Below, in pieces: positions 1-64,000 of a stretch of DNA of 64,000 bases. Made by a program: the position numbers and the translations under genes. Below the pieces are notes generated by a model. The model did not search any database, was not told where the DNA came from, and was given only the letters and a program-made list of their open reading frames with translations. This DNA is from Verrucomicrobia bacterium UBA2281 (lineage in GTDB: Bacteria > Verrucomicrobiota > Kiritimatiellia > CAIQIC01 > Lenti-01): positions 861-64,860 of the forward strand of contig DDWR01000009.1 in the NCBI GenBank assembly GCA_002347655.1, written 5' to 3'. The number at the start of each line of letters is the position of its first letter. The first letter of the stretch is position 1.

Positions 1-1393
1 CGAAACTGAAGTTGTGGGTCTGCCGGAATTCGTAGAGATGGTCGGGCAGCAGATCGACCGTGGTGGCGGAAGTATTGTCGCCCTTGGCCTCGTATTCGTC
101 CACCGGCGTGCCGCCGGGCACGATCTGGTCCATGTCGAGGTTGCCCCACGACGCCGCGAAGAAGTTGACGTACTGGTTCTGCGTGTCGCCCGTGTTCAGG
201 TGGATGTAGACCGTGCTGTTGACGACGTTGGACATTTCCTTGTAGCCGATGACCGGCACCTGGTGGGCGCCGCCGAAGTAGGTGCCCCACGAACCGATGC
301 TGATGGGCCGCCCCGCGTTGATTTCGGTTTTGATGCTGCCCAGGTAGTTCGATTTTCCGGTCGTGGTGTTCGTCGGTCCGTGGTAGGTCGCGTTGAACGC
401 CAGCCCGTTGGTATTGTTGGAGAATTCCTCCAGGATGACGTCCTCGTCGCCCCGGCTGAGTCCGTAGTACTGGTGCGCCAGGGCCGCCACCACGTTCGAC
501 ACGAACGCCTGGTCGTGGCCGGGCGCCGCCGGCTGCGTCGGCTGCAGCAGCGGCGCGGTGCCGTTGTCGATCAGATTCCAGTACTGGACGCCCGACGAAT
601 AGGCATTGCGGTCCCAGTAGGCGAAGATGTCGGTGTTGGCCGTCGCCCAGCAGATGCCGCCCGCGCCGGCCGGGTAGTACATCGTCGGATTGTTCAGATA
701 GGTCGGCACCGCCGAGGTCGCATTGGTGGCGCCGGGAATATAATTCTCGGCCTTGACGCCGTCCGGCGGCGGGGCCGTCCCAACGTAGTCGAGGATGAGC
801 TGCGCGGGCGAACCGCCATACAAGCCCGCGCTTTCCACCGTCAGGATGGTCTGGTAGCCGCCGGACGACGCCGTGTTGCGCATCTGGATGGCGATGGGGT
901 TCCCGCTGGCCCAGCCGGGGCGGTTCACGATCTCCTGCACGATGGTCTTGATGTCCGGACTGGTATAGACGCCGTCCTCCGCCCAGGCCGAAGCCACGGT
1001 CCACGCCACGGCGGCGGTCGTGACCGAGCGCGCGCCGAGGTACGCGCCGACGTGGAAGGAATCCGTGGCGTCGTAGGCCTCGCCGCGCAGCGAAAACGCC
1101 GACGCCCCCGTGCCCGCCGCGTAGGCCTGGACGCGCAGATACGCGTGGGTGATGACCGTCTTGTTCGTCAGCGGGATGCCGGCGAACCGGAACGCGCCGA
1201 TCAAATAGGGCGCGGCATAGCCGGTGTAGTAGCCACAGGCCACGAACTCGGCGGTCCAGTTGTCGCTGGAAATGGTCAGCCCGTAGGCGTCGTCGTTCGC
1301 GTCGGACACGACGTTGGTGATGATGGCGGCGGGCGCGGAAACGGCGAGCGCGAGAAGCGCGGCCGACACCGGAATCCAGAGGCGCGGCTTCAC
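1..1393 (-). CDS. Secreted papain-fold cysteine peptidase, streptopain (C10)-like; 3' end runs off the window
   Basis: My own reverse translation from GTG at 1393 (GGAGG upstream) stays open to position 1. It is absent from the ORF track because there is no stop in the window. It has signal peptide VKPRLWIPVSAALLALAVSAPAA, candidate nucleophile GGICWATANTDIFAYWD and His motif FGGAHQVPVIGY. GTGA overlap with the upstream gene's stop. Confidence 0.6.
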   Translation of the reverse strand, partial: MKPRLWIPVSAALLALAVSAPAAIITNVVSDANDDAYGLTISSDNWTAEFVACGYYTGYAAPYLIGAFRFAGIPLTNKTVITHAYLRVQAYAAGTGASAFSLRGEAYDATDSFHVGAYLGARSVTTAAVAWTVASAWAEDGVYTSPDIKTIVQEIVNRPGWASGNPIAIQMRNTASSGGYQTILTVESAGLYGGSPAQLILDYVGTAPPPDGVKAENYIPGATNATSAVPTYLNNPTMYYPAGAGGICWATANTDIFAYWDRNAYSSGVQYWNLIDNGTAPLLQPTQPAAPGHDQAFVSNVVAALAHQYYGLSRGDEDVILEEFSNNTNGLAFNATYHGPTNTTTGKSNYLGSIKTEINAGRPISIGSWGTYFGGAHQVPVIGYKEMSNVVNSTVYIHLNTGDTQNQYVNFFAASWGNLDMDQIVPGGTPVDEYEAKGDNTSATTVDLLPDHLYEFRQTHNFSF

Positions 1394-2133
1394 GGCGTGC
1401 CTCCTTTCGCGCCGGCCGGCACGGCCAGCGGAATCACCGCCGTCGCCTTCGCGGCCCGGTAGGGCTGCCACGCCTCCGCGCACAGCCGTTCGCGCTCAGG
1501 ATCCGGAGCGGCGGCCGCCTTGCGGAGCTGCGCGCGCGCCTGCGCCTCACGCTCCGGCACCGCCGCCTGCGTCCGCAAATCCACCACCAGCGCTTCGCCT
1601 GCCCCAGAAGCCGGCTCCAGCACGAAAGCTTCGTCGAAGAATCCCAGTAGCAGGGGCCGGCGCACGCGCCACGCGACGCCGCGCTGCGCCCGGTCCGCCA
1701 AGGCCAGCGCATTGGCTTCGCGCACGAGATGTCCCGGCAAGCCCAGATGGCAGCGCAGGACCGGAGGTTCCGTGTCGTCCGCCGCGACGACGATCGTGGC
1801 AAACCGGTCTTCCCCGCGCAGTTCGGGTTCATAGCCCGTCGCGCCTTCGCCGGCGGCGGCGATGTCCGCCCGCGCCTTCGCGACGAATGCCGCCGGCGTT
1901 TCCGCCGCGGCGCGGCGCTTGGCCCCGCGCTCGAAAATGAAGGCGTACGCCGCCACGGCGCCGTTCAGATCATACAGCGGCACGTCGTCCGCCGCCGCCC
2001 ATTCCCCCGGATAGAACCGCGGCAGTTCGGCTTCCGCCGCGCGAAACGCGTCGTCCCGCGCCACCGGCGCCGCCGGCGCCGCCAGCGCCCAGCCCAACGC
2101 CATTCCCGCGATCGCCCAACCCAACGCCTTCAT
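1390..2133 (-). CDS. Secreted protein resembling the streptopain propeptide/Spi (I69) inhibitor domain
   Basis: Internal start MKALGWAIAGMALGWALAAPAAP (signal peptide) with AGGAGG upstream. PLYDLNGAVAAYAFIF and RFATIVVAADDTEPPVLRCHLGLP match the I69 pattern (..FvIvSaDdr.p.iLgYs..G). Translationally coupled to the peptidase. Confidence 0.5.
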   Translation of the reverse strand: MKALGWAIAGMALGWALAAPAAPVARDDAFRAAEAELPRFYPGEWAAADDVPLYDLNGAVAAYAFIFERGAKRRAAAETPAAFVAKARADIAAAGEGATGYEPELRGEDRFATIVVAADDTEPPVLRCHLGLPGHLVREANALALADRAQRGVAWRVRRPLLLGFFDEAFVLEPASGAGEALVVDLRTQAAVPEREAQARAQLRKAAAAPDPERERLCAEAWQPYRAAKATAVIPLAVPAGAKGGTP

Positions 2134-2272
2134 GCCCCGCCTCCTGGTTTTGCCGCTTCGGGCCATGCCGCGCCCAAACCGCACCCACAGGGTGCGCCGC
2201 GGCCCAAACCGGGTCAAGGAGATAGCGCGGAAAAACGCGCTTGGACTTTCTCGGATCAAGCCCCGCGGCGGC

Positions 2273-3388
2273 TCAGCCCACCCGGCGATAGACGTCCCAG
2301 GTTTGGCGCGCGGTTTCTTCCCAGGTGAATTTCTTCGCCTGGTCGAAGCCGGCGGCGCGCAGGCGCGCGGCGCGGGCGGAATCGTTCAGCACGGCGCGGA
2401 CGGCCGCGGCCCAGGCTTCGACGTCGAAGCCGTCCACCCATTCGGCGGCGTCGCCGAGCACTTCGGGCAGGGAGCTGTGGCGCGCGGACACCACCGGCGT
2501 GCCGCGGCCCATCGCCTCGAGCGGCGGAAAACCGAAGCCTTCGTAACGCGTCGGAAAGACGAATGCCGCGGCCCCGGCGTAGAGCGCCGAAAGTTGCGCA
2601 TCGCTCAGGTGCTTCAAGAGCTTGATCCCGTCCCGGCGCGGCGAATCGGCAATGGCCTTCAGCGTGGGGCCGGTCTTCCAGCCGAGGCCGCCGGCCAGCA
2701 CCAGGTCGCCGTCGAAGTCCCGCAGTGCTTCGTAGATTTTCACGAGGAACGGGATGTTCTTGCGCGGCTCGATCGTGCCGACCATCAGCAGGTACGGCTT
2801 TTCCAGTCCCAGCGCCTGGCGCGCGGCCGCGACGGCTTCCGGCGCGGGCGGCGGCCCGAACTGCGGCAGGCCCAGCCACACGGGAAACACTTTCGATTCC
2901 GGCACCTTCAGCAGTTCGACGATTTCGCGTGCCGAGAAATGGCTGTCCGTCAGGATCGCGTCGGCGCGTTCGGCGGTGGCGTGGATCTCCGCGGAGAGCC
3001 AGGCGAGATTCTTGGCTTCCGTCGTCTCGGGCATGCGCAGGAACGACACGTCGTGGATGGTCACGACGGATTTCCGGCCGCGCCCGAGCGGCGGGCGGAT
3101 GAAGTTGGGAAAGTGGTAGAGATCGGCCTTCCCCGCGAACCATTCGTAGGGCGGAAACCCGAGGCGTTTCCACGCGGCCTGCGCGACGCGCCCGGGCATC
3201 CAGCGGCACGAGCGCATTTCCACGCCCGGCGGAACGGCGTCCAGTCCGATGCGCTTGAAGTCGAAGTAGAACGCCGCCAGCTTGTCCGCGCCCTTTTCCG
3301 CCCCCAGGTGGAAAAGCAGTTCGCGCACGTAGCGGCCGACGCCCGCACGCTGGCCCAGCGCCGCCTGGATGTCCATGCAGACCTTCAT
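2273..3388 (-). CDS. Glycosyltransferase family 4 (GT-B, Glycos_transf_1)
   Basis: 371 aa. Motifs GVGRYVRELL, LLMVGTIEPRKN and FVFPTRYEGFGFPPLEAMGRGTPVV are typical of GT4. Confidence 0.9.
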   Translation of the reverse strand: MKVCMDIQAALGQRAGVGRYVRELLFHLGAEKGADKLAAFYFDFKRIGLDAVPPGVEMRSCRWMPGRVAQAAWKRLGFPPYEWFAGKADLYHFPNFIRPPLGRGRKSVVTIHDVSFLRMPETTEAKNLAWLSAEIHATAERADAILTDSHFSAREIVELLKVPESKVFPVWLGLPQFGPPPAPEAVAAARQALGLEKPYLLMVGTIEPRKNIPFLVKIYEALRDFDGDLVLAGGLGWKTGPTLKAIADSPRRDGIKLLKHLSDAQLSALYAGAAAFVFPTRYEGFGFPPLEAMGRGTPVVSARHSSLPEVLGDAAEWVDGFDVEAWAAAVRAVLNDSARAARLRAAGFDQAKKFTWEETARQTWDVYRRVG

Positions 3389-3519
3389 CGCACCCCTTTA
3401 TACCGCAGCGGCGGCAAAAGATGAAGCGCCGCGTGCATTCCGATCTCAATCCGCGGATGCCCGTTCCCCCACGCTGTGGAACATCCACATGTCGCACTCC
3501 GGGGGCGCCGGCCAACAAT

Positions 3520-3547
3520 AACTATAGTATTTGCAACTACTATAGTT
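3520..3547. promoter_or_regulatory. Perfect 9-bp inverted repeat AACTATAGT-N10-ACTATAGTT in an AT-rich divergent intergenic region (candidate operator)
   Basis: Read directly from the sequence. A related direct repeat of TTGCAAC(T/C)AC lies at 3531-3540 and about 3585. Located between divergent genes 2273-3388(-) and 3702-4721(+). Confidence 0.35.
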
Positions 3548-3701
3548 TTCGGGCCCGAAACCAAACCAATAATAGTTGCAACCACCAGAGGTTTGGCCTT
3601 CCTTGCTGAAACGTGACTTCGGTGTTTACGGCACCGTCCGCCGCGATGGACTTGCACGTTCTTGGATTGTGTTTTTTCGCCTGCTTTTGCATCCTGCTCT
3701 C

Positions 3702-4721
3702 ATGGACGAAGCCCCGCAACAACCGCCACCGACCGGACGGAAAAAGATCCGCCTGACGAAATCCGAAGCCTACGCCATGCAGCTTTCGTCGCCCCGGAAA
3801 AAGCGCATCGCGTTCGGCGCAGTCGGACTGGCGATTGCCGCCGCGCTCGCCGCCGCGCTGTGGCATTTCCAGGATGGATGGCTGCCCTACTGGCTACCGG
3901 AAAAGGCCGAAACCGCACCGGCCGACGCGCCGGAAACCGCGCCGGTCCCGGCAGCCGCCCCAACGGCTCTCTCACTTCCGGCCGCAATTGATCCGGCCGC
4001 TCCGGCCGAAGCCCCGGCCACGCTGGACTTCTTGACGGCCACGGTCTGGGACCATCCCGAGTTTCTTCGCGGCGTGCGCCTGTTCAACCAGGCGCTCGAC
4101 CGCTACCGCGCCTACCAGCGCGACGGCCGACCGCGCGAACTGTTGCAACAGATCGACGACGGCGCGCTACAGGCCGCCGCCGCGTTCGGGAAACTCCGCG
4201 CAGAGGCGCCCGCCGGCGTGCCGCTGGCCGAATACGTTCGGCGCAGCCATACGTTGGCCCAGGCCGCGCGCGACCTGGCCCGGCCCGCCGTTGCGCCGGC
4301 GCCCGCGGCGACGGCCGCGGTCCCGCCGGCGCGCCCGCGGCCCACGGCGCCGCCGCCGAAAGCCGGCGAAGCCTGGCAAGACCCCGACTATCTGGAAGGC
4401 GCCCGCCTATTCAACCAGGCGCTGGCGCAGTACCAGCAGTTCCTCGCGGACAAATCGCGCCTGGCGTTGCTGGCCGCCATCGAAGAAACCGCGTTCCAGG
4501 CCGTGAAAAAGTTCGAAGCGCTGCAAGGGCTGGCCCCCACGAACGTGCCGTTGGGAGACAATATTTCCCAGTGCTACCGCCTGATCAGCGACTGCCGCCG
4601 CCAGAATCTGGAAGCCGGCGGCGCCGGCCCCGGCGGAACAGATCACGACGGCGGCGCGCGCGGCAAGGTCGTGGGCCCCAACCGCCGCCCCGCCCTGCCC
4701 GCCTACCAGCCGGCGCCATAG
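3702..4721 (+). CDS. Membrane-anchored hypothetical protein with two tandem copies of a W.DP(E/D)(F/Y)L.G.RLFNQAL helical domain
   Basis: The tail of ORF 3576-4721 is coding-like. One TM helix (IAFGAVGLAIAAALAAALW). The internal duplication is visible in the protein. Start is uncertain (3702 or 3777). Confidence 0.55.
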   Translation: MDEAPQQPPPTGRKKIRLTKSEAYAMQLSSPRKKRIAFGAVGLAIAAALAAALWHFQDGWLPYWLPEKAETAPADAPETAPVPAAAPTALSLPAAIDPAAPAEAPATLDFLTATVWDHPEFLRGVRLFNQALDRYRAYQRDGRPRELLQQIDDGALQAAAAFGKLRAEAPAGVPLAEYVRRSHTLAQAARDLARPAVAPAPAATAAVPPARPRPTAPPPKAGEAWQDPDYLEGARLFNQALAQYQQFLADKSRLALLAAIEETAFQAVKKFEALQGLAPTNVPLGDNISQCYRLISDCRRQNLEAGGAGPGGTDHDGGARGKVVGPNRRPALPAYQPAP

Positions 4722-4815
4722 AACTTTTCCGGCTTGTGGCGGCGGACCCCGTCGGGGACCGGCAGAAGCAGAACAAGAACCGGACCGGCCTCCGCGAGGC
4801 TGGCTGCAATCCCCA

Positions 4816-6045
4816 TCAAATGCGCGTGCCGGGCGGGATGACGGCATTTTTCGGAATGACGATCACGCCGTCCTGCACGGTATAGAGATCGGTGACGACG
4901 TCGGCCTTGCCGTCGGGCGTGACGTAGCAGCCGTCGCCGATGCGCGCGTTCTTGTCGACGATGGCGTTGCGGATGAAGCAGTCGCGGCCGACGCCCATCG
5001 GAATCTCTTCCGGAGACAGATCCTTGGGATCGTAGTAGTCCGCGCCCATCATGACGGTGTGCTCGATCACGCTGCCCTCGCCGACCTTGGCGCGGACGCC
5101 GATGATGGACCGCAGGATGCGATGGCCGCTGATGATGCAGCCTTCGCTCAGCAGCGCGCGGTTCAGGTCGCAGCCGTTGATCTTGGACGGCGGCAGATAG
5201 CGCATGTGGGTGTAGACCGGCGCGTTGGCGTCGTAGAGGTTGAACTGCGGCAGCGGCTCGGCCAGCTCCATGTTCGCCTCCCAGAACGCGCGGATCGTTC
5301 CGATGTCGCGCCAGTAGCCGTCGAACAGATAGCGGTAGACCGCGCGGTTCTGGATGGCCGCGGGAATGATGTTCTTGCCGAAATCCTTGGCGTCGTTGTC
5401 CAGCAGTTCCAGCAACACCTTCGTGTCGAACACGTAGATGCCCATGCTGGCCAGATAGCGCTCGGGGCCGGGACCGGGCTCGCGCAGCTCGTCGAGCTGC
5501 GGCGTGTCGCCGGGCTTTTCGACGAAGCGCACGATGCGGTCCTGGGCATCGGCCTGCATGATGCCCAACGCGCCGGCTTCGGCGCGCGGCACCGGCTTGG
5601 TGCAGATCGTCACTTCGGCTTTGTTGCGGACGTGCTCCTCCAGCACCGGGCGGAAATCCATCTGGTAGAGCTGGTCGCCCGAAAGAATGACGACCTGGTC
5701 GGGTTGCCGGTCGAGGATGTAGCGCAAGCCCTGCCGCACGGCGTCCGCCGTGCCCTGGAACCAGGTTTCGCTGCCCGGCGTCTGCTGCGCTGCGAGGATC
5801 CGCACGTACCCGCTGTGGAACTGGTCGAAGACGTAGGTGCCCTGCACGTGCTGGTGCAGCGAGACGCTGTTGAACTGCGTCAAGACGTAGATGCGCCGGA
5901 TGCCGCTGTTGATGCAGTTGCTGACGGGAATGTCCACTAGGCGGTACTTGCCCGCCAGCGGAACCGCCGGTTTGCACCGGTCGCGCGTCAACGGCTGCAA
6001 TCGCTTGCCTTCCCCTCCGCCCAACACCACGCCGACCACGTTCAT
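4816..6045 (-). CDS. glgC: Glucose-1-phosphate adenylyltransferase
   Basis: 409 aa. Motifs VLGGGEGKRLQPLTRDRCKPAVPLAGKYRLVDIPVSNCINSG and FVEKP, plus the C-terminal left-handed beta-helix region. Confidence 0.95.
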   Translation of the reverse strand: MNVVGVVLGGGEGKRLQPLTRDRCKPAVPLAGKYRLVDIPVSNCINSGIRRIYVLTQFNSVSLHQHVQGTYVFDQFHSGYVRILAAQQTPGSETWFQGTADAVRQGLRYILDRQPDQVVILSGDQLYQMDFRPVLEEHVRNKAEVTICTKPVPRAEAGALGIMQADAQDRIVRFVEKPGDTPQLDELREPGPGPERYLASMGIYVFDTKVLLELLDNDAKDFGKNIIPAAIQNRAVYRYLFDGYWRDIGTIRAFWEANMELAEPLPQFNLYDANAPVYTHMRYLPPSKINGCDLNRALLSEGCIISGHRILRSIIGVRAKVGEGSVIEHTVMMGADYYDPKDLSPEEIPMGVGRDCFIRNAIVDKNARIGDGCYVTPDGKADVVTDLYTVQDGVIVIPKNAVIPPGTRI

Positions 6046-6126
6046 CGTCCACCTCTTGCCAGCCGGCAGGTGGATTCCCGCCAGCCATCGTGAACAGTAT
6101 CCGCACCTCGCCCAGTCAAATCAACC

Positions 6127-6147
6127 GTAAAACGGCGGCCGTTTTAC
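6127..6147 (-). terminator. Hairpin GTAAAACGG-N3-CCGTTTTAC just downstream of the channel gene stop (candidate operon terminator)
   Basis: 8-bp stem read from the sequence, followed on the minus strand by GGTTGATTTG. The U-tract is weak. The arms share the heptamer GTTTTAC/GTAAAAC with the 31-bp repeat family. Confidence 0.35.
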
Positions 6148-6153
6148 CTCGTT

Positions 6154-7767
6154 TTACCGGACGCCGCCGCCCACCAGCCGCCAGAAGCGCCGCAAGATGC
6201 CGTCGCGCGACAAAGCCTGTTCCCCCGGCGCCGCGCCGGCCGCCAAGGCGTCTTCGAGCTGCCGGCGGTTCTGCTGGACCCGTTCGGCCACCAGCTGGCT
6301 GACCTGCTCGACCAGCCCCGCGTGCTTGCCCAGCAGCTCCGCGAATTCCGGCGCGGGGATCTGCAGCAATTCCGCCGATTCCGCCGCCGCGATCTCCGCC
6401 GTGCGCGGCAGGCCCGTCATCAGGCTCATTTCGCCGACCACCGCGCCCGCGCCGACTTCGAACGTCGTCGTTTGGCCCGACTCCCGGTGCGCGATGCGGC
6501 CGGCCAACCGGCCCGCCAAAACGACGTAGCAGCAGTCGCCCGCATCGCCCTGCCGGAACACCGTTTCGCCCTGGCCGTAGAGCTGGCTCGCCAGCCGGCC
6601 CGCCCAGGCCGCCAGATCCGCCGCAGGCACCAGCGGCTGGCCGTCCGCGCCGGCCAAGACCTTCTTGGCGAAATCGCTCTGCAGCAGCCCGGCCGCGCGG
6701 CGCCGGGCTTCGGGCTCTGCCGCCGGCGCCGCCGCCGGCGGCACGGCGCGCTTCATGAAGTCGTTGAGCACCTGGTCCGTCACCGGATACGGGATGTCGA
6801 TGCCGGCGCGGCGGAACTGGTACCAGACATGCCGCCGCACTTCGGCCAGCGTCGGATCGCGGAACGGATAGTCGTCCACCCAGATGCGCAGTTCATAGCC
6901 GATGCCGTAGCTCTTGAAATCCAGCAGGAGCGCGGCCGGTTCCGGCGTCCGGCGCACCGCGGGCACCGCCGCGGCGGCCGCTTGCAGCGCGGCGAGCACG
7001 CGATCGGGCGGCGCGTCGTAGCTGGCATCCACCAATACCGAGCAGCGGCGCGGCTCCGCCGGCCGGCTCAGGTGCCGGATGCGGGCCTCCGCGACCTTGG
7101 CGTTGGGCACGCGCACGGGAATCTGGTCGCGCGTCGTCAGCCAGGTTTCCCGCCAGTTCATCTCGGTAACGCGGCCTTCGAGTTCGTCGATGGCCACCCA
7201 GTCGCCGGGTGCCAGCGAGCCGGTCAGGTTCAGCGACATGCCGGCCAGCAGGTTGCCCAGCACGCCTTGCAGCGCGAAGCCGACCACCGCCGTAACCAGC
7301 GCGGTGGAGGCCAGCAGCGGCGCAACGTTCCAGCCCAGTTCGAAACGCAGGGCGCAGAACGCGGCCAGCGCCGCCATGCCCAGCCGCAGCACGCCGCGCA
7401 GCAACGCCGGCAACGCCTGGCCCTTCCAGGCGAGGATCTGCCGAAAGGTTGCCTCGCCGAGGGCGTAGGCCAGCAACAGCAGCCAGAACAGGATCCACGC
7501 CCCGGCATGGGCGGCCGGGAACCGCTCCGCCCACGTCGCGCCGGCCCACGCCGGCAAGCGCAGCGCCAGCGCGCCCAGCCCCAGCGCCAGCAACGGGAAC
7601 GGCAGGCTTTCCAGCGCCGCCCACAGCCACTTCCCCGCCAGCCCCCTTGCGGCCTGCGCGCGGCGCGCCAGCGCCCGACGCGGCGCGGCCGCCAGGCCCA
7701 GCGCCGCCAGCGCCGCCAAGATCAAGGCCGCCGCTTCCGCGAACCGGAACCAAATCGCGCTATTCAT
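6154..7767 (-). CDS. MscS-family mechanosensitive channel with C-terminal cyclic-nucleotide-binding domain (bCNG-type)
   Basis: MscS core: GNLLAGMSLNLTGSLAPGDWVAIDELEGRVTEMNWRETWL. cNMP domain with phosphate-binding cassette: VGEMSLMTGLPRTAEIAA. Confidence 0.9.
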   Translation of the reverse strand: MNSAIWFRFAEAAALILAALAALGLAAAPRRALARRAQAARGLAGKWLWAALESLPFPLLALGLGALALRLPAWAGATWAERFPAAHAGAWILFWLLLLAYALGEATFRQILAWKGQALPALLRGVLRLGMAALAAFCALRFELGWNVAPLLASTALVTAVVGFALQGVLGNLLAGMSLNLTGSLAPGDWVAIDELEGRVTEMNWRETWLTTRDQIPVRVPNAKVAEARIRHLSRPAEPRRCSVLVDASYDAPPDRVLAALQAAAAAVPAVRRTPEPAALLLDFKSYGIGYELRIWVDDYPFRDPTLAEVRRHVWYQFRRAGIDIPYPVTDQVLNDFMKRAVPPAAAPAAEPEARRRAAGLLQSDFAKKVLAGADGQPLVPAADLAAWAGRLASQLYGQGETVFRQGDAGDCCYVVLAGRLAGRIAHRESGQTTTFEVGAGAVVGEMSLMTGLPRTAEIAAAESAELLQIPAPEFAELLGKHAGLVEQVSQLVAERVQQNRRQLEDALAAGAAPGEQALSRDGILRRFWRLVGGGVR

Positions 7768-8542
7768 GCAACGTCTCCGTCATGCGTTCGCCCGCCGGCA
7801 CCGTCGCGCCTTTGAACGCCGCGGCCGCGTCGGCGGCCAGCGCGTCGATCTCGGCATCGGTCCGGCCGGGCGCGTGGTGGATCAACCAAAGCTTCGCCGC
7901 GCCGCAGCGGCGCGCGGCCTCGGCGGCATCGGCCCAAGTGCTGTGGCCCCAGCCGCGGTGCGCCGCGTATTCGTCGGGCCGGAACTGCGCATCGAACGCC
8001 AGCAGGTCCGCGCCGCGCGCGAACGCGGCGAAGGCATCCTGCGCGCGCGGGGTCATCGCCGCCCATTCGACGTCCGTGGCCACCACCGCGCACGCGCCGG
8101 TCGCCGGCTCGTCGATGCGGTAGGCCAGGCAGCCGTCGGGATGCGCGAGCGCGTGCCAGCCGATCCGGAGGCCGCCGACGTCCAGCGGAGCCGTCGGCAC
8201 GGGATACTCCGCGGCCGGCAGCTTGACCGGCCAAACCGGCGGTGAAAACACCCGTTCCAGCGCCGGTCGCAAATCGCCGTGCGGAAACACCAGTTGCTTC
8301 GGCCATGCGTCCGCCAGCGCCGGCAATCCGATGAGATGGTCCAGATGGACGTGGGTGAAAAACAGCGTGCCGCCGGGTCGCAAGCGGTCCGTCAGGTTGC
8401 GGACGCCGCTGCCGGCGTCGATCAGCGCCTGCGCGCCGTCCCGGCTTTCCGCCAGCAGCGCGAACGTGTCGCCGCCGTAGCGGATTTTATCCGCGCCCGA
8501 GACGGGGAAACTGCCGCGCGCGCCGCCCAGGATGATTTTCAT
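7760..8542 (-). CDS. MBL-fold metallo-hydrolase; candidate class II-like cyclic-nucleotide phosphodiesterase
   Basis: THVHLDHLIGL (HxHxDH), N-terminal KIILGGARGS and LIDAGSG. 8-nt overlap with the channel gene start. Confidence 0.85.
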   Translation of the reverse strand: MKIILGGARGSFPVSGADKIRYGGDTFALLAESRDGAQALIDAGSGVRNLTDRLRPGGTLFFTHVHLDHLIGLPALADAWPKQLVFPHGDLRPALERVFSPPVWPVKLPAAEYPVPTAPLDVGGLRIGWHALAHPDGCLAYRIDEPATGACAVVATDVEWAAMTPRAQDAFAAFARGADLLAFDAQFRPDEYAAHRGWGHSTWADAAEAARRCGAAKLWLIHHAPGRTDAEIDALAADAAAAFKGATVPAGERMTETLHE

Positions 8543-8552
8543 GCCGCGGCCC

Positions 8553-10700
8553 TCATTTTTCCGTCAGGTTCCAGATGCCGTCCCAGGCCGCGCCCGGCCC
8601 GGCCGCGGCCAGCGCGCGGCATTTCGCCGCATAGGTTGTCGCCGCCGCATCGGCGCCCAGCTTATCGAACCCTGCCGCCGCGTCGCTCCAGCGGCCGGCC
8701 CGCGCCAGTTCCAGCGCGGCGGCGAACGCCGCCGCTTCCGGAGCCGGCGCTTCGCCTTCCAGCCCGATCGCCTCGAACACCCGCACCGGCGTCTTCCGCC
8801 CCACCACCGTCAATTGCCCCAGCTCGCGGCCCGGGAACGCGCCGTTCGTCAGCGCCCAGGTCGACTCGGCCACCATCATGTAGGTGCCCAGCGCCTTGTT
8901 CGCGCCCTCGAGCCGCGAGGCCAGGTTCGCCGCGTCGCCCAACACCGTGTAGTCGAAGCGGTTGCTCGAGCCCATGTTGCCGACGACGACCGCGCCGGTG
9001 TTCAGGCCGATGCGCATCTTGAGCGTCGCGCCCGTGCGCTGCTCGAATTCCGCGCGGCGTTCGGCCAGCTTGCGCTGGCAGCGGACCGACGCCCGCACCG
9101 CGCGCACCGCGTGGTCGGACTGGCGCAACGGCGCGTTCCAGAACGCGATGATCGCGTCGCCCTCGTACTTGTCCAGCGTGCCGCCTTCCTCGAGGATGAT
9201 GTCGGTCATGTCGGACAGGTAGTCGTTCAGCAGCTTCGTCAGGTCTTCCGGCCCCAGCTTTTCGGAGATGGTCGAAAAGCCCTGCAGGTCGGAGAAGAAA
9301 ATCGTGAGTTCGCGTTTTTCGCCGCCGAGCTTGAGGCTGCCGGGATCGCGCAGGATCTGCTCGATCACGTCGGCGCTCAGGTAATGCTTGAAGGCGCCCT
9401 TGAGGAACAATTTCTGGCGGCCTTCCAGCACGAAGTTCGCGATGGCCCCGCCCAGCAGCGCGAGCATGGCGCCGACCATGCCGCCCGCCGCGGGAAGCAC
9501 GTAGCCGGCCGGCCAGGCCGCGAAGCCCGCCAGGGCCGGCAGCGGAATCAGGACGACGGCCGCCAACGCGCTCTGCCAGCCGCTGCGCGCGGACGCCGCG
9601 GCGACGCCCGCCGCCAGCGCCAGCAACAAGATCCACGCCGCCACGAGCGGCCCCGGCACGTCGCGCAGGAAATCGCCGGCGAGCAGGTCGTCGAGCATCG
9701 TCGCGTGGATTTCCACGCCGGGATAGCCCGCGCCCATCGGCGACGTCACCGTGTCCTTCAGGCCTGGCGCGCTGAAACCGAAGAACACGTGGGCATCCTT
9801 GAAAACGCTTCCGTCCCGGATCGGCGGTTCGGCGCCTTCCAGCAGGCGCACTTCCGACTGGACGACGGCGGCCGCGCCGAACGCCTGATGCGTCCGCGAC
9901 GGGCCGCGGAACTTCAGGATCATGCGGCCGCGGTCGTCCAGCGGAATCCGGCGCCCGCCCACGGCCAGTTCGCCGGATCGGATCGAGATGTCGCCGCGCT
10001 CCGCGCCGAGACCCGCGAGCCAGGCCGCGAAGCCCAGCGTGGGCAGGACCTGGCCGTCGAAGATGCGGAACGGCGCGGCGCGGCGGTAGATGCCGTCGGC
10101 ATCGGCCGCGGCGCTCACGTTGCCGAGCCAAGCCGCCGCGCCCGCCACTTCGGGCACGGGAAACGCCGCCCGCGGCGCAACGAGATCCGCCGCCGCTTCC
10201 GGATGCGCCGCCAGCCATGCTTCCAGCCCCTGGATTTCGATGGGACTGGGCTTGGCATGCTCGGGCCACGTCGCGGTTTGCTCCGTCTGCCGACCGAGAA
10301 AAACCGCGCCGACGAAATTGCCGAAGCGCGCGATGGCGGCGCCGAGCGCTTCGTCGTCGGGCACCCCGTAGGCCGACGGTTCCGTGTAGAGCACGTCGAA
10401 CGCCGCCGTTTGGGCCTCGTTGCGTTTCAGGTAATCCAGCAACGGGCCGTAGACTTCCCGCGGCCACGGCCAGGAGAGCCCTTGTTCCCGGCTACCCCAA
10501 TCCAGGCTTTCCTGATCCAGCAGGACCAGCTTGACCCGGTCCGTCGCTGCGGACGGCCGCGCCAGCGTGCGCGCGCGCCAATCGGCCAGCGGCGCCTCCC
10601 AGCGCGCGACGAGTCCGGTGCGCTCCAGCGCGGCCACGCCCAGCGCCGCCAGCGCGCCGGCCAACAGGCCGCAAGCCGCTTTCTTGGGAAACCGGGCCAT
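8553..10700 (-). CDS. CHASE2 sensor-domain class III adenylate cyclase
   Basis: 715 aa. N-terminal CHASE2-like periplasmic region, then TM helices. Cyclase core: IFFSDLQGFST, DKYEGDAIIAFWNAP, RIGLNTGAVVVGNMG, GDAANLASRLEG. The Lys/Thr specificity pair favours ATP. Confidence 0.9.
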   Translation of the reverse strand: MARFPKKAACGLLAGALAALGVAALERTGLVARWEAPLADWRARTLARPSAATDRVKLVLLDQESLDWGSREQGLSWPWPREVYGPLLDYLKRNEAQTAAFDVLYTEPSAYGVPDDEALGAAIARFGNFVGAVFLGRQTEQTATWPEHAKPSPIEIQGLEAWLAAHPEAAADLVAPRAAFPVPEVAGAAAWLGNVSAAADADGIYRRAAPFRIFDGQVLPTLGFAAWLAGLGAERGDISIRSGELAVGGRRIPLDDRGRMILKFRGPSRTHQAFGAAAVVQSEVRLLEGAEPPIRDGSVFKDAHVFFGFSAPGLKDTVTSPMGAGYPGVEIHATMLDDLLAGDFLRDVPGPLVAAWILLLALAAGVAAASARSGWQSALAAVVLIPLPALAGFAAWPAGYVLPAAGGMVGAMLALLGGAIANFVLEGRQKLFLKGAFKHYLSADVIEQILRDPGSLKLGGEKRELTIFFSDLQGFSTISEKLGPEDLTKLLNDYLSDMTDIILEEGGTLDKYEGDAIIAFWNAPLRQSDHAVRAVRASVRCQRKLAERRAEFEQRTGATLKMRIGLNTGAVVVGNMGSSNRFDYTVLGDAANLASRLEGANKALGTYMMVAESTWALTNGAFPGRELGQLTVVGRKTPVRVFEAIGLEGEAPAPEAAAFAAALELARAGRWSDAAAGFDKLGADAAATTYAAKCRALAAAGPGAAWDGIWNLTEK

Positions 10701-10703
10701 CGC

Positions 10704-11621
10704 CTAGAGCGATTTCGTCGCGGCCAGAAAACGCTTCTGCCGGGCGTTGGCCGACGCCTTCGACGACGCCACGCCGCTCTTCCGGAGTTCCTTGATGCGG
10801 TCCGCCGGCGCCGGATGGGTCGCCGCGAAATCCTTGCGCGACGCATCCCAGTTCTTGGCCATGTTCTCCAGCATCGCGACCAGCGCGCCGGAATTGTAGC
10901 CGGCCTGCTTGAGGATCGCGACCGCCGCGGCGTCCGCCTCGTATTCCAGTTTCCGCGAATAGCCGCTGTTCATCAGCGTCCCGGAGATGTCATTGATGGA
11001 TTCGTCGAAGGCCTTGGTCACTTCGGCGAGCTGTTCACCCGCGAGGTTCTTGCCGGCCTCGACCGCCAGGATCGTCAGGGCGGACCCGAGCCGGCCCGTC
11101 TTGATGGCCCGCAGCCCGTGCACCTTTTCGACGTGGCCGATTTCGTGCGCGAGCACGGCGGCCAGTTCGTCCTCGGTTTCGCAGCACTTCAGCAGGCCGC
11201 GCGTCACCAGGATCAGCCCGCCCGGCGCCGCGAAGGCGTTGATGTCGTCGGAATCCAGCGCCAGGAAATGGTAGCCGCCGAAGGTTTCCGGCTTGGTCGA
11301 GAACTGCGCCAGCGCCTGGCCCAGGCGGTTCAGATAGCCGTTGAGGTCGTCCGCCGGGTACGCCTTGTACTGCGCCAGCACCGTCGCCGCCACCGTGCGG
11401 CCGACGTAGTATTCCTGCTCCGGCGTGATGTCCTGGAAGGTCTTCGTCACCGCCGTGCCCACGCGCTTGGTGCTTTCGGCCTGGTCCGGCGTGATGACGC
11501 CGCCGGCGGCCGCCACGTCGGCCGCGAGCGCCGTCGCCTGGTTGACCATTTCGCAGCCCGTCGTCGCCCACGCCAGCGCCAGCGCCGCGAACCCCGTCGT
11601 CAAAATCGAAATTTTGTTCAT
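10704..11621 (-). CDS. M48-family zinc metallopeptidase lipoprotein (BepA/YfgC-like protease domain)
   Basis: HEIGH motif in AAVLAHEIGHVEKVHG, downstream EYEADAAAV, and lipobox LAWATTGC. Confidence 0.9.
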   Translation of the reverse strand: MNKISILTTGFAALALAWATTGCEMVNQATALAADVAAAGGVITPDQAESTKRVGTAVTKTFQDITPEQEYYVGRTVAATVLAQYKAYPADDLNGYLNRLGQALAQFSTKPETFGGYHFLALDSDDINAFAAPGGLILVTRGLLKCCETEDELAAVLAHEIGHVEKVHGLRAIKTGRLGSALTILAVEAGKNLAGEQLAEVTKAFDESINDISGTLMNSGYSRKLEYEADAAAVAILKQAGYNSGALVAMLENMAKNWDASRKDFAATHPAPADRIKELRKSGVASSKASANARQKRFLAATKSL

Positions 11622-11631
11622 GTCGCGCTCC

Positions 11632-12093
11632 TCAGCGAACCAAGTCGCCCTGTTTCAGGAATTCGACCAGCTGCTCGCTCGGCACGGTTTGCCGGCCCAT
11701 CCAATCCACCCAGGTGAAATCCAGCTGGGGATTCTGCTTCTTGTATTCGGATTCGACTTCCTTGCTGAAGCCCTTGCCGGCCAGCGCGACTTCCTCGCTG
11801 CCGACGGACTGGACGCGCGCGTCCGCGCCGCCCGACGCCAGCACGACTTTTTTCGGCGTGAGCGCCGACTCGTGGATCCAGCCGGTTTTTCCGGCGATGG
11901 ACACCTCGCACCAGCCCGCCTGGGTCTGGTTGACGGTCACGCGGTCGCCGTAGGCCACCGTGCCGACCACCGTGCCCAGGAACGACCCGCGGTTGCGCAA
12001 CTGTCCGTCGCGCACCTGCACGCTCATTTCTTTCGCCGCCCATGCGGCGGTCGCCGCGAGCGCCATGCAGCCTGCCAGAATCCACGTTTTCAT
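11632..12093 (-). CDS. Secreted bacterial SH3 (SH3b) domain protein
   Basis: Signal peptide MKTWILAGCMALAATAAWA. SH3-like GTVAYGDRVTVNQTQAGWCEVSIAGKTGWIHESAL. GGAG SD. Confidence 0.7.
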   Translation of the reverse strand: MKTWILAGCMALAATAAWAAKEMSVQVRDGQLRNRGSFLGTVVGTVAYGDRVTVNQTQAGWCEVSIAGKTGWIHESALTPKKVVLASGGADARVQSVGSEEVALAGKGFSKEVESEYKKQNPQLDFTWVDWMGRQTVPSEQLVEFLKQGDLVR

Positions 12094-12107
12094 GCTTTGT
12101 CTCCGCG

Positions 12108-13052
12108 TTACTTGTTTTCCAGTCGCTGTGCGGCCTGGAAAGTTACAAAAAGTTCGCCCAATTTCTTCGCAACCGATTCGTCGTCAAGGCGTTCCGCGAC
12201 GACCACGCCCTCTTCCAGCGTGCGCAGGGCTTCCGGCCGGAGGCCTTGCGCCCACAAGCTGCGCGCGGACCGGTAGAACCGGTCGGCGGCCCCGGCGAGA
12301 TCGTCCGCCGCCTGCGCCTGGCGGCCGCCAGCGGCCAAGGCGCGGGCCATGTCCGGCAGGCGCCCCGCCTTTTTCCACAGCGCGGCGGCTTCGTCCTGCC
12401 GCGCCAAGGCATCCTTCGGCTTATTTTCCGCCGCGGCGATCGCAGCGCGCATTTCGGCTTGTTCCGCCTGCAGCGATTCCGGCAGGGCGGCCCACGCCTT
12501 CGCCGGCATTCCCGCCAGTGCCCGCGTGGCCGCCGCGGAATTTTCCTGTGCCAACTCCGCGCCGCTTTGCGCGAGCAAAGCCTGCGCCTGCAGCGCGGGC
12601 GCGGGCTTCAGCTCCAGCGCCGCGGCGACGCGCACCTGCGCCGCGGCGGGTTGGCCGCGCGCCTGTTCCGCGCGCGCGGCCGCCACAAGCAGTTCCGCGC
12701 GGCGCGCGGATTCGATCCGCGCGTCCGCCAGCGCTTCGTCGAGCCCCGCCAAGGCGTCCGCGGCCTGGCCGGCCGCCACCAGGGCCGTCGCGCGGTTCAC
12801 GGCGGAGATCGCCAAGGCGTCCGCGTCGTCCAGCGCGCGCGCGCGCTGCTGGGCCCGGCCGTAGGCATCCGCCGCGCGACGGTAATCCCCGCGCTCATAG
12901 GCGCCCCGGCCCGTCGTGACGTGCGACACCCAGTCCGCGTCCGTGAACCGCGGCGCCGGCGGCGTCGCGCACCCCGCCGCCAAGGCGACCGCCAAGGCCG
13001 CAACCCAGCTTCCCCTGAACCCTGAACCCTGACTCCTGACTCCTGTCCTCAT
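12108..13052 (-). CDS. TPR-like all-helical lipoprotein
   Basis: Start MRTGVRSQG overlaps the MlaD stop (ATGA). Lipobox LAAGC. Ala/Leu-rich helical repeats. The long ORF 12108-13907 is a composite, and only this part is supported. Confidence 0.65.
   Translation of the reverse strand: MRTGVRSQGSGFRGSWVAALAVALAAGCATPPAPRFTDADWVSHVTTGRGAYERGDYRRAADAYGRAQQRARALDDADALAISAVNRATALVAAGQAADALAGLDEALADARIESARRAELLVAAARAEQARGQPAAAQVRVAAALELKPAPALQAQALLAQSGAELAQENSAAATRALAGMPAKAWAALPESLQAEQAEMRAAIAAAENKPKDALARQDEAAALWKKAGRLPDMARALAAGGRQAQAADDLAGAADRFYRSARSLWAQGLRPEALRTLEEGVVVAERLDDESVAKKLGELFVTFQAAQRLENK
13014..13048. repeat. Five tandem heptamers CCTGAAC CCTGAAC CCTGACT CCTGACT CCTGTCC
   Basis: Read directly. 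They occupy codons 2-13 of the TPR lipoprotein gene, immediately after the ATGA junction with mlaD. Confidence 0.8.
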
Positions 13053-14017
13053 GGCACCAACACCTCCTCGGCGCGGGCCGCGGCGTCCGAGCCCATGTAT
13101 TTTTTCAGCAGCCAATGTTTCTGCAGGCCGTCCAGCAGCGTCGTCGTTTCGCGCATCAGCGCCTGCGCGTCGCCGACCACGGCGGGCAGGTTGTCGATTT
13201 CGCCGCCGACGGTGTCGGCCATCGGAGCCAGCTTCGCCACCGTCGCCTGCAGTTCCGTCGCCACGGCATTGATTTTCGCCACCAGCTGCTGCACGTCGGC
13301 GACGATCGCCTGCACGTTTTGGGCCAGGGCCGGATCGTTCAGGATCTGCGCGGGCAGGCCGGGACCCGTGCGGACGTCTTCCAGCAAGCCGTTCGCGTTC
13401 GCCAGCAGCAGCTGCAGGCTGCCGTCGGGATCGTTCAGCGAGCCGCCCAGCGCCATGTATTCGGCGATGGCGCCGTTCACCAGCGCCAGGGTGTTGATCG
13501 CCTCCTTGCGGATCGCTTCCAGCGCTTCCTGGAGCATCTGGACGATTTCGACGTCCTTCTTGATGACGATTTCGCCGCCCGGCGCGACGGGGCCACCCCG
13601 CACGGGCAGATCCGCGCCGGTTTCGTCCTTGTCGGCGCCCAGTTCGATGTAGGCATCGCCCGTCACCACCATTTTCTTCTTCACCCAGGCGACCATGTCG
13701 GTCTTCACGTGCCGCAAGAACGACCCGCGCACCCGGATGGTGCCGGAAATGGCGCCCGTTTCGTCGTCCACGAGCAGATCCTGCACGCTGCCGACCGGCG
13801 TGCCCAGCAGGATGACTTCGGCGCCTTTTTTCAGGCCCATGAAGCCTTCCCCATGGCCCTCTTCCTGCGGCAATTTCAGCTGGAGCACGGCGGAGCCTTC
13901 GAACCAATGCTGCGCACGGCCCGCCACCAGGACGCCCGCCAGCAGAAGCAGGACCACCAGCAGCACGAAACCGCCCACGATTTCGTTCACGTATCGGAAC
14001 TTGAATTTTTTCGCCAT
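13049..14017 (-). CDS. MlaD/MCE-family substrate-binding protein
   Basis: N-terminal TM (VGGFVLLVVLLLLAGVLVAG), MCE domain (GLKKGAEVILLGTPVGSVQDL) and a long helical C-terminus. Confidence 0.85.
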   Translation of the reverse strand: MAKKFKFRYVNEIVGGFVLLVVLLLLAGVLVAGRAQHWFEGSAVLQLKLPQEEGHGEGFMGLKKGAEVILLGTPVGSVQDLLVDDETGAISGTIRVRGSFLRHVKTDMVAWVKKKMVVTGDAYIELGADKDETGADLPVRGGPVAPGGEIVIKKDVEIVQMLQEALEAIRKEAINTLALVNGAIAEYMALGGSLNDPDGSLQLLLANANGLLEDVRTGPGLPAQILNDPALAQNVQAIVADVQQLVAKINAVATELQATVAKLAPMADTVGGEIDNLPAVVGDAQALMRETTTLLDGLQKHWLLKKYMGSDAAARAEEVLVP

Positions 14018-14027
14018 GGTTTGCTCC

Positions 14028-14675
14028 TCAATCCCGCGCGGGCGCCGCGACCGTCAGCGGCGCCAGTGCCGCGCGCGTCTCCGCATCCATATCCTCGTCC
14101 AGCCAGACGACTGCGCAACCGGCCGCCCGGACGAGGGCAACCGCGGCGCGCAGCCGCGCGGCGTCTTCCGCCGGCGCACCGCGCAGCGGCCGCTCCAGCA
14201 CCAGCGCTTCCGGCCGGCCCGCAAACGCGCGCGTCCAGGCGAGCTTGCGCCGGTCGCGCTCGCGCACCGCCGGCGCGCGTTCCGCCGGCAACGGCCAGAC
14301 GCCGAAAAACCGCGCCCATTCCTCGATCGCTGCCGCCGCGTCGGCCCGCCGGTGGATGCGCGCCGGCAGCCAGACGTTTTCGTCCATGTCCAGATTCGCC
14401 AGCAGGCCGCCGTCCGCGAAGACGCACCCGATGCAGCCCCGTTCCGCCGCGGCCGCCGCGGGATCGCGGTCCCGCCACTCGACGCCTTTCCAGAACACCT
14501 GCCCGTGCGGCGGCGGCTCGATGCCCGTCAGCCAGTCCAGCCACGACCGGCCGGAATCCGTTCCGTCGGGAATCCAGAGCGCCGCGCCCGGTGCCAGCGC
14601 GAAGCTCCACGCCGGCCCCGGCGCCGCCCCGCGCACCGCCGCCACCCGGATCAATTCGCTGGATTCGCCGTCCAT
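14028..14675 (-). CDS. MlaF-like ABC ATPase homolog with all catalytic motifs degenerate (pseudo-ATPase)
   Basis: Motif spacing is ABC-like. Walker A is DGTDSGRS, Q-loop FADGG, signature VRERD, Walker B ALVLERP, H-loop WLDED. Confidence 0.65.
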   Translation of the reverse strand: MDGESSELIRVAAVRGAAPGPAWSFALAPGAALWIPDGTDSGRSWLDWLTGIEPPPHGQVFWKGVEWRDRDPAAAAAERGCIGCVFADGGLLANLDMDENVWLPARIHRRADAAAAIEEWARFFGVWPLPAERAPAVRERDRRKLAWTRAFAGRPEALVLERPLRGAPAEDAARLRAAVALVRAAGCAVVWLDEDMDAETRAALAPLTVAAPARD

Positions 14676-14685
14676 TCCGCTTTTC

Positions 14686-15486
14686 CTAGAGATACGCCAT
14701 CAGGGACACCAGCAGCGACGTCACGAACAGCGCCGCCACCGACCGCATCACGCCGCGGGTCGCCGCGATGGGCACTTCCGTGACCGCCGCGCCCACGGCG
14801 AACGCTTCGTCGCAGCAGATCGCGCCCGTCAGCATGCCCGGCAGGATCGACTTCGCCAGCAGGCTGAAGACGTCCGCCACCGTCACCGCGCCGATGATGT
14901 TGCCGAAAAACAGGCCCATGTCGAGGTCGCCCAGGCGGATCACCCACAGGCACGCGAAGCCGCCGATGAAGGTCACCGCCAGAAAAATGATCGTCAGGCA
15001 GAAGGTCGAGGCCGCCACGCCGATCACGCGCGGCACCACCAGGTAGACGAACGGATCGATGCCCATCGCGTCCAGCGCGCGCACTTCCCCGTGGACCTTC
15101 ATGTTGGCCAGTTCCGTCGAGATGGCCGTGCCGCTGCGCGCGATCACCACGAAATTCGTCAAGAGCGGCCCCAGTTCGCGCAGCACGACGGCGGTCAGGA
15201 TGGGGCCGATGAGCGCCGTCTGGCCCAGGCGCGTCAGCCAGTACTGCGCCTGCACGACGACCAACGTGCCCACGATCAGCGCGATGAGCGCGACGAAGTT
15301 CGTCGCTTCCAGCCCCGTGAAAAGGATCTGGCGCGCCAGCACGTTGCGCAGCGGCGGGGTCCAGAGCGCCGGCCGCAGCGCCTGCGTCCCCGCCGCCCAG
15401 ACCAGCGCGGCCGTCCGCGCCGCCCGGCCCAACCGGGCCAGCGTCGCCGCGCCAATGGCACCCAACACGTTCATCTTGCGCGGCAT
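14686..15486 (-). CDS. MlaE-family ABC transporter permease
   Basis: RELGPLLTNFVVIARSGTAISTELANMKVHGEVRALDAMGIDPFVYLVVPRV is the MlaE signature region. Start is MPRKMNVL (15486) or MNVL (15474). Confidence 0.85.
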   Translation of the reverse strand: MPRKMNVLGAIGAATLARLGRAARTAALVWAAGTQALRPALWTPPLRNVLARQILFTGLEATNFVALIALIVGTLVVVQAQYWLTRLGQTALIGPILTAVVLRELGPLLTNFVVIARSGTAISTELANMKVHGEVRALDAMGIDPFVYLVVPRVIGVAASTFCLTIIFLAVTFIGGFACLWVIRLGDLDMGLFFGNIIGAVTVADVFSLLAKSILPGMLTGAICCDEAFAVGAAVTEVPIAATRGVMRSVAALFVTSLLVSLMAYL

Positions 15487-15530
15487 TATAGAGACCCCCG
15501 CCCGCCCCGCACAACACAATCTGCGCCGAC

Positions 15531-15559
15531 TTGCCCTGCACCCCGAACGCGGCTATCTT
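15531..15559 (+). promoter_or_regulatory. Candidate sigma-70 promoter TTGCCC-N17-TATCTT ending 8 nt before the mutY ATG (leaderless geometry)
   Basis: Hexamers and spacing read from the sequence. No SD before ATG 15568. Confidence 0.35.
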
Positions 15560-15567
15560 GTTTTTTC

Positions 15568-16701
15568 ATGTCTTCGTCCAAAATCCAGCCTTTGCGCTCC
15601 GCGGTGCGGCGGAGGCTGCTGCCGTGGTTCGCGCGGAACGCGCGCGACCTGCCGTGGCGCGCGGAGCCGCGCCGGCCGTATGCCGTCTGGATTTCGGAAA
15701 TCATGCTCCAGCAGACCCGGGTGGACACCGTCGTGCCCTATTTCCAGCGGTTCCTGACCCGGTTCCCCGGTCCGGCCGCCCTCGCCGCCGCCCCCCTCCA
15801 GGACGTCCTGAAGCTCTGGGAGGGCCTCGGCTACTACTCCCGCGCCCGCCAGATCCACAAAACGGCGAAACTCCTCGCCCGCGACCATGGCGGCGAACTC
15901 CCGGCCGATCCCGCCGCCCTCGCCGCCCTGCCCGGCCTCGGCCCCTATACCGTCGCCGCCGTCGCCTCGTTCGCGTTCGGGCACCCCCTCGCCGTTCTCG
16001 ACGGCAACGTCATCCGCGTGTTTTCCCGCTTGCTGGCCTTGCCCGACGACGTCGGTTTGCCCGCCACGAAGAAAAAGCTCCAGCGCCTCGCCGACGAGTT
16101 GCTCCTGCGGGACAAACCCGCCGCGACCAACGAAGCCTGGATGGAACTCGGCGCGCTGGTCTGCACGCCGCGCCAGCCCTGTTGTCCCGATTGTCCGTTG
16201 CGCGGCGTCTGCCGCGCCGCCAAGCTCAAGACTCCCGAAGCGTACCCGAACAAGAAGAAGAAAATGAAAGTGCCCCACAAAATCGTCGGCGCCGCCGTCA
16301 TCCTCAACGCGAAAAACCAGATCCTGATCGCCCAGCGCAATCCCGAAAAAGGCATGCTCGCTGGCCTGTGGGAATTCCCCGGCGGCAAGATCGCCGAGGG
16401 CGAAACGATGCCGGCGTGCATCGCCCGCGAACTGAAGGAAGAAATGGGCATCGCGATCGACGTCGGCCCGCATCTCGTCACCGTGCACCACGCTTACAGC
16501 CATTTCACCATCGAGCTCCACGCTCATTTCGCGCGCATCCGCGCCGGCCGCCCGCGCCATCTGGAGTGCTCCGGCCACGCCTGGACCACGCGCGACAAGT
16601 TCGCCGACTTCCCCTTCTCCAAAGCCGACTTGGAAATCATCCGCGCCCTGCGCGCCTTGCCGGAGCCGCCCCGGCTGCGCGACGTTTTTCCGGAAATCTA
16701 A
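15568..16701 (+). CDS. mutY: A/G-specific adenine DNA glycosylase with a MutT-like C-terminal Nudix domain
   Basis: HhH-GPD (LPGLGPYTVAAVASFAF), Fe-S loop CTPRQPCCPDCPLRGVC, and a C-terminal domain with a complete Nudix box GKIAEGETMPACIARELKEEMGI. Confidence 0.9.
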   Translation: MSSSKIQPLRSAVRRRLLPWFARNARDLPWRAEPRRPYAVWISEIMLQQTRVDTVVPYFQRFLTRFPGPAALAAAPLQDVLKLWEGLGYYSRARQIHKTAKLLARDHGGELPADPAALAALPGLGPYTVAAVASFAFGHPLAVLDGNVIRVFSRLLALPDDVGLPATKKKLQRLADELLLRDKPAATNEAWMELGALVCTPRQPCCPDCPLRGVCRAAKLKTPEAYPNKKKKMKVPHKIVGAAVILNAKNQILIAQRNPEKGMLAGLWEFPGGKIAEGETMPACIARELKEEMGIAIDVGPHLVTVHHAYSHFTIELHAHFARIRAGRPRHLECSGHAWTTRDKFADFPFSKADLEIIRALRALPEPPRLRDVFPEI

Positions 16702-16713
16702 CCGCATCATAAT

Positions 16714-16741
16714 TTGATATTCAGTTAACGATTGCTATATA
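16714..16741 (+). promoter_or_regulatory. Candidate promoter TTGATA-N16-TATATA ending 8 nt before ATG 16750
   Basis: AT-rich island between mutY and the next gene. Hexamers read directly. Confidence 0.35.
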
Positions 16742-16749
16742 GATAGACC

Positions 16750-17166
16750 ATGCCCATCTCCTACCAGACCGTTCCCGGAAAGCGCCGCATCGTCGCGGAA
16801 GTCTCGGGCGCGATCGGCCAGCAGGATCTCTTCGCCTACCAGAAGGCCGTCGCCACGCGGCCGGAGTGGGCCGGCTACGACGAACTCTTCGACGTCAGCC
16901 GCGTCGACAGCCTGCTGGACATCCGCATCGACAACCTGAAAGCCCTGGCCGATCTCGCGGCCTCCATGGACAAACCCGGCTTGCCCTCCAAGTTCGCCAT
17001 CGTCGCGCCGCAGGACCTGTACTTCGGCCTCGGCCGCATGTACGAATCCCTGCGCGAATCCGCCCCGCATTCCTCCCGGCGGATCGCCGCCTTCCGCTCC
17101 CGCGCCGAAGCCGAACGCTGGCTCGACGCCCCGGTGGACGAACCCGCCGAAGCGGATTTTACGTAG
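16750..17166 (+). CDS. Hypothetical cytoplasmic protein (138 aa)
   Basis: Coding-like composition, no recognisable motif. The last codons and the TAG stop lie inside the first copy of the 31-bp repeat. Confidence 0.55.
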   Translation: MPISYQTVPGKRRIVAEVSGAIGQQDLFAYQKAVATRPEWAGYDELFDVSRVDSLLDIRIDNLKALADLAASMDKPGLPSKFAIVAPQDLYFGLGRMYESLRESAPHSSRRIAAFRSRAEAERWLDAPVDEPAEADFT

Positions 17167-17218
17167 AACGTAAAAACTTTCGCGCGGTTTTACGTAGCAC
17201 GTAAAAACTTTGCGCCGC
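17155..17218 (+). repeat. Tandem dimer of the 31-bp palindromic element TTTTACGTRGAACGTARAAACTTT(C)GCGC (locus A)
   Basis: Copies at 17157-17187 and 17188-17218. Arms TTTTACGT/ACGTAAAA. The same dimer occurs at 40133-40193 (inverted) and 48340-48401. Confidence 0.85.
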
Positions 17219-17245
17219 CCCCGGGAACGTGGGACAGTGGCCGCC

Positions 17246-18019
17246 ATGCGCGTGACCTTTCTGGGAACCGGAACGTCCTATGGCGTGCCCATGCCGGGAT
17301 GCGACTGCGCGGTCTGCCGTTCGGCCGACCCGCGCGACCGGCGCTTCCGCACGGCGATCTACGTCGAGACTCCGGACGCCGCGCTGCTGATCGACACGCC
17401 CCCAGACTTGCGCAGCCAATGCCTCGCCGCCGGCGTGCGGCGGATCGACGCCGTGCTGATGACCCACGACCACGCCGACCACGTCTTCGGGTTCGACGAC
17501 CTGCGGCCGTTCACCAACCGCATGCCGGAGCCCATGCCGGTGTGGGCCTCGCCCGGCACGGCGAAAACGCTGCGCAAGATCTTCGACTATCTCGACCGGC
17601 CGCCGATCCCGGGCACGTCGCTGGCGCGCATCGACCTGCGCACGGCGACGGGCGCCCCGTTCGAATTCCGCGGCGTGCGCCTGACGCCGCTGCCCGCCGA
17701 ACACGGCCGCGCCGACATGGTCGGCTGGAAGCTCGAGTGCGGCGGGCGTTCGTTCGCCGCGATTCCCGACTGCAAGCGCCTGCCGCCGGAAACCCTGGAC
17801 CTCTGCCGCGGCGTGGACCTGGCGGCGATCGACGCGCTGCGCATCCGGCCCCACCCCACGCACATGAACCTGGCAGAGGCGGCGGCGATCCTGGGCCAGA
17901 TCGGCGCACGGCGCTCGCTGGTTCTCCATCTGTGCCACGAGGTGTCGCACGCGCAGGCCGACGCGCTCCTGCCCGCCGGGATTTCCCCGGCCTACGACGG
18001 GCTGCAAATCGACCTGTGA
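17246..18019 (+). CDS. MBL-fold hydrolase, PhnP-like cyclic phosphodiesterase
   Basis: VTFLGTGTSYGVPMPGCDCAVCRS (the CxCxxC of PhnP-type enzymes) and LMTHDHADH. Confidence 0.8.
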   Translation: MRVTFLGTGTSYGVPMPGCDCAVCRSADPRDRRFRTAIYVETPDAALLIDTPPDLRSQCLAAGVRRIDAVLMTHDHADHVFGFDDLRPFTNRMPEPMPVWASPGTAKTLRKIFDYLDRPPIPGTSLARIDLRTATGAPFEFRGVRLTPLPAEHGRADMVGWKLECGGRSFAAIPDCKRLPPETLDLCRGVDLAAIDALRIRPHPTHMNLAEAAAILGQIGARRSLVLHLCHEVSHAQADALLPAGISPAYDGLQIDL

Positions 18020-18090
18020 AGGGCCGCGCGGCGCGCGGAACACCCCCTCGCCCCTTGAATCCCGCGGCGGCGTGCGCTAGGATGGACAAC

Positions 18091-18810
18091 ATGAAAGCCA
18101 TCTGTCCGTCCGTTTCCGCCCTGCTCGCGCTGGCCGCTCTGTCCGTTTCGGCCCAGGAAACTCCCGAGGCTGCGCTCAAGCCCCGCATCGTCTGCGACGC
18201 ACCGATCTTCGATTTCGGCGAGCGCAACAACACGGAATTCGTGGAGCACGACTTCCCGATCCGCAACGCGGGCACGCTCTCGCTGGAAATCCGCAACGTG
18301 CACGCGTCGTGCGGCTGCACCGCCGTCAAGCCTTCGCAGAACGTGATCCCCCCCGGCGGCGAGGCGTCCATCCGCGCGCGCCTCGACCTGCGCGGCCGCA
18401 ACGGCTACCAGCAGAAATCCATCACCGTGCAGAGCAACGATCCCGACACGCCCAACCTGGGGCTGCAACTGAAGGGCACGGCGATCCAGCCGCTGCGCGC
18501 CCAGCCGTCCGCCCTGTTCTTCGGCCGGATCGGTCCCACGGACGTGCGCAGCCGCGTCTGCGAGATCATCTCCGCGCGCGGCCCCATCCAGATCGCGAGC
18601 CTCCGCGCGGACCACCCCGGCCTGCTGCTCAAGACGCTCGATCTGGAACCCGGCGCGGACGGCTCCGTGCGGAAGTTCGAGCTGACGCTCGATCCGGAGC
18701 TGCCGGAAGGCAGCGTCAACGGCAGCGTGTTCGTCCAGACCGACCAGGCCGATCAGCCTGAGCTTTCGATTCCGGTGGCGGCCTACGTCGTGCCCGCGGC
18801 GGCCCCATGA
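18091..18810 (+). CDS. DUF1573 domain-containing secreted protein
   Basis: Signal peptide MKAICPSVSALLALAALSVSAQ. Hallmark FPIRNAGTLSLEIRNVHASCGCT. AGGA SD. Confidence 0.85.
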   Translation: MKAICPSVSALLALAALSVSAQETPEAALKPRIVCDAPIFDFGERNNTEFVEHDFPIRNAGTLSLEIRNVHASCGCTAVKPSQNVIPPGGEASIRARLDLRGRNGYQQKSITVQSNDPDTPNLGLQLKGTAIQPLRAQPSALFFGRIGPTDVRSRVCEIISARGPIQIASLRADHPGLLLKTLDLEPGADGSVRKFELTLDPELPEGSVNGSVFVQTDQADQPELSIPVAAYVVPAAAP

Positions 18811-19331
18811 CCGCCGGCGCGTCGGCACTCCGGCGCGGCGACGCGCTCCGGTTGGCCGGCGCCGGCGCCGCCCTGCTGGCCGTATCCGCGGCGCTGGGAC
18901 TTGCCGTCCATTTCCTGCGGCCCGCCGCCACCCGCCTGCCTTGGGTGGGCGACTGGGCGCACCACGTCGAGAACCTCGCTTTCCGCGCCGGCGTGCCGGT
19001 GACGTTCCTGGAAGGCGCGCGGATGCGGGTGGGCGCGGCGGACGCGGTCGTCTTCGACGCGCGGATTCCGGAGCAGTACGCGGCGGGACATCTGCCCGGC
19101 GCCTTCAACCTGCCGCTGGAAGACGTGGATCGGCAACTGGGCGCGCACGCGGCCCGGCTGCGCCCGGACACGCCCATCCTGGTCTATTGCGGCGGCGCGG
19201 ACTGCACCGACGCGCTCGAACTGGCGCTCAAGCTGCGCGAACTGGGCTTCAGCGACCTGACGGTCTATCCGGGCGGCTATGCGGAGTGGGTCCAGTACGG
19301 CGGCGCGACGCGCGCGGGGGCCGCGCCATGA
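18807..19331 (+). CDS. Membrane-anchored rhodanese-like sulfurtransferase domain protein
   Basis: VVFDARIPEQYAAGHLPGAFNLP and active-site loop VYCGGADCTDA. ATGA overlap with the DUF1573 gene. Confidence 0.85.
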   Translation: MTAGASALRRGDALRLAGAGAALLAVSAALGLAVHFLRPAATRLPWVGDWAHHVENLAFRAGVPVTFLEGARMRVGAADAVVFDARIPEQYAAGHLPGAFNLPLEDVDRQLGAHAARLRPDTPILVYCGGADCTDALELALKLRELGFSDLTVYPGGYAEWVQYGGATRAGAAP

Positions 19332-19786
19332 ACCGCGTCCGTCCCGCCTTCATCTGGCTGGCACGCCTGGCGGTCGCCGCGATTTTCCTCGGCGCGTGCG
19401 TCGCGAAGATCCAGGATCCGGCCGCGTTCGCGCTGGCCGTGAACCGCTACCGGATTTTGCCCGGCGAGTTCGTGAACCTCGTCGCGATCGTGCTGCCTTG
19501 GATCGAGCTGGCGACGGGGCTGGCGGTGCTGGCGGCGCCGGCGCGGCTGCGCGCCGCGGGCGCGGCGATCCTCGCAGCCATGCTGGCGGTCTTCACCATC
19601 GCGATCTCCCTGAACCTGGTGCGCGGCATCGAAGCTTCGTGCGGCTGCTTCTCCACGCGCGCGGACGCGGCGGTCTCCGACGGCTGGAACCTGGTGCGCA
19701 ACGGCGCGCTGATCTGGCTGGCGCTGGCGGTCTATCTCGACGCCGTTCGCCGCGCCTTTCCGCGGCGCGCCCCGGAGGCCCCGTGA
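19328..19786 (+). CDS. MauE/DoxX-family membrane protein
   Basis: 4-TM protein with FLGACVAKIQDPAAFALAVNRYRILP and an SCGCF motif. ATGA overlap upstream. Confidence 0.8.
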   Translation: MNRVRPAFIWLARLAVAAIFLGACVAKIQDPAAFALAVNRYRILPGEFVNLVAIVLPWIELATGLAVLAAPARLRAAGAAILAAMLAVFTIAISLNLVRGIEASCGCFSTRADAAVSDGWNLVRNGALIWLALAVYLDAVRRAFPRRAPEAP

Positions 19787-21039
19787 GCGCCAAGCTGCAA
19801 TCGATCTTCGAGGTCTTCGCCATTGGCGCCGGCCCCTCGAGCACCCACAGCGTGGGCCCGCAGCGCGCCGCGCGGCGTTTCTTGCAGGCGCTGCCCGCGC
19901 CGCCCGCGCGGATCCGCGCGACGCTCTTCGGCAGCCTCGCGGCGACCGGCCGCGGACACTGGACGGACCGGACGTTGGTGCGCACCCTGCAGCCCATCCC
20001 GGTCGAAGTGGTCTTCGCTCCGCAGGCGGGCGACCTGCCGCATCCCAACACCCTGAAGTTCGAGGCGTTCGACGCCGCCGGCAAGCCGCTGCGGGAATGG
20101 ACGGTCTGCAGCATCGGCGGCGGCAACCTGCGCGAAGCCGACGGCACGCCCATCCCGGGCGCGCCGCCGGCGGCCTATCCCGTCGCGAACGTCGCGGAAG
20201 CGATGGCCTATTGCCGGGCCAACGATCTGGCTTTCTGGCAGCTGGCGGAAAACGTCGAGTCCGACCTGTGGCCGCGCCTGGGCGACGTGTGGGACGCGAT
20301 GGCCGAGACCGTCCGCCGCGGCCTCGCCAGCAAGCAGATCATCCTGCCCGGCACGCTGGAACTGGCGCGGCGCGCGGGCACGACGTGGCACCGCGCCCGG
20401 CGGCTCAAGGGCTGGGCGCGCGACCTGGGTCTGGTGGCGGCGTACGCGCTGGCCGTGGCGGAGGAAAACGCCGCGGGCATGCAGGTGGTGACGGCGCCGT
20501 CGTGCGGCGCCGCCGGCGTGCTGCCGGCCGTGCTCTACCACCTGAAAACCGCCAAGCGCGTCCCCCGCCGCCGGATCCTCGAAGCGCTCGCCACGGCCGG
20601 CCTGTTCGGCGCGTCCATCCGCGCCAACGCCACCGTCTCGGGCGCGGAAGCGGGTTGCCAGGCCGAGATCGGCTCGGCCTGCTCGATGGCCGCCGCCGCC
20701 GCCGCCCAGCTCTCCGGCGCCACCCTCAACCAGATCGAGTACGCCGCCGAAATGGCCATGGAGCACAACCTCGGCCTGACCTGCGACCCCATCGAAGGCT
20801 ACGTGCAGATCCCCTGCATCGAGCGCAACATGAACGCCGCGCTGCGCGCCCTCGAGTGCGCCGCGTTCACGCAAATGACGGACGGCCGCCACCTCGTCAG
20901 CTTCGACGACGTGATCGAAGTCATGAACGCGACCGGCCGCGACCTGCAGGCGGCCTACCGCGAGACGGCCGCGGGCGGCCTGGCCCGGCTCTGGCGCCGC
21001 GACATCGAAAGCCGCCTCGGGAAAGCCGCCGCCCCATGA
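19783..21039 (+). CDS. sdaA: L-serine ammonia-lyase (iron-sulfur dependent, single chain)
   Basis: GTG start with GGAGG SD and GTGA overlap. SIFEVFAIGAGPSSTHSVGPQRAA, PSCGAAGVLPAV, CQAEIGSACSMAA. Confidence 0.9.
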   Translation: MSAKLQSIFEVFAIGAGPSSTHSVGPQRAARRFLQALPAPPARIRATLFGSLAATGRGHWTDRTLVRTLQPIPVEVVFAPQAGDLPHPNTLKFEAFDAAGKPLREWTVCSIGGGNLREADGTPIPGAPPAAYPVANVAEAMAYCRANDLAFWQLAENVESDLWPRLGDVWDAMAETVRRGLASKQIILPGTLELARRAGTTWHRARRLKGWARDLGLVAAYALAVAEENAAGMQVVTAPSCGAAGVLPAVLYHLKTAKRVPRRRILEALATAGLFGASIRANATVSGAEAGCQAEIGSACSMAAAAAAQLSGATLNQIEYAAEMAMEHNLGLTCDPIEGYVQIPCIERNMNAALRALECAAFTQMTDGRHLVSFDDVIEVMNATGRDLQAAYRETAAGGLARLWRRDIESRLGKAAAP

Positions 21040-21956
21040 GCGCCTTGGTCAACGAGTTTTCCTGGTCGCACGCGCGCCACGAGACGTTCCAGGCCTGCCT
21101 GAAGCGCTACTACTTCGCCTACTACGCGTCGTGGGGCGGCTGGGATCCGGCCGCACCCGCCCGCGCGCGCGAACTCTATCTCCTCAAGCGCCTGAGCACC
21201 CGCCAGCAATGGGCCGGCCACCACGCGCACCAGGCCATCGAATTCCTGCTGAAAAACGCGCGCCGCGCCGACGCGGGCGACGTCGCCGCCACCGCCGAAT
21301 CCCGGCAGCTCGAGATCATGCGGCGCGAATTCCGCGAGTCGCGCGCGGGCGCCCACCGCGCGGATCCCGTCCACGTGCCCGGCCTCTTCGAGCACGAATA
21401 CCGGCTGGAAATTCCGCCGGAGGAATGGAAAGCCGTCGTGGGCCGGACGGCCCAGGCCATCCGCCGCTTCCTCGCCTCCGACGTCTGGCGCGACCTCCAG
21501 GGCCTGCCCGAGGACGACCTGCTGGCGGTGGAACGCCGCGCCCATTTCACGCTCGACGGCCTGAAGGTCTACGCCGTGCCCGATCTCGTCGTCCGGCGCG
21601 GAGGCCAGGTGCTCGTCTACGACTGGAAGACCGGCACCGCGGATCCGGCCACCCACCGTCCGCAGCTGGGCGTCTACGCCCTGCTGGCGCTGGACCGCTG
21701 GACGGCCGCGCCCGCCGAGATCGAAGCCATCGCCTACAATCCGGTGCTCGACCGGCGCGCGGCGTTCGCCTACTCCGCCGACGACTTCGAAACCCTGCGC
21801 GACTTCATCCGCGATTCGGCGGACGAAATGCTGTTTCCCCTCGAGAATCCGGAAACCAACGACGCCGGCGACGGATCGAACTTCGATTGCGCCGCGGACG
21901 AAACCCCGTGCAAGACCTGCCCGTTCCTCCGCGCCTGTCCGCGGTGGGGGCCATAG
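21036..21956 (+). CDS. PD-(D/E)XK nuclease, Cas4/AddB-like with 4-Cys Fe-S cluster signature
   Basis: N-terminal Cys (FQACLKRYYF), catalytic AVPDLVVRRGGQVLVYDWKTG, QLGVYALLAL, and C-terminal CKTCPFLRAC. ATGA overlap with sdaA. Confidence 0.8.
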   Translation: MSALVNEFSWSHARHETFQACLKRYYFAYYASWGGWDPAAPARARELYLLKRLSTRQQWAGHHAHQAIEFLLKNARRADAGDVAATAESRQLEIMRREFRESRAGAHRADPVHVPGLFEHEYRLEIPPEEWKAVVGRTAQAIRRFLASDVWRDLQGLPEDDLLAVERRAHFTLDGLKVYAVPDLVVRRGGQVLVYDWKTGTADPATHRPQLGVYALLALDRWTAAPAEIEAIAYNPVLDRRAAFAYSADDFETLRDFIRDSADEMLFPLENPETNDAGDGSNFDCAADETPCKTCPFLRACPRWGP

Positions 21957-21960
21957 GCGT

Positions 21961-23892
21961 TCAGGGCGCGGCCGACGCGGCTGCCTCGCGGGCGAGCTTG
22001 CGTTCCAGCAGGCGGACGTTGAGGCGGCTGATTTCGCCCCCCACGCGGTCTTCCAGATTTTTCCGGAAGGTCTCCAAGGCTTCCTGGTCGCGCCCCATGC
22101 GGCGCAACTGAATGCCGACCTGCTCGCGATAGAACACATACCGGGGCCGGGCGGCGGCGGCGCGGCGGAATTCCGCCAGCGCGGCCTCGGGTTCCCCGCG
22201 GACGTTGTAGACCCGGGCCAGTCCGAGCGCCACCGCCATGTCGTAGGGATTCAGCTCCCGCGCGCGCAGCAAGCCGGCCTCCGCGTCGGCGGCCAACCGG
22301 GTCTTGCCCGCCCGCTCCGCATCCGGATCGGGATCGCGCAGCCACGTGGCCTGGGCCGACCGCACTTGCCCCAATCCCAGATGCGGCTGCCAGAATCCGC
22401 GATCCCAGCGGCTGGCCCGTTCGAAGCCGGCGACGGCTTCGTCCCAATCCAACCGTTCGCGCGCCAGTTCGCCCTTGAGGTTCCAGAAGTAGGCCATGCC
22501 GCCGGCCACGGCCAACCAAACCCCCGCGGCGCACGCGGCGGCCCCGCCAAGCGCACCGGCCCGGCCCAGCCACCGGCGCCATGCCGGCGCGGGTTTTCCC
22601 GGCGGTTCCCCCATGGCCCAGACGCCCCAGGCAACGCCGCCGATCCACGCCAGCACGTGCGGATTCGGAAAGACGTGGAAATTGAAATCGAAGAACGCCT
22701 GGGCCAGGCTCGCCGCCGCCGCGCCGACCGCGCCCGCCAGCAAAGCCGCGCCGGCGCGGTTCCGCGTCCGGCCAACGGCCACCGCCGCGCCGGCGGTGCC
22801 CCACAGCAAGCCGACCAGCAGCAGCCCGGTGCCGATGGCCCCGTATTCCACCTGCATCTGCAAATATTCGTTGTGCAGGAAATCGTAGGTCAGATGGTGT
22901 TTGGGCCGCCGCTGGTACGCCGGATAGGTCCACACGAACGAACCGCCGCCGAAGCCGGCGATGGGCCGGTCGCGGATCATCGCGGGCGCATCGCGCCACA
23001 TCGGCACGCGGATGCCGCCCGATTCTTCCTTCTTTTCGAGCACTTGCCGCACGCGGAACTGCACGCCCGGCAGCGCTTGCCAGGCGAGCCAGCCGCCCAC
23101 CGCGGCCAGCAGCGGCAAGCCAAGCAGCGCCGCCCCAAACCAGGCGCGCCCCCGCCGCCACGCCAGCAGCAGCGCGGTCGCGCCCAAGCCCGCCAGCGTA
23201 CCGATCCACGCGCTGCGGCTGAGCGACCAATAGAGCGGCGCGACGGCCGCGGCCAGGAAATACGCCGCCATCAGGCGCAAAGGGAATCCGGCTTCCGGCA
23301 GGAACAGCAGCACGGCCGCGACCGGCAGCAGCATCGCCAAGACGTTGGCGAAATGGTTGGGGCACAGATAGGTGCCGCTCGCGCGCATTCCGTATTGCTC
23401 GGGGCGCACCGCCCACAGCACCATCCGCGAGCCGTTCATCTGCTGCATCGTCGCGTAGAGGCACAGGAATGCGACCGAGAGCAACAGGACGAAGAGCAAC
23501 CCCTGCCAGCGGCGGGAACGGTAAGCCGTTTGCGTCCAGGACCAGGCCGCCGCCGTCAGGCAAATCCAGCGCAGCGCTTCCCAGCGCGCGGCGTAGGGCA
23601 CCGCGGCCGCGGGAACGCGCGCCGCCACGTAGACCGCCAGCGCCGCGAAGATCCAGAAACCGGCCGGCGCGAAGCCGCGCGGCACGACGCGGAAAACCAG
23701 CGGACGGGCCACCACCAGCAGCGAACCGAGAAAAGAAATCGCCAAGCCCGGCGCGAATCCCCAGGTGCGGGTGGACCCCAGCAACCACATGCCCGCGGTC
23801 GCGGGCCACATCAGCAATGCGAGCGCCAGTCCGTCGTAGATCCGCCGCGGCGCCGAGAGGCGTTCCGCGCCGCCTTCGTCCCAGCGCGACAT
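21961..23892 (-). CDS. O-antigen ligase/polymerase-like (Wzy_C) membrane protein with C-terminal TPR region
   Basis: Polytopic membrane protein with YDFLHNEYLQMQVEYGAIG. The C-terminal soluble region has TPR-like repeats. Confidence 0.85.
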   Translation of the reverse strand: MSRWDEGGAERLSAPRRIYDGLALALLMWPATAGMWLLGSTRTWGFAPGLAISFLGSLLVVARPLVFRVVPRGFAPAGFWIFAALAVYVAARVPAAAVPYAARWEALRWICLTAAAWSWTQTAYRSRRWQGLLFVLLLSVAFLCLYATMQQMNGSRMVLWAVRPEQYGMRASGTYLCPNHFANVLAMLLPVAAVLLFLPEAGFPLRLMAAYFLAAAVAPLYWSLSRSAWIGTLAGLGATALLLAWRRGRAWFGAALLGLPLLAAVGGWLAWQALPGVQFRVRQVLEKKEESGGIRVPMWRDAPAMIRDRPIAGFGGGSFVWTYPAYQRRPKHHLTYDFLHNEYLQMQVEYGAIGTGLLLVGLLWGTAGAAVAVGRTRNRAGAALLAGAVGAAAASLAQAFFDFNFHVFPNPHVLAWIGGVAWGVWAMGEPPGKPAPAWRRWLGRAGALGGAAACAAGVWLAVAGGMAYFWNLKGELARERLDWDEAVAGFERASRWDRGFWQPHLGLGQVRSAQATWLRDPDPDAERAGKTRLAADAEAGLLRARELNPYDMAVALGLARVYNVRGEPEAALAEFRRAAAARPRYVFYREQVGIQLRRMGRDQEALETFRKNLEDRVGGEISRLNVRLLERKLAREAAASAAP

Positions 23893-23910
23893 GCGGTCCC
23901 CGCCTCTCCG

Positions 23911-24858
23911 CTAGAACCAGCTCCGCAGCACTTCGACGACGTCGTCCGGCTCCAGCAGCAGGTCGTCTCCCGGCGTGCGCTCGAGCCGGCGCGCGTTCCG
24001 GATTTCCTTGACGATCTTGCCCTGGCGCTTGATCACCACCTTGCCGCTGGCAAATTCGGTGTAGCCGCCCGACGCCGCGATGGCCTGGGAGACCCGCGTG
24101 GCCGACATGATCTGGAACCGGCCCGGCGCGCGGACTTCGCCCTGGATGAAGTAAAAGCGCGTGGGCACCACCACGTTCACGGTGATGTTGCGGTAGATGT
24201 CCTGCTCCAGATAGGTCTGGCGGACGTTGCGCTCCAACTCGGACGCCGTCAGGCCGGCGGCCAGGATTTCGTTGATGAACGGCAAGGTGACCATGCCGGC
24301 CTCGTCGATGATGTCTTCGATGACCTCGCCGCCGGGAATGCCGCGCAGGAAAATCTGGATGCCGTCGCCGACTTTCAGCCGATAGCCGGCATCCGCCAAG
24401 ACCGCGGGTTCCCCGGTCGCCGCGGTCGGCACGGGAACCGGCACGGCGGCAGGGGCCGGCACGGCCGCCGGCGCGGGTTTGGCCGCTTTGTCCGCCGGCG
24501 CGGGGGAAATGACCTGAACCGGAGCCGGCGGGGGCGCCGCCGGCTTGGCGGTCGCGGCCGCAGCCGGAGTCGCGGGCGGGCGGGCCGCGGGCGGGGGCGC
24601 CGGCTTGGCGGCCGGAGCCGGCGGGGAGACCGGGGACCGAACCGGAGCGGGAGCCACCGCCGCCGCCGGCTTGTCCGCGGGGCGGGCCGCCGGAGCGGCG
24701 GCCGCGTCGGGTTGGTTCCGCTGGGCGACCAATTGCGCGTAGCGATCGTAGACCTTCTGGGAAGAAGACGACGAGGCGCAACCCGCGGCCAGGACCAGAC
24801 ACAGGCCCGCCAACCATCCGGCGGCGCGGCAACCAACGTTTCGACGGGCAAAATTCAT
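23911..24858 (-). CDS. Polysaccharide export lipoprotein (Wza-like, Poly_export + SLBB) with long Pro/Ala linker
   Basis: Start MNFARRN, lipobox LAAGC. YRLKVGDGIQIF, VTLPFINEILAAGLTASELE, and SLBB-like FYFIQGEVRAPGRFQ. Confidence 0.85.
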   Translation of the reverse strand: MNFARRNVGCRAAGWLAGLCLVLAAGCASSSSSQKVYDRYAQLVAQRNQPDAAAAPAARPADKPAAAVAPAPVRSPVSPPAPAAKPAPPPAARPPATPAAAATAKPAAPPPAPVQVISPAPADKAAKPAPAAVPAPAAVPVPVPTAATGEPAVLADAGYRLKVGDGIQIFLRGIPGGEVIEDIIDEAGMVTLPFINEILAAGLTASELERNVRQTYLEQDIYRNITVNVVVPTRFYFIQGEVRAPGRFQIMSATRVSQAIAASGGYTEFASGKVVIKRQGKIVKEIRNARRLERTPGDDLLLEPDDVVEVLRSWF

Positions 24859-24859
24859 G

Positions 24860-26974
24860 TCAGGCTTCCGGCGTCTCGTCCTCTTTTTCGTGCTTCGTGC
24901 TACCATAATACTTCTTGGTCGTATAGTGGTAGTAATAATAGTAGTCGTCGCGCATGATGTTGATGTTGTTGAGCACGGCGCCCATGAGGTGGCCGCCGGC
25001 GTTTTCGATCATGCGCTTGGCGCGCAGGGAAATGATCTTGGGGTATTTCCGGTACTGCACCACCAGCAGCACGCCGTCGGCCTCGCTGGCCAGGATCGCC
25101 GCGTCCGTCACGCCCAGGATCGGCGGGGAATCCAGCAGGACGAAGTCGTAGCGGTCTTTCAGGGCGTCCAGCATGGCGCGCAGGCGCGCGTTGTTCATGA
25201 TGCCCAACGAGCCCCGGCGCAGCCGGCCGCTGGGCATCAGCCACAGGTTCGGCACGCCGGTTTCCTGGACGACGTCTTCGATCTTCAGCTCGTCGGTCAA
25301 CACGTTGACCATGCCGGTCCGGTTGGCCAAACCCACCATCTTGTGCTGCACCGGGCGGCGCAGGTCGGAGTCGACGATCAGCACCTTGCTGCCTTGCTCC
25401 GCGCACACGTAGGCCAGGTTGAACAGCGTGGTGGACTTGCCTTCGCCCACGCCGCCGCTGATGACGGTGAAGATCTTCTGCTTGCCCTCGCGGGCCAGCA
25501 GCGCCAAGCTGGTCCGCAACGCGCGGTAGGCTTCGCCCTGGCCGCTCGACTGGCCGGCTTCCGTCAGCGGCCGCGACTGCTGCGGAATGACCGCCAGGAC
25601 CGGCAAGCCCAGGTACTTCTCGACCTCGTCCACCGTCTTGATGGACACGTCGAGGTATTCCACGAAGAACGCCAGGCCGGTGCCCGCCATCAGGCCCAGG
25701 ACCACGCTCAGGAAGATGTTCAGCACGACCAGCGGGCTCGACGGCCGCTCCGGCGGCTCGGCTTCCTCGATGACGTCCACGGTCGTGCGGGGCACTTCCA
25801 CTTCGATGCCCGTCTGGGTGATCCGCGCGCGCAGCGCCGTCAGGATGTCGCGCTGGATGCTGACGTTGCGCTCCGCCCGGTCGAACGGCAGGAAATTCTC
25901 GCCTTCGGACACGATGTCCGAGGTCTTGATCTTGGACAGTTCCTCGTCCAACGCCGCGTATTTCTGGCGGGCCACTTCGTAGTCGGCCTGGATGCCGGCC
26001 TTGAGGCCGTCCAAGGCCGAAGCCAGCTGGCGCCGCAGTTCGGCGACGGCGCCTTTCAGGCGCAGGACGTCGGGATGGTTTTCGCCCATCACGCCGTTCT
26101 GGATCATGAGCTGCAGGCTCACCTGGCTGTCGATCAGCTGCTGGCGGATGCCCATCAAGGTGGGGTCCTGCACGATGTAGGCGGCCGCATCCATCAAGCG
26201 GTCGCCTTCCAGGCCTTCGAGCTGGTCCAGGCGGGCCTTGCGCACCAGCATTTCGACGCGGGCGGCGCTGCGTTCGCCTTCCAGCATGTTCAGGCGCGTG
26301 GCTTCCACGCGGATGCCCATCTGGCCGCGGCCGATCAGGGCGATGCCGCGTTCCTGGCGGATGCGTTCCAGCTCGGCCTCGGCCTCTTCGACGCGTTCCT
26401 GCTGCTTGCGCACTTCGTTGCTCATCGCGTCGATGGCGTGCTGGATCTCGCGGCGCTTGGCCACGAGGCGGCGATCCCGGTAGACGTTGGCGATTTCGTT
26501 GGCGATTTCGGCGGACCGCTTGGGATCCTCGCTGGTGACGCTGATGTTCATCAGCGTCGTGTCGCGGTCCTGCTCCACGCGCAGGCTGCGCGAGAGGATC
26601 TGCAGCGCCAGTTCCGGCGCCACGGGCGATTTGTCCTCGTTGAGCTCCGCGCCCCAGACCCGCTGGAGGTTCAGGTTGCGGATGACGGCCGTCAGCACCG
26701 GCCGGGACCGCATGATCTTTTCCTGCGTCATCAGGAAGAAGGGGTTGTAGCCCATGCGGCCGACCTGGCGTTCGTAGAAGGGGTCCACGTCCATGGCGTC
26801 TTCGCGCACCTCGAGCTGGGTGGTCGCGGTGAACTTCTTCGGCATCATCAGCGTGTAGGCGGTGCCCGTCACGATGGTGAGCAGCGCGACGGCCAGGATG
26901 ACTTCCTTGCGGTCGCGGATGACGCGCCAATAGTCGAGGAAATGGAGGGCCGTGGTCTGGGATTCTTCTGCCAT
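24860..26974 (-). CDS. Polysaccharide co-polymerase/tyrosine autokinase (Wzc/GumC-type BY-kinase)
   Basis: Wzz domain, coiled coil, Walker A ISGGVGEGKSTT, Walker B VLLDSPP, and Tyr cluster tail RDDYYYYYHYTTKKYYG. Confidence 0.9.
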   Translation of the reverse strand: MAEESQTTALHFLDYWRVIRDRKEVILAVALLTIVTGTAYTLMMPKKFTATTQLEVREDAMDVDPFYERQVGRMGYNPFFLMTQEKIMRSRPVLTAVIRNLNLQRVWGAELNEDKSPVAPELALQILSRSLRVEQDRDTTLMNISVTSEDPKRSAEIANEIANVYRDRRLVAKRREIQHAIDAMSNEVRKQQERVEEAEAELERIRQERGIALIGRGQMGIRVEATRLNMLEGERSAARVEMLVRKARLDQLEGLEGDRLMDAAAYIVQDPTLMGIRQQLIDSQVSLQLMIQNGVMGENHPDVLRLKGAVAELRRQLASALDGLKAGIQADYEVARQKYAALDEELSKIKTSDIVSEGENFLPFDRAERNVSIQRDILTALRARITQTGIEVEVPRTTVDVIEEAEPPERPSSPLVVLNIFLSVVLGLMAGTGLAFFVEYLDVSIKTVDEVEKYLGLPVLAVIPQQSRPLTEAGQSSGQGEAYRALRTSLALLAREGKQKIFTVISGGVGEGKSTTLFNLAYVCAEQGSKVLIVDSDLRRPVQHKMVGLANRTGMVNVLTDELKIEDVVQETGVPNLWLMPSGRLRRGSLGIMNNARLRAMLDALKDRYDFVLLDSPPILGVTDAAILASEADGVLLVVQYRKYPKIISLRAKRMIENAGGHLMGAVLNNINIMRDDYYYYYHYTTKKYYGSTKHEKEDETPEA

Positions 26975-27082
26975 GGGGTTTCGTCCTGAAAGGCCGGGCG
27001 GGGCTGGACGGCCCCGCCTGGCTGATGGGTCCGGAACAGGGAGAAGGCGGCCGTCCCCGGTCGCCTCCCCCGTCCTGCCGGA

Positions 27083-28291
27083 CTAGAACAGCTGGATCTT
27101 CCAGCCGATGATGTCCACGCGGAGCCGGTCGTAGCTCTCGCGGTTCACCAGATCGCTGTCCAGTTCGACGTACTGCAGGCCGGTCTCGATCCAATTGATC
27201 CGGTTGATCCGGTAGGACAGCCGCGCGCTCAGCAGGATGGACGTTTCGTCGGCATCGACCGCGTCGGCGCTCAGCGAGTAGTCCGCCTCGTAATCGTTGA
27301 CGGTGTACGCGCCGCTGGCGTAGAAGCTCAGTTTCGCCGTGAAATCGTGCGCGAAGCTCAGGGAGAAGTAGGTCCGCTTCTGGCTGAGGTAGTAGGAGAC
27401 GTCCGACTCGTAGATCGAATAGGACGCCGCTCCCGTGATGCGGGTGGCGGGCGACGGCAGGAAGGTCAGCGACAGTTCGCCGTACGGCTGGGTGTCGTCG
27501 TCGTATTCGTCGTTGTCGTACGTGCGCTGCGCGATGCCCGCGCGCAGGCTGCCGATCATCTTGGGGTTGAACGTCTGTTCCGCGCCCAGGCCGGCGAAGA
27601 GCGAATCGGCGTCGCGGTTGTTGGCTTCTTCCGCCTCGTCGTAGACCAGGGACTGGTAGCGCAGGTCGCCCATGAGCGTCGTGCGGCTGGCCAGCTGCTG
27701 GCGCAGCGTCAGGCCGCCGACCACGCTGTAGTAGTTGTCGTTTTCGTGGTCGTCTTCGGTGTAGCGCAGCAGGATGTGGCGCCCCGAGACGTCGATGCGG
27801 GTTTCCGGACGGACGTTGTAGGACAGGGTCGCTTGCGCGGAATTGTAGTAGTTGTCGTCGTCCTGGCGCACGACGAAGTTTTCGTCCTGCAGCTCGGGCA
27901 GCTGGCTGTAGCGCAGCGTGTCGTTGAAGGAGAGCGCCAACGCCGGCGTGAACTTCTGGACGACGTTCAGGTCCAGGTCGTGCCAGAGATCCGTGTCGTC
28001 GTCTTCGCGGTCCGAGAACCACGCCAACGTCGGGCGGTAGCGCAGGCCCACGTAGGTCCGCGGCAGGTTCAGGTTCAGCAGCAGTTCGATTTCCTCGAGG
28101 ATGCGGAAGCTGTCGGTTTCGTCGTGTTTGACCGTCGAGCCGTCGGGCTGGGTGGCTTCGCCGGCCTGGTAGACGTTGTCGTCGTAGCCGATGCGCAAGC
28201 GGTTGTTCATGTGGACGGGCGATTCCGCGAGAGCCGAGACCGCCAGCGCGGTCAGGCACGCCGCAGCGGCGAAAATGCGAATTTGTTTCAT
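27083..28291 (-). CDS. Putative outer-membrane beta-barrel protein of the polysaccharide export locus
   Basis: Signal peptide MKQIRIFAAAACLTALAVSALA, alternating amphipathic strands, acidic Tyr/Asp loops, and aromatic C-terminus WKIQLF. Confidence 0.65.
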   Translation of the reverse strand: MKQIRIFAAAACLTALAVSALAESPVHMNNRLRIGYDDNVYQAGEATQPDGSTVKHDETDSFRILEEIELLLNLNLPRTYVGLRYRPTLAWFSDREDDDTDLWHDLDLNVVQKFTPALALSFNDTLRYSQLPELQDENFVVRQDDDNYYNSAQATLSYNVRPETRIDVSGRHILLRYTEDDHENDNYYSVVGGLTLRQQLASRTTLMGDLRYQSLVYDEAEEANNRDADSLFAGLGAEQTFNPKMIGSLRAGIAQRTYDNDEYDDDTQPYGELSLTFLPSPATRITGAASYSIYESDVSYYLSQKRTYFSLSFAHDFTAKLSFYASGAYTVNDYEADYSLSADAVDADETSILLSARLSYRINRINWIETGLQYVELDSDLVNRESYDRLRVDIIGWKIQLF

Positions 28292-28337
28292 TTCGGTGTT
28301 CCTCATGGGTGGACTATCCTCAGATCGGCTGCGGGGG

Positions 28338-28940
28338 TCAATAGGGGGTCGGGGTAATCGGGCGGAATTCGCCGCGGATCGCTTCCAGCTCGCTGAAAAT
28401 CCGCGTCACCAGGGCCAGATCGACGGAATATTGGACCGTGCCGCCCGGCGTGAAGTTCACGTTGTAGACCAGCGGGTCGGTGGATTGCAGGCGCATGTCC
28501 TGACCCATGCCGTCGGGCAGGGTTTCGACCGACTGGATGGCTTCGCTGAGGCGGTCCAGCGAAATGCCGGCGGCTTTCAGCGCATCGATCCACGACTGCG
28601 GATCGCTGGGATTCTCCACCTGATCCTGCATGTTGAGCGCCTGGACGAGGACGCGCGCCAGATCCGCCTTCGTGACCACCGCGTCCAGCAACCAGCCGGC
28701 TTGCGGGCTGATGCCGTTCTGCATCAACAGGTCGAACATCTGCTGGGTGGAGGGGGCGACCGGCAAATGGCGGACCAGCCCCAGCGCCTTGACGAGCAGT
28801 TCCGCCAGTTGGGCGTGGGTCACGGGGCCGGACGGCTGGGATTTGTTGGCACCGGCCTTCTCTTTCTTGGCCGGGGCGGCCGGGGCGGCCGTGGCGGCCA
28901 GCATCAACCCCACCATCAAAAACACGAAGATCTTCTTCAT
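28338..28940 (-). CDS. Secreted hypothetical protein
   Basis: Start MKKIFVFLMVGLMLAATAAPA with AAGGAG SD. Weak SLH-like stretch VTHAQLAELLVKALGL. Confidence 0.55.
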   Translation of the reverse strand: MKKIFVFLMVGLMLAATAAPAAPAKKEKAGANKSQPSGPVTHAQLAELLVKALGLVRHLPVAPSTQQMFDLLMQNGISPQAGWLLDAVVTKADLARVLVQALNMQDQVENPSDPQSWIDALKAAGISLDRLSEAIQSVETLPDGMGQDMRLQSTDPLVYNVNFTPGGTVQYSVDLALVTRIFSELEAIRGEFRPITPTPY

Positions 28941-29155
28941 CTTTTGTCTCCTTGCCCGCAGGCGGCAAATCCGTTTGACCACGCGGCCCGCCGTGGGCCT
29001 TTGTTAACCGTGCGTAAATAATGCTTTACCGCCCCCCCTGCCGTCAACTGAAAACCGGCGGTTTTCCGGAACATATTTGGAGTTGATTTTCGCCCCGTCC
29101 AAAGGCACGATGGACCCCTCATCAACGGTTCCAGTCCAGAGACGGAGACGATTCC

Positions 29156-29653
29156 ATGGCCAAACTCAGCGGCATGTCCGGCGATTTCAAGGGACGTGAA
29201 TATCCCATCGAACAGGGCGAGATCACGATCGGCCGCAAAGCCGACAACGTGATTTTGCTGGATCACCCAACGATTTCCAGCCACCATTGCCGCATCCTGC
29301 GCAACGGCGACGCCTGCGTCCTGCAAGATCTCGACTCCACCAACGGCACCCGCGTCAATTCCCGCGACGTCAAGGAATCCGCCTTGCGCCACAAGGACTT
29401 GATCCAGCTCGGGTCCATCGAATTCCTGTTCGACGCCCCCGAATTGGCCAGTTCCGGCGCCCGCTACACGGACGCCAACGCGGAAGTCGCCACGGGCGCC
29501 ATGTCCGCCCCGCAGGATTTCGCCAGCATTTCCCCCTTTGGCGCCCCGCCGAAGGAACGGCGCGGCGTCTGGTACTTTGCGCTGGCGGCGGTCGGCGTCG
29601 TTGCGCTGGTCGCGCTTGCGTTCTTCCTGCTCATGCTCGCGAAGGCCGGCTGA
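29156..29653 (+). CDS. FHA domain protein with C-terminal transmembrane anchor
   Basis: ITIGRKADNVILLDHPTISSHHCRI ... STNGTRVN, and C-terminal TM helix WYFALAAVGVVALVALAFFLLML. Confidence 0.85.
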   Translation: MAKLSGMSGDFKGREYPIEQGEITIGRKADNVILLDHPTISSHHCRILRNGDACVLQDLDSTNGTRVNSRDVKESALRHKDLIQLGSIEFLFDAPELASSGARYTDANAEVATGAMSAPQDFASISPFGAPPKERRGVWYFALAAVGVVALVALAFFLLMLAKAG

Positions 29654-29674
29654 TCCCCGCCAACGGCGGTTGCC

Positions 29675-30361
29675 ATGAGCCGACCCCCTCCGCGCTTCCG
29701 CCCCGCGGGCTTCACGTTCGTCGAACTGCTGCTGGCACTGGCGCTGGGCGCCTTGGTCGCCGCCATTCTGGGCACGTTGGTCCATGGCCTGTTGGCCGCC
29801 GGCGAAGGCCAATCCGACCGGCTTCGCGGTCCGTTCGCCGCCCGCGCCGCCTTGCGCGGCCTGGCCCGCGAACTGGCCTGCGCCTTCGCGCCGCCCGTCG
29901 AAAACCTCCCGCCCCTGCGGCTGGCCGCCTCCACGGAAGTCGGCCGGCCGGAAACCGCATTGTCCTTCTACGTTCCCGTTCCCGGTCCGCTCGGTTACGA
30001 CGTCGAGCAGGTCACCTACGAAATCGCGCCCACCCGCGGGCCGCGGCGCGAATGGCGGCGCATCTCGGTCCCCTGCTCCGGCCCGCACACCAACGCCCCC
30101 GTCACGAACGTCCTCTACGAAGGCCGGTTTGCCTTGACCGTCGAGGTCCTCGTCGACGGTGCCGCGCAGGCCGTTTGGCCGCCCCCCGAAAACGACCCCC
30201 CGGCCGGCCTGCCCGCATCCGTGCGCTTGACCCTCGCGGTGCCCGGGCAGGAACCCCGGCAAACCGAAGTGCTCATCCAAGCCGCCACCGGGATCCGCTG
30301 CCCCGTCGAACGGGACGAACCGGACGGGAATTCAGCGACCAACGCCCCCGCCGGCGAATAG
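29675..30361 (+). CDS. Orphan pseudopilin (prepilin-type N-terminal cleavage/methylation domain, GspJ-like)
   Basis: [20 protein letters not shown] class III signal. Confidence 0.7.
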
Positions 30362-30385
30362 AATCCCGGCGGCCGCCGAAAACGC

Positions 30386-30414
30386 TTGCGGACAGGAAAC
30401 CGAACACGTATCTT
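30386..30414 (+). promoter_or_regulatory. Candidate promoter TTGCGG-N17-TATCTT upstream of tRNA-Leu
   Basis: Hexamers and spacing read directly. Same -10 hexamer as the mutY candidate. Confidence 0.3.
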
Positions 30415-30451
30415 CTGCGCCCATTGACCACGAGGTCATCCCGCTCCCGGT

Positions 30452-30535
<84 letters not shown>

Positions 30536-30616
30536 TTTTTCCGCTTTTCCGCCGGCCGGAACGGCTTGCCCCGCTCCGCATCCCGCCGTAGGATGGCACC
30601 CGGATAAGGAACGCCC

Positions 30617-31117
30617 ATGAAAGCCATCGTGGTTTATGAATCGCTGTGGGGCAATACCGCCGCCGTCGCCCGCGCCATCGCCGAAGGCATCGGTCCGGAC
30701 GCCCGGGCCCTGTCCACCGCCGAAGCCGTTCCGGCCGTCGTGGCCGGTGCGGACCTGATCGTCGCCGGCGCGCCGCTGTTCGCCTTCCGGTTGCCGACCG
30801 ACGACATCCGCGAAACCATCCGCAAGAAAGCGGCGTCGTTCGCGGCGGCGCCGGATCTGTCGCATCCCGCCCTGCGGACTTGGTTGGACGCCTTGCCGGC
30901 GGGCCGCGGCCGCGGCGCGGCATTCGAAACGCGGATGTGGTTTTCGCCCGGCGGCGCCACGGGATCCATTTTGCGGGGTCTGAAAGCGGCGGGCTACGCG
31001 CCGCTCGCGCGCGGCAAGCGCTTCGGCGTGGCCGGCATGACCGGCCCGCTGAAGCGGGGCGAACTGGAACGCGCCCGGGCCTGGGGTGCGCGCCTCGCGC
31101 GCGCCGCGCGCGCCTGA
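30617..31117 (+). CDS. Flavodoxin-like protein
   Basis: [25 protein letters not shown] and DLIVAGAP match the flavodoxin-fold N-terminus. Confidence 0.7.
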
Positions 31118-31945
31118 TCAGTTTCCTGTCCGCATCTGGTCCAGCAGGTCGCGCAGGTGATCGGCCGCGGGACCGAACCGAGCGAGATCGCGCGCGGTTT
31201 CCGCCAGCAACGCTTCCGCGCGGGCGCCGGCCTGTTCGGGACCGAACAGCGAATAGGCGGTGAAACGGCCGGCCTCCCGATAGGCGCCGTCTTCTTCCGG
31301 ACCGTCGGCGACGTCGTCGAGCAGTTGATAGGCCATGCCCAGGCGCAGGCCGGCGGCGCGCAGCGCGGCGGCGGCGGTTTCGTCCGCGCCGCACAACAGG
31401 GCGCCGCCAGCCAGTGCCGCCGCGAACAGCGCCCCGCTTTTCCGCGCGTAGCAGGCCAGCAATTCCGCCGCGGACGCTTTTTTTCGCGCGAGCGCCAAAT
31501 CCGTTTCTTGGCCGGCGGCCAATTCGCCGCCCAATTCCCCCAGCAACCGCAGCGCGCGCACCCGGCAATCGGCCGGGGCCGCTTCCGCTTCCGCCACCGC
31601 CCGATAGGCCCGATTGACCAAAAACGCCGGCAGCAGATCCACCGCCCAGTCCGGAAACACGAGATGGACGCAGGCCTTGCCGCGGCGCGTCGCGGCGTTG
31701 TCCATCGAAGGCAAATCGTCGAGCACGAGCGAAGCCGCGTGCATCATTTCCACCGCGGCCGCCAACGGCAGGGCGCAGACGTCCGCGTCCGCGCGGAACA
31801 GCCCGCCGGCCAGCAAGGCCATCCGGCCCCGCCAACGGTGCCCCCCGCCGAGCGTCGCGTAGCGCGCCGCGCGGATCAGTTCTCCTTCCGGATGATCGGC
31901 AAACGCCGCCGCCAGCGCCTGTTCGATCCGGCCCAGATCGTCCAC
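31118..31945 (-). CDS. Polyprenyl (farnesyl/geranylgeranyl) diphosphate synthase
   Basis: First Asp-rich motif LVLDDLPSMDN, second QLLDDVAD. Start inferred as GTG 31945, just after the upstream stop. Confidence 0.8.
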   Translation of the reverse strand: MDDLGRIEQALAAAFADHPEGELIRAARYATLGGGHRWRGRMALLAGGLFRADADVCALPLAAAVEMMHAASLVLDDLPSMDNAATRRGKACVHLVFPDWAVDLLPAFLVNRAYRAVAEAEAAPADCRVRALRLLGELGGELAAGQETDLALARKKASAAELLACYARKSGALFAAALAGGALLCGADETAAAALRAAGLRLGMAYQLLDDVADGPEEDGAYREAGRFTAYSLFGPEQAGARAEALLAETARDLARFGPAADHLRDLLDQMRTGN

Positions 31946-31958
31946 GCCGCGCGGCCCC

Positions 31959-32309
31959 CTAGAAGCGGACTCGCCAGCCGACGGTCGCGCCGGCCACTTC
32001 GGTTGCGGGGCCGGCCGCCGGCTCCCCGAGGGGCGCGGCCACCGCCTGCAGGACGAGCGGCGATTCCTCGGCCGCCTGCGCCGCCCGGGCAATGGCCCTC
32101 TCCACGTCGGCCTGCGTGTAGCGTTCCACGTCGGATCGCAGCACCACCAACCCGTACACCACGAGGACCGTGGCCATGAGCCCCACGGTGATCGCGGCGC
32201 CCATGGAATCGTCGCCCGATTCCGCGCGCGCCGGCGCCGCCGGCAGCGTCGCGATGACCAAGGCGGCGATCAGCAGCGCCGCCGTTCCGTTCCGTCCGCG
32301 TGTCTTCAT
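31959..32309 (-). CDS. Small exported/membrane protein (116 aa), unknown function
   Basis: Start MKTRGRNG with GGAGG SD. Signal peptide plus one TM. Ends GWRVRF. Confidence 0.5.
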   Translation of the reverse strand: MKTRGRNGTAALLIAALVIATLPAAPARAESGDDSMGAAITVGLMATVLVVYGLVVLRSDVERYTQADVERAIARAAQAAEESPLVLQAVAAPLGEPAAGPATEVAGATVGWRVRF

Positions 32310-32332
32310 CTCGTGCCTCCGCTTCCGCGCCG

Positions 32333-33316
32333 TCAAAACGCCCCGAAGAAAATGCTGGTGAAGGTGGTGACCGGCGAGGTTTCCCGCATGTCGTCCACCG
32401 TCGCGCGGCCTTCGCGCAGCAGCGCCTGGAACTCGCGATAGACCCCTTCGTCGGCCAGCAGCTTGCCCAGCGTGCCTTCGCCGCGGCCGACGGATTCCGC
32501 AAGCGTCCGCACTTGCGCGACGGTGGCGGCCAGATCCCGGTAGACCTGGTCGTCCTCGCTCAGCAACCGGCCCATCGTGCCTTCGCCCTTGGCCAGGCGG
32601 CCGCTGATATCGCCCAAATTCGCGGCGACCTGCTGCAACTGCCCGTAGACCTCGTCGTCCATCACGAGCTTGCCGATGGTGCCCTCGCCCTTCGCGATCG
32701 CGTCGCTGATCGTGCGGACGTTCGCGGCGATCTGCTGGACGTCGCCGTAGAGCTGGTCGTCGTTCAGGAGGCGGCTGAGGGTGCCGTTGCCTTCGCCGAG
32801 GCTTTCGGTGATCTTGCGGATCTGCGCCATGGCGGCCTTCAGGTCCGCCAGCACGCCGTCGTTGAGCGCGGCCTGGATGTCCTGGACGGTCTTCGTGGCC
32901 GTGTCCATCAGTTCCGCCGAAGCGCTGCCCCGCAGGGGCGCGTCCAGGGAGAGCCGCGGGGCGGCGGGATCGCCGAGGTCCACGCTCAGGTAGCGGCCGC
33001 CGAGCACGGAACCCGTCGCCACTTCGATCCGGTAGCCTTCGCGCAGTTCCACGGGCACGTCCAGGCGCGCCTGCACGTGGACGCCGTCCGGCTCCAGCCA
33101 AAGGCCCTTCACCTTGCCGATGACCACCCCGCGCGCGTTCACCTCGTCGCCCACGCGCAACCCGCTCACCGATTCGAACACGACGTCGAGATACGTGTAC
33201 TTCCGGAACAGCATTTCCTCGCTGAGATACGTCGTCAGCGCGAAGAGCACCGCGATGATCGCAAAAGCGAAAATCCCGACCGTCGCTTCGATGGCCACTT
33301 GCTTCTTGAACTTCAT
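32333..33316 (-). CDS. mlaD: MlaD/MCE-family protein with four ~35-aa helical repeats
   Basis: MKFKKQVAIEATVGIFAFAIIAV, MCE domain GLRVGDEVNARGVVIGKV, and repeats ending GEG(T/N)xG(K/R)L. ATGA overlap with mlaF. Confidence 0.85.
   Translation of the reverse strand: MKFKKQVAIEATVGIFAFAIIAVLFALTTYLSEEMLFRKYTYLDVVFESVSGLRVGDEVNARGVVIGKVKGLWLEPDGVHVQARLDVPVELREGYRIEVATGSVLGGRYLSVDLGDPAAPRLSLDAPLRGSASAELMDTATKTVQDIQAALNDGVLADLKAAMAQIRKITESLGEGNGTLSRLLNDDQLYGDVQQIAANVRTISDAIAKGEGTIGKLVMDDEVYGQLQQVAANLGDISGRLAKGEGTMGRLLSEDDQVYRDLAATVAQVRTLAESVGRGEGTLGKLLADEGVYREFQALLREGRATVDDMRETSPVTTFTSIFFGAF
32417..32869 (-). repeat. Intragenic tandem repeats (4 x about 105 bp) encoding LLxDDxxYxxxxxxAxxxxxxxxxxxxGEGTxGK
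   Basis: GEG motifs at residues 174, 210, 244 and 279 of the MlaD protein. The repetition is also visible at DNA level. Confidence 0.6.
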
Positions 33317-34077
33317 TTTTCGAACGCCTTTCGGACGTCTTCCAGGCCGGCGATGCCCTGGGCCCGCAAGAAGTCTCTCACGACCGGATGTTCCGATGCA
33401 ACGAATTCCGCCGGCGGCGCGCAGACCACGAACCGGCCTTCGTGGAGCATCGCCACGCGCGAGCCGATGCCCAGCGCGCTGTAGAGATCGTGCGTCACCA
33501 CCACGCTGGTCACGCCCAGGCGCCGCCGCAGGTCGTCGATCAGCAGGTCGATCTGGCGCGAAATCAGCGGATCCAACCCGGAGGTCGGTTCGTCGTAGAG
33601 GATGATTTCCGGCTGGGTGGCGATGGCCCGCGCCAGCCCCACGCGCTTGCGCATGCCGCCGGAGATGTCGGCGGGCAACTTGTCGCCGGCCCCCTCCAGC
33701 CCGACCAGCGCGAGCTTCTCGGCCGCGATCCGGCGGATTTCCGCATCGGGCCGGTTCGTCGTCTGCCGCAGCGGCAGGCAGACGTTGTCCTCCACGTTCA
33801 GCCACTGGAGCAGCGCCGAGCCCTGGAAGAGCACCCCGAAGCGCCGCAGGATTTTTTCCAGCCGGGCGCCGTCCGCCTCGCTGACGCAGTCGTCGCCCAC
33901 CCACACCCGGCCGGCTTCCGGCGTCAGCAGCCGGATCATGTGCCGGAGGCTCACGCTCTTGCCCGCGCCCGAGAGCCCCACGATCACGAAGGTTTCGCCC
34001 TGTTCGATCTCGTAGCTGGCGTCGTCCAGCACCGTCTTGCGCCCGAAGCGCTTGGTCACGTGTTCGAAGCGGATCAT
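33313..34077 (-). CDS. mlaF: ABC transporter ATP-binding protein (MlaF-like, motifs intact)
   Basis: Walker A GLSGAGKS, Q-loop LFQGSAL, signature ISGGMRKRVGLARA, Walker B IILYDEP, H-loop VVTHD. Confidence 0.9.
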   Translation of the reverse strand: MIRFEHVTKRFGRKTVLDDASYEIEQGETFVIVGLSGAGKSVSLRHMIRLLTPEAGRVWVGDDCVSEADGARLEKILRRFGVLFQGSALLQWLNVEDNVCLPLRQTTNRPDAEIRRIAAEKLALVGLEGAGDKLPADISGGMRKRVGLARAIATQPEIILYDEPTSGLDPLISRQIDLLIDDLRRRLGVTSVVVTHDLYSALGIGSRVAMLHEGRFVVCAPPAEFVASEHPVVRDFLRAQGIAGLEDVRKAFEK

Positions 34078-34886
34078 TTGTAGAACAGCCTCGTCACGAA
34101 GTAGCCCAGCGTCAGGATCAGCAGGAACGACACGATCACCGTGCGGCGCGTCGCGCGACCCACGCCGACCGCGCCTTCGCGCGTCGTGAAGCCCTGGTAG
34201 CACGCCACGCAGGTCACGATCAGCCCGAAAATGAACGCCTTGAGCAGCCCCACCCACAGGTCCTTGTTGTGCGTGTAGCGGAAGGCGATGTCGTAGTAGG
34301 CCTCATAGGACACCCCCAGCATCGTCGCGCCCACCACCGACCCGCCGAACAGCCCGATCAGATCCATATAGGCCGTCAGCATCGGCGTCATCACCGCCAA
34401 CGCCACCAGGCGCGGCATCATCAGGTAGCGCCGCGGATCGATCCCCATCACGTCCAGCGCGGCGATTTCCTCGGACACCGTCATCGTGCCCAGCTGCGCG
34501 GCGATGGCCGAGCCCACGCTGGCCGCGATCACCAGCCCCGTCATGAACGGCCCCATTTCGCGCAGCATGGCGTTGCACACCAGCGTGCCGATCTGGCCTT
34601 CCTGGCTGAAGATCCGCAGCGCCAGCCCGAGCTGCAGCGCCAGGATCATCCCCGTGAACAGCCCCACCACCGACACCACGCCCAGGCTCTTGATCCCCAC
34701 GACGTAGCACTGCTGCATCACGTCGGTCCGGTTTTTCCGGGAGAACGCGTACGGCACCTGCAGGATCGCCCCGCCCAGCAGCAGCAGCGCGCGGCCGCTG
34801 CCCTGGCACGCCAGGATCACGCGCCGCCCGAGCGCGACGAGCGCGTTCGGCGGCGGTTCGAAATACTGTTGTTCGCGCGTGATCAT
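34074..34886 (-). CDS. mlaE: MlaE-family ABC permease
   Basis: LREMGPFMTGLVIAASVGSAIAAQLGTMTVSEEIAALDVMGIDPRRYLMMPRL. ATGA overlaps on both sides. Confidence 0.9.
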   Translation of the reverse strand: MITREQQYFEPPPNALVALGRRVILACQGSGRALLLLGGAILQVPYAFSRKNRTDVMQQCYVVGIKSLGVVSVVGLFTGMILALQLGLALRIFSQEGQIGTLVCNAMLREMGPFMTGLVIAASVGSAIAAQLGTMTVSEEIAALDVMGIDPRRYLMMPRLVALAVMTPMLTAYMDLIGLFGGSVVGATMLGVSYEAYYDIAFRYTHNKDLWVGLLKAFIFGLIVTCVACYQGFTTREGAVGVGRATRRTVIVSFLLILTLGYFVTRLFYK

Positions 34887-36499
34887 TCGTTGTCGGCGCC
34901 CGGTTCGGCCGGCGGCGCCAGCCGCACCCGGCCCAGCCACAGGAAGCGCACCTGACGATTTGTAGCCGTTCGGTCGTAGGCGATCAATCCTTTCAGCACC
35001 GACCAGCGGCGGGCCGCGCCGCTCCCCGCCCGCTCGTGCCGCCACAGCGGGAAGAGCGTCGTGGCCTGAGCGCCGTCCGCGCGCCGCGCGCCGCGGTAGA
35101 TGCCCCACAACGCGTCGACGTCGCGGTCATCGCCGTTGGCGCGCACGTCCAGCAGCGTCCAGAGCGGCGCCCAGCTCCGTTCCACCGCCGGCGGGCGTCC
35201 CCCCGGCCACAGGTCCAGCAGCCGCGTGCGCGAGGTATCCGTCTCCGCGTCCCACTGGCGGGAGTACAGCGGCCACAGCTTCGTCCGGCGCGCCACCACC
35301 GGCAAATCGTTCGTGGTCGCCGCGGCCGCCGCGGACGCCGGCGTTTTCGCCGCAAACGGGAACCCTTTGCGGTCGGCCACAGGCGGCAGGGCCGTTTCCG
35401 TCGCGCAGGTCCACAGCGGCGTCAGCATCCAGCGCGTCCGTTTCCGGTGCGCGAATTCGTTGACCTCGCGGCTGGCGAGCGGCCACAGCCAGAACCGCCG
35501 CTCCAGCGGGCCGTCCTGGCGGAACCCGTACAGCGGCCAGACGTAGAGCTTCTCCCGCACGCCCGTCTCGCGCTGGAAAAACGGCCACGGACAATACGTC
35601 CGGTTCAACTGCTCGCCGCGGACGAACTGGAAGAACGGCGGCAGGACCATCCAGCCTTTCTGGCTGGCCAGATCGATCCGCCCGGCCAGCGGGAAGAGCA
35701 CCCACGCCGTGCCGCTGGCTTTCGGATGCACGTAGCGCGCGTGGTTCCACAGCGGCCACAGGACAGCCGTTTTCTCGAACTGGCGGACGCTCTTCGTCCG
35801 GGTATACAGCGGAAAAACCCGGAACCGTTCCAGGTGGCCATCGGGCGTCGTGGACCGCGAATAGATCGGCCAGAGCACGTTGACGGTGCGCACGTCGTTG
35901 ACTTGCGTCTCGGCCCACAGCGGCCACAGCGCGAACCGGATGCGGTCCTTGAAGAGGAAATTCCGGATCTCGCCGCCCAGCGGAAACAGCGCCGCATAGC
36001 CCGCCCCGTCCGCCGCGCGCCCGTGGAACCACAGCGGCAACAGCCAAAAACGATAGCGCGAGGCCGGATCTTCCCGGTCGTCGTCGAGGAACCACGCCAG
36101 CGCCACCCGCCAGGATTGCTCTTTCCCGAACGTCTTGCCCGACGCGATCGGCCAGCAGAAATCCCACGAATCGCGGTCCGCTTCCGGATCGACCGCCCGC
36201 GCCCACAGCGGCCGCGGAAACGCCATCAGTTGCTTCCCGTCGGGACTGGCCGCGTCTTCCCAGAACGGCCCCGCCGCGCGGAAGCGGCCGTTGCCGTCCG
36301 CATCGACCATCCACGACGCCAGCGGCCCCCAGTCGGCTTCCGCGATCCACGGCGCCGGCTCATCGGCCCAGGCCGGCGCGCAAACCATGGCACACAGAAA
36401 AATCAGACTTTTCCACGCCGTGGAAAAGCCTTTCTTCCGCCCAACTTGGAAATTGGACGTTGAATATTGAATATTGGAAATCCCTCCCCCCCCCCTCAT
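34883..36499 (-). CDS. Exported protein built from about 18 short (W/F)P(L/I)(W/Y/F) repeats; unknown family
   Basis: Start ATG 36499 overlaps the hydantoinase stop (ATGA). Signal peptide KSLIFLCAMVCAPAWA. Repeats include LWPLWA, LWPIYS, VFPLYT, LWPLWN, VWPLYG, LWPLAS, LWPLYS and LFPLWR. Confidence 0.65.
   Translation of the reverse strand: MRGGGGISNIQYSTSNFQVGRKKGFSTAWKSLIFLCAMVCAPAWADEPAPWIAEADWGPLASWMVDADGNGRFRAAGPFWEDAASPDGKQLMAFPRPLWARAVDPEADRDSWDFCWPIASGKTFGKEQSWRVALAWFLDDDREDPASRYRFWLLPLWFHGRAADGAGYAALFPLGGEIRNFLFKDRIRFALWPLWAETQVNDVRTVNVLWPIYSRSTTPDGHLERFRVFPLYTRTKSVRQFEKTAVLWPLWNHARYVHPKASGTAWVLFPLAGRIDLASQKGWMVLPPFFQFVRGEQLNRTYCPWPFFQRETGVREKLYVWPLYGFRQDGPLERRFWLWPLASREVNEFAHRKRTRWMLTPLWTCATETALPPVADRKGFPFAAKTPASAAAAATTNDLPVVARRTKLWPLYSRQWDAETDTSRTRLLDLWPGGRPPAVERSWAPLWTLLDVRANGDDRDVDALWGIYRGARRADGAQATTLFPLWRHERAGSGAARRWSVLKGLIAYDRTATNRQVRFLWLGRVRLAPPAEPGADNE
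36486..36495. repeat. Homopolymeric C10 (G10 in the mRNA) tract at codons 2-5 of the repeat-protein gene
   Basis: Counted directly. It is the longest homopolymer I noticed in the window. It is followed in mRNA sense by an AT-rich stretch with CAATATT repeated twice (36441-36485). Confidence 0.85.
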
Positions 36500-37860
36500 G
36501 TCAGGAGCTTCCCCTTCCCCGGCGTCCCCACGAATTCCCCGTTCCGCACCATGATCTCGCCGCGGACGGTCACGACTTCCGGCGCGCCGACCACCTCGAA
36601 GCCCTCGTACGGATTGTAGTCGATATCCAGGCTCTGGGTCTTTTGCGAAATCGTGCGCCGCGCCTTGGGGTCCCACACCACGAGGTCCGCGTCGAAACCG
36701 GGCGCGACCGTGCCCTTGCGGCCCCACAGGCCGAAGATCTTCGCGGGGTTTTCCGCCGCCACTTCCACGAAGCGTTCGAGCGAAATCTTCCCGCCGACCA
36801 CGCCGGCGGTGTAGGCCAGCGCCACGCGCTCCTCCACGCCCGCGAGGCCGTTGGGGATCTTCGTGAAATCGCCCCGCCCCAGCGTTTTCTGGCCGTTGAA
36901 ATCGAACGGGCAGTGATCCGTGCCCAGCGTGTCGATGCGACCGTCCGCCAGCCCCGCCCACAGCGCGGCCTGGTCGGATTTCTCCCGCAGCGGCGGCGAA
37001 AGGATCCACTTCGCGCCTTCGAAATCCGGTCGCTCGGCGTACGACTTGTCGAGCGTCAGGTACTGGATCATCGTTTCGACGTAAAGCCGCGGCAGCTTGC
37101 CGCGGAACCGGTCGGCCATCGTCAGCGCTTCCGCGCAGCTCAGGTGCACGACGTAGGCCTTGGCGCCCGCCGCCGCCGCGAAGGTCAGGAACTTGCAAAC
37201 GCCTTCCGCCTCCACCATCGGCGGACGGCTCGGCTCGTGCCACTCGGGCCCCGTCTTGCCTTCGGCCAACAGCTTCTGCTGCAGGGCCGGAATCAGCTCC
37301 GCGTTCTCGCAGTGCGCCATCACGACCAGATCGTGCGCCGCCGCGAACCGCAGCACGCGGAACAGATCCTCGTCGCCGATCGCCAGCGCCGGCTTGTAGG
37401 CCAGGTAGACCTTCAGCGATTTCAGTCCTTTGGCCACCAGCCGCTCCAGCTGCTTTTGCAGTTCGGCATCGAATTTCCGCACCATCAGGTGCAACCCCAC
37501 GTCGCACGAGGCCTTGCCCGCAATCTGCGCTTCCCACGCCGCCCAGGCCTCGTCGAAATCCTTTTCCCGCCCGGCCCCCGCGAAATCCATGAGGCACGTC
37601 GTCCCGCCCAGCAGCGCCGCGCGCGTGCAGTTGGCGTAGTCCGACTTCGCCGTCACGTGCACCAGCGGCAGGTAGGCGTGCACGTGCGGATCGATGAACC
37701 CCGGAAACACCAGCTTGCCGGCCGCCTCGACCACCGTCGCCCCCGGCGGCGGCGAGAGCCCCTTCTCGACCTTGGAGATCTTCTCCCCCTCGCACCATAC
37801 GTCCGCGGCGCAGCGGCCGCGTCCCGCCACCACCTCGCCGCCGCGGATCAACAGGCCCAT
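36496..37860 (-). CDS. Dihydropyrimidinase / D-hydantoinase
   Basis: GFIDPHVHAYLP, LKVYLAYK (carboxylated Lys context), VMAHCEN, YVVHLS, GTDHCPF. Confidence 0.9.
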   Translation of the reverse strand: MGLLIRGGEVVAGRGRCAADVWCEGEKISKVEKGLSPPPGATVVEAAGKLVFPGFIDPHVHAYLPLVHVTAKSDYANCTRAALLGGTTCLMDFAGAGREKDFDEAWAAWEAQIAGKASCDVGLHLMVRKFDAELQKQLERLVAKGLKSLKVYLAYKPALAIGDEDLFRVLRFAAAHDLVVMAHCENAELIPALQQKLLAEGKTGPEWHEPSRPPMVEAEGVCKFLTFAAAAGAKAYVVHLSCAEALTMADRFRGKLPRLYVETMIQYLTLDKSYAERPDFEGAKWILSPPLREKSDQAALWAGLADGRIDTLGTDHCPFDFNGQKTLGRGDFTKIPNGLAGVEERVALAYTAGVVGGKISLERFVEVAAENPAKIFGLWGRKGTVAPGFDADLVVWDPKARRTISQKTQSLDIDYNPYEGFEVVGAPEVVTVRGEIMVRNGEFVGTPGKGKLLT

Positions 37861-37874
37861 GGGCTTCTTCCCCG

Positions 37875-38237
37875 CTATTTCTTCAGGACCTTGACGATCC
37901 GGTTCTTCGCGTCGACCTTCACGACGGTCGCCTGGAATTTCTTCGCCTCCGCGTCGTCCATCTCCGCGTAGGCGATGACGATGATCGTATCGCCCTTGTA
38001 GGCCAGCCGGGCCGCCGGCCCGTTGAGCATCATCTGGCCCGTGCCGCGCTTGCCGCGGATGACGTAGGTGACGAACCGCTCGCCGTTCTGCAGATTCAGG
38101 ACCTGGACCTGCTCGCCCGCCAGCAGATCCGCCGCTTCCATCAGGATCGGATCGATGGCGATGCTCCCCTCGTAGTCGAGTTCGAGCCCCGTCACCGTCG
38201 CGCGGTGGATTTTCGATTTCAGCATGGTCCGTTGCAT
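37875..38237 (-). CDS. panD: Aspartate 1-decarboxylase
   Basis: [29 protein letters not shown] (self-cleavage G-S site). Confidence 0.92.
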
Positions 38238-38318
38238 CGTCCAGTCCTTTCTAAAGAAACCATACCTTATCCCGAATCCCCCCGCCACTTCAAGGGCCGA
38301 GAATCCCCGCCTTCGGGA

Positions 38319-38347
38319 TTGAATCCCGCCGCGTCCTCCCGCTTAAT
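38319..38347 (+). promoter_or_regulatory. Candidate promoter TTGAAT-N17-CTTAAT ending 7 nt before ATG 38355
   Basis: Read directly. No SD between the -10 and the ATG. Confidence 0.3.
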
Positions 38348-38354
38348 TCCCCCC

Positions 38355-40121
38355 ATGGCCAGCGATCTTGCAGCTTCCGCCGAACCCCTCGTCGTTCTTC
38401 GCGACGAGGCCGCCGGGCGTTGGCTGCGCTTCCGCCAGCCCGTCGCGACCGTGGCCGCCGGGCGGGTCGAGGACGTCCGGCCCCGCCTGCGCGAAGTCGC
38501 GGAAGCCGTCGAGCGGCGCCGTCTCCACGCCGCCGGCTGGGTGGCCTACGAAGCCGCGCCGGCGTTCGACGCCGCCCTCGCCGTCCGCCCGGCCGGCCCG
38601 CTGCCCCTGTTGTGGTTCGGCCTCTTCGACGCCCCCGAACCGATCGAGCTGCCGCCGGCAAGCGCTCCTGCGCCCGCCGGCTGGCAACCCGACGTCGCGC
38701 CGGCCGCCTACGCCCGCGCCTTCGCCGAAATCAAACGCCGCATCCGCGCCGGCGACACCTACCAGGTCAATTATTCCTACCGCCTGCGGCGCGACGCCGG
38801 CACGGCCGATCCCTGGGAAACCTTCCTCGCGCTGGTCCACGCCCAGCGCGCGCCCTTCGGCGCCTACGTCGCCGCCGGCCCGTGGCGCCTGTGCAGCGCC
38901 TCGCCGGAGCTGTTCTTCCGGCTCGACGGAACGCGCCTTGAAACGCGCCCCATGAAGGGCACCGCGGCGCGCGGGCTTTCCTCCGCCGCAGACCGCGCAC
39001 AGCTCGCCGCCCTGCTCGCCTCCGAAAAAGAGCGCGCCGAAAACCTCATGATCCTCGACATGGCGCGCAACGACCTCGGCCGCGTCGCCCGACCCGGCAC
39101 CGTCCAGGCCCTCCGCCTATGCGAACCGGAAAAATATCCCACCGTCTGGCAGCTCACGTCCGCCGTCGCCGCCGAGACCGACGCGTCCGTCGCCGAAATA
39201 TTCACCGCGCTGTTCCCGCCCGCGTCCATCGTCGGCGCGCCCAAGGCGCGCACGATGGAAATCATCGCCGGCCTCGAAACCTCCCCGCGCCAGGCCTACA
39301 CCGGCGCCATCGGCTTCCTCGCCCCCGGCCGCCGCGCGCAGTTCAACGTCGCCATCCGCACGCTCTTGGCCGACGTCCGTTCCGGCCGCGCCGAGTACGG
39401 CGTCGGCGGCGGCGTCGTCTGGGATTCCGACCTGGACGCCGAACAGGCCGAATGCCGCGCCAAGGCGCGCATCCTCTCCGCGCCGGCGCGCCCGCCGTTC
39501 GACCTGCTCGAGACCCTGCTGTGGACGCCTGCCGACGGCATCCGCCTGCTCGACCTGCATCTGGCGCGCTTGCGGGAATCGGCGGACTACTTCGATTTTC
39601 CGTGCGACCTCGCCCGCGTGCGCGCGGCGCTCGCCGACCTGGTCCGCACGTTCCCCGCCGCGCCGCAGCGCCTGCGCCTGCGGCTCGCCGCGGACGGCAC
39701 GCCGACGCTCCAGGCCGCGCCCCTCGCCCCTCTCGCCTCCGACCCCTTCTTCCGCGTCGCGCTCGCCCGCCGCCCCGTGGATCGCAACGACGTTTTCCTC
39801 TACCACAAGACCACGCACCGCCGCGTCTACGAAGCGGCCAAGGCGGATTTCCCCGGCCACGACGACGTGATTCTCTGGAACGAAGCCGGCGAGGTCACCG
39901 AGTCCACGATCGCCAACCTCGCGGCGGAAATCGACGGCGCGCTGTGCACGCCGCCCGTGGCCTGCGGCCTGCTGCCGGGCGTCGCCCGCGCCGAACTCCT
40001 GGCCCGCGGCGTCCTGCGCGAACGGCGCCTTTCCCTGGACGACCTCCGCGGCGCGCCCCGGCTCTTCCTGCTCAACTCCGTGCGCGGCCTGGTCCCTGCC
40101 GTCCTCGATCCGCCCGAATGA
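38355..40121 (+). CDS. pabB: Fused aminodeoxychorismate synthase component I / aminodeoxychorismate lyase
   Basis: Chorismate-binding core (RPMKGTAARG, ENLMILDMARND, PPASIVGAPKARTMEII, YTGAIGF). C-terminal class IV aminotransferase-like PabC region (FLYHKTTHR, ESTIANL). Confidence 0.85.
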   Translation: MASDLAASAEPLVVLRDEAAGRWLRFRQPVATVAAGRVEDVRPRLREVAEAVERRRLHAAGWVAYEAAPAFDAALAVRPAGPLPLLWFGLFDAPEPIELPPASAPAPAGWQPDVAPAAYARAFAEIKRRIRAGDTYQVNYSYRLRRDAGTADPWETFLALVHAQRAPFGAYVAAGPWRLCSASPELFFRLDGTRLETRPMKGTAARGLSSAADRAQLAALLASEKERAENLMILDMARNDLGRVARPGTVQALRLCEPEKYPTVWQLTSAVAAETDASVAEIFTALFPPASIVGAPKARTMEIIAGLETSPRQAYTGAIGFLAPGRRAQFNVAIRTLLADVRSGRAEYGVGGGVVWDSDLDAEQAECRAKARILSAPARPPFDLLETLLWTPADGIRLLDLHLARLRESADYFDFPCDLARVRAALADLVRTFPAAPQRLRLRLAADGTPTLQAAPLAPLASDPFFRVALARRPVDRNDVFLYHKTTHRRVYEAAKADFPGHDDVILWNEAGEVTESTIANLAAEIDGALCTPPVACGLLPGVARAELLARGVLRERRLSLDDLRGAPRLFLLNSVRGLVPAVLDPPE

Positions 40122-40132
40122 GGCCCCGCGCC

Positions 40133-40193
40133 GCGCGAAAGTTTTTACGTTCCACGTAAAAAGCGGAAAAACTTTTTACGTTCCACGTAAAAA
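40133..40193 (-). repeat. Tandem dimer of the 31-bp palindromic element (locus B, inverted orientation)
   Basis: GCGCGAAAGTTTTTACGTTCCACGTAAAA followed by GCGGAAAAACTTTTTACGTTCCACGTAAAAA. Lies between convergent pabB and tsaB. Confidence 0.85.
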
Positions 40194-40814
40194 TCAGGCG
40201 GGCGGCAGCGGCCGGCCGTCCGCGCCGAAGCGCGGCGCGGCGACGACGGCGGGATGCAGGTAGATCGGCTGGCGTTCTTCGCTGGCGCCGCCCGCGCAGA
40301 AGAGGCGGCCCACCCACTCGGCCCGGGGCGCGCGGTCCGGCGCCACCCAATGCGCGTCCGGCCAGGCCTGCCCGCGCGCGTCCTCCGGCAGCAGTCGCCA
40401 ATCGCCGATCCGGCCTTCGCGCCGCCCGAACAAGCCCGCCCAGATCGTCCCGCGCCGCGCGGCGCCGGAAACGACCAGCCGCGCGGCGTCCGGCTGCTCC
40501 GCGAAGATTTCCGCGGCGAGCGCCGCGGCGCTGGACGTCGTCCAGACGGGTTTGTTCTCCGGCAGCGCCCAGCCGTGGGCGGCCGTCAGGCTCACGCGCA
40601 GGCCCGTGTACGAACCCGGGCCGCGGCCCACCGCGAACGCCCCGACGTCCGCGAACGTCCAGCCGGCGCCGGCGAGCAGGTCCGCCGCCGCGGCGAACAG
40701 TTCCTGGCTGCGGCGGCCGCCGGCCGCCACCGCCGCGGCGGCGACGACGCGCGCGTCCTCCAGCAAGGCCAGGCCGCCCGCATCCGTCGAAAATTCCAGC
40801 GCCAACGTTTTCAT
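40194..40814 (-). CDS. tsaB: tRNA t6A37 threonylcarbamoyltransferase complex dimerization subunit
   Basis: MKTLALEFSTD ... FAVGRGPGSYTGLRVSLTAAHGWAL. Confidence 0.8.
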   Translation of the reverse strand: MKTLALEFSTDAGGLALLEDARVVAAAAVAAGGRRSQELFAAAADLLAGAGWTFADVGAFAVGRGPGSYTGLRVSLTAAHGWALPENKPVWTTSSAAALAAEIFAEQPDAARLVVSGAARRGTIWAGLFGRREGRIGDWRLLPEDARGQAWPDAHWVAPDRAPRAEWVGRLFCAGGASEERQPIYLHPAVVAAPRFGADGRPLPPA

Positions 40815-40873
40815 GCGCGGCACCCTAGCGGTTTTGCGCGGCGCGCGAAAGATTTTCGCGCGGCGCGCGGGCA

Positions 40874-40904
40874 CGAAAAAAACCGCGGCCTCGCGGCCGC
40901 GGTT
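40874..40904 (-). terminator. Rho-independent terminator after the HU gene
   Basis: Minus strand: AACCGCGGCC-GCGA-GGCCGCGGTT followed by TTTTTCGTG. Confidence 0.75.
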
Positions 40905-40925
40905 CGCGTTCATCGCGGGGATGAA

Positions 40926-41213
40926 CTACTTGGCGCCGAGGATCGCGTCCTTCGCGGCCTTGGCCACGCGGAACTTGACGACCTTCTTGGCCTTGATCTG
41001 GATCGTCTCGCCGGTCGCGGGATTGCGGCCCATGCGCGCCTTGCGGCTGACCAGGACGAGCTTGCCCAACCCGGGAACGGTGAAGCCGTTCTTGGCGTTC
41101 TTGTACGCGAGCGCCGAAAGGGCTTCCAACGCAACGCCGGCCTGCTTCTTCGTGATCTCGGCCTTTTCCGCCACCGCGGCCACAATCTGACTCTTCGTCA
41201 TCGCCTTCGCCAT
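40926..41213 (-). CDS. hup: HU-family nucleoid DNA-binding protein
   Basis: MTKSQIVAAVAEKAEITKKQAGVALEAL ... RMGRNPATGETIQIKAKKVVKFR. AAGGAG SD. Confidence 0.9.
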   Translation of the reverse strand: MAKAMTKSQIVAAVAEKAEITKKQAGVALEALSALAYKNAKNGFTVPGLGKLVLVSRKARMGRNPATGETIQIKAKKVVKFRVAKAAKDAILGAK

Positions 41214-41284
41214 AACCAGTACTCCTTGTTCTTCTGTTTCTTTTCGAGATGGGTTTTCCGTTTGCGATCCCAATCTGGAGCGCG

Positions 41285-41313
41285 TTTATGCCGCAGACCG
41301 CGCGGAAATGCAA
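41285..41313 (-). promoter_or_regulatory. Candidate promoter TTGCAT-N17-CATAAA for the HU gene
   Basis: Read on the minus strand. Leaves a 5' UTR of about 70 nt with a strong SD. Confidence 0.35.
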
Positions 41314-41357
41314 TACTATTCAACGTTTTTTTGCGGGATTCTTCTCCGGCGCGCGCG

Positions 41358-42041
41358 CTATTTCATGAGCGCCAGCACGGGCGCCAGATCGGCCGCCGAA
41401 CGGATGCGCACGGAGAGCGCCGCGGTAGGCACCAGCCGCGGAACGAGTTTCGCGGCCAGCATGGCTTCGAGATCGTCCTCGAAGTTCTTGCGGTTCTTGG
41501 CGGCGGCGGGATAGGCCTTGGCCAGCGCCGCGCGCGGCCACGTCTGCGGCGAGATCGCCGCCCACAGGCGGCCGGCGCCGTCCAGGCGCTTTTCGAGCGC
41601 GCCTTTCTTGGCGGAGACGACCGCGTCGGGAATTTCGACCGCGGCGACGCCGGAACCGTGGCGGCGGGCGCATTTGGCCGTTTCGGAAATCAGGTCGGGC
41701 TTCACCATGGGCCGCGACGCGTCGTGCACGCAGACCCATTCGACGTCTTCGTCCACGTAGGCCAATCCCGCCGCCATCGACGCCGCGCGCTTGGCGCCGC
41801 CGACGACGATCTTCCGCACCTTCGCGAAGCCGAACATCTGGACCATGCCCAGCACGCTCTCCGCGCGCTCGCGGCTGACCACCACCACGATGCCGTCGAC
41901 GTCCGGACACTGGTTGAAGGCCTCCAGGGAATAGGCCAGCACGGGGCGGTCGTTCAGATAGAGAAACGCCGTTTCGATCTCGGACGAGAGTTGCTCGGCC
42001 TTCCCCGTGGCCATCACCAATCCCCAGACGGTCTGCTTCAT
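41358..42041 (-). CDS. ispD: 2-C-methyl-D-erythritol 4-phosphate cytidylyltransferase
   Basis: GLVMATGKAEQL, VVGGAKRAASMAAGL, VCVHDASRPMV. Confidence 0.85.
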   Translation of the reverse strand: MKQTVWGLVMATGKAEQLSSEIETAFLYLNDRPVLAYSLEAFNQCPDVDGIVVVVSRERAESVLGMVQMFGFAKVRKIVVGGAKRAASMAAGLAYVDEDVEWVCVHDASRPMVKPDLISETAKCARRHGSGVAAVEIPDAVVSAKKGALEKRLDGAGRLWAAISPQTWPRAALAKAYPAAAKNRKNFEDDLEAMLAAKLVPRLVPTAALSVRIRSAADLAPVLALMK

Positions 42042-42195
42042 GTGTCGTTCCTTCGCGGGAATCCGTCCGCGCACAGATGCGCGTCCCGGGCTCCACGTTC
42101 GGAAGTTTGGCCGCAAAAACGGGCACCGTCAAGCCCGGGAGCGCCGAAAACCGGCGTTTTCGAGCATTTTTCAGCTGGAACGGGCCGGAAGAGGC

Positions 42196-43254
42196 TCAAT
42201 GCCAGCCCGGTTTGTACCCGCCGCCGGACGGGGTGGTCCGCGAGGCCTCGGCCGCCGGAACGACCGGCGCGGGAAGGGGTTCGATGCGCGGCGGCGCGGC
42301 GAGCCCCGTTCCGGCGGCGTTCCAGCCGCCCTTCCAGGACGAGCCCGATGCCGCCGGAGTCCCGCTGAACGCAGACCGGCCGGAGCCGCTTGCCGGCGCC
42401 GGACCGAACCGCCCGGTCGCCAGGCTGTTGTCGCCGACGGAAGCGGAGGGACTGGCCTGCACCAACGAGGCGCGCAGCGCCGCGAAATCGGGCCGGGCGT
42501 TGCCGGAATATTCGGCGATGAGCTGCCGCGTCTGGCTCAGGCCGCCGTCGGCCGCGGCGCCGGCGGCGCTCGCCGGCCAGGCCGCAGCGGCCCGCCCGGA
42601 CTCCGAACCGGGCAACGGGTTCCGCCCCGGCGTAGACCGCCGGGCGGCGGACTCCCCCCACGGCGCCGCGCGGGACGCCACCGGGTTCGCCTCCTCCGTC
42701 GTTTCCGGTCTGGCGACCGGCTCGCGACCGAAAGGCTCGTTGCCTTCGAGCTCTTGCATCCATTGATCCTGGGGCGTTTCCGGACCGGTGGCGGCTTTCG
42801 CCACTTCGTCCACGAGCCAGCCGCGGCCGGAAGAATCGGACGGATCGCGCGCGATGGCCGCCGCCGCCGCGTTGCTCGTCGTCTGGCCCAACGTCGGCAG
42901 CGCCAGGCTGCTGGCCAGCCAATTGCGCTCGCTGTCCGGCTTGGCGCCGCGGCGGCGGTCGTCGGCCGCGGGCGGCGTCAGTTTGCCCGGCACCGGGGCG
43001 GAAGCCCCCCCGGCGGCCACGAAGCCCTGGCCCAGATCCAAGATCGTTTCCCGGCCCAACAGGACTTCCCGGGACGGGCCGTCGCGCAACTCGCGGCGCG
43101 CGACGCGGTCCGGCGCGGCGGCGGCGTCCGCCGCGAACGCCGAGCCGGCTTCATCGGCAAAGGAAATCGGCACGGTGTATTCGCGGTAGACGGGCACGTC
43201 GCGCGCCGCCGCCGCCGCGGCGCCGGCCAGCCAGCCGGCCAGCGCGATTCGCAT
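42196..43254 (-). CDS. Secreted Ala/Gly/Ser/Pro-rich hypothetical protein
   Basis: Start MRIALAGWLAGAAAAAA (signal-like). Low-complexity body, no motif. Confidence 0.5.
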   Translation of the reverse strand: MRIALAGWLAGAAAAAARDVPVYREYTVPISFADEAGSAFAADAAAAPDRVARRELRDGPSREVLLGRETILDLGQGFVAAGGASAPVPGKLTPPAADDRRRGAKPDSERNWLASSLALPTLGQTTSNAAAAAIARDPSDSSGRGWLVDEVAKAATGPETPQDQWMQELEGNEPFGREPVARPETTEEANPVASRAAPWGESAARRSTPGRNPLPGSESGRAAAAWPASAAGAAADGGLSQTRQLIAEYSGNARPDFAALRASLVQASPSASVGDNSLATGRFGPAPASGSGRSAFSGTPAASGSSWKGGWNAAGTGLAAPPRIEPLPAPVVPAAEASRTTPSGGGYKPGWH

Positions 43255-43346
43255 GACGGGGCGTCTCCTCATGGCCCGGGACCCTACGGCATTGCGGAAC
43301 GCATTTCAATCCGCATCCTTGCATCCGTTCGGCCGCTTGTCCTATC

Positions 43347-44297
43347 ATGCCGCCCATGAATCGATTCGCGTTCCTCTTGGTCGTCCTGATCTGCGCGGGC
43401 GCCGCCGGCGCCCGCGGCCGGACGGATGCCGGCGTGCTGCTCGACAGCTACGCCGCGCTCGTCAACGGCAAGGTCATCACCGTCGGCGACGTCCTCGCGG
43501 CCATGCCGGCCGCCCACGAGCGCCTCGCCGCCCAGTATGCCGGCCGCGAACTGGAGGACAAGCTCCTCGAGAAGTTCGCCGCCGTCCGCGACGCCCTCGT
43601 CGAGGCCGAACTCGTGCTGGTCGATTTCGAAACGCAGGGCGGGCTGCTGCCCGACCGCGCCGTCGAGGACCACGTCAATTCCGTCATCCACGACCAGTTC
43701 GCCAACGACCGCACCGCGTTCCTGGAAGCCCTCGCCGAACAGCGCCTGACCTACGCCGAATGGCACAAGCAGATGAAGGACCAGCTCGTGGTGCAGGTCA
43801 TGCGCCAGAAAGAAGTCGCCGCCAGGATCCTCGTCACGCCCCTCGACCTCCAGCGCGCCTACGAGGAACGGAAATCCGCCTACGCCCTGCCCGAGCGCGT
43901 GCGGCTGCGCACCTACGTCCTGCCGGCCGGCGCGGACGCCGGCGCCGCCTGGATCGAGCGCCTGCGGGCCGGCGACGACACCGCCGTCCCCGCCGACGTC
44001 GCGCGGCAGGACGACGGCGAATCCATCGAATCCGCCAGCCTGAACGAAACGATCCGCGCCGCCGTGGCCGCGCTGGAACCCGGCGGCGTGTCCCCGCCCG
44101 TGGAGGTCGGCGGGGCGCGCTACCTCGTGCAACTCGTCGCGCGCGAACCGGCCCGCGTCCGGCCGCTCGAGGAAGTGGCCCCCGAACTCGAGAAGCAACT
44201 CCGGTCCGCCGCGTTCGCGCGGCTCAACCAGGCCTGGATCGACGGTCTCCGCGCCAAGTACCACGTCCAGACCTTCGATCACGCGCTGTTCGATTGA
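43347..44297 (+). CDS. SurA-like periplasmic chaperone / parvulin-type PPIase
   Basis: Signal peptide NRFAFLLVVLICAGAAGA, SurA_N-like region, and conserved surA-pdxA gene order. The alternative start 43356 fits the leaderless geometry. Confidence 0.75.
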   Translation: MPPMNRFAFLLVVLICAGAAGARGRTDAGVLLDSYAALVNGKVITVGDVLAAMPAAHERLAAQYAGRELEDKLLEKFAAVRDALVEAELVLVDFETQGGLLPDRAVEDHVNSVIHDQFANDRTAFLEALAEQRLTYAEWHKQMKDQLVVQVMRQKEVAARILVTPLDLQRAYEERKSAYALPERVRLRTYVLPAGADAGAAWIERLRAGDDTAVPADVARQDDGESIESASLNETIRAAVAALEPGGVSPPVEVGGARYLVQLVAREPARVRPLEEVAPELEKQLRSAAFARLNQAWIDGLRAKYHVQTFDHALFD

Positions 44298-44304
44298 GGA
44301 CCTC

Positions 44305-45294
44305 GTGAAACCCCTCGCCATCGGCCTCACCGCCGGCGATCCCAACGGCATCGGTCCGGAAGTGGCGTTGCGCGCCGCGCTGCGGCCGCAGCCCGCGAAC
44401 CGCCGGCTCGTGCTGATCGGCCACCGCGCAGTCTGGGCACGCGCCGCCGCGCAGATCGGCCGGACGTTGCCGCCCGAAGTGCCGGACCTCGAACCGCCGC
44501 TGCCGCGCCGGTGCACGTGGGATCCCGACATGGCGCCGCCGCCGGCCGCCCGCCCCGGCCAGGTCCGCGCCGACGCCGCGCGCGCCGCCTACGCCTATAT
44601 CCTCTCCGGCGCGGCCGCGGCGCTGAACGGCCGCCTCGCCGCCCTCGTCACCGCTCCGATCAGCAAGGAAGCGTTCCGGCTCGCCGGCATCCGCGATCCC
44701 GGCCACACCGAACTGCTCGCGCGCCTCGCCGGCGTCCGCCGCTACGCCATGATGCTTTTCGGCGAGAAGATCCGCGTCGTCCTCGCCACGCGCCACCTGC
44801 CGCTGCGGAACGTCGCGGACGCCCTGACGGCCGACGCCGTCGTCGCAGCCGTCGAACTGCTCGCCCGCGCGCTGCCGTGGATGGGCTTCCGGCGCGCGCG
44901 CATCGGCGTGTGCGGCCTCAATCCCCACGCCGGCGACGGCGGCGCGCTGGGCGGGGAGGAGAAAACGATCCTCGCCCCCGCGCTCGCCCGGTGCCGCCGG
45001 CGCGGACTCCACGTCGCCGGCCCGATCCCCGCCGACGCCGTTTTCCACCAGCACCTCGCCGGAAAATACGACGCCGTCGTCGCCATGTACCACGACCAAG
45101 GCCTCGCCCCCCTGAAGATGCTGTCGTTCGAATCCGGCGTGAATCTCACCCTCGGCCTGCCCTTCGTCCGCACCAGCCCCGACCACGGCACCGCCTTCGA
45201 CCTCGCCGGAAAAAACAAAGCCAACCCCGCCAGCATGACCGCCGCCCTCGACTGGGCCGCCCGGCTCGCCGCCCGGAAAAACCCCTGGGCCTAG
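44305..45294 (+). CDS. pdxA: 4-hydroxythreonine-4-phosphate dehydrogenase
   Basis: GTG start. TAGDPNGIGPEV, GHTELLA, CGLNPHAGDGG, AMYHDQGL, RTSPDHGTAFD. Confidence 0.92.
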   Translation: MKPLAIGLTAGDPNGIGPEVALRAALRPQPANRRLVLIGHRAVWARAAAQIGRTLPPEVPDLEPPLPRRCTWDPDMAPPPAARPGQVRADAARAAYAYILSGAAAALNGRLAALVTAPISKEAFRLAGIRDPGHTELLARLAGVRRYAMMLFGEKIRVVLATRHLPLRNVADALTADAVVAAVELLARALPWMGFRRARIGVCGLNPHAGDGGALGGEEKTILAPALARCRRRGLHVAGPIPADAVFHQHLAGKYDAVVAMYHDQGLAPLKMLSFESGVNLTLGLPFVRTSPDHGTAFDLAGKNKANPASMTAALDWAARLAARKNPWA

Positions 45295-45734
45295 CCGGCC
45301 GGGCGCTCGATCGTCACCGTGCGCGCCTGCTCCCCGGCGCCGCGGGCTTCCAGCCGCACGTGCCAGCACGTTTCCGGCAGCGATTCCGCCACGCGCTCGG
45401 CCCATTCGATCGCCACGATCCCGCCGAACCGGAACAGATAGTCCTCCAGGCCCAGGCCGAACGCGTCGCCCGCGCCCCGCACGCGGTAGAGATCGACGTG
45501 CGCCAGCGCCCGTTGGCCTTTGTATTCGTTGATCAGCGTGAACGTCGGGCTGCCCACGGGCCGCCGCACGCCCAGCGCCTTCGCCAGGCCCTGCACGAAA
45601 CAGGTCTTGCCCGCTCCCAGCTCGCCGTGCAGGCACAGCACCGCGCCGTCCGGCAGTTCCGCCGCCAGCCGCGCGGCCAGGGCTTGCGTTTCCGCCGCCG
45701 AGTTCGTTTCCAGCCGTTCCGTCGTCCGTTCCAT
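45291..45734 (-). CDS. tsaE: tRNA t6A37 biosynthesis ATPase
   Basis: LCLHGELGAGKTCFVQGLAKALG, SPTFTLINEY, HVDLYR. Its stop shares the CTAG tetranucleotide with the pdxA stop. Confidence 0.85.
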   Translation of the reverse strand: MERTTERLETNSAAETQALAARLAAELPDGAVLCLHGELGAGKTCFVQGLAKALGVRRPVGSPTFTLINEYKGQRALAHVDLYRVRGAGDAFGLGLEDYLFRFGGIVAIEWAERVAESLPETCWHVRLEARGAGEQARTVTIERPAG

Positions 45735-45804
45735 GGCCGGGCAGACTGGCCGAAACCCGCCCGGCTTGGCAAGCGCCCAATTTCGCGGCGCGGCGAGGCG
45801 GACG

Positions 45805-45833
45805 TTGACGAACGTCCGCCACCCGCCTATTCT
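45805..45833 (+). promoter_or_regulatory. Candidate sigma-70 promoter TTGACG-N17-TATTCT for the two-component operon
   Basis: Read directly. Followed by an AGGAGG SD before ATG 45863. Confidence 0.45.
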
Positions 45834-45862
45834 GTTCATGAAACCTGAATAGGAGGCCGTCC

Positions 45863-46558
45863 ATGCCGCGAGAAACCATTCTGCTGGTCGAAGACGAACA
45901 CGACATCCGGGAACTCCTCAAGTTCCACCTCGAGCGCGAAAACCTCGCCGTCGAGGCGTTCGAGAACGGCGAAGACGCCCTGGCCGCCCTGAAAACGCGC
46001 GGCGTCTCGCTCGTGCTGCTGGATCTGATGCTGCCGGGCATCGACGGCCTCGAAGTGTGCCGCCGCCTCAAAGCCCAGCCCGAAACGCGCGACGTCCCGA
46101 TCGTCATGCTCACCGCCAAGGACAGCGAGGCCGACATCGTCGCCGGGCTGGAGATGGGCGCGGCCGACTACGTCTGCAAGCCCTTCAGCCCGCGCGTGCT
46201 CATGGCGCGCATCCGCGCGGTGCTGCGCCGGCCGGCGACGGACGTCCTCAACGACGTCGCGGGGCCGCCCATCGTCATCGGCGCGCTGACGATCGATCCC
46301 GGCCGCCACAAGGTCGAGATCAAGGGCAAGGAAGTCCCGCTGACCTTCACGGAATTCCGCATCCTGCGGCTGCTGGCGGAAACCCCGGGCCGCGCCTTTT
46401 CCCGCGCGCAGATCGTCGACCACGTCCGGGGCGAATCCTATTCCGTCACCGAGCGCATCGTCGACGTGCAGATGGTGAGCCTGCGCAAGAAACTGGGCAA
46501 CCTCGGCGACTGGATCGAAACCGTCCGCGGAGTGGGCTACCGGTTCCGGGAAACCTGA
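45863..46558 (+). CDS. OmpR/PhoB-family response regulator
   Basis: Receiver domain (LLVEDEHDI, LVLLDLMLPGIDG, MLTAK) plus a winged-helix C-terminus (TFTEFRILRLL, RGVGYRF). Confidence 0.92.
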   Translation: MPRETILLVEDEHDIRELLKFHLERENLAVEAFENGEDALAALKTRGVSLVLLDLMLPGIDGLEVCRRLKAQPETRDVPIVMLTAKDSEADIVAGLEMGAADYVCKPFSPRVLMARIRAVLRRPATDVLNDVAGPPIVIGALTIDPGRHKVEIKGKEVPLTFTEFRILRLLAETPGRAFSRAQIVDHVRGESYSVTERIVDVQMVSLRKKLGNLGDWIETVRGVGYRFRET

Positions 46559-46562
46559 GTCC

Positions 46563-48293
46563 GTGCCCCGGGCGTTTTCCACGCGGCGCTTCACCTTCGC
46601 CTACGCCGCGATCATGGCCGCGCTGATCGCGCTGGCCGCTTCCGCCCTCCAGCATCTGTCCCTGCAACGGCAGGCGCGCCAGCTCGAGCGCCGCCGGGAA
46701 TCCCTCCAGCATCTGCTCGTCTCGTCCTATCGGGAACTGGGCCCGGAACGCTTCCTCCCGTGGCTGGCGCGCGTGGATTTCCAGGCCTGGGCCGCGCCCG
46801 GCTGGAACCTGATCTGGCTGGCGGCCGACGGATCCGTCCGCTGGGCCGTCCAGCCGGCGGATCCCGCCCGCGTCCCCGCCGCCGGCCGCGCCGCGCTGAT
46901 CGCGCTGGCCGCCGGGGAACGCGTCGAAACCCACGACCTGGCCTTCCAGGCGGACGGACGGCGCGGCCGCGCCGACGTCCACCTCCTCGATCCCGCCGAT
47001 CCGGCGGCCGGCGGAATGCTGTTGCTCGTGCCGGTGCCGCGTTTTTTTTCCGACGCCGTCGATTTCTGGATCGCCGCCGCCGCCTTATTCCTCCTGTTGC
47101 TCGGCATCTTCGCCGTCTACCAGCGCCTGCTGCTCGGGCGCATCCGGCGGATCGTCCAGGCCCACGTCGCGGCCGGCACGGTTCCGCCCGGACCCGACCA
47201 GTTCCTCGAGACCTGGGCCGTGCAGCACGCCGCGCTCGCGTCCCGCCGGAAGTCGGAGGAACGCGACCCGTTCGACGCCCTCTTCGATCTTCTCCAGGAC
47301 GGCACCCTGGTGCTCGACGCCGCCAACCGCATCCTGCGCGCCAATGCGACCGCCAACCAGCTGCTGGCCCCCGGCGCCGCGCCGCTGGTCGGACGGGCGC
47401 TGGCCGAGTTGCCGGATTCCGACGCCTTGGCCGGGCTCGCGGACGACATCCGGACCGCGGCCGCTTTCCGCTCCGCCGAAATCCAGCTGCGCGGCGACGG
47501 CCCGCAGTGCCAGGCCGCGGGCATTCCCCTCCACGAAGAAGACGGCCCGGCCGGCGGCCACGTCCTGCTGGTCCTGCGCGACGTCTCCCGCATGCGCCAG
47601 CTCGAACGCGCCGGCGAAGAATACGCGACCAACGTCTCCCACGAACTCAAGACCCCGCTGACCCTCATCCTCGGCTACACCGAAACCCTCCTGTCCCACG
47701 CCGACACCGAGCCGGAGTTCCGCGACCGGTCGCTGCGCACCATCGAGCACCACGCGCGGCGCATCCTGCGCATCGTCGACGACCTGCTGCGCCTGGCGTG
47801 GCTCAAGAACGAGGCCGAGTCCGTCGGCCAGGTCCCGCGCGCGCCCGTGGCGGTCGCCGCGGTCGCCGCCGAAGCCGTCGCCAGCTGCCGCGAGTGGGCC
47901 CGCAACGCCGGCGTCGCCGTCGACGTCCACGTGCCCGACGGGCTGACGTGGAGCCTGCACGCGGGCCTGATGGAAGAAGCCCTCGCCAACCTCCTCAAGA
48001 ACGCCATTCTCTACGCCCTCGTCGGCCCCGTCGAAATCCGCGCGCGCGTCCTCGCCAACGGCCATCTCGAATGGGCGGTCGTCGACCGCGGCCCCGGCCT
48101 CAAGCCCGACGACGCCCAGCGCATCTTCGACCGCTTCTACCGCGCGGACAAGGGCCGCGCGCGCGCCACGGGCGGCAGCGGGCTCGGCCTGCCCATCGTC
48201 CAGCAGATCGTCCAGGCCCATCGCGGCACCGCCCGCGTCGAAACCGCCCCCGGCGAAGGCTGCACCTTCCTCCTCGAAATCCCGCCCGCCTGA
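46563..48293 (+). CDS. Sensor histidine kinase (PhoR-like architecture)
   Basis: Two TM helices, PAS-like region, H-box NVSHELKTPLT, N/G boxes LLKNAILYA, DRGPGL, GGSGLGLPIV. Confidence 0.9.
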   Translation: MPRAFSTRRFTFAYAAIMAALIALAASALQHLSLQRQARQLERRRESLQHLLVSSYRELGPERFLPWLARVDFQAWAAPGWNLIWLAADGSVRWAVQPADPARVPAAGRAALIALAAGERVETHDLAFQADGRRGRADVHLLDPADPAAGGMLLLVPVPRFFSDAVDFWIAAAALFLLLLGIFAVYQRLLLGRIRRIVQAHVAAGTVPPGPDQFLETWAVQHAALASRRKSEERDPFDALFDLLQDGTLVLDAANRILRANATANQLLAPGAAPLVGRALAELPDSDALAGLADDIRTAAAFRSAEIQLRGDGPQCQAAGIPLHEEDGPAGGHVLLVLRDVSRMRQLERAGEEYATNVSHELKTPLTLILGYTETLLSHADTEPEFRDRSLRTIEHHARRILRIVDDLLRLAWLKNEAESVGQVPRAPVAVAAVAAEAVASCREWARNAGVAVDVHVPDGLTWSLHAGLMEEALANLLKNAILYALVGPVEIRARVLANGHLEWAVVDRGPGLKPDDAQRIFDRFYRADKGRARATGGSGLGLPIVQQIVQAHRGTARVETAPGEGCTFLLEIPPA

Positions 48294-48339
48294 TCGCCCC
48301 GCGCCGGATTTCCCGGCGCCCGCGGAAACGTTGCGCGGG

Positions 48340-48401
48340 TTTTACGTGGAACGTAGAAACTTTCGCGCGGTTTTACGTAGAACGTAGAAACTTTGCGCGC
48401 G
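48340..48401 (+). repeat. Tandem dimer of the 31-bp palindromic element (locus C)
   Basis: TTTTACGTGGAACGTAGAAACTTTCGCGCGG followed by TTTTACGTAGAACGTAGAAACTTTGCGCGCG. Lies between the kinase gene and the EamA gene. Confidence 0.85.
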
Positions 48402-48457
48402 GGCCGCGGCGCAATTTGCTTTTCTTCGGGGCGGCGGAGCGTAGACTCCGCCGTCCG

Positions 48458-49378
48458 ATGACCCCCGCCGTTTCCAACCGTCCCTTCGCCGCCGCGGTCG
48501 GCGCGATGCTGCTGGCCCTGTTTTTCTGGGCGGTGGTGCCGCTGATGCTGGTGCATTTCACGCGGTGGATGGATCCGTGGACGGCGAACGGCGCGCGCTA
48601 CTTCTTCGCGGCGTCGTTCTGGCTGCCGTTCGTGGTGCGCACGCTGCGGGGCATGGCGCCGCCGGAGCGGCGCGCGGTCTGGCGGGCGGCGCTGGTGCCG
48701 GCGGCGGCCCATTGCGCGGCGCAGGTGTTCTTCGGCCTCGCGCCGTACCACAACAACGCGACGATGCTGAACTTCGGCTGCCGGCTGTCCATCCCCTTCG
48801 CCACCCTCTTCGGCTTCTGGCTGCTGCCGGGCGAACGGCCGCTGATGCGCGCGCCGCTGTTCTGGGCCGGACTGGCCTGCGCGCTCGGCGGCTTCGTGCT
48901 GATGTTCGAGAACGGCTTCGGCACGGACAGCACCTCGGCGACGGGCATGCTGCTGCTGACGGGCTTCGCGGCGACGTGGGGCCTCTACGCGGTGTTCGTG
49001 CGGCGCAACCTGTCGGTCTATCCGGCGCATCTGGCCTACGGCGTCGTCAGCCTGTTGACCGGCGCGCCGCTGGTGGCGCTGATGTTCCGCTTCGGCGATT
49101 GGCGCGCGCTGGCGGGGCTGTCCGCCGGCCAATGGTTCTGGCTGATCCTGTCCGCGCTGCTGGGCCTGACGCTGGGCCACCTGTTCTACTACCGCGCCAT
49201 CCGCGTCCTCGGCCCCATCGCATCCGAAGGCAGCCTGCTGCTGATTCCCTTCCAGACGGCCGCGCTGGCCCATTTCTGGATGGGCGATCGGCTCTCCCCT
49301 TCGCAATGGGCGGCCGGCGTCGGCCTGATCCTGGGCTGCACCCTGCTGCTGCGCGCGCGCTTCCGCATGCGCAGCTGA
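48458..49378 (+). CDS. EamA/DMT-family transporter
   Basis: 10-TM protein with duplicated EamA halves. Real part of ORF 46760-49378. Confidence 0.8.
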   Translation: MTPAVSNRPFAAAVGAMLLALFFWAVVPLMLVHFTRWMDPWTANGARYFFAASFWLPFVVRTLRGMAPPERRAVWRAALVPAAAHCAAQVFFGLAPYHNNATMLNFGCRLSIPFATLFGFWLLPGERPLMRAPLFWAGLACALGGFVLMFENGFGTDSTSATGMLLLTGFAATWGLYAVFVRRNLSVYPAHLAYGVVSLLTGAPLVALMFRFGDWRALAGLSAGQWFWLILSALLGLTLGHLFYYRAIRVLGPIASEGSLLLIPFQTAALAHFWMGDRLSPSQWAAGVGLILGCTLLLRARFRMRS

Positions 49379-49387
49379 ATGCTCCCC

Positions 49388-49657
49388 CTACTCGGCCGGC
49401 GTTTCCGCGCCCCCGCCCAGCCGCGGCAAACGCAGCTTCGACGTGGAGGGCGGACGGTCGGACATCGTGTAGGCAAGCAGCGCCAACACCGTCAGGATGA
49501 TCGCCACAAGACCCAGCGACGAAAACCAATCGATCGGTCGATGCAGCCGCGATCCGCACCAGGCGCATTGCCCGGACTGCGGATGGTTCCGGTTCCCGCA
49601 GGTCCGGCAGATCTTGTATTTCGGCGGCGGCGCCGCCGCTTTCCGCTTGAACAACAT
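49388..49657 (-). CDS. Small zinc-ribbon membrane protein
   Basis: CRTCGNRNHPQSGQCAWCG followed by one TM helix. Confidence 0.5.
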   Translation of the reverse strand: MLFKRKAAAPPPKYKICRTCGNRNHPQSGQCAWCGSRLHRPIDWFSSLGLVAIILTVLALLAYTMSDRPPSTSKLRLPRLGGGAETPAE

Positions 49658-49764
49658 GGCGTCTATCCCTTGACCACAAGTCCGACCGAGCTTCTATGGC
49701 CTCGTCCGAATGGAAGAGACTAGCGAAAAACCGCGGGCGCTACAATCCCCAACCGCTCCCGTAA

Positions 49765-49799
49765 CGGAAAATTAACCCGAGGCGACGGGAAATTTTCCG
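49765..49799. repeat. Perfect 9-bp inverted repeat CGGAAAATT-N17-AATTTTCCG abutting the antiporter stop codon
   Basis: Read directly. The inner spacer carries a small CCCG/CGGG hairpin. No U-tract. Confidence 0.4.
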
Positions 49800-49800
49800 A

Positions 49801-51498
49801 TCAGGGCTCCGGGACCGGAGGGACTTGCCGCGCGGAATCGCCGGCGCGAAGGCGGACCCACTCCAAAGCCAGTTCCTGCCGCCGCTGCCGGGCGACGTCC
49901 AGCCCCAGCACGCCGACCAGCAGGCGGGTCTCGGCCACCACGACCGGAATCTCCCGCAGCCCGGCTTGCTCCATTCGTCCGATGGCTTCGTCCAAGCGGA
50001 CGCCCGTCGTCAGGACGCCGGGCGCCGGTTCGAGGACGTCGGCGGCGATCACGGCCGGCCAAGCATGCTCGCTGGCCAACAGCGGCCGGAGCGACGCCAT
50101 GCGGACGAGCCCCGCCAAACGGCCCTGCGGATCGACGACCGGACAATCCGTGAAATTGCCCGCCGCGAACGCTTCCATGATCGTGCGGAGGTGGTCCGTT
50201 TCCCGGACGGCAACCGGATCGCGGTCCATGACTTGTTCGACCGGGGTCTGGGCCGCGAAGGCCGCCCCGTCCACCTCGGCGCCGGCCGCAGGGTCGCCCC
50301 CCTCCTGCCGCAAGATGCGGTTCCCGGAATACGCGATGGCCCACGCCCCGAGCGGCGCGGTCAGCAGCACGCTCAGCACCGCCACGGCCAAAATGATTTG
50401 CCCCGGTCCGGTCGCCATGCCGGCGGCCTGCATGGCGACCAGCGGCGCGCCGCCGATGGCGGCCTGCACCGTCGCCTTGGGCAGATAGGCGATCACCACG
50501 AACAGCCGCTCCGCCGGCGTCAGTTCGCTGCCCAGCAGGCACAGCCACGTGCCGGCGCTCCGGGCGAGGAGCCCCAGCCCCACCAGCGCGCTGCCGGCCA
50601 GACCGGCCTGCCACGCGACGCCCACGTCCACCTGCGCCCCCACCAGCGTGAACAGCATGATCTGCGCGAACACCCAGATCTTCGCGAGCTTGGCGGACAG
50701 CTCGTGGGCCATGTGCTCGCTTTTTTCCAGGATGATCGCCCCGATGGCCATCACCGCCAGCAGCGCCGCGAACGGCACGAATTCCTCGACGTGCCGTTCC
50801 GCCCCGACCAGCACGATGGAAACGCCCAGGATGGCCAACAGCCGCTTCGTGGCGCGCGGATTGAAACGCCGGAACGTGCGGTAGAGCACCCAGCCGAACG
50901 CCGAGCCCGCGGCGATGCCCGACAGAATGGAGATCGGAATGCCGGCCAGCTTCCACGGCAGGTTCACCTGCCCGCCCGTGTAGAGTCCCAGCAGCGCGCT
51001 GAACACCACGATGACGAACACGTCGTCGATCGACGACGCGGCGATGACCAGCGTGGGGATGGCCTTGTCCGTCCCCTTCCGGCGCGCCGCGAAATCGAGC
51101 ATCAGCGGCACCACGACCGCCGGCGAGACCGCCCCCAGCACCGTCCCCAGGATCGCCGACTCCACATAGGACAACCCGAGCAGGCGCGGGCCCAGCGCCG
51201 TCACCGCCAGCGCCTCCAGCGTGGCCGGCACGAACGACAGCAGCAGCGCCTGCACGCCCACGCGCCGCAACGTGTCCTTGTGCAGCTCGAACCCCGCGCG
51301 CAGCAGGATCACGATCAGCGCGATCATCCGCATGTCGGCCGAAAACGCCAGCAAGCCGGGATCCAGCGCCCCCAGCATGCAGGGGCCGAGCACGACGCCC
51401 ACCAGCATCATGCCGACCAGTCCCGGCACCCGCAGCTTCCGGAAAAGAAAATCCACCAGCAGCCCGAGGATCACCAACGTCGCCAGGCCCAACGCCAT
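49801..51498 (-). CDS. Cation:proton antiporter (CPA1/NhaP-like) with C-terminal CBS-domain pair
   Basis: 565 aa. N-terminus MALGLATLVILGLLVDFLFRKLRVPGLVGMMLVGVVLGP, about 12 TM helices, and two CBS-like repeats in the C-terminal 150 aa. Confidence 0.9.
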   Translation of the reverse strand: MALGLATLVILGLLVDFLFRKLRVPGLVGMMLVGVVLGPCMLGALDPGLLAFSADMRMIALIVILLRAGFELHKDTLRRVGVQALLLSFVPATLEALAVTALGPRLLGLSYVESAILGTVLGAVSPAVVVPLMLDFAARRKGTDKAIPTLVIAASSIDDVFVIVVFSALLGLYTGGQVNLPWKLAGIPISILSGIAAGSAFGWVLYRTFRRFNPRATKRLLAILGVSIVLVGAERHVEEFVPFAALLAVMAIGAIILEKSEHMAHELSAKLAKIWVFAQIMLFTLVGAQVDVGVAWQAGLAGSALVGLGLLARSAGTWLCLLGSELTPAERLFVVIAYLPKATVQAAIGGAPLVAMQAAGMATGPGQIILAVAVLSVLLTAPLGAWAIAYSGNRILRQEGGDPAAGAEVDGAAFAAQTPVEQVMDRDPVAVRETDHLRTIMEAFAAGNFTDCPVVDPQGRLAGLVRMASLRPLLASEHAWPAVIAADVLEPAPGVLTTGVRLDEAIGRMEQAGLREIPVVVAETRLLVGVLGLDVARQRRQELALEWVRLRAGDSARQVPPVPEP

Positions 51499-51502
51499 CG
51501 GA

Positions 51503-51610
51503 TCAGCCCTCCGCGCCGCCGTTGTCCAGCGCCAGCCGGCCCCGCACCGGAGGATTTCCCCGCGAATCCAAGATTTCCATGGCCGCGATCGATTGGATCT
51601 TCGCCTTCAT
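51503..51610 (-). pseudogene. Enolase N-terminal remnant (35 codons) retained as an upstream ORF
   Basis: AGGAG SD then MKAKIQSIAAMEILDSRGNPPVRGRLALDNGGAEG*. EILDSRGNP.V is the invariant enolase N-terminal motif. The stop lies 5 nt before the antiporter ATG, and its last codons supply the antiporter SD (GGAGGG). Confidence 0.65.
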
Positions 51611-51673
51611 GCAATCTGCTCCTGCCGGGCATCCCGGCTTGTTCGTTGAGACCGCCGGCGCGCCGGCGCGGCC

Positions 51674-51702
51674 AACGAAAAGCCCCGCCGACGGCGGGGC
51701 TT
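51674..51702 (-). terminator. Rho-independent terminator forming the riboswitch expression platform
   Basis: Minus strand: AGCCCCGCC-GTC-GGCGGGGCT followed by TTTCGTT. Confidence 0.7.
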
Positions 51703-51732
51703 TCCCAAAGCTCCCGCCACCGAAACCTTCGG

Positions 51733-51792
51733 CGACAGGAGTCATCAGTCCGGGCAACCCGAACGGTTCGGCGGGGGACTCCATCCCCTTGC
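51733..51792 (-). promoter_or_regulatory. Candidate fluoride riboswitch aptamer (crcB motif)
   Basis: Minus strand: GGGGAUGGAGUCCCCC GCCGAACCG UUCGGGUUGCCCGGA CUGAUGACUCCUGU. P1 is GGGG/CCCC, the pseudoknot is GGAGUC/GACUCC, and the hallmark is CUGAUGAnnCCU. Confidence 0.6.
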
Positions 51793-51802
51793 AACGAGAG
51801 CA

Positions 51803-51831
51803 GATATCCCCCAAACGACCCCGACATGCAA
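51803..51831 (-). promoter_or_regulatory. Candidate promoter TTGCAT-N17-GATATC driving the riboswitch leader
   Basis: Read on the minus strand. The -10 ends about 14 nt before the aptamer. Confidence 0.35.
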
Positions 51832-51858
51832 GGATAAACGCGGCGGCCGCCGCGGCAA

Positions 51859-51998
51859 GGGCGCATCTGCGATTCGGTGCAAGGATCCAGCCTGAAGGCT
51901 GGACTACGAACGGGTCTGGTATGTAGTCCACGCTTTAGCGTGTGGCTGTCCTTTTCGGCCTGAAACGCGAGTGGATGCACCGAATCGCAGATGTGCCC
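51859..51998. repeat. 140-bp element bounded by a 23-bp inverted repeat (18 bp perfect) enclosing three hairpins
   Basis: CATCTGCGATTCGGTGCA (51864-51881) pairs with TGCACCGAATCGCAGATG (51976-51993). Internal hairpins: CCAGCC-TGAA-GGCTGG, GGACTAC-N15-GTAGTCC, CACGC-TTTA-GCGTG. Confidence 0.5.
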
Positions 51999-52018
51999 CA
52001 GTTGCGCCGCCCCGGCGC

Positions 52019-52048
52019 TTGACTTGGCGGCGCGGCCTTTGGCATAGT
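52019..52048 (+). promoter_or_regulatory. Candidate promoter TTGACT-N18-CATAGT for tRNA-Thr
   Basis: Read directly. About 15 nt upstream of the mature tRNA 5' end. Confidence 0.3.
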
Positions 52049-52063
52049 CCGCGTTTCATTGGC

Positions 52064-52139
52064 GCCAAAGTAGCTCAGCTGGCAGAGCACCGCATTCGTA
52101 ATGCGACGGTCGTCGGTTCGAATCCGACCTTTGGCTCCA
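52064..52139 (+). tRNA. tRNA-Thr (anticodon CGU)
   Basis: Hand-folded. Acceptor GCCAAAG/CTTTGGC, D arm GCTC..GAGC, anticodon loop TTCGTAA, T arm GTCGG-TTCGAAT-CCGAC, encoded CCA, then a T-run. Confidence 0.93.
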
Positions 52140-52180
52140 CTTTTTTTGCGCCCCGCTCTCGCCGGAACGGCGGGCCGGCG

Positions 52181-52645
52181 CTACGGCGCGGTGGTGACGC
52201 CCCCTTCGCCTTCCGGTGGGTAGCCCAGTTGGGTTACGGAGGCGATCCCTTCGCGACCGGCCTGATCCCGGACGATGACGACGTTCACGCCTTCTCCGCC
52301 GACGCTGCGATACACGGCGGAGTAGCCGCCGCTGGCCAAAATTTGGCCCAAGCCGGGATTGCTGACGCTCCATTCCAACGGCAAGAACAGCCGGTCGGCG
52401 AGATTGGTGGAGGACGCCATGCAGTCTCCGCAGCAAGCGCCCCGGCAGGCCGTCAGGAATAGAGAACCATAGCCATAACCATAGATGGGGTCCTTGGTCT
52501 CCGCGCAATCCTGGCAGTCGTCAGCCGTGCGCCGGATGGAGAGCCCGGTGTCCGTTTCGGCATCCTCGCCGCAACCCGGCCCGAATGCCGCAAGGGCCAC
52601 GGCCAACAGCCCCGCCGCCACCGTCTTCGTTCCGTTTGTTTTCAT
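52181..52645 (-). CDS. Cys-rich lipoprotein with C-terminal Big_2-like Ig domain (last gene of the pilus minor-subunit operon)
   Basis: MKTNGTKTVAAGLLAVALAAFGPGC lipobox. 8 Cys (CQDC..., CRGACCGDC). LEWSVSNPGLGQILASGGYSAVYRSVGGEGVNVVI resembles Big_2. Confidence 0.6.
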   Translation of the reverse strand: MKTNGTKTVAAGLLAVALAAFGPGCGEDAETDTGLSIRRTADDCQDCAETKDPIYGYGYGSLFLTACRGACCGDCMASSTNLADRLFLPLEWSVSNPGLGQILASGGYSAVYRSVGGEGVNVVIVRDQAGREGIASVTQLGYPPEGEGGVTTAP

Positions 52646-52655
52646 GTTGCGCTCC

Positions 52656-54032
52656 CTAGTATTGGATTTGCGAGCCGCCGTACGGCGTGCCGGACCCTTG
52701 AATCTTGACGGCGAAATCGTCGAAAAACTTCTTGTTGGCGCCGCCCGAATCGTAGAACACGTGGATGCCGATTTCGGGGGGGCCGGCATAAACCTCCTCC
52801 ACGACGCCCTCGGCGTTCGTGACCGACGCAAAGCTGCAGTAATTGGTTTCGGAGGAAAAGGCCGAATGGACGACATCCGACGCCCCGTTGTCCCACGCCA
52901 GCGGCGTTTGGAACGGCGCATTGGTCGGCCATAGCGCATTGGTGCCGCTGTTGTTCGGCCACGAAGGATACACGACCGGGCTTTGCACGAAAGCGGCGAT
53001 GCGGTTCTGGAGATTGGTGCCGACGCGTTCCTCCTTGAGCTGCAGCAACAGCGTGGAATAGTTGGTGATGCCAAAGGCGGCATTCGCCGTGCCCTCGTTG
53101 AAAAGCTTCAAAATGGCGTCGTTCGTCGTCAGCAGGCGGGAAGCGATCAACTGGAACGTGTCGTTGGAGGAAGCACGCTGCCAGAGCACGACGTAGGAAT
53201 TCGTGCCGCGCAATGCCGACCAATCGGCTGAAAGCTGGTCGATCCAAGGAAGCGCCGGCGTCGGATTGGCCGTGGCGGCGCGGAAGAAGGACAAGCCATA
53301 GCCCGCCCCGTTCTCCCGCAGGCGAAACGAAATGCCCAGCATGTGGTATTTGCCAAAGCCCACGCCGGGATTCTCGTACGGCTGGATTTTCATCTGCACG
53401 TCGTAGCCCAGCGAATTGGCCTGCTTTTCCCACGCACGGCACAAGGCTCTGGATTCCTTGTCGAGCGTGTTGGTGTTTTCGTGCCAGGTGAGATAGAGAT
53501 AGCCGGCCGTGCCTTGGATGTCCAAGGCGCCCTCTCCTCCGGACGGACCCGTATTCATTGGCGTCGGGGTAAGACTGCCCCCGCCGATGCCCCAGGCATC
53601 CGAGTTGAACGAACCGTCTTCGTTGTAGAAATCGATGTCCCGGGGCTGATCGGGCGTGACGCCGCGATCCGCGAACTCGAAATGAACCTGCTGGCGGGAT
53701 TCCAGCGCGGTGCCGGGATTGGCGATCCCGATGGACCGCACAACCACCCACCCCTGCGCATTGGTCGCGACGGAGATGATGAATTGATCGCCGCTGGCGT
53801 TGGTATAGGTGCCGGAAAGCGTCGTCCGGATTTCGGGATCGCACGAGCGGACGAATTCCGCCCCCGACTCGGCCATGAAATAGGCCCGGCTCGAAGAGTT
53901 GAGGCCGACCCGCTCGTACCGCGAGCTGGTTGAGACCGACAAGATCGCCAGACCGGCCGCCGCCGCCGCCACCATCGAAATGGCCACGATGACCAGCACC
54001 GCCCCGGTCCTACCCTTGGTGTCCGTTTTCAT
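52656..54032 (-). CDS. Large PilX-like pilus-associated protein (458 aa)
   Basis: N-terminus GAVLVIVAISMVAAAAAGLAILSVSTSS...AYFMAESGAE is PilX_N-like. The large C-terminal domain is unassigned. ATGA overlap with the upstream pseudopilin. Confidence 0.7.
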   Translation of the reverse strand: MKTDTKGRTGAVLVIVAISMVAAAAAGLAILSVSTSSRYERVGLNSSSRAYFMAESGAEFVRSCDPEIRTTLSGTYTNASGDQFIISVATNAQGWVVVRSIGIANPGTALESRQQVHFEFADRGVTPDQPRDIDFYNEDGSFNSDAWGIGGGSLTPTPMNTGPSGGEGALDIQGTAGYLYLTWHENTNTLDKESRALCRAWEKQANSLGYDVQMKIQPYENPGVGFGKYHMLGISFRLRENGAGYGLSFFRAATANPTPALPWIDQLSADWSALRGTNSYVVLWQRASSNDTFQLIASRLLTTNDAILKLFNEGTANAAFGITNYSTLLLQLKEERVGTNLQNRIAAFVQSPVVYPSWPNNSGTNALWPTNAPFQTPLAWDNGASDVVHSAFSSETNYCSFASVTNAEGVVEEVYAGPPEIGIHVFYDSGGANKKFFDDFAVKIQGSGTPYGGSQIQY

Positions 54033-54535
54033 TCTGACCTCTCGCTGAACAGGACGTTGCGTGGCACCAAGCGAGCGGCGAGGAGATCGCCGGTTACGCG
54101 GCTTTGCAGCATCACTTCGATGATGCGGGAGTTGGCAGACCAGGTCGTGGCGAAAACCGCATCGTCGGGCCGGTCGTAGTAGCGGAGCCGGAAATCCGCG
54201 ACGTCGTCCGTCAACGCAACCCCGTCGAGCGTCAGCGGATCGCCGGGAGTTCCGCTCCAAGACAGGGTTCGCGCGTGGAGCGTTTTGGCCGAATCATAAA
54301 ATACGTATTGAAGCGAATGCATGCTGCCCACGGGAACGGCGTTGGTCGTTATGGTGGTCAACTCCCGGCTCAGGCGGGCGAAAGCCAAGCGGCACTTTCG
54401 CATGGCCGTCGCGTTCTGGCGCACCTGCAGCAGGCCTTCCGCCACCGGCACCAGAGACACCGTAGCCGCCGTCGCCAGCACTCCGACCAGCAGAAGGACG
54501 GCGACCAGTTCGATCAAGGAAAAGCCCTTTGTCAT
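54029..54535 (-). CDS. Minor pilin/pseudopilin (prepilin-type N-terminal methylation domain)
   Basis: MTKG/FSLIELVAVLLLVGVLA. Confidence 0.8.
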   Translation of the reverse strand: MTKGFSLIELVAVLLLVGVLATAATVSLVPVAEGLLQVRQNATAMRKCRLAFARLSRELTTITTNAVPVGSMHSLQYVFYDSAKTLHARTLSWSGTPGDPLTLDGVALTDDVADFRLRYYDRPDDAVFATTWSANSRIIEVMLQSRVTGDLLAARLVPRNVLFSERSE

Positions 54536-54951
54536 GGCGTCTCCCCGAGCGGCTTCGCAAACAACCGGCTGGTGGATTCGCCCAGGCTGTTGGCCAACGT
54601 GACGCTCAGCAGGCTGCGATTTGTGGTCGCCGTCTCGGCTTGGCCGGCATAAGCGACGTAGTTCGTGCGCAACGCGACGATCCCGTCCGGCAAGTTGGTG
54701 CGGACATACTCCCGAAGCGCTTCAAGTTTGTCGGGATCGGCCGGGTTTGTATTGGATTCATGATGCCACACCACGAGATTTTCCATGGCGGATTGCAAGG
54801 CGAGGCCTTCGTCCATTTGCGTCCGCGGCTCGTAGCTCTTCATGAACACGTTGCCCAGAAACGGCAGGATGGCTGCCATGGCGATCGTCGAAAGCACGAT
54901 GGCGACGATGACTTCGATCAGGGTGAATCCGGTTGGGCGGCGGATCTTCAT
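54532..54951 (-). CDS. Minor pilin/pseudopilin
   Basis: MKIRRPTG/FTLIEVIVAIVLSTIA. ATGA overlaps at both ends. Confidence 0.8.
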   Translation of the reverse strand: MKIRRPTGFTLIEVIVAIVLSTIAMAAILPFLGNVFMKSYEPRTQMDEGLALQSAMENLVVWHHESNTNPADPDKLEALREYVRTNLPDGIVALRTNYVAYAGQAETATTNRSLLSVTLANSLGESTSRLFAKPLGETP

Positions 54952-55412
54952 CGGACGAGCCCCGTGAAATGGGTGATCACGATTTGTTCGCTCACCGTTC
55001 CATCCGAAAGCGTGATGGGATAATCGGCGGCAGGAGCGCCCCACCCATCGAGGACAACCGCAGGGGCGATCACGGCAACGCCCACGCCGCCCGGCAGGCG
55101 ATGGACGTGGGGCGGGACGTTCGTTTCGCCGGGCCAAGGAATGGGCGACGGGTTGCCGTCGCGCAGGAGAGCATACGAATTGCCGCTGAACGCCACGCTC
55201 CAGGCGGCGGTGTTGTTGGCCATGGCCAGGGATTGGGCAAATCCCAAGTGGGCGCGGAGGATGTCGGCGGAAGCAACCACGGCAGCACCCGTCGATTCCA
55301 TGCCCGCGGCCATGAATCCAGCAGCCAGCAATGCGATGACCACCAAAGCCAAGACGACCTCGATGATGGTGAACCCATTTGTTGCCGGACCTATGTTGGA
55401 GCGGACCTGCAT
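54948..55412 (-). CDS. Minor pilin/pseudopilin (GspH/FimT-like)
   Basis: MQVRSNIGPATNG/FTIIEVVLALVVIALLA. Confidence 0.75.
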   Translation of the reverse strand: MQVRSNIGPATNGFTIIEVVLALVVIALLAAGFMAAGMESTGAAVVASADILRAHLGFAQSLAMANNTAAWSVAFSGNSYALLRDGNPSPIPWPGETNVPPHVHRLPGGVGVAVIAPAVVLDGWGAPAADYPITLSDGTVSEQIVITHFTGLVR

Positions 55413-55460
55413 CGGGCCTTCTCCCTTCGCCTCAGTCAACCATCAGGCAAGATGGCCGCA

Positions 55461-55485
55461 GGAGGAGGTGGCATTTTCCTCCTCC
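55461..55485 (-). terminator. Hairpin GGAGGAGG-N9-CCTCCTCC after the major pilin gene (attenuator/terminator candidate)
   Basis: 8-bp GC-rich stem read directly. No clear U-tract. Confidence 0.35.
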
Positions 55486-55506
55486 CGCGGATCGCGGATG
55501 ACTCCG

Positions 55507-55890
55507 CTATGGCCGGGCCCAGAGGCGGGTGTCGGTCACCGTGGCATCGTTGTTGTCGGTGGCGGTCACGTCCACGCCTCCGGCCGCATTCGCGGCGAAC
55601 CCCATGGTGTAGTCGGTGCTCGCCATCGGCGTGGTCGTGCCGCATTCCGTCACCAGTTCGGCATCGGTCGGCTCGACCCCGTTTTGCAGCGCCAGCCGGC
55701 CATAGGCCATCGACACGTGCGAGAGGCCGGCGGCCAAGGCGCCGTCCAGCGCCCGCGTGCGCGCGTCATCCATCAGGCTGACGTAGCGCGGGATGGCGAC
55801 GGCGGCCAGCACCGCCAAGATCACCAGCACCGCGATGATTTCAATCAGCGTGAAGCCCGATTGACCCGACTTTTTGTCTACTGCTTTCAT
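55507..55890 (-). CDS. Major type IV pilin / pseudopilin
   Basis: MKAVDKKSGQSG/FTLIEIIAVLVILAVLAAVAIPRYVS. AGGAGA SD. Confidence 0.85.
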   Translation of the reverse strand: MKAVDKKSGQSGFTLIEIIAVLVILAVLAAVAIPRYVSLMDDARTRALDGALAAGLSHVSMAYGRLALQNGVEPTDAELVTECGTTTPMASTDYTMGFAANAAGGVDVTATDNNDATVTDTRLWARP

Positions 55891-55957
55891 GGCATTTCTC
55901 CTGTTTGGTTTACTTTCATCTTTATCAAAGTGTTATGAACATCCGTGCTTTTCCATA

Positions 55958-55973
55958 TGCAGGGACCGTGCCA
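55958..55973 (-). promoter_or_regulatory. Sigma-54 promoter TGGCACG-N4-CTGCA upstream of the major pilin gene
   Basis: Minus strand TTGGCACGGTCCCTGCAT: 15 of 16 consensus positions (TGGCACG-N4-TTGCW) with exact GG/GC spacing, about 69 nt before ATG 55890. Confidence 0.7.
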
Positions 55974-56063
55974 AAGCTCCAAACGGGCCCAAACGATCGG
56001 GTTTCGCCTCGCGACGCGGCTTTTCGGCCCTTTTCATCTCCCGAGGACTCCGTTTTTTGATGC

Positions 56064-57437
56064 TCATGGCTTCGCTTCTTGGGGCTCGGGTCCCGCCCCG
56101 TTGCCGTTCTTTTCGTTCCGCAACGAGGACACGTCGATCTGATGCTTGGCAATGCGATGCCAGAGGCTGCGCTCTTTGATGCCCAACAGCTCGGCGGCGC
56201 GGACCTGGATGCCTCCCGCCTTGGTCAACGCGTCCAGGATCAGGCCTTTTTCCAGCGCGGCGAGGCGGGCGTCGAGCCCGGGTCCGCCTGGTCCCGACAT
56301 TCTCAAATCCGACGGGCTCAAATCGAACGGCAAGCCGATGCCGGTATTCAGATGCTCCGGTTCGATGACGCCGGAGGACAGGGCGGACGCGGCTTCGATG
56401 GCGTTTTTCAGCTCGCGCACGTTGCCCGGCCATTGGTGGGCGGTCAAGGCGGCCAGCGTTTGCGGCGACAGCGTCGCGCCCGGCTTGATCTGCCGGAGCA
56501 GATGCTTGGCCAGCAGCGGAATGTCTTCGTTGCGCTCGCGCAGCGGCGGCAGCCGGAAGGAAAACACGTTGATCCGGAAAAACAGATCTTCGCGGAATCT
56601 CCCCTCCTGCACCATCTTGGCCAGATCCTTGTTGGTGGCGGCGATGATGCGGATGTCCACCGGGATAGGCTGGGTTCCACCCACGCGCTCGATTTCCCGC
56701 TCCTGCAGGGCGCGCAGGATCTTGGCCTGGGTCATCAGCGGCATGTCGGCGATTTCGTCGAGGAACACCGTGCCGCCGCTGGCGGCCTCCAGCTTGCCGA
56801 TCTTGCGCACGTAGGCGCCGGTGAACGCACCTTTTTCATGCCCGAACAGTTCGCTTTCCAGCAGCCCCTCGGGAATGCCCGCGCAGTTGATGGCGACGTA
56901 CGGCTGGGTCGCGCGGCGGCTGTGGGAATGGACGTTGCGGGCGATCAATTCCTTGCCGGTCCCGCTTTCGCCGAGGATCAGCACCGTCGAGTCGGTCGGC
57001 GAGATCTTCAACACCAGCCCCAAAATCGCCCGCATCGCCGCCGACGGCGCGACGATGTCCGGAAACAACGCCTGAGCCTCCAGGTTGCCGAGCGCTTCCG
57101 TCACCCGGCTCAAGGAACTGACGAGGGGGGCGACCGCGCTGAAGTCCGACAGGCGCCGGCCGTAGAGCGGCGGCGGAGCCTCGGGCACCATCGGCCGGGT
57201 CTTGCGCAGGAAATCCTCCACGGGCCGGAAAATCAACCGCAGGATCAGCAGGCCGAACAGGAAGGCCGTGGCGACGAGGATGGCGCCGGTGGCGACCAAC
57301 GGCCCCGTCCGCCCGTCGGCGACGAACGCGGCGGACCGCATCAGGTGGAACGTCAGCAGCGCCGCCAGCGCCGTGAGCCCCGCGAAGATCAGCGGCACGA
57401 GGACGTAAAGCTGGAGGCGCATGGAGTTCGTTTTCAT
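56064..57437 (-). CDS. Membrane-anchored sigma-54-dependent transcriptional activator (bEBP) without receiver domain
   Basis: Two N-terminal TM helices, then the AAA+ core GESGTGKE, GAFTGA, VFLDEI, and C-terminal HTH AAELLGIKERSLWHRI. ATGA overlap with the pilC-like gene. Confidence 0.9.
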   Translation of the reverse strand: MKTNSMRLQLYVLVPLIFAGLTALAALLTFHLMRSAAFVADGRTGPLVATGAILVATAFLFGLLILRLIFRPVEDFLRKTRPMVPEAPPPLYGRRLSDFSAVAPLVSSLSRVTEALGNLEAQALFPDIVAPSAAMRAILGLVLKISPTDSTVLILGESGTGKELIARNVHSHSRRATQPYVAINCAGIPEGLLESELFGHEKGAFTGAYVRKIGKLEAASGGTVFLDEIADMPLMTQAKILRALQEREIERVGGTQPIPVDIRIIAATNKDLAKMVQEGRFREDLFFRINVFSFRLPPLRERNEDIPLLAKHLLRQIKPGATLSPQTLAALTAHQWPGNVRELKNAIEAASALSSGVIEPEHLNTGIGLPFDLSPSDLRMSGPGGPGLDARLAALEKGLILDALTKAGGIQVRAAELLGIKERSLWHRIAKHQIDVSSLRNEKNGNGAGPEPQEAKP

Positions 57438-58660
57438 TTGCCCGTCGAGGCGAGTTTCGCCAGGTCCCACATCGGCATGTACACGGCCAGCGCGAAGAAA
57501 CCGACCAGCGCGGACATCAGGGCGATCAGCACGGGCCCCATCGCCGTGGTCAAACGCCGGGTGGCGTATTCCACTTCGGAATCGTAGTGGATGGAGATCT
57601 CCTTGAGCATTTCGTCGAGGTTGCCCGCCTCCTCGCCCACCGCCACCATGTTGATCACCATGGGCGTGAAATACTTGGCCGACATCAGCGGCCGGGCGAT
57701 GCCGTGGCCCTGTTCCAGCCGCGACTGCACGCCTTCCAGCTCCCGGCCGATGGCCTCGTTCCCGATGGTGCCGGACAGGATCTTGATCGCGTCGAGAATG
57801 CCGACGCCGGACGCCTGCAGGATCGAAAAGATGCTCGCGAACCGCGACAGGGCGGCCTTGACGAGCAAGGGCCCGACGAGGGGCATGCCCAGTTTCAGGC
57901 GGTCCCACCAGAACCGTCCCGGGCGGGTGCGGAGCGCGAGGAAGAGGGCGACCGCGATCCCGACCAGACCGGCGAGGATCCATGGCCAATATCCGTTCAG
58001 GAACCGGCTGAGCGCCAGGCACGTCCGGGTCGGGAACGGCAGTTGGATCTTCGCCTTGGCGTAGACGCCGGAAAACTTGGGAATGACGAACATGATCAGC
58101 GAGACGAACGCCGCGATCAAGGCGCCGAGGACGATGAGGGGATACTGGAGCACGGAGCGGACTTCCGACCGGACCTTGTACTCGTGGGTGATGATGTAGA
58201 TGAGCCGCTGGAGGATCTGCGGCAGCGCGCCGCTGGTTTCTCCCGCCAGGACCATGCTGGAATACAGCGTCGAAAACACGCGGGGATGCTTGGCCAGGGC
58301 GCGATGCAGATTGGAACCGGAACGGATGTCGCCGGCAATCTGCTTGCAAATGGCCTTCAGTTGCGGATTTTCGGCCTGGCTCTCCAGGATGTCCATGACC
58401 CGCAGCACGGGGATGCCGGCCCGCATCATGGTGCTGAGCTGCTTGGTGAACAGGATCAAATCCTCGGGCGTGACTTTTTTCCGGAACATCCGCGCCAACC
58501 GGTTTTCCCCCGCGGCGGCGCCCGATTCGTCGCGCAGCTCCAGCGGCGCCAGGCCGCGGCCGGCGAGCACTTCGTTCGCGTGGTCCAGGGACTGGGCCTC
58601 GATCACGCCGGCGACCGTCTTGCCCAGCTCGTTCACCGCTTCGTACCGATAGCTGCCCAT
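57434..58660 (-). CDS. pilC: Type IV pilus / T2SS platform protein (GspF/PilC family)
   Basis: Duplicated T2SSF domains (FTKQLSTMMRAGIPV, SRFASIFSILQASGVGI). Confidence 0.9.
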   Translation of the reverse strand: MGSYRYEAVNELGKTVAGVIEAQSLDHANEVLAGRGLAPLELRDESGAAAGENRLARMFRKKVTPEDLILFTKQLSTMMRAGIPVLRVMDILESQAENPQLKAICKQIAGDIRSGSNLHRALAKHPRVFSTLYSSMVLAGETSGALPQILQRLIYIITHEYKVRSEVRSVLQYPLIVLGALIAAFVSLIMFVIPKFSGVYAKAKIQLPFPTRTCLALSRFLNGYWPWILAGLVGIAVALFLALRTRPGRFWWDRLKLGMPLVGPLLVKAALSRFASIFSILQASGVGILDAIKILSGTIGNEAIGRELEGVQSRLEQGHGIARPLMSAKYFTPMVINMVAVGEEAGNLDEMLKEISIHYDSEVEYATRRLTTAMGPVLIALMSALVGFFALAVYMPMWDLAKLASTGK

Positions 58661-58676
58661 GGCGGCTTCTTCCGTT

Positions 58677-60377
58677 CTAGGCGCTCACGACGCCCATGGC
58701 CTCTTCCATCGTGGTGATGCCCGCGCGCAGCTTGGCGAGGGCGTCTTCCTTCAACATGCGCAGGAGGTCCGCCTCCCGCGCCGCGCGCGCGATTTCCAGC
58801 GCGGTGGCCCGGCGGTCCACCATTTCCCGGATCCGGTCGTCCATCGTCAGCACTTCGAACAGGCCGATGCGCCCCTGGTAGCCGGTGTGCTGGCAGCGGG
58901 CGCACCCCTTGGCCTTCATGACGAGGAACTCCTCGCCGTCCGGAACGCCCCAGAACCGGCGGGATTCCGGCGTCGGTGCGACGCGTTCGGCGCAATGCGG
59001 ACACACCTTGCGGACGAGGCGCTGGGCGAACGCCACCACCAGCACCGAGGACACCAGGAACGGCTCGACGCCCATGTCGATCAGCCGGGTGATGGCCCCG
59101 GCCGCGTCGTTGGTGTGGACCGTGCTCAGCACCAGATGCCCCGTCAGCGCGGCCTGGACCGCGATCCGGGCCGTCTCCGCGTCGCGAATCTCCCCGACCA
59201 TGATGATGTCCGGATCCTGCCGCAAAATCGAACGCAGTCCCGAGGCGAACGTCATGCCGGCCTTGACGTTCAGCTGCACCTGGCGGATCCGGGGCATCCG
59301 GTATTCCACCGGATCCTCGACGGTGATGATGTTGACGTCCGGCTGGTTGAGTTCCTTGAGCATGGCGTAGAGGGTGGTCGACTTGCCGCTGCCCGTCGGC
59401 CCCGTGCTGAGGATGATGCCGTAGGGCGCGTCGATGGCCCGCATGAGCAAGGCCCGGTCCCGGTCGGACATGCCGAGATCGCCCAGCGAGTAGTTGAAGG
59501 CGCTCATGTCCAGCAGCCGCAGCACCACGTTTTCGCCGTTCGTGGTCGGAATGGTCGAAACGCGGACGTTGATTTCCCGGTTGTCCAGATGGACGGTGAA
59601 CCGGCCGTCCTGGGGCACGCGCGACACGGCGATGTCCAGCTGCGCGAGGATTTTGATGCGGGACACGATGGAGAGGTGGAGCTTCTTGGGCGGTGGCGGC
59701 ATCTCGCGCAGCTTGCCGTCGATGCGGAAACGCAACTGCACGTGGGCCGCTTCGGGGCTGACGTGGATGTCGCTGGCTCCCTCGCGGACCGCCTGGGACA
59801 GGATCCAGTTCACCATGCGGATGACCGGCGCGCCCTCGGCCATGTCCTTCAAGGACCCCACTTCGAGGTCTTCGGCCATGTTGGGCGCGCCCGCGCCGCC
59901 CTTGTCGCCGCCGGCGTCCTCTTCCATGCCGCCCAACCCCGCGAAACTCCCGTACAGGCCGTTGGTCAGCTGGTTGATTTCGCGCCCCGTGCAGATGACG
60001 GGCCGCACTTCGCAATGGGTCAGCTGTTCGACGGCGTCGAGGGCGTCGATGTCGCTCGGGTCGCCCATGCCCAGCACCAGCGTGCCGTCCCGGCGCTCCA
60101 GCGGCACCACCTGCAGCCGCTGGGCCAGTTCCACCGGGATCAGGGCGGCCAGGGTCCCGTTGAGCGGATAGGTTTCCGGGTCGTAACGGGGCACGCCGAT
60201 CTGGCGGCCCAGCAGCTCCACCAACTGGTCCTCGCGGACGAGCCCCTTGCTGCACAGATATTCCCCCAGCCGCATGCCGGCCGCCACGCAGGCTTCGATG
60301 CTTTGCTTGGCCTGCTCGGGCGTCAGCAGACCCGCCGCCACCAGCATCTGGCCGATCTTCTGCTTCTGCTTGGCCAT
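58677..60377 (-). CDS. pilB: Type IV pilus / T2SS assembly ATPase (GspE/PilB family) with MshEN-type N-terminal domain
   Basis: Walker A GPTGSGKSTT, Asp box, Walker B IIMVGEIRD, tetracysteine CPHC...CARC. N-terminal RLGEYLCSKGLVREDQLVELLGRQ. Confidence 0.92.
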   Translation of the reverse strand: MAKQKQKIGQMLVAAGLLTPEQAKQSIEACVAAGMRLGEYLCSKGLVREDQLVELLGRQIGVPRYDPETYPLNGTLAALIPVELAQRLQVVPLERRDGTLVLGMGDPSDIDALDAVEQLTHCEVRPVICTGREINQLTNGLYGSFAGLGGMEEDAGGDKGGAGAPNMAEDLEVGSLKDMAEGAPVIRMVNWILSQAVREGASDIHVSPEAAHVQLRFRIDGKLREMPPPPKKLHLSIVSRIKILAQLDIAVSRVPQDGRFTVHLDNREINVRVSTIPTTNGENVVLRLLDMSAFNYSLGDLGMSDRDRALLMRAIDAPYGIILSTGPTGSGKSTTLYAMLKELNQPDVNIITVEDPVEYRMPRIRQVQLNVKAGMTFASGLRSILRQDPDIIMVGEIRDAETARIAVQAALTGHLVLSTVHTNDAAGAITRLIDMGVEPFLVSSVLVVAFAQRLVRKVCPHCAERVAPTPESRRFWGVPDGEEFLVMKAKGCARCQHTGYQGRIGLFEVLTMDDRIREMVDRRATALEIARAAREADLLRMLKEDALAKLRAGITTMEEAMGVVSA

Positions 60378-60392
60378 GACCCGTTCTCCCGG

Positions 60393-61922
60393 CTATTGCC
60401 GCCCGGCGATGATCCGCGGGGTGATGAAAATCAGCGTTTCGTCGAAGCTTTTCGACTGCCCTTTGTTTTTGAACAGGGCGCCGACGAACGGAATATCCAT
60501 CAAATACGGAATGCCGGAGCTCGAACTGCTGTCCATTTCCTTGGACAACCCGCCGATGACGACGGTTTCGCCGTTGCGCAGCAGCACCGTGGTGCTGGCA
60601 TGCTTGGTGTTGACCGGGAATTCCCCGTTGCTTTCCGGCTTGGTCTCGTCGAACGTGTCCTTGTTCGCGGAAATCTCCACCCGCAGGTATTCTTCGTCCA
60701 CCACGTGGGGAATGACCTCCAGCTTCAGCACGGCCTTTTTCCATTCGATGTCGGCGCCCACGCCCGTCGTGCTCGATTTCTGGTAGGCGCGCTCCTCGCC
60801 GCTCTCGACGATGGCCGCCTCGTTGTCCAGCGTGATGATCGAGGGGCTGGACAGGATCTGGATGCGCCCTTTCCGCGCCAAGGCCGTCAACTGCATGCTC
60901 AGCATTTCGCTGGCGCCGATCTGTTCGGTCATCATCCCGAAGGTCAAGCCCACCGGATCGAGGTTCTGGGCGAACTGGGCGGGAAAGGCGGCGCCGTAGC
61001 CGCCGGCGCCCTGGCCGCCGGCCGCGACCAGGCGGCCATCGTCGATCCGCGCCACGTTGCCGCCCCACTGGACGCCCAATTGCCGGGCGGCGTCCCGCGT
61101 GGCTTCCACGATCCGCGCTTCGATGTGCACCTGGTGCTTCGCGCGGTCGAGCCGTTCCACCAAGGCGATCGCCTTGGCGATGTCTTCGCGGATCGCATGC
61201 ACGATGATGGCGTTGTTCTCTTCGTCGACGGACACGCTGGCCCGGGAACTGTATTCCCCGGCCGCAGCCTTGTCGGCCGCATCGGCCAACAGGGTCTTGA
61301 CCGTGGCGCCGATGTTCCGGGCCTTGGCGTATTTGATCGGAATCACCTGGATCGCCATCGGTTCGACCCGCCGCTTTTCGGCCTTCACCCCTTCGCGCTG
61401 CTTCAGCACCATTTCCATTTCGAGATCGCGCTTCATGTCGTCGATGGTCAACACCCGCAGCACGTCGCCATCCCACAGATAGGTCAATCCGGCGGTGGAC
61501 ACCACGCTGCGGAACGCCTGATCCCACGGCACGTTCTTGAAGGTGAACGCGACGGTCCCGGAGACCTGCGGACTGACCAGCATGTTCAGGCCGGCCGCTT
61601 TCGCCAGCGTCCGCAGGATCGCGGCCACGTCGGCCTCGTCCGTCAGCTCGAGATCGCTGAGGACCATGGTCGGCAACTCCCGGATTCCCAGCTCTTTCGG
61701 CAGCTCTTCGCGCTTCCGCGGCACGTTTTCCACCGCCGCCGGCAGGACCCGCGCGCGGACGGCCTCGTCGAGCGCGGCCGGCTTCGCCCGGCTGCCAGCC
61801 GAGTCGTTCAGCGCGGGCATCTTGTCCACGACGGCCGGCGCGGCGCAGCCGATCCAGATCGCCACCGCTCCCCCCATCAGCCCCATCGGCATACGGACCC
61901 ATCGGCCACGGTGCGTTTTCAT
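60393..61922 (-). CDS. pilQ: Secretin (PilQ/GspD family) lipoprotein
   Basis: Start MKTHRGRW (ATGA overlap), lipobox IWIGC, N0/N1 domains, and secretin core VVIGGL...GIPYLMDIPFVGALFK...ETLIFITPRII. Confidence 0.9.
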   Translation of the reverse strand: MKTHRGRWVRMPMGLMGGAVAIWIGCAAPAVVDKMPALNDSAGSRAKPAALDEAVRARVLPAAVENVPRKREELPKELGIRELPTMVLSDLELTDEADVAAILRTLAKAAGLNMLVSPQVSGTVAFTFKNVPWDQAFRSVVSTAGLTYLWDGDVLRVLTIDDMKRDLEMEMVLKQREGVKAEKRRVEPMAIQVIPIKYAKARNIGATVKTLLADAADKAAAGEYSSRASVSVDEENNAIIVHAIREDIAKAIALVERLDRAKHQVHIEARIVEATRDAARQLGVQWGGNVARIDDGRLVAAGGQGAGGYGAAFPAQFAQNLDPVGLTFGMMTEQIGASEMLSMQLTALARKGRIQILSSPSIITLDNEAAIVESGEERAYQKSSTTGVGADIEWKKAVLKLEVIPHVVDEEYLRVEISANKDTFDETKPESNGEFPVNTKHASTTVLLRNGETVVIGGLSKEMDSSSSSGIPYLMDIPFVGALFKNKGQSKSFDETLIFITPRIIAGRQ

Positions 61923-62413
61923 TTCGGCTCCTTTCGGGCTTTGGGCGCGTGCAAGGCAAGGGTCATGCGGCGCCCGCCGGTTCGGGAAATCAGCGTCACC
62001 TGGTCCGGCTGGATGGATTCCACCCGGAAATCGCCCGATCCCACCGGATCGTTTTCCTGGTATTCGCGCCCGTTCACGATGGCGAACCGCTGCGCGCCGA
62101 CCTGGATGAACCCCGTGTAGAGGAATCGCCCGCCGCCGATTTCCCGCGACTGGGGATCCGCGGCCCGATCGATGAAGGGCGTATCCGCCCAGGGACCGGA
62201 GGCTTGATCCAGCGCGAACGTTTCCAGCGGCTTGAGTTTCAGCGGAGCCATTTTGGCCCGCTGGGCCTCGACAAACGTCCGGATTTCGTCCTGCTGCCGG
62301 CGGGCTTGGGCGGTGCCCGCCGCGTCCCGGACGGAATCCAGCCCCAGGGAAGCGACCACCCAGGCGATCGCACCGCCCATGCCCCAGACCAGAATGCGTT
62401 CCCGCTTCGTCAT
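61919..62413 (-). CDS. PilP/GspC-like pilus assembly protein
   Basis: One TM helix and a C-terminal beta domain (FLYTGFIQVGAQRFAIVNGREY..GDFRVESIQPDQVTL). Confidence 0.6.
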   Translation of the reverse strand: MTKRERILVWGMGGAIAWVVASLGLDSVRDAAGTAQARRQQDEIRTFVEAQRAKMAPLKLKPLETFALDQASGPWADTPFIDRAADPQSREIGGGRFLYTGFIQVGAQRFAIVNGREYQENDPVGSGDFRVESIQPDQVTLISRTGGRRMTLALHAPKARKEPK

Positions 62414-62422
62414 GGCCTCTCC

Positions 62423-62959
62423 CTATTCCAGCGCCAGCCGCACCGCGACGTTGAACTGCTCCTGCAACGCCTCCCGCCGGACTTCCAGCCGCTCGATCCG
62501 CTCGAGCGCCGGCATCTGCGCCAAGCCCAGCAGGAACGCCCGGAGTTGCAGGTAGGGTCCGGTGGCGCGCAGTTCGACCGCCAAATATCGGCGACCTTGG
62601 TCGTCTAGCTGGACCCGCGGACTTGCCGCGCCCAGTTCGATCAGGCTGTTCGTCGCGATTTGCATGAACCGGTCCGTCACGGAAGCGATGTCGCGTTCGG
62701 ACAGTTTTTCCGGTTTCGGCAGGACCAGCTCCGGCCATTTCGCCGGAACGTCCAGCCGGGCCAGTTCCAGATAGATCGGATAGCAGGCTTCCAATTCAAC
62801 CCGCTCCGCGCGGGCCTTGGCCAGCCGCTCCTTCAACTGCCGGCTTGCGCGCAGCGGCAAGTACAAATGCGCGCCGGACCCCACCAGCAACACCACGAGC
62901 AGGATCTGGATGAAACTGTTCGTCAGCACGCGGCCCAAGATCGGAACGAGCGTTTTCAT
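62423..62959 (-). CDS. PilO-like pilus assembly protein
   Basis: N-terminal TM, coiled coil, and a ferredoxin-like C-terminus. The call rests mainly on position between pilN- and pilP-like genes. Confidence 0.6.
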   Translation of the reverse strand: MKTLVPILGRVLTNSFIQILLVVLLVGSGAHLYLPLRASRQLKERLAKARAERVELEACYPIYLELARLDVPAKWPELVLPKPEKLSERDIASVTDRFMQIATNSLIELGAASPRVQLDDQGRRYLAVELRATGPYLQLRAFLLGLAQMPALERIERLEVRREALQEQFNVAVRLALE

Positions 62960-64000
62960 GGACCCCCTCCGGCTGCCGGCGCCGGCGGCGCGGACGGCGA
63001 CGGACCGGCCAGGTCGTCCATTTGCATTTCCAGCGCGAACAGCAGGACCGGTTCGCCGCTTTCCGTGCCGGCTTCGGACCGCAACAGGGAAACGCCCCCA
63101 AACAGCTCGGCGTCTTCCAGCCGCATCTGGTAGGAAGCCAGTTTCGATTCCTGCACCCCGATTTCACCCAGGACGAGTCCTTCAAGGTGGAAACGGATCG
63201 GAGAATCCGTTTCGCCCGCGGTTTTCTTTTTCGCCCGTTTCCCGGCGTTGGCGGCCTCGCCGGGTTCCCACGTCGCGGAAATCAACCGGATGTCCTCGGG
63301 CGTCAGCCGCGCAAGCTGGTTCAAGGCCGCCGCCGGCAAATGGCGCCGGGCCATGGCTTTCAGCTGCGCGCTGTTCTGCGCCGCCCGGTCCGAGATCGCT
63401 TGCACCGCCGCCCGATCCGTGCGCGGCACGATGCGGCGGACGTTCTGCAGGCAGGCTTCCAACTCGGCATGCATCCGGCCGTTCGCCTGCGAGGCCAATC
63501 GGCTGCCCCCGAGCATCAACGCCGCCGCGATGGCCCCCAGACCGACCAGCAACTGCTTCGCCCGAATGCCGCGGGCTTCTTTATGACGCTTCACGTAGGT
63601 GTAGATCAAATTGGGCGACTGCGACTTGTCGGACAAGGCCGCCCCCAGGGCGAGCGCCATCTGGCCGGCCTCCTCCGGGCTCCACGCGCCCGCCTCCCGG
63701 CCCGCGAACCGATGCGCCCGGAACAGATCCAGCGGGCCGCTTTTCACGCCCAGTCGACTCCCCAATTCTTCGACCAGCGGCGCCAAGCCGGCCATGGCTC
63801 CGGCCACGTGGATTTCCTTGACCCCTTCGTCCCGCCCCACCAGATAGGCCGACAGCGAACGCTCCACCTGCTGGACCAGCCGGCCAAACGCCAACCGCAC
63901 GGTTTCCTTCAGCGAATCGATCTCCTCGGTCGCCGGCCCTGCGGTCCCATCCGCCGCCGGCGGACCGCCGGCGAACGCCGCGCGAATCGCATGATACGCC
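62956..64000 (-). CDS. Fused PilM (actin-like ATPase, C-terminal part visible) - PilN protein; 5' end outside the window
   Basis: The frame is open to position 64000 (checked by hand). PilM-like VKEIHVAGAMAGLAPLVEELG is followed by PilN-like SPNLIYTYVKRHK plus TM LLVGLGAIAAALMLGG in the same frame. Confidence 0.7.
   Translation of the reverse strand, partial: AYHAIRAAFAGGPPAADGTAGPATEEIDSLKETVRLAFGRLVQQVERSLSAYLVGRDEGVKEIHVAGAMAGLAPLVEELGSRLGVKSGPLDLFRAHRFAGREAGAWSPEEAGQMALALGAALSDKSQSPNLIYTYVKRHKEARGIRAKQLLVGLGAIAAALMLGGSRLASQANGRMHAELEACLQNVRRIVPRTDRAAVQAISDRAAQNSAQLKAMARRHLPAAALNQLARLTPEDIRLISATWEPGEAANAGKRAKKKTAGETDSPIRFHLEGLVLGEIGVQESKLASYQMRLEDAELFGGVSLLRSEAGTESGEPVLLFALEMQMDDLAGPSPSAPPAPAAGGGP

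Follow-up and report, generated by a model that had tools for sequence, protein, structure and literature searches.

Nine consecutive genes (g1 to g9) in the genome of an uncultured Kiritimatiellia bacterium, a MAG, probably constitute one operon that encodes a signalling pathway leading from the periplasm to cAMP (Table 1). The operon was found in a window of 64,000 nucleotides, the whole stretch of DNA that was analysed. In the proposed pathway the secreted SH3b protein g5 and the M48 lipoprotein g6 would bind or process either a ligand that derives from the envelope and is most likely peptide or protein in nature, or the periplasmic domain of the receptor itself, and their action would set the activity of the g7 cyclase. 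The resulting cAMP would be read by the g9 channel, with altered ion or solute flux as the outcome, and would be removed by g8. The ATPase-dead MCE complex of g1 to g3, which is encoded upstream together with the TPR lipoprotein g4, may give this pathway a sensory or structural input. Most likely it would be a fixed scaffold across the envelope, a conduit through which lipids pass passively, or a sensor. We infer the direction of information flow as well as any role of the Mla-like complex. A function in sensing envelope integrity or osmotic conditions, proposed in an earlier note made from the sequence alone, is plausible. That note also held that no described system joins such components, and a full-text literature search for an equivalent system found none.

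Gene layout and operon anatomy

The nine open reading frames occupy positions 6154-15486 on the minus strand and have a GC3 of 0.85-0.93, the high third-position GC that is typical of real genes. Their close packing and order, as first described from the sequence, were confirmed by the ORF coordinates: the successive spacings from g1 to g9 are 10, 10, -4, 14, 10, 3, 10 and -8 nt, which corresponds to gaps of 3-14 nt and overlaps of 4-8 nt. The Shine-Dalgarno sequences had all been placed inside the preceding stop regions. This is true of g3, g6 and g8, where a GGAG-type sequence runs across the preceding stop codon, but at g4, g5 and g9 it is located shortly 5' of the start codon, and at g2 and g7 it is weak. 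The domain calls stood up to Pfam annotation, the TPR call becoming visible through orthologs.

Table 1. Features of the operon and its borders (window coordinates)
Feature	Position	Strand	Description
g1, MlaE-type permease	14686-15486	-	266 aa, ~5 TM helices, Pfam MlaE 1.1e-47
g2, pseudo-NBD, ABC ATPase fold	14028-14675	-	assigned by profile and AF2/Foldseek; every catalytic motif missing
g3, MlaD/MCE protein	13049-14017	-	322 aa, Pfam MlaD 7e-8
g4, TPR lipoprotein	12108-13052	-	314 aa, start overlaps g3 stop (ATGA)
g5, secreted SH3b protein	11632-12093	-	153 aa, Pfam SH3_3 8.7e-9
g6, M48 zinc metalloprotease lipoprotein	10704-11621	-	305 aa, Pfam Peptidase_M48 2.3e-35
g7, CHASE2 receptor, putative adenylate cyclase	8553-10700	-	715 aa, Pfam CHASE2 5e-45 and Guanylate_cyc 4e-20
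g8, putative cytoplasmic MBL-fold phosphodiesterase, YhfI/Rv1339 'atypical class-II PDE' type	7760-8542	-	260 aa, Lactamase_B_2 1e-15
g9, bCNG-type channel	6154-7767	-	537 aa, five TM segments, Pfam
Hairpin with T-rich tail, likely operon terminator	6127-6147	-	9-bp stem, 3-nt loop, 6 nt past g9 stop
Divergent intergenic region, presumed promoter region	15487-15567		81 nt, between operon and mutY-like gene
mutY-like gene, divergent	15568-16701	+	starts 81 nt upstream of operon

The hairpin downstream of g9 is the sole convincing terminator. No internal terminator stands out, since the 12 terminator-like sites that were counted compare with 10.5 +/- 3.5 in shuffled sequences. In the divergent intergenic region no sigma-70-like site was found by a scan that did not include the promoter types of the host phylum. 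The layout is consistent with co-transcription of g1 to g9 as a single operon.

The receptor core and the predicted cAMP circuit

The g5 protein has a conserved C-terminal region of ~70 residues with the motif ALAGKGF, and its family comprises 815 clusters (50% identity, E<=1e-10), nearly all of ~160 aa and matched from end to end. In its neighbour g6 the HEIGH motif, Glu226, THP and the lipobox Cys23 are invariant among 82 sequences. An M48 domain carrying HExxH, a Glu ligand and the histidine of THP is common to g6 and BepA, LoiP and YcaL of E. coli, the lipoprotein signal is as in LoiP and YcaL, and the closest PDB matches are 3c37 and the protease domain of BepA. However, g6 lacks the TPR domain that is fused to the protease in BepA, it scores far under both family cut-offs (103 vs 570 bits for BepA, 70 vs 365 bits for LoiP) and, unlike the E. 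coli proteins, its family is always partnered by a dedicated SH3b protein and usually also by a CHASE2 cyclase. Thus, of the earlier description of g6 as a BepA-like protease of outer-membrane quality-control type, the BepA/LoiP-type protease domain stands, whereas the functional label, because the BepA TPR domain is absent, can be read as an analogy and not as membership.

The g7 protein is composed of TM1, the periplasmic CHASE2 domain, three more TMs and a class III cyclase domain, in which D471, D515, K511, T585, N592 and R596 are invariant or almost so among 63 sequences. The Lys and Thr residues are typical of adenylate cyclases, and cAMP is the predicted product. The fusion of a CHASE2 periplasmic sensor to a class III cyclase is also found in CyaD1, CyaD2 and CyaK of Sinorhizobium meliloti, which work with NsrA and Clr; these cyclases respond to a proteinaceous signal, and an accessory envelope protein is needed to perceive it (PMC13001267). 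The accessory proteins differ, as the S. meliloti NsrA is a beta-barrel outer-membrane protein while here an SH3b protein and an M48 lipoprotein are encoded, and so does the co-encoded effector, a channel in place of the CRP-type regulator Clr.

In g8 the THxHxDH motif and the remaining metal ligands are invariant across homologs, and the AF2 model (pLDDT 93) has YhfI (6kns) as its best Foldseek match, yet the two sequences are only ~21% identical. The PF12706 MBL fold and the [T/S]HxHxDH motif are common to g8, Rv1339 (M. tuberculosis), CpdA (C. glutamicum) and YhfI (B. subtilis). This motif defines the atypical class-II cAMP phosphodiesterases, and YhfI prefers cAMP/cGMP (PMC9293780, PMC9117128). 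The motif together with the YhfI-like model suggests cAMP as the substrate of g8; in contrast to these enzymes, g8 is matched as well or better by RNase Z-type models, and it reaches 35 bits against a cut-off of 400 with the NCBIfam 'cyclic nucleotide-degrading phosphodiesterase' model.

The g9 channel contains the MscS beta and C-terminal domains followed by a cNMP-binding domain (Pfam cNMP_binding 8e-18), as is the case in bCNG channels (bacterial cyclic-nucleotide-gated MscS-like channels), and 38 sequences agree in the phosphate-binding cassette, GEMSLxTGxPR[TM]A. Gating by cAMP is the predicted mode of action. Published bCNG channels mostly failed to protect E. coli from osmotic downshock, their response to cyclic nucleotides is unsettled and, according to a 2026 review, their physiological role is not known (PMC13591265). 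The described members (Caldwell 2010, Malcolm 2012, as cited in PMC13591265) are mostly cyanobacterial. What distinguishes g9 from them is that it is co-encoded with its presumptive cyclase, phosphodiesterase and periplasmic input proteins. The complete cNMP circuit recognised in the earlier reading is therefore well supported by homology: the invariant metal, Lys/Thr, Asn and Arg positions of the cyclase, the MBL motif with the YhfI-like model and the intact channel cassette.

An Mla-like module with a motif-dead NBD

A canonical MlaEFD system with intact ATPase motifs is encoded at 32.3-34.9 kb of the same window, thus g1 to g3 are a specialised second Mla paralog; g1 and the canonical MlaE (34074-34886) share 33% identity. 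As in MlaFEDB of E. coli and A. baumannii and in other MCE systems, an MlaE-type permease, a cytoplasmic NBD-fold partner and an MCE protein anchored in the inner membrane are encoded in the order E-F-D. The g2 protein alone stays below the Pfam ABC_tran threshold (17 bits, cut-off 25), but the profile of its orthologs matches LolD, FtsE and MlaF at 1e-23 to 3e-22, and the AF2 model (pLDDT 87.5) matches ABC NBDs in Foldseek with TM 0.7-0.82. Walker A, the Q-loop, LSGGQ, the catalytic Glu and the H-loop are missing from every ortholog displayed, even at only 23% identity to the window protein, and the earlier call of a motif-dead MlaF-like protein was borne out. Judged by these motifs, the g1-g3 complex cannot hydrolyse ATP and therefore would not be an ATP-driven lipid pump. 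No ATPase-dead Mla system was found described in a full-text literature search.

In the g3 protein an N-terminal TM anchor (residues 13-31) precedes the MCE domain, which is followed by a long extension at the C-terminus, and the orthologs keep the N-terminus MAKxFKFRYVNEI. Unlike in MlaFEDB, there is no gene for MlaB (STAS), MlaC or MlaA in the operon; instead, translation of the TPR lipoprotein g4 is coupled to that of MlaD. The lipobox Cys of g4 is invariant; the TPR domain, unseen in the window protein alone, was detected in 14 of 16 orthologs (TPR_12), and the g4 profile matches TPR proteins in PDB.

Conservation, modularity and alternative readings

With the M48 profile, 80 species-level loci were retrieved; a relative is encoded in 574 species genomes. 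SH3-M48 adjacency is seen in 80/80 loci and the cyclase comes next in 47 of the 50 with sufficient flank, numbers that are biased since M48 was the selection criterion. Families were also sampled independently (n=5 for SH3, n=3 for pseudo-NBD, n=3 for MBL). All five SH3 representatives sampled independently of M48, from distant loci, lie in SH3-M48-CHASE2 triads, from at least two phyla and often with overlapping genes; one triad, with overlapping genes, comes from a Desulfobulbaceae MAG outside the PVC group. Such linkage would be difficult to account for if the three genes had no function in common.

Beyond this core the block is modular, and Mla/TPR, MBL and channel are variable add-ons. 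Of the 35 loci having both flanks, 18 contain all nine genes (in 3 of the 18 the TPR gene was recognised only as a positionally equivalent ORF), 6 lack the channel alone and 10 lack the Mla part, so the nine genes are not an indivisible unit. The cyclase-MBL pair holds together even at loci from which SH3, M48 and Mla are wholly absent. Linkage of the MscS-cNMP gene to the core takes four forms (after MBL, directly after the cyclase, divergent upstream or same-strand upstream), and at other loci its place is taken by a membrane protein of the cNMP_binding-DUF1003 type, by a plain MscS or by CorA with an Ion_trans channel; ion channels are repeatedly found beside the core. In the close clade the entire neighbourhood, mutY and glgC included, is syntenic, and the locus was inherited vertically in many species (M48 identity 66-98%). 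The gene families diverge in parallel, with correlations of r = 0.88-0.97 between their pairwise distances, as is expected of any neighbours inherited vertically.

In some lineages the modules are found apart, so a single machine built from all nine products is not required. It is conceivable, if rather unlikely, that three functionally separate sub-operons share one transcript with no information flow between them: a variant Mla/TPR set for lipid homeostasis, SH3/M48 for periplasmic protein quality control and a cyclase/PDE/channel cAMP circuit. Such independence would agree with the core lacking Mla, with the cyclase-MBL pair occurring without SH3/M48 (L083, L084) and with SH3-M48 lacking a cyclase in L062, L074 and L082. 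Five loci have SH3-M48 without a detected neighbouring cyclase. Linkage in the close clade, where the mutY/glgC neighbourhood is also syntenic, may be simple descent. However, the independently sampled triads argue against it, and the full block, dead Mla set and TPR lipoprotein included, persists in distant clades (M48 54-61%, pseudo-NBD 27-39% identical to the window) from which all of the window's flanking genes are gone. Moreover, a canonical Mla system is already present in the genome, and the pseudo-NBD family, wherever sampled, occurs only in this operon type: two of three independently sampled homologs lie within it and for the third the contig breaks off behind the MlaD gene and an ORF of 293 aa.

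A protease dedicated to one client would account just as well for the strict adjacency of the core genes. Assembly intermediates of envelope proteins are the targets of M48 relatives, among them BepA, the closest named family to g6, and g5 and g6 might be dedicated biogenesis or turnover factors of the CHASE2 receptor, and possibly of the MCE complex, that carry out maturation or degradation outside signal perception while the receptor senses something else directly. This is improbable, as such strict co-variation with a single receptor family would not be anticipated for a chaperone or protease with a purely housekeeping role. Least probable by far is a Pycsar-like anti-phage system, in which a cyclase would make a cyclic nucleotide upon infection and the cell would then be killed or arrested by a membrane effector that binds cNMP. 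In PADLOC, Pycsar cyclase models match the g7 cyclase domain (2.8e-34) and Pycsar effector models the g9 cNMP-binding domain (7e-13), the phage anti-Pycsar protein Apyc1 is one of the MBL enzymes to which g8 is related, and one MBL homolog gives a faint Apyc1 Pfam match. Yet the g7 and g9 matches are homology at domain level only, the other seven proteins match no PADLOC defence model, g7 is a receptor in the membrane that has its sensor in the periplasm and adenylate-cyclase-type Lys/Thr, vertical inheritance in a stable housekeeping neighbourhood does not fit, and a built-in phosphodiesterase would oppose an abortive-infection signal. The favoured reading is still that of one periplasm-to-cAMP pathway, in which a lipid-transporter look-alike without an ATP motor would be combined with a cAMP receptor circuit, an association that is conserved in many species.

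Organisation of the nine-gene operon

Nine minus-strand open reading frames (ORFs) fill positions 6154-15486 of the window, numbered g1 to g9 in the order of transcription, with a third-position GC of 0.85-0.93 in a window of ~70% G+C. The eight junctions from g1 to g9 measure 10, 10, -4, 14, 10, 3, 10 and -8 nt, and the GGAG-type ribosome-binding sites of g3, g6 and g8 overlap the stop codon of the gene before. A hairpin (9-bp stem, T-rich tail) lies 6 nt past the g9 stop; besides it, no terminator-like site above the shuffle background was found. Consensus scans for internal terminators and promoters, which are uncalibrated for this phylum and a weak test there, remained at background level only, and the Rfam scan returned zero structured RNAs within or beside the operon. 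A mutY-like adenine glycosylase gene diverges from the operon, and since only 81 nt separate the two start codons, the promoters of both must overlap; glgC is located downstream. From this anatomy it is likely that the nine genes are co-transcribed.

Coordinates of the operon genes (g1-g9, in transcription order) and of other genes of the window
Feature	Position	Strand	Basis
g1, MlaE-type permease	14686-15486	-	
g2, MlaF-like protein	14028-14675	-	
g3, MlaD/MCE protein	13049-14017	-	
g4, lipoprotein	12108-13052	-	
g5, SH3b protein	11632-12093	-	
g6, M48 protease	10704-11621	-	
g7, CHASE2 cyclase	8553-10700	-	
g8, MBL-fold protein	7760-8542	-	
g9, MscS channel with cNMP-binding domain	6154-7767	-	
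mutY-like adenine glycosylase gene	15568-16701	+	translation; HhH-GPD and NUDIX ortholog in related locus L001
canonical MlaE	34074-34886	-	
canonical MlaF	33313-34077	-	
canonical MlaD	32333-33316	-	

The coordinates and description of the nine genes put forward in the earlier note (ORFs, junctions, terminal hairpin and divergent mutY-like gene) proved correct. Its domain calls were backed by Pfam as well: MlaE, MlaD, SH3_3, Peptidase_M48, CHASE2 with Guanylate_cyc, Lactamase_B_2, and MscS domains with cNMP_binding all score above the curated cut-offs, the MlaF-like g2 falls under that of ABC_tran, and the TPR assignment of g4 holds at the family level. The host is an uncultured organism, and every functional assignment is based on homology and on neighbouring genes.

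Elsewhere in the window, a fluoride riboswitch (51729-51797, minus strand; Rfam RF01734, 40.7 bits against a cut-off of 34) is located upstream of a 565-aa multi-pass membrane protein (49801-51498, minus strand), the N-terminus of which suggests a possible transporter of the cation/proton antiporter type.

Predicted properties of the encoded proteins

The centre of the operon encodes a secreted SH3b protein (g5), an M48 lipoprotein (g6) and a CHASE2 adenylate cyclase (g7), termed here the triad. Among 1.84 billion cluster representatives, searched exhaustively, 815 clusters belong to the SH3 family (E<=1e-10); almost all of the top 150 are proteins of ~160 residues that align over their full length. 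The C-terminal half of g5 (residues ~95-150) is as well conserved as the SH3 domain itself and contains a near-invariant ALAGKGF motif without family assignment. The protease, with a domain of the BepA/LoiP type, matches PF01435 at 2.3e-35, and H159, E160, H163 and E226, which supply the HExxH motif and the downstream Glu zinc ligand of the M48 fold, are invariant in 82 sequences. It is distinct from BepA: this 305-aa protein scores 103 bits against the BepA equivalog cut-off of 570, aligns to profile positions 25-264 of 483, i.e., to the protease domain only, and is devoid of the C-terminal TPR domain of BepA, while the TPR lipoprotein of the operon is the product of a separate gene, g4.

The cyclase matches PF05226 (CHASE2, 4.5e-45) and PF00211 (cyclase, 3.8e-20), and its hydrophobicity profile places transmembrane (TM) segments at residues 8-26, 344-362, 377-395 and 402-420, so that 1+3 segments surround a ~320-residue periplasmic CHASE2 domain, followed by the cyclase homology domain. 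The metal-binding D471 and D515, the substrate lysine K511 with its partner T585, and the transition-state residues N592 and R596 are conserved in 62-63 of 63 sequences. In class IIIb cyclases a Lys/Thr pair denotes ATP as the substrate, and g7 is accordingly predicted to use ATP.

The MBL-fold protein g8 has no TM segment in the hydrophobicity profile and keeps every metal ligand, its T63-H-x-H-x-D-H motif being invariant in 48 sequences (Ser in one). The motif [T/S]HxHxDH within PF12706 is the signature of the 'atypical class-II' cAMP phosphodiesterases, which include Rv1339, C. glutamicum CpdA and B. subtilis YhfI (PMC9293780), the last with a preference for cAMP/cGMP (PMC9117128); g8 carries this motif in the PF12706 MBL fold. 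Its structural model (pLDDT 93) has YhfI as the best Foldseek match (3.6e-15, TM 0.72-0.75), followed by RNase Z/ElaC and PhnP phosphodiesterases. Sequence models are less specific: g8 reaches 35 bits against a cut-off of 400 for the NCBIfam cNMP phosphodiesterase NF041851 and more with RNase Z models; all of these scores are under their cut-offs, the RNase Z matches covering the C-terminal half only. An identity as RNase Z or beta-lactamase was rejected, given that those matches are partial and below cut-off, that the best whole-structure match is YhfI and that the gene tracks the cyclase and not tRNA genes. The indirect support, which includes the position right after the CHASE2 cyclase gene in 36 of 50 loci and in two further loci of otherwise different content, makes g8 a putative cAMP hydrolase.

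The channel g9 contains five TM segments (hydrophobicity profile) and the domains PF00924, PF21082 and PF00027, in that order, which is the arrangement of bCNG channels. The cNMP-binding cassette GEMSLxTGxPR[T/M]A is conserved, with the phosphate-binding Gly-Glu...Arg-Thr/Met-Ala. Both the physiological role of bCNG channels and the part that cyclic nucleotides play in their gating are not understood (2026 review, PMC13591265). It was proposed in the earlier note that these genes constitute a complete cNMP circuit; the conserved residues of cyclase, MBL protein and binding cassette support such a putative circuit well by homology.

The Mla set (g1-g3) begins with a permease of five TM segments (hydrophobicity profile) that matches PF02405 at 1.1e-47 over 211 of 212 profile positions and scores 112 bits against NCBIfam MlaE cut-offs of 212 bits, hence it is a divergent member of the MlaE family. 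The MlaD protein g3 matches PF02470 at 7e-8 (33 bits, cut-off 25) and has a single N-terminal TM anchor by the same profile, in which g2 shows no TM segment. The family profile of g2, built from 16 orthologs, retrieves from the PDB LolD and FtsE at 1e-23 and A. baumannii MlaF at 3e-22, and the AlphaFold model (pLDDT 87.5) superposes on YbbA, LolD, FtsE, MacB and MlaF at TM 0.7-0.82; the predicted fold is that of an NBD. Yet residue-by-residue alignment showed that the Walker A lysine loop, Q-loop Gln, LSGGQ, the catalytic Glu after Walker B and the H-loop His are all absent from the window protein and the aligned orthologs, down to 23% identity. Because the family keeps invariant residues of its own (NLDxDEN, R133, R149-A150 and E161), among which NLDxDEN sits where real NBDs contact the permease, g2 represents a conserved pseudo-enzyme and no decaying gene. 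A pseudogene or sequencing artefact was ruled out by end-to-end conservation in orthologs down to 23% identity and by the confident NBD model. The family has only 187 detectable members in a collection of 5.8 billion proteins, labelled 'hypothetical protein' or unnamed at NCBI and generic ABC-ATPase at JGI, most of them without a Pfam domain.

The operon shares with MlaFEDB the MlaE-family permease and the membrane-anchored MCE protein (g1 and g3), whereas the ATP-hydrolysing NBD of MlaFEDB has all five motifs and g2 has none; MlaB (STAS), periplasmic MlaC and the outer-membrane lipoprotein MlaA were not found among the genes of the operon. Judged by these motifs, g1-g3 cannot be an ATP-driven pump. 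Neither is it the only Mla system of the cell, which is ruled out by the canonical set at 32.3-34.9 kb of the window; MlaF of that set has all five motifs, among them GLSGAGKS (Walker A), ISGGMRKR (signature), ILYDEP (Walker B) and VTHD (H-loop). Since a canonical MlaE/MlaF/MlaD operon is present in the same window, g1-g3 is a second, specialised paralog. The window g4 protein alone has no significant Pfam match; it is at the family level a TPR lipoprotein, since 14 of 16 orthologs match TPR_12, the family profile matches TPR proteins in the PDB and the lipobox Cys is invariant.

Linkage of the modules across related loci

One genome per species was scanned with the M48 profile, which revealed relatives in 574 species; the analysis covered the best 80 loci. 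The closest relatives, which are MAGs, carry the submitter labels Kiritimatiellia, Verrucomicrobia or Lentisphaerae. Among these best 80 of 574, the SH3 and M48 genes are adjacent in 80/80, the M48 gene is followed, where the flank suffices, by the cyclase in 47/50, the MBL gene in 36/50 and the channel in 30/50, and the MlaE, pseudo-NBD (g2-type) and MlaD genes precede in 33-34 of the 48 loci with enough flank. All nine genes were detected by tblastn in 15 of the 35 loci with both flanks, and in three more the TPR position is occupied by a right-sized ORF too diverged for tblastn. As to conservation of the nine-gene order, for which the earlier note had proposed a neighbourhood search, the block occurs in 18/35 both-flank loci, three of them by the TPR-position ORF; the channel alone is missing in six, and six contain the triad alone. 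Genes downstream in cyclase-only loci (QueF, HflX, PAP2, glycosidase, methyltransferase) are mutually unrelated and were dropped.

Where M48 is at least 66% identical (the close clade), the mutY, glgC and glycosyltransferase flanks are syntenic as well, so that conservation of the block there could be simple descent. The distant clade, with identities to the window of 54-64% for M48, 27-39% for the pseudo-NBD and 22-34% for the TPR protein, retains zero flanking genes, and the block persists in the same order with the same tight or overlapping junctions. The pairwise divergences of eight gene families co-vary (r = 0.88-0.97), which indicates inheritance as a block and not repeated assembly. 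Within the 80 loci the MscS-cNMP gene occupies four positions, i.e., after the MBL gene, directly after the cyclase, divergent upstream and upstream on the same strand. That the linkage persists through such rearrangements supports well a functional connection of the triad with an ion channel, whether cNMP-responsive or of another type.

Three loci (L031:6273-9365, L036:6119-9349 and L038:6248-9310) have a gene for a ~1020-1076 aa protein inserted between the TPR and SH3 genes; the L031 copy, the only one scanned, has a spermine/spermidine-synthase domain. In two loci without the dead-ATPase Mla set (L065:13649-16262 and L067 ~8846, both minus), weak matches to MlaE and MlaD (23-24% identity) occur immediately downstream of the cyclase gene, on the other strand; three consecutive ORFs of L065 (344, 253 and 280 aa) resemble a separate Mla-type set, and coincidence is possible.

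Since the 80 loci were picked through M48, the other modules were also sampled through other genes, in small samples of three pseudo-NBD, three MBL and five SH3 loci. Two of three pseudo-NBD homologs (29-41% identical) lie within this operon type, and the contig of the third ends past the MlaD gene and a 293-aa ORF. One of these operons, in a Kiritimatiellae genome, is without an MscS-cNMP channel; a convergent gene (L086:17122-17931, minus) adjoins its MBL gene and encodes a cNMP_binding-DUF1003 membrane protein, which is a possible alternative cAMP effector. MBL homologs 50-53% identical directly follow CHASE2 cyclase orthologs in two loci without SH3, M48 and Mla genes, and a third, 47% identical, is unlinked. 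One cyclase-MBL pair of that kind has upstream a 385-aa lipoprotein (L083:5302-6459, plus) with no Pfam match and two D-T-[SG] motifs that resemble those of a two-lobed aspartic protease; by these motifs, it may be another kind of protease partner in the periplasm. An M48 gene and a CHASE2 gene follow in 5/5 SH3-family contigs inspected. In a MAG labelled Desulfobulbaceae by its submitter (L089:10001-13580) the triad genes overlap and the next genes are unrelated; ion channels recur beside other distant triads, as a plain MscS without cNMP domain (L090:8001-12453) or, after an MBL gene, as CorA and an Ion_trans channel (L091:1877-8002).

The separability of the modules favours a reading in which the block is three independent sub-operons under one promoter; against this, the triad is constant across phyla and the block survives without flanking synteny. 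A Pycsar-like anti-phage defence system was also considered, as the PADLOC cyclase and effector models match the cyclase and cNMP-binding domains. Pycsar pairs a cytosolic pyrimidine cyclase with a toxic effector that is activated by cNMP, and its defence context is variable, whereas the cyclase here is a periplasm-sensing membrane receptor with Lys/Thr residues, the locus carries its own phosphodiesterase and its context is stable and housekeeping; the PADLOC matches are at the domain level only, and this possibility was rejected. The SH3/M48 pair may alternatively serve the biogenesis or turnover of the receptor and act outside perception; the observations fit this reading and a role in perception alike.

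Proposed mechanism and its implications

All nine proteins come from known superfamilies, and what is new is the combination and one component. The kind of system is receptor-cyclase second-messenger signalling, and its invariant unit is the secreted SH3b protein with the M48 lipoprotein and the CHASE2 adenylate cyclase. It is proposed that SH3b and M48 act on the periplasmic side of the receptor, where they may bind or cut a peptide or protein that derives from the envelope, or else process CHASE2 itself, and thereby set cAMP synthesis; cAMP would then act on the channel g9, and the phosphodiesterase g8 would reset the signal. MscS, CorA and Ion_trans genes turn up repeatedly next to the triad, which suggests that the output is ion or osmotic homeostasis. 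The TPR lipoprotein g4 is translationally coupled to the dead Mla set, and the two would most likely provide a static trans-envelope structure, a passive lipid path or a sensor, any of which may or may not communicate with the cyclase. In the literature covered, perception is described only for the CHASE2 cyclases of S. meliloti, which also respond to a protein signal perceived through an accessory envelope protein, there a plant protein and an outer-membrane protein (PMC13001267).

A more daring and rather unlikely reading is that of an Mla transporter turned sensor, in which the dead MlaE-pseudoNBD-MlaD complex with the TPR lipoprotein would span the periplasm and report the outer-membrane lipid state or envelope spacing to SH3 and M48, and through them to CHASE2, with cAMP gating the MscS-type channel. 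If true, it would constitute an envelope-stress pathway of a class not known before, and it would for the first time explain how CHASE2 receptors are activated and assign a physiological role to bCNG channels.

The statement of the earlier note that no such system has been described agrees with full-text literature searches, in which nothing relevant to such combinations was found: neither a CHASE2 cyclase that has SH3 and M48 proteins as dedicated partners, nor a bCNG channel whose gene lies with those of its cyclase and phosphodiesterase, nor an Mla-type system with a conserved dead NBD. A conserved yet catalytically dead NBD is unusual among MCE systems and bears on the debate over MCE complexes working with and without ATP. 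The system is common in Kiritimatiellia-type PVC bacteria, which come from digesters, sediments and guts and have hardly been studied by experiment. CHASE2 activation is poorly understood, and the dedicated SH3b and M48 proteins, encoded next to the receptor in hundreds of lineages that span at least two phyla, offer a testable hypothesis, in which perception is linked to proteolysis or peptide binding. Here the bCNG channel comes in one operon with the probable cyclase, phosphodiesterase and input proteins for it. How are CHASE2 receptors activated, and what is the role of bCNG channels? Both open questions are made directly testable by this operon.

Follow-up and report, generated by a model that had tools for sequence, protein, structure and literature searches.

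MBL-fold cAMP phosphodiesterase (PDE) activity has been proven for Rv1339, C. glutamicum CpdA and YhfI (PMC9293780, PMC9117128). The motif [T/S]HxHxDH defines Rv1339, CpdA and YfhI as "atypical class-II PDEs" (PMC9293780), and YhfI is a demonstrated phosphodiesterase whose preferred substrates are cAMP and cGMP (PMC9117128). The known bCNG family consists of MscS-like channels that carry a cNMP-binding domain at the C-terminus (PMC13591265); it has been described mostly from cyanobacteria (Caldwell 2010, Malcolm 2012, reviewed in PMC13591265). Overexpression of bCNG channels gave E. coli no protection against osmotic downshock; the role of cyclic nucleotides in their gating is without structural data, and their physiological role is unknown (PMC13591265). 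Cyclases that join a CHASE2 sensor to a class III catalytic domain occur in Sinorhizobium meliloti (CyaD1, CyaD2 and CyaK), and CyaD1 from which CHASE2 is deleted produces cAMP constitutively. Pycsar systems combine a cyclase with a membrane or TIR effector that is activated by a cNMP.

At the locus described here, genes for a CHASE2 cyclase, an MBL-fold protein and an MscS-type channel form the tail of an undescribed five-gene unit, in the order SH3, M48, cyclase, MBL, channel. In the order of transcription, the features are:

11632..12093, minus strand: SH3 gene, first gene of the five-gene unit (153 aa; Pfam SH3_3, 8.7e-09)
10704..11621, minus strand: M48 gene (305 aa; Pfam Peptidase_M48, 2.3e-35)
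8553..10700, minus strand: cyclase gene (715 aa; Pfam CHASE2, 4.5e-45; Guanylate_cyc, 3.8e-20)
7760..8542, minus strand: MBL-fold gene (260 aa; PF12706, 1.3e-15)
6154..7767, minus strand: MscS-type channel gene (537 aa; Pfam MS_channel_2nd, MS_channel_3rd and cNMP_binding, 8.1e-18)
6127..6147, strand given as ".": palindromic hairpin with a 9-bp stem and a loop of 3 nt, 7 nt beyond the stop codon of the channel gene

The original prediction covered the last three genes. Their positions, all on the minus strand, are borne out by the ORF coordinates and Pfam matches, and the motifs behind it are all found in the sequence (FFSDLQGFS, LDKYEGDAII, FDYTVLGD, AANLASRLE, GEMSLMTGLPRTAE, LGGARGS, IDAGSG and HVHLDHLIGL). 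The proposal that they share one transcript is also supported: the genes are tightly spaced (3 nt from M48 to cyclase, 10 nt from cyclase to MBL), the MBL stop and channel start overlap by 8 nt (ATGAATAG), and the three look co-transcribed and translationally coupled. Because of the overlap, the MBL protein and the channel are probably made together. The hairpin, picked up by a terminator-like scan of both strands, likely marks the end of the transcription unit; this reading comes from its position only, because the T-tract is weak and such sites are no commoner in the region than in shuffled sequence. Promoter and terminator calls at the locus are both weak. Independent gene calls on metagenome contigs with an identical MBL protein give the same lengths (715, 260 and 537 aa) in unchanged order, and the order recurs in metagenome-derived assemblies of Kiritimatiellae/Verrucomicrobiota, Aminicenantes and Eubacteriales. 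The 64-kb window, that is, the whole stretch of DNA analysed, holds only one cyclase gene and one cNMP-binding gene. The recurring order and these single occurrences show that the grouping of the three genes is not due to chance.

The claim that the three genes are a self-contained cassette does not survive comparison with sister loci. All 65 evaluable loci (65/65) have an SH3 homologue upstream of the M48 gene, and a CHASE2 gene follows the M48 gene in 48 of 54. The MBL gene can be absent, and so can the channel: among 25 loci sampled via the M48 gene, 10 have neither after the cyclase and 6 have the channel without the MBL gene, so the PDE is not obligatory. In several bacterial phyla the trio stays together, as an optional tail of a five-gene sensing unit.

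Our main reading, to which we give a probability of about 0.6, is that the CHASE2 cyclase of this operon makes cAMP, the channel senses it, and the MBL enzyme resets the system. An extracytoplasmic cue would act on the CHASE2 domain, probably with the two secreted partners, and would turn on the class IIIb catalytic domain to produce cAMP; the domain content of the cyclase agrees with this step. By analogy with the bCNG family, cAMP would bind the C-terminal cNMP-binding domain of a heptameric MscS-type channel, whose binding site is intact, and may change its gating. The MBL protein, which falls in the RNase Z/YhfI branch and is a putative di-metal phosphodiesterase, would then convert cAMP to 5'-AMP and reset the signal. 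This role, with cAMP as the predicted substrate, fits the fold of the protein, its metal ligands and its genomic linkage.

The cyclase consists of TM1, an extracytoplasmic CHASE2 domain, three TM segments, a class III (IIIb-type) catalytic domain and a tail of ~70 aa. Its hydrophobic segments (8-26 and 344-425) predict a topology in which CHASE2 is exposed outside the cell while the catalytic domain lies within it. The closest solved relatives are IlaC/Cya2 (6.9e-38) and the class IIIb CyaB of P. aeruginosa (3R5G, 1.5e-37). The six catalytic positions, namely those of the metal Asps and of Lys, Thr, Asn and Arg, can all be lined up with CyaB and Cya2, and homologues conserve them too. The catalytic residues are thus complete, as had been predicted, and the Lys/Thr specificity pair is that of the adenylate cyclase CyaB. 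By these residues, the protein should be a receptor adenylate cyclase making cAMP. Unlike the S. meliloti CHASE2 cyclases, whose downstream effector is a Crp-type regulator, it is followed by a channel.

The channel matches E. coli MscS (2VV5) over residues 92-331 at 4.9e-17, and the cNMP-binding domains of Epac and PKA-R over residues 399-482 at about 1e-11. Its phosphate-binding cassette, GEMSLMTGLPRTAE, is intact as originally claimed, with Glu and Arg-Thr-Ala kept, and the channel should bind cAMP. It resembles bCNG channels in that a C-terminal cNMP-binding domain comes after the MscS pore and cage domain. It differs from them in coming from a Kiritimatiellae/PVC-type organism, in having two extra N-terminal hydrophobic segments, and in sharing its operon with the genes for a cyclase and a putative PDE. 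A further difference is in the pore, where the equivalents of L105 and L109 of E. coli MscS are Ala and Phe.

The MBL protein had been proposed to be a class II PDE on the strength of the first 10 signature positions. Those positions do fit, but the remaining five (PALAD) fail, giving 10 of 15, and the full 15-position signature is found in none of 81 relatives. Even the Leu of HxHLDH is variable in the family, being L in 38 and W in 34. The suggested HMM comparison gave no PF02112 match even at E<=10. Canonical class II PDEs (PF02112), such as yeast PDE1 (4OJV) and Vibrio fischeri CpdP, have the MBL superfamily fold, the HxHLDH metal motif and the first 10 PROSITE positions in common with the protein. 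However, yeast PDE1 ranks only 49 in Foldseek (TM-score 0.66 query-normalised and 0.49 target-normalised, rmsd 6.9), and a canonical class II identity was rejected.

The resemblance is closer to the atypical class-II PDEs (Rv1339, CpdA, YhfI and phage Apyc1), which hydrolyse cAMP/cGMP (PMC9293780, PMC9117128). Like them, the protein is a compact MBL fold (~250-270 aa) that lacks the RNase Z arm, with PF12706, [T/S]HxHxDH and the full set of di-metal ligands. Its AlphaFold2 model (pLDDT 94) has B. subtilis YhfI (6KNS) as the top Foldseek match, with TM-scores of 0.74-0.81 over the YhfI chains, although sequence identity is only about 22%. The profile aligns end-to-end with 6KNS and with BA1088 (1ZKP). 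The motif [T/S]HxHxDH is present in 81 of 81 relatives, and all metal ligands are invariant. The protein differs from the atypical PDEs in its own invariant motifs, FSPPVWPV, ATDxEW and GWGHSTW, which accompany THxHxDH in the family, and in the adjacency of its gene to a cyclase, an arrangement that neither PMC9293780 nor PMC9117128 mentions for Rv1339 or YhfI. Against NF041851, the model for Rv1339-type PDEs (cut-off 400), it reaches 35 bits, less than its 57.6 bits against RNase Z models, and it lies far under every curated cut-off. Within the RNase Z/YhfI branch it is part of a distinct and unnamed family that has no curated model and comprises ~1,200 clusters at 50% identity. A search for TM segments and a signal peptide found neither, and the protein is predicted to be cytoplasmic.

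Clustering with RNase Z had been named as a result that would count against a PDE. The protein does fall in the RNase Z/YhfI branch, but this branch includes proven MBL-fold cAMP phosphodiesterases, so that the placement speaks for the PDE idea and not against it. The original argument fails in its details but its conclusion is probably correct, and the protein is predicted to be a cAMP/cNMP phosphodiesterase. Gene neighborhoods support a tie of the family to cNMP signalling. In a survey of 80 loci, covering 7 kb around the MBL gene, a cyclase is found in 47, a cNMP-binding gene in 30, and one or the other in 54; the remaining 26 have neither within this distance. The linked genes are mostly within 500 nt of the MBL gene, and linkage peaks at immediate adjacency. 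The linkage takes at least six forms, independent of one another and spread over unrelated phyla. In one of them the MBL domain is fused to a PycTM membrane effector domain, right behind an SH3, M48 and CHASE2-cyclase triad.

The MBL protein could instead be a housekeeping RNase Z-like nuclease or general phosphodiesterase that does not turn over cNMPs and owes its position to inherited synteny. We regard this as unlikely. The top-scoring NCBIfam and PDB sequence matches are indeed to RNase Z/RNase BN (57.6 bits against the RNase Z models; 2CBN at 1.3e-08 and 1.2e-13), relatives are labelled "ribonuclease BN" by JGI, GWGHSTW contains the RNase Z-type GHST histidine motif, and the 26 loci without signalling neighbors are what this explanation would lead one to expect. 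However, every RNase Z score is 3- to 10-fold under the curated cut-offs, and the alignment with RNase Z is split in two, as the short family-specific loop FSPPVWPV takes the place of the stretch where RNase Z has its tRNA-binding arm. Recurrent linkage in unrelated phyla, peaking next to the MBL gene, also argues against inherited synteny. Less likely still is that the enzyme cleaves a cyclic phosphodiester other than the cyclase product, such as 2',3'-cNMP, cCMP/cUMP or a cyclic dinucleotide; this is the least probable of the alternatives weighed here. Apyc1-type MBL enzymes act promiscuously on cNMPs (PMC9117128), the annotation of one relative reads 1,2-cyclic phosphodiesterase, PhnP-family models match weakly, and there are weak PilZ-domain fusions in the family. 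The PilZ matches, however, are under the Pfam cut-off, the specificity residues of the partner cyclase are adenylate-type, the partner effectors have canonical cNMP-binding domains, and YhfI, the nearest structure, prefers cAMP/cGMP.

Between these two in probability, and doubtful, is a Pycsar-like defence or envelope-damage system, where the cyclase would fire on envelope attack, the cNMP would open a membrane-permeabilising effector, and the MBL protein would set a threshold or act as a self-timer. That the effectors would be the MscS/cNMP channel here and PycTM in sister operons is equally doubtful. With Pycsar the operon has in common a two-component logic, in which a class III-like cyclase is paired with a membrane effector that binds cNMPs. 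PADLOC matches PycC to the cyclase domain (2.8e-34) and the PycTIR cNMP-binding domain to the channel (7.2e-13); these matches reflect generic domain homology, and PADLOC has no match on the MBL protein. Family members fused to PycTM (4.9e-17 and 1.1e-15) keep the catalytic residues; in one arrangement the fusion directly follows an SH3, M48 and CHASE2-cyclase triad, with an AbiEii gene nearby, and some relatives have precomputed PF23023 (Anti-Pycsar_Apyc1) matches. The present cyclase is, however, a transmembrane receptor with periplasmic partners, which the described Pycsar cyclases are not known to be. Its Lys/Thr pair is purine-type as in CyaB and is not a known pyrimidine cyclase signature. 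A predicted PDE is built into the operon, which in this lineage lies in a conserved housekeeping synteny (Mla genes upstream, glgC downstream) and not in a defence island.

The two upstream partners of the cyclase also set the operon apart from cyaD1, near which TPR and FecR proteins are encoded in place of SH3 and M48 lipoprotein genes. The SH3 protein has a signal-like sequence at its N-terminus and is predicted to be secreted and periplasmic. The M48 protein scores 103 bits against BepA and 70 against LoiP, both far under the model cut-offs; from its HEIGH motif and its lipobox, ATTGC, it is predicted to be a zinc metalloprotease lipoprotein.

The genes of the cyclase, the putative phosphodiesterase and the channel, putatively gated by cyclic nucleotides (cNMPs), belong to a longer run of five closely packed minus-strand genes that fills 6154-12093 of the window. 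The best explanation of the three is that they encode a writer, an eraser and an effector, a reading to which we give a probability of about 60%. Sequence comparison gives good support to the original prediction for the cyclase and the channel, but the class II signature on which its eraser part was based is invalid. The MBL-fold protein is instead predicted to be a cAMP phosphodiesterase from its fold, a motif and a genomic linkage that is strong though indirect.

The five-gene unit and the hairpin that follows it
11632-12093, minus strand, SH3-domain protein, 153 aa (Pfam SH3_3)
10704-11621, minus strand, M48 metalloprotease, 305 aa (Pfam Peptidase_M48, 2.3e-35)
8553-10700, minus strand, CHASE2 and class III cyclase, 715 aa (CHASE2, 4.5e-45; Guanylate_cyc, 3.8e-20)
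7760-8542, minus strand, MBL-fold protein, 260 aa (PF12706, 1.3e-15)
6154-7767, minus strand, MscS-type channel with a cNMP-binding domain, 537 aa (cNMP_binding, 8.1e-18)
6127-6147, 9-bp hairpin past the channel stop codon

The spacers between the SH3 and M48, M48 and cyclase, and cyclase and MBL genes are 10, 3 and 10 nt, and the MBL stop overlaps the channel start by 8 nt (ATGAATAG). The coordinates and motifs of the original prediction all proved correct against gene calls and the translated sequence. Gene order and the lengths of 153, 305, 715, 260 and 537 aa are reproduced, by independent gene calls, in metagenome contigs that encode an identical MBL protein, and in the same contigs the genes of MlaE, a 215-aa protein, MlaD and a 314-aa lipoprotein lie upstream on the same strand. 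In the window these four (12108-15486, minus strand; lipobox LAAGC in the predicted lipoprotein) are directly upstream, with gaps of at most 14 nt. Since they share the strand and are so tightly spaced, the transcription unit may begin well upstream of the SH3 gene. The Mla-gene flank is kept only among Kiritimatiellae/Verrucomicrobiota relatives; the nearest relatives are metagenome assemblies of Kiritimatiellae, Verrucomicrobiota and Lentisphaerae, which makes the source of the window a bacterium of the PVC group. Beyond the hairpin the next gene is glgC, starting 108 nt on. A promoter and terminator scan gave no excess over shuffled sequence, save for the position of one hairpin.

In the cyclase, hydropathy places one transmembrane segment at residues 8-26 and three at 344-425. 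As the stretch of about 315 residues between them holds CHASE2, this domain should lie outside the cell and the catalytic domain in the cytoplasm. The best solved relatives are Cya2-derived IlaC (6.9e-38), P. aeruginosa CyaB (3R5G, 1.5e-37) and Cya2 (2W01, 1.7e-33), and in the alignments all three share both metal Asp residues, the Asn and the Arg with the present enzyme. The residues aligned with the catalytic ones of CyaB 3R5G are D (FFSDLQGF), K and D (LDKYEGD), T (FDYTVLGD), and N and R (AANLASRLE), which include every catalytic residue originally claimed. At the specificity positions the enzyme has Lys/Thr, the same as the adenylate cyclase CyaB, whereas the guanylate cyclase Cya2 has Glu/Gly. 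These are the residues of a class III (IIIb) adenylate cyclase, and the natural reading is of an enzyme that would be active and ATP-specific. Among cyclases adjoining MBL homologues, the commonest motif variants have these six residues too; the exceptions are one group in which the Arg is a Lys, and a few sequences that diverge.

Residues 92-331 of the channel align with E. coli MscS (4.9e-17), and residues 397-481 are the cNMP-binding domain. The pore helix keeps G108, Q112, G113, N117 and G121 of MscS, and the Gly kink residues with them, but the gate residues L105 and L109 become Ala and Phe (region of channel residues ~144-175). Two additional hydrophobic segments are present at its N-terminus. 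Its phosphate-binding cassette, GEMSLMTGLPRTAE, is intact as claimed, with both the Glu and the Arg-Thr-Ala that canonical cassettes have. With the ribose-contacting Glu, the phosphate-contacting Arg and Pfam matches to MS_channel_2nd, MS_channel_3rd and cNMP_binding, the predicted protein has the architecture of the bCNG family, MscS homologues in which a pore-lining helix and a cytoplasmic cage precede a C-terminal cNMP-binding domain. The commonest variants of neighbouring cNMP-binding domains read G-E...R-[TMN]-A, and one is without the Arg. According to a 2026 review (PMC13591265), bCNG channels gave E. coli no protection from osmotic downshock, their physiological role and the effect of cyclic nucleotides on gating are still open, and structural data on how nucleotides gate the channel are lacking. 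An operon that provides a bCNG channel with its own cyclase, and probably its own phosphodiesterase, is a concrete genetic context in which such channels can be tested.

The MBL protein had been likened to class II phosphodiesterases through the PROSITE PDEASE_II signature, which we take to be H-x-H-L-D-H-[LIVM]-x-[GS]-[LIVMA]-[LIVM](2)-x-S-[AP]. Its HVHLDHLIGL fits positions 1-10 of the 15, and the next residues, PALAD, fail positions 11-15. The first 10 positions are matched by 37 of 81 relatives and all 15 by none of them (0/81); at position 4, the Leu of HxHLDH, 38 of the 81 have L and 34 have W. The comparison with the class II family by HMM that the original prediction called for was negative as well: the protein has no match to PF02112 (PDEase_II) even at E<=10, and none was seen at E<=0.01 among 21 members of its family. 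In Foldseek, YhfI, RNase Z, PhnP and PqqB all come before yeast PDE1 (4OJV), which is 49th and has TM-scores of 0.66 (query-normalised) and 0.49 (target-normalised). Membership in the canonical class II, as defined by PF02112 and PROSITE, is rejected by Pfam, signature and fold ranking.

The place of the protein is in the RNase Z/YhfI branch. For its AlphaFold2 model (pLDDT 94, pTM 0.92), Foldseek puts B. subtilis YhfI first (6KNS; TM-scores 0.74-0.81 over its chains, E 1.1e-15), with a similarity that covers the whole chain; B. anthracis BA1088 (1ZKP) comes after RNase Z (1Y44), the next in line. The profile of the MBL family matches 1ZKP (3.8e-13) and 6KNS (6.1e-11) end to end, positions 1-246 falling on YhfI residues 7-238 and positions 1-244 on 1ZKP, whereas with RNase Z only two separate stretches align. 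RNase Z has a flexible arm (exosite) that binds tRNA and lies as an insertion between its second and third metal motifs. At that position, by profile alignment and comparison of lengths, the MBL protein has a short conserved loop; its 260 aa are 45-60 residues fewer than the 306-320 aa of RNase Z. The original prediction counted clustering with RNase Z as a refutation. The protein does group there, but the criterion is misleading because proven MBL-fold cAMP phosphodiesterases share that branch. Rv1339, C. glutamicum CpdA and YfhI have been described as "atypical class-II PDEs", close to RNase Z and defined by PF12706 and the motif [T/S]HxHxDH (Thomson et al., 2022; PMC9293780). Both are found in the MBL protein (PF12706 at 1.3e-15; THVHLDH), and T or S precedes the first His in 81 of 81 relatives. 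YhfI favors cAMP and cGMP over cCMP and cUMP, and Apyc1 enzymes, which are related, accept a broad range of cyclic mononucleotides (Hobbs et al., 2022; PMC9117128). Next to the genomic linkage, the activity of YhfI is indirect evidence that the MBL protein would hydrolyse 3',5'-cAMP/cGMP.

Model scores place the MBL protein, although homologous to the Rv1339-type enzymes, in a separate family. Against NF041851, the Rv1339-type equivalog with a cut-off of 400 bits, it scores 35 bits and ten diverse relatives score 33-55 bits. Invariant in the family are the motifs R..FSPPVWPV, ATDxEW and GWGHSTW. The conserved metal ligands among closer relatives are D42, H64, H66, D68, H69, H134, D157, H200 and H222, with H223 replacing H222 once fusion proteins are added to the alignment. 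At E<=1e-30 the family profile matched 1,188 of 1.84 billion cluster representatives, so that the family numbers about 1,200 clusters (50% identity). In public databases its members are called "ribonuclease BN" or "MBL fold metallo-hydrolase", if they are named at all. If the family consists of cAMP phosphodiesterases, many phyla would gain the eraser that had been missing, and a widespread error of annotation would be put right. As to viral relatives, the BFVD structure library returned generic MBL hydrolases only, with no Apyc1-like top match, and PHROGs only a weak "metal-dependent hydrolase" match. The protein has no match to PF23023 (Anti-Pycsar_Apyc1) in precomputed or local scans. Two relatives, P0114 and P0197, carry precomputed PF23023 matches, while local Pfam scans matched the model to no scanned protein; the local copy may lack it, and the two copies of Pfam probably differ in this respect.

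The genomic linkage was assessed at 80 genome loci out of more than 590 MBL matches. A class III cyclase gene is present within 7 kb of the MBL gene in 47 of the 80, a cNMP-binding gene in 30, and one or the other in 54. The distances are mostly a few hundred bases, and almost none exceeds 3.5 kb. The arrangements vary across lineages, which argues for a functional, not merely inherited, linkage.

Gene arrangements around MBL genes
SH3, M48, CHASE2 cyclase, MBL, with or without the MscS/cNMP channel: Kiritimatiellae/Verrucomicrobiota, Aminicenantes (loci L039, L043, L060, L068), Eubacteriales assemblies (L040, L070)
Stand-alone cNMP-binding protein (152 aa), MBL, LuxR-type gene, cyclase: Roseibium
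CHASE2 cyclase, TPR protein, MBL: Bryobacterales
MscS/cNMP channel, MBL, convergent cyclase: L034
MBL, CHASE2 cyclase: Omnitrophota (L018)
CHASE2 cyclase and MBL as a bare pair: L085

In marine alphaproteobacteria the same MBL family is at the center of an independent cNMP module. This module is represented by L045 (Roseibium album, 6502-10860), L048, L052, L057, L063-L065 and L078. Here the gene of the stand-alone 152-aa cNMP-binding protein is followed, after a spacer of about 10 nt, by the MBL gene, and downstream lie a weakly LuxR-like gene (GerE below the Pfam cut-off) and a class III cyclase gene.

Some members of the family are fusions in which every catalytic residue is intact; the partners are the PycTM membrane effector, a weak PilZ and DUF6901. 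Fusions to PycTM, the 2TM effector of Pycsar, are P0197, P0184 and P0187. The P0197 gene (L167 5001-6494; L168 4082-5575) directly follows SH3, M48 and CHASE2-cyclase genes, in place of separate MBL and channel genes, and in the cyclase of its operon the specificity residues are Lys and Ser. PycTM-like domains were found nowhere else in 160 loci (L001-L080, L087-L166), so this fusion is uncommon. In L167 the fusion is followed, at a distance of about 1.5 kb, by an HTH/AbiEii pair of genes. Among P0237, P0238, P0242 and P0174 there are weak PilZ-like C-termini, below the Pfam cut-off, and a strong DUF6901 match (6.3e-73).

The conserved core is the triad of SH3, M48 and CHASE2-cyclase genes, not the self-contained three-gene cassette originally proposed. 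Among loci collected from metagenomes with an M48-protein profile (L087-L166), the SH3 gene is upstream of M48 in 65/65 evaluable cases and the CHASE2 gene directly downstream in 48/54, and it is the outputs that vary. In the 25 loci with enough sequence beyond the cyclase, the tally is MBL and channel in six, MBL only in three, a downstream channel only in four, a divergent upstream channel in two and neither in ten. The MBL enzyme and the channel are thus optional modules, for reset and output, and the window carries the fullest version. At the ten loci with neither, nine downstream genes were scanned for an alternative effector and proved unrelated or unannotated (seven had housekeeping-type Pfam matches and two no match). 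At the five M48/SH3 loci without CHASE2, the downstream genes were unrelated and included no other sensor type. A signal-like N-terminus in the SH3 protein, and a lipobox along with the HEIGH motif in the M48 protein, would put both in the compartment of CHASE2. We infer that the two may feed the CHASE2 sensor, by analogy with S. meliloti CyaD1/D2/K. These are CHASE2 cyclases whose activating plant signal is unknown; extracytoplasmic TPR and FecR proteins are encoded near their genes, and CyaD1 without CHASE2 produces cAMP constitutively. CHASE2 is a common extracytoplasmic sensor, and, since it is almost always paired with a predicted secreted SH3 protein and an M48 lipoprotein, these two are its candidate partners.

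Other explanations concern chiefly the MBL protein. It could be an RNase Z-like enzyme with no tie to cNMPs. This is unlikely, since its scores against the RNase Z/BN models TIGR02651 and NF000801 (57.6 and 53.5 bits) are far below the equivalog cut-offs of 293 and 252; its relatives score 50-96 bits. That it acts on a different cyclic-phosphodiester substrate is improbable.

The unit as a whole could also be a Pycsar-like defence or an envelope-stress circuit. PADLOC gives domain-level matches that favor it, to PycC (2.8e-34) and to the cNMP-binding domain of PycTIR (7.2e-13). Against it, the cyclase has the purine-type Lys/Thr pair, the operon is flanked by housekeeping genes and the MBL protein has no PADLOC match. 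We consider this reading quite improbable. A related speculation extends to the triad at large, and we hold it to be unlikely as well. The triad would be a widespread envelope-surveillance module, not described so far, in which the secreted SH3 protein and the M48 lipoprotein protease are the input long sought for CHASE2, an orphan sensor, cAMP leads to a membrane-permeabilising output (bCNG here, MBL-fused PycTM in the sister operons) and the MBL phosphodiesterase is a built-in timer, making it a receptor-triggered, Pycsar-like stress or defence circuit and not cAMP housekeeping.

Compared with the writer, eraser and effector reading, none of these alternatives is favored. Every component is a new representative of a known kind. 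No description of the operon architecture, of the cyclase-linked MBL family or of the SH3/M48/CHASE2 triad was found in the full-text literature searched, outside which most subscription journals lie. In the whole 64-kb window there is one cyclase and one cNMP-binding gene. A second ORF, at 17198-18016 on the plus strand, weakly matches the MBL family model (7.2e-10).

Follow-up and report, generated by a model that had tools for sequence, protein, structure and literature searches.

Repeat arrays in the window

We identified a family of short palindromic repeats in the 64-kb stretch of DNA analysed here (the window), which has a GC content of ~68%. The window contains six copies of TTTTACGT-N3-ACGTA[A/G]AA arranged as three head-to-tail dimers, the period of which is exactly 31 bp. 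Three tandem dimers with this period had been described in an earlier note on this DNA, and they are borne out by matches to TTTTACGTNNNACGTAAAA with three or fewer mismatches, which occur as three pairs (at 17157, 17188, 40143, 40174, 48340 and 48371) and are found in none of 100 dinucleotide-preserving shuffles of the window. The palindrome family ranks top in a repeat search of the window, both as a direct and as an inverted repeat.

Array A (17157..17218, plus strand) consists of two type-1 units. Their cores span 17157-17175 and 17188-17206, each followed by an ACTTT tail (17176-17180 and 17207-17211), with the spacer CGCGCGG at 17181-17187. The array overlaps the 3' end of an ORF at 16750..17166 that encodes 138 amino acids and has no Pfam match. 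The ORF ends ..GAT TTT ACG TAG within the first unit, confirming the earlier suggestion that the repeat supplies its last codons (three in number) and its TAG stop (17164-17166). The ortholog of this ORF in a related genome (L066) stops sooner, at ..WLDANEE*, which indicates that in the window array A provides the C-terminal ..DFT and the stop. On its other side, the array ends ~28 nt from the ATG at 17246 of a gene encoding a metallo-beta-lactamase-fold protein.

Array B (40131..40193, minus strand; cores at 40143-40161 and 40174-40192) also consists of two type-1 units, here inverted and situated between convergent genes. Its head side begins 1 nt past the stop of a tsaB-like gene (40194..40913, minus strand), and its tail side lies ~10 nt past the stop of a gene encoding a pabB-like/aminotransferase-IV fusion (38232..40121, plus strand). 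Array C (48340..48401, plus strand; cores at 48340-48358 and 48371-48389) has two type-1 units carrying an A17G variant; its neighbours are a PAS histidine-kinase gene (46563..48293), whose stop is 47 nt upstream, and an EamA transporter gene (48458..49378) ~57 nt downstream. The spacer pair CGCGCGG then GCGC.. is common to loci A and C, in agreement with the differences between first and second copies noted previously, whereas the spacers at locus B, TTCCGCT then CGCGCGG, do not follow this pattern.

A seventh unit of the same family, absent from the earlier note, is a singleton of a second arm type and forms a perfect palindrome (TTTTCCACGCCGTGGAAAA) at 36409-36427, where its neighbours are an amidohydrolase gene (36496..37860, minus strand) and a gene at 34883..36388 (minus strand). 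On the minus strand GATTTTTCTG comes after the palindrome, which was flagged as terminator-like.

Several other features were observed in the window. An AT-rich direct repeat, TTGAATATTGAATATTGG, is present at 36460-36477, in the gap that separates the amidohydrolase stop from the type-2 unit, and a sequence resembling it (..GGACTTGATGATTGGATATTGAATATTGG) adjoins the arrays in L014, L054 and L082; this repeat could serve as promoter or operator. At 51729-51797 on the minus strand there is a fluoride riboswitch (RF01734, 40.7 bits, above the gathering threshold), upstream of a 565-aa membrane protein gene (49801..51498, minus strand) whose product looks from its sequence like a cation/H+ antiporter. 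Just upstream of a tRNA gene (52064-52136) there is a 37-nt inverted repeat (51845-51881 and 51976-52012), the arms of which are 81% complementary and 94 nt apart.

Distribution and anatomy of the repeat

A collection of species-representative genomes was scanned with TTTTACGTNNNACGTANAAANTTT. Among the matches listed there were at least 99 blocks (each up to 8 kb) from 8 MAGs labelled Kiritimatiellia, Verrucomicrobia, 'Spartobacteria' and, in one case, 'Methanospirillum'. The array flanks on the contig from the 'Methanospirillum' MAG (L054, CAZXRT010000020.1) are ~85-95% identical to those of the Kiritimatiellia contigs L008, L014 and L082, and on this sequence similarity the contig is probably mis-binned. 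Parts of the window are 78-90% identical at the DNA level to contigs from four of the 8 MAGs, which places the window in the same genus-level group as those MAGs, yet in none of those assemblies. Viral contigs searched for the repeat gave no matches, and a comparison of the repeat with Rfam returned nothing at the gathering threshold and no more than noise at E<1. Much is known about REP-type repeats in Proteobacteria. A search of 8.3 million papers found none of 11 unit sequences, and in the literature searched there was no account of repetitive extragenic palindromic repeats in Kiritimatiellia and no description of REP-type repeats in the PVC superphylum.

The density in the window is three arrays and one singleton per 64 kb, and hundreds of copies genome-wide, as had been extrapolated before, are plausible. 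Many arrays are within ~100-300 bp of a contig end, as in L002, L023, L026, L030, L047, L048, L060, L070 and L087. These positions suggest that short-read assemblies of the genomes are broken at the repeat and that copy numbers in the MAGs are underestimates.

The anatomy of the repeat was examined in 740 kb (99 loci and the window), which contain 307 units in 108 arrays. The 31-bp unit consists of a 19-bp palindrome, a conserved ACTTT tail, and a variable GC-rich spacer of 7 nt that is most commonly CGCGCGG. The palindrome, earlier given as 31 bp, thus measures 19 bp inside a 31-bp unit. In it, T4 and A4 enclose a 4-nt inner arm and its complement, which flank a 3-nt centre. In a logo of 234 oriented units, positions 1-24 are conserved, reading TTTTACGT[A/G]G[A/c/t]ACGTAAAAACTTT. 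Conservation is highest in the outer T4/A4 arms and in the right arm and tail (ACGTAAAAACTTT), where every position reaches at least 0.94.

A second arm type, TTTTCCAC/GTGGAAAA, shares genomes and arrays with type 1, and hybrid units also occur. When arms were counted in 19-mers of the form TTTT-N11-AAAA, a pattern that makes no assumption about structure, the inner arms were ACGT/ACGT in 201 cases and CCAC/GTGG in 22; hybrids, in which the pairing is broken, account for ~12% of units. Distant relatives have units of identical architecture, with type-2 arms in L103 and L104 and CCAA/TTGG arms in L106 and L107, and CCAT/GTGG arms are found among them as well. Pairing was assessed in 34 distinct units picked solely by their TTTT...AAAA ends. 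Pairing cells amount to 93.4%, compared with 87.2±1.3% in shuffles (none of 500 reaches the observed value), and both sides change in three of four variable pairs. This excess over shuffles and the two-sided changes imply that self-complementarity is under constraint.

The predicted hairpin of a single type-1 unit is weak, at -4.5 kcal/mol. Compared with shuffled sequences, array A folds no better on either strand and array C no better on the plus strand, whereas locus B and the minus strand of array C do fold better (z of -2.4 to -2.65). A hairpin extended and GC-clamped by the spacers was considered and rejected: the complementarity is 4.09 as compared with 4.21 in shuffles, and the MFE is -10.5 as compared with -10.8. 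The spacers on either side of a unit also show no covariation that would extend the stem. The sequence GT[A/G]G occupies unit positions 7-10, where it forms arm and loop and is not a 5' head. An alternative parse, in which GTRG is a head and the hairpin forms between neighbouring units, was rejected because type-2 arms match within units in 23 cases and between 31-bp neighbours in 2.

Across the 99 loci and the window, adjacent units are spaced by 31 bp (164 cases), 32 bp (13), 30 bp (1) or 22 bp (21), and no other spacing occurs. The arrays contain one to six units with a mode of three, and the de-duplicated numbers of arrays with one through six units are 9, 17, 32, 14, 3 and 1. The repeat is therefore not confined to tandem dimers as had been claimed; arrays in related genomes vary in size, and the window itself has the type-2 singleton. 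Nearly all arrays are uniform in orientation (+++ or ---), and inverted neighbours are found only at the 22-bp junctions, where tail-to-tail pairs form perfect 41-bp palindromes with arms that match in 21 of 21 cases. The first bases of successive spacers alternate only weakly, with C-then-G observed 33 times (25 expected) and CC 5 times (11.6 expected), and 12 of 23 dimers have C,G as their spacer first bases. A CRISPR array was rejected as an explanation. In CRISPRs the repeats measure 23 bp or more, are separated by unique spacers of ~25 bp or more, and are usually accompanied by cas genes, whereas the variable spacers here are 7-12 nt and GC-rich, one to six units occur at many loci, and no recurrent cas-like family is adjacent.

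Genomic context and turnover of the arrays

Genes were called with a purpose-written dicodon caller, which called 94.6% of the window as coding. Orthologous arrays were collapsed into 76 clusters and their contexts compared with a baseline of all gaps of at least 40 nt. Arrays lie between tandem genes in 38 clusters, convergent genes in 23 and divergent genes in 4, compared with 191, 50 and 56 in the baseline (chi-square p=7e-4). For most arrays, the distance from one end to a stop codon is 0-30 nt. The arrays are extragenic, mainly behind genes, and avoid divergent promoter regions, with the exception of an array that lies in-frame inside tilS. This mapping supports the bias towards gene 3' ends, but the stronger statement in the earlier note that all copies occupy such positions does not hold, given the tilS array and a few arrays upstream of genes; in L029 and L040 the array immediately precedes a Shine-Dalgarno sequence and an ATG.

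Between co-directional genes, the orientation that reads AAAGUUUUUACGU..ACGUAAAA in the mRNA sense is preferred by 25 to 8 (p=0.005). Arrays A and C of the window have the minority orientation. A link to replication direction was rejected, as array orientation is independent of local GC skew. No match to a sigma-70 promoter or terminator consensus was found at the three window arrays, and the only fit to an intrinsic terminator is the type-2 singleton at 36409-36427. Judged by eye, the arrays do not fit the -35/-10 spacing of ECF-type promoters. None of 21 loci is adjacent to a tRNA gene.

The array in tilS (encoding tRNA(Ile)-lysidine synthetase) has three units and is in-frame in the linker that joins the PP-loop domain (PF01171) to the TilS_C domain (PF11734) in L039 (ORF 397-1746, minus strand), L011 (4708-6048, minus strand) and L009 (2124-3554, plus strand), where it is translated as ..VENPSKVFTFYVKPAESFYVLRKNP... 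A protein search identified 114 full-length relatives of TilS, down to 45% identity, and nearly all have unit-derived peptides in the linker. The density of unit-peptide motifs in these relatives is 3.27 per 100 aa in the linker and 0.34 in the rest of TilS, a ~10-fold difference. At the DNA level, three distant relatives have intact tilS arrays (L104 10833-10944, L106 5872-5964 and L107 5885-5997) with lineage-specific arms and 21-31-bp spacing, and a fourth has a decayed remnant. Successive units with a 31-bp period are read in different frames, which argues that the nucleotide repeat is conserved and not the peptide. By lineage, the arms of tilS arrays are ACGT, CCAC/GTGG or CCAA/TTGG. Type-1 arms are restricted to the subclade with a TilS at least ~74% identical to that of L039; type 2 is the more widespread form and probably the older one. 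The only gene in which we saw an in-frame array is tilS, where the protein linker tolerates it. It provides an unusual case of a repeat kept at the nucleotide level inside an essential gene, and is the most unusual feature of the family.

Many arrays are syntenic between species, and orthologous arrays can differ by single units. Array C has two units and its ortholog in L032 has three, while array A consists of two type-1 units and its L066 ortholog of a type-1 unit followed by two of type 2. These differences in copy number and the range of array sizes speak against the proposal that the 62-bp dimer is the mobile unit, for which the spacers show only a weak alternation. In ~10 independent ortholog pairs, the array is conserved together with just one of its flanks, and an unrelated gene occupies the other, so that arrays mark synteny breaks. 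Array A and array C, the two window arrays with an ortholog, are both located at such a break (window 17130-17157 compared with L066 1232-1980, and window 48293-48340 compared with L032). An extra 217-aa nitroreductase-like gene separates the 138-aa gene from the array in L066, and a different 640-aa gene replaces the window histidine kinase in L032. With arrays both at contig ends and at synteny breaks, assemblies of the clade are probably fragmented by them. No orthologous empty sites were found in the sample, which favours occupied sites; the relatives of the tsaB-like gene lack array B, but synteny is broken there as well. Target-site duplications were not seen at the arrays.

The units also appear to change together at separate loci. 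The central triplet is GGA in 64% of units in the MAG RZYG, compared with 0-19% in the other five well-sampled MAGs, and among orthologous units the RZYG lineage has changed from A to G 16 times and in the reverse direction 5 times. The GGA excess and the parallel A-to-G changes indicate concerted evolution across dispersed loci. Cores at orthologous arrays have an identity of 0.90, followed by linkers (0.82), third codon positions (0.79) and other intergenic sequence (0.74), values that are suggestive of core conservation but are confounded by the fact that any unit aligns to any other at ~90%.

At three loci, an element of 106-114 bp with GC-rich subterminal hairpins is inserted in a unit at one fixed position (..AACG^AAAAACTTT). 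The insertions are at L051 1180-1293, L054 ~4642-4747 and L026 ~2627-2680, the last at a contig end, and L082 carries an uninterrupted ortholog of the L054 array. The insertion looks like a small non-autonomous element that targets the repeat unit; no transposase for it was identified. A search for a RAYT or IS200-like transposase in the 740 kb around the arrays, using both tblastn and a motif search, found none: the best tblastn hit with E. coli RayT has an E-value of 0.2 and is spurious, and the motif Y-x(2-4)-NP-x-K has no matches.

Interpretation and comparison with known systems

With moderate confidence, we interpret the element as a lineage-specific family of dispersed palindromic repeats that is REP/BIME-like. 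This reading draws on the abundance of the repeat, its restriction to a clade, the bias towards gene 3' ends, the constrained palindromy, the turnover and concerted evolution of the units, their targeting by an insertion, and the tilS array. The REP/BIME-type intergenic repeat proposed in the earlier note is thus supported, and there are many further copies in related genomes. In terms of the literature searched, it is an undescribed family of a known repeat kind, not a new kind of system. We count several observations against the REP/BIME-like reading. These are the direct tandem order of the units, unlike alternating BIMEs, the weak single hairpin, the hybrids that break pairing, the lack of spacer covariation, the lack of orthologous empty sites in a sample inclined to occupied ones, and the failure to find a RAYT in the 740 kb. 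In addition, no gene families recur beside the arrays beyond ABC ATPases and similar, and the invariance of T4/A4 and ACGTAAAAACTTT looks more like sequence-specific recognition than plain pairing.

In this reading, arrays would expand and contract through slippage or unequal exchange, and units would be homogenised among loci through gene conversion or by a putative trans-acting enzyme. The shared repeat sequence may favour rearrangements, which would leave arrays at synteny breakpoints. In transcripts, the arrays would give rise to rows of weak stem-loops, either between cistrons or at the 3' end of the mRNA, and by analogy these could modulate 3'-end decay or read-through instead of causing efficient termination. 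Alternatively, the repeat may act at the DNA level as cruciforms or candidate landing sites for proteins.

The near invariance of the outer arms and of ACGTAAAAACTTT, alongside a spacer that is free to vary, also fits arrays that are platforms for a dimeric sequence-specific protein (nucleoid-associated, a roadblock, or ParB/Noc-like) bound on one face of the helix. The only two spacings, 31-32 bp and 22 bp, would correspond to ~3 and ~2 helical turns, hybrid combinations of half-sites are tolerated, and the palindrome is kept even within the coding sequence of tilS; parS sites are known within genes. Palindromes composed of a T-run, a 4-bp core and an A-run also recall the style of parS, Noc and KorB sites. 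However, several inner arms coexist within one genome and shift between lineages, which would need several or co-evolving proteins, and the fixed spacing is a trivial outcome of duplicating a fixed unit. A 3:1 orientation bias in co-directional pairs is unexpected for a symmetric site, and no candidate protein was identified among the neighbours of the arrays. On balance we regard such platforms as a serious, though rather unlikely, alternative.

More ambitiously, the palindromes, phased at 2 or 3 helical turns, may be no passive junk but part of a system that spans the clade and is actively homogenised, with a permanent copy sheltered in-frame in the essential gene tilS. This copy would have been kept at the nucleotide level through all three reading frames and down to 45% TilS identity. 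The dispersed copies behind genes would be putative loading or roadblock sites for a factor that binds DNA or RNA and either structures the chromosome or brings transcription to an end, canonical terminators being scarce in the genome. If true, this would be a new kind of genome-organising element, but we think it improbable.

Arrays that act as intrinsic, possibly bidirectional, terminators at gene ends would account for the enrichment beside stop codons and between convergent genes. In the plus orientation the hairpin is followed by ACUUU, and the type-2 singleton, with a U-run on its transcribed strand, was caught by the terminator scan. In an intrinsic terminator, a U-tract comes directly after a GC-rich stem. 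The scan is negative at the three window arrays, however, where the hairpin is weak and array A folds no better than shuffles; the T-run belongs to the 5' arm, which leaves no U-tract after the stem, and the spacers add no GC clamp. Co-directional pairs prefer, by 25 to 8, the orientation that lacks even the ACUUU. Termination would moreover be harmful in the tilS array and in the arrays of L029 and L040 that precede genes. A terminator role is thus quite improbable, and the earlier judgement that the repeat is not a canonical terminator is upheld by the hairpin energy, the scan and the preferred orientation. A classical MITE-like transposon with the 62-bp dimer as its mobile unit is highly improbable: loci A and C of the window share a spacer pair and C-then-G spacers are somewhat overrepresented across the family, but arrays range from one to six units and most often have three, orthologous arrays differ by single units, the arrays have no terminal inverted repeats besides the unit itself, target-site duplications were not seen, and the 740 kb yielded no transposase. 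MITEs have terminal inverted repeats and target-site duplications, and they vary in presence and absence between genomes.

The REP/BIME-like family described here provides an independent case for how REP-type repeats persist and stay homogeneous, through its syntenic arrays and lineage-wide parallel substitutions. The repeat is also a natural marker for typing and binning uncultured bacteria of digesters and sediments, and already exposes the probably mis-binned contig (L054).

REPs, the palindromic units of E. coli and their counterparts in Pseudomonas and Stenotrophomonas, are imperfect palindromes of ~20-40 bp that can fold into a stem-loop. Their palindromy is maintained through complementary changes; they have a GT(A/G)G head 5' of the palindrome, occur in more than 100 copies per genome, and are grouped in BIMEs as regularly spaced REPs of alternating orientation (PMC2817692). 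They are also targets of specific insertion elements (PMC1525189). The family in Kiritimatiellia resembles them in being short, imperfectly palindromic and extragenic, with many copies in regularly spaced clusters, and in having a lineage-specific consensus with complementary arm changes (PMC2817692). It likewise sits mainly behind genes and not in promoters, serves as an insertion target (PMC1525189), is linked to rearrangements, and combines a homogenised consensus with long persistence at fixed loci (PMC2817692, PMC3116915, PMC1525189). In contrast to REPs and BIMEs, the units follow one another in the same direction at a constant 31-bp period and have an AT-rich stem base (T4/A4) in a 68% GC genome, as well as a conserved ACTTT tail. 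They lack a GT(A/G)G head 5' of the hairpin, with GTRG in the loop instead; no RAYT was found in the sampled 740 kb, and one array is translated.

REPIN doublets are mobilised by RAYT (PMC3116915, PMC3337134). The 22-bp tail-to-tail pairs resemble REPINs, as two inverted units form one 41-bp hairpin, and the long vertical persistence and population-like turnover are similar. However, doublets are a minority here (21 junctions compared with 178 direct), and the hallmark of REPIN-RAYT systems, a single-copy Y1 (HUH) transposase gene with an inverted unit on either side, was not found in the 740-kb sample. Rickettsia palindromic elements (RPEs) occur in-frame within conserved coding genes and are translated (PMC10969869), as is the array in the conserved gene tilS. 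RPEs differ in that they are ~150 bp long, have a conserved peptide and occur in many genes, whereas here only tilS was seen to carry an array and conservation is at the nucleotide level.

Mycobacterial VNTRs of the MIRU type are 40-100 bp, non-palindromic and co-oriented with genes. Like them, the arrays have head-to-tail units in short co-directional gaps, vary in copy number and can supply stop codons. However, the Kiritimatiellia units are palindromic and their orientation bias is the opposite (25 to 8). Operator and iteron arrays provide a further parallel, as the units lie at whole helical turns (22 and 31-32 bp); NrdR boxes are paired 31-32 bp apart, and plasmid iterons are spaced by 22 bp. 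Such arrays are confined to one or a few loci per genome, at regulatory sites or origins, and their cognate protein is known, whereas the arrays in Kiritimatiellia are scattered genome-wide, mostly behind genes.
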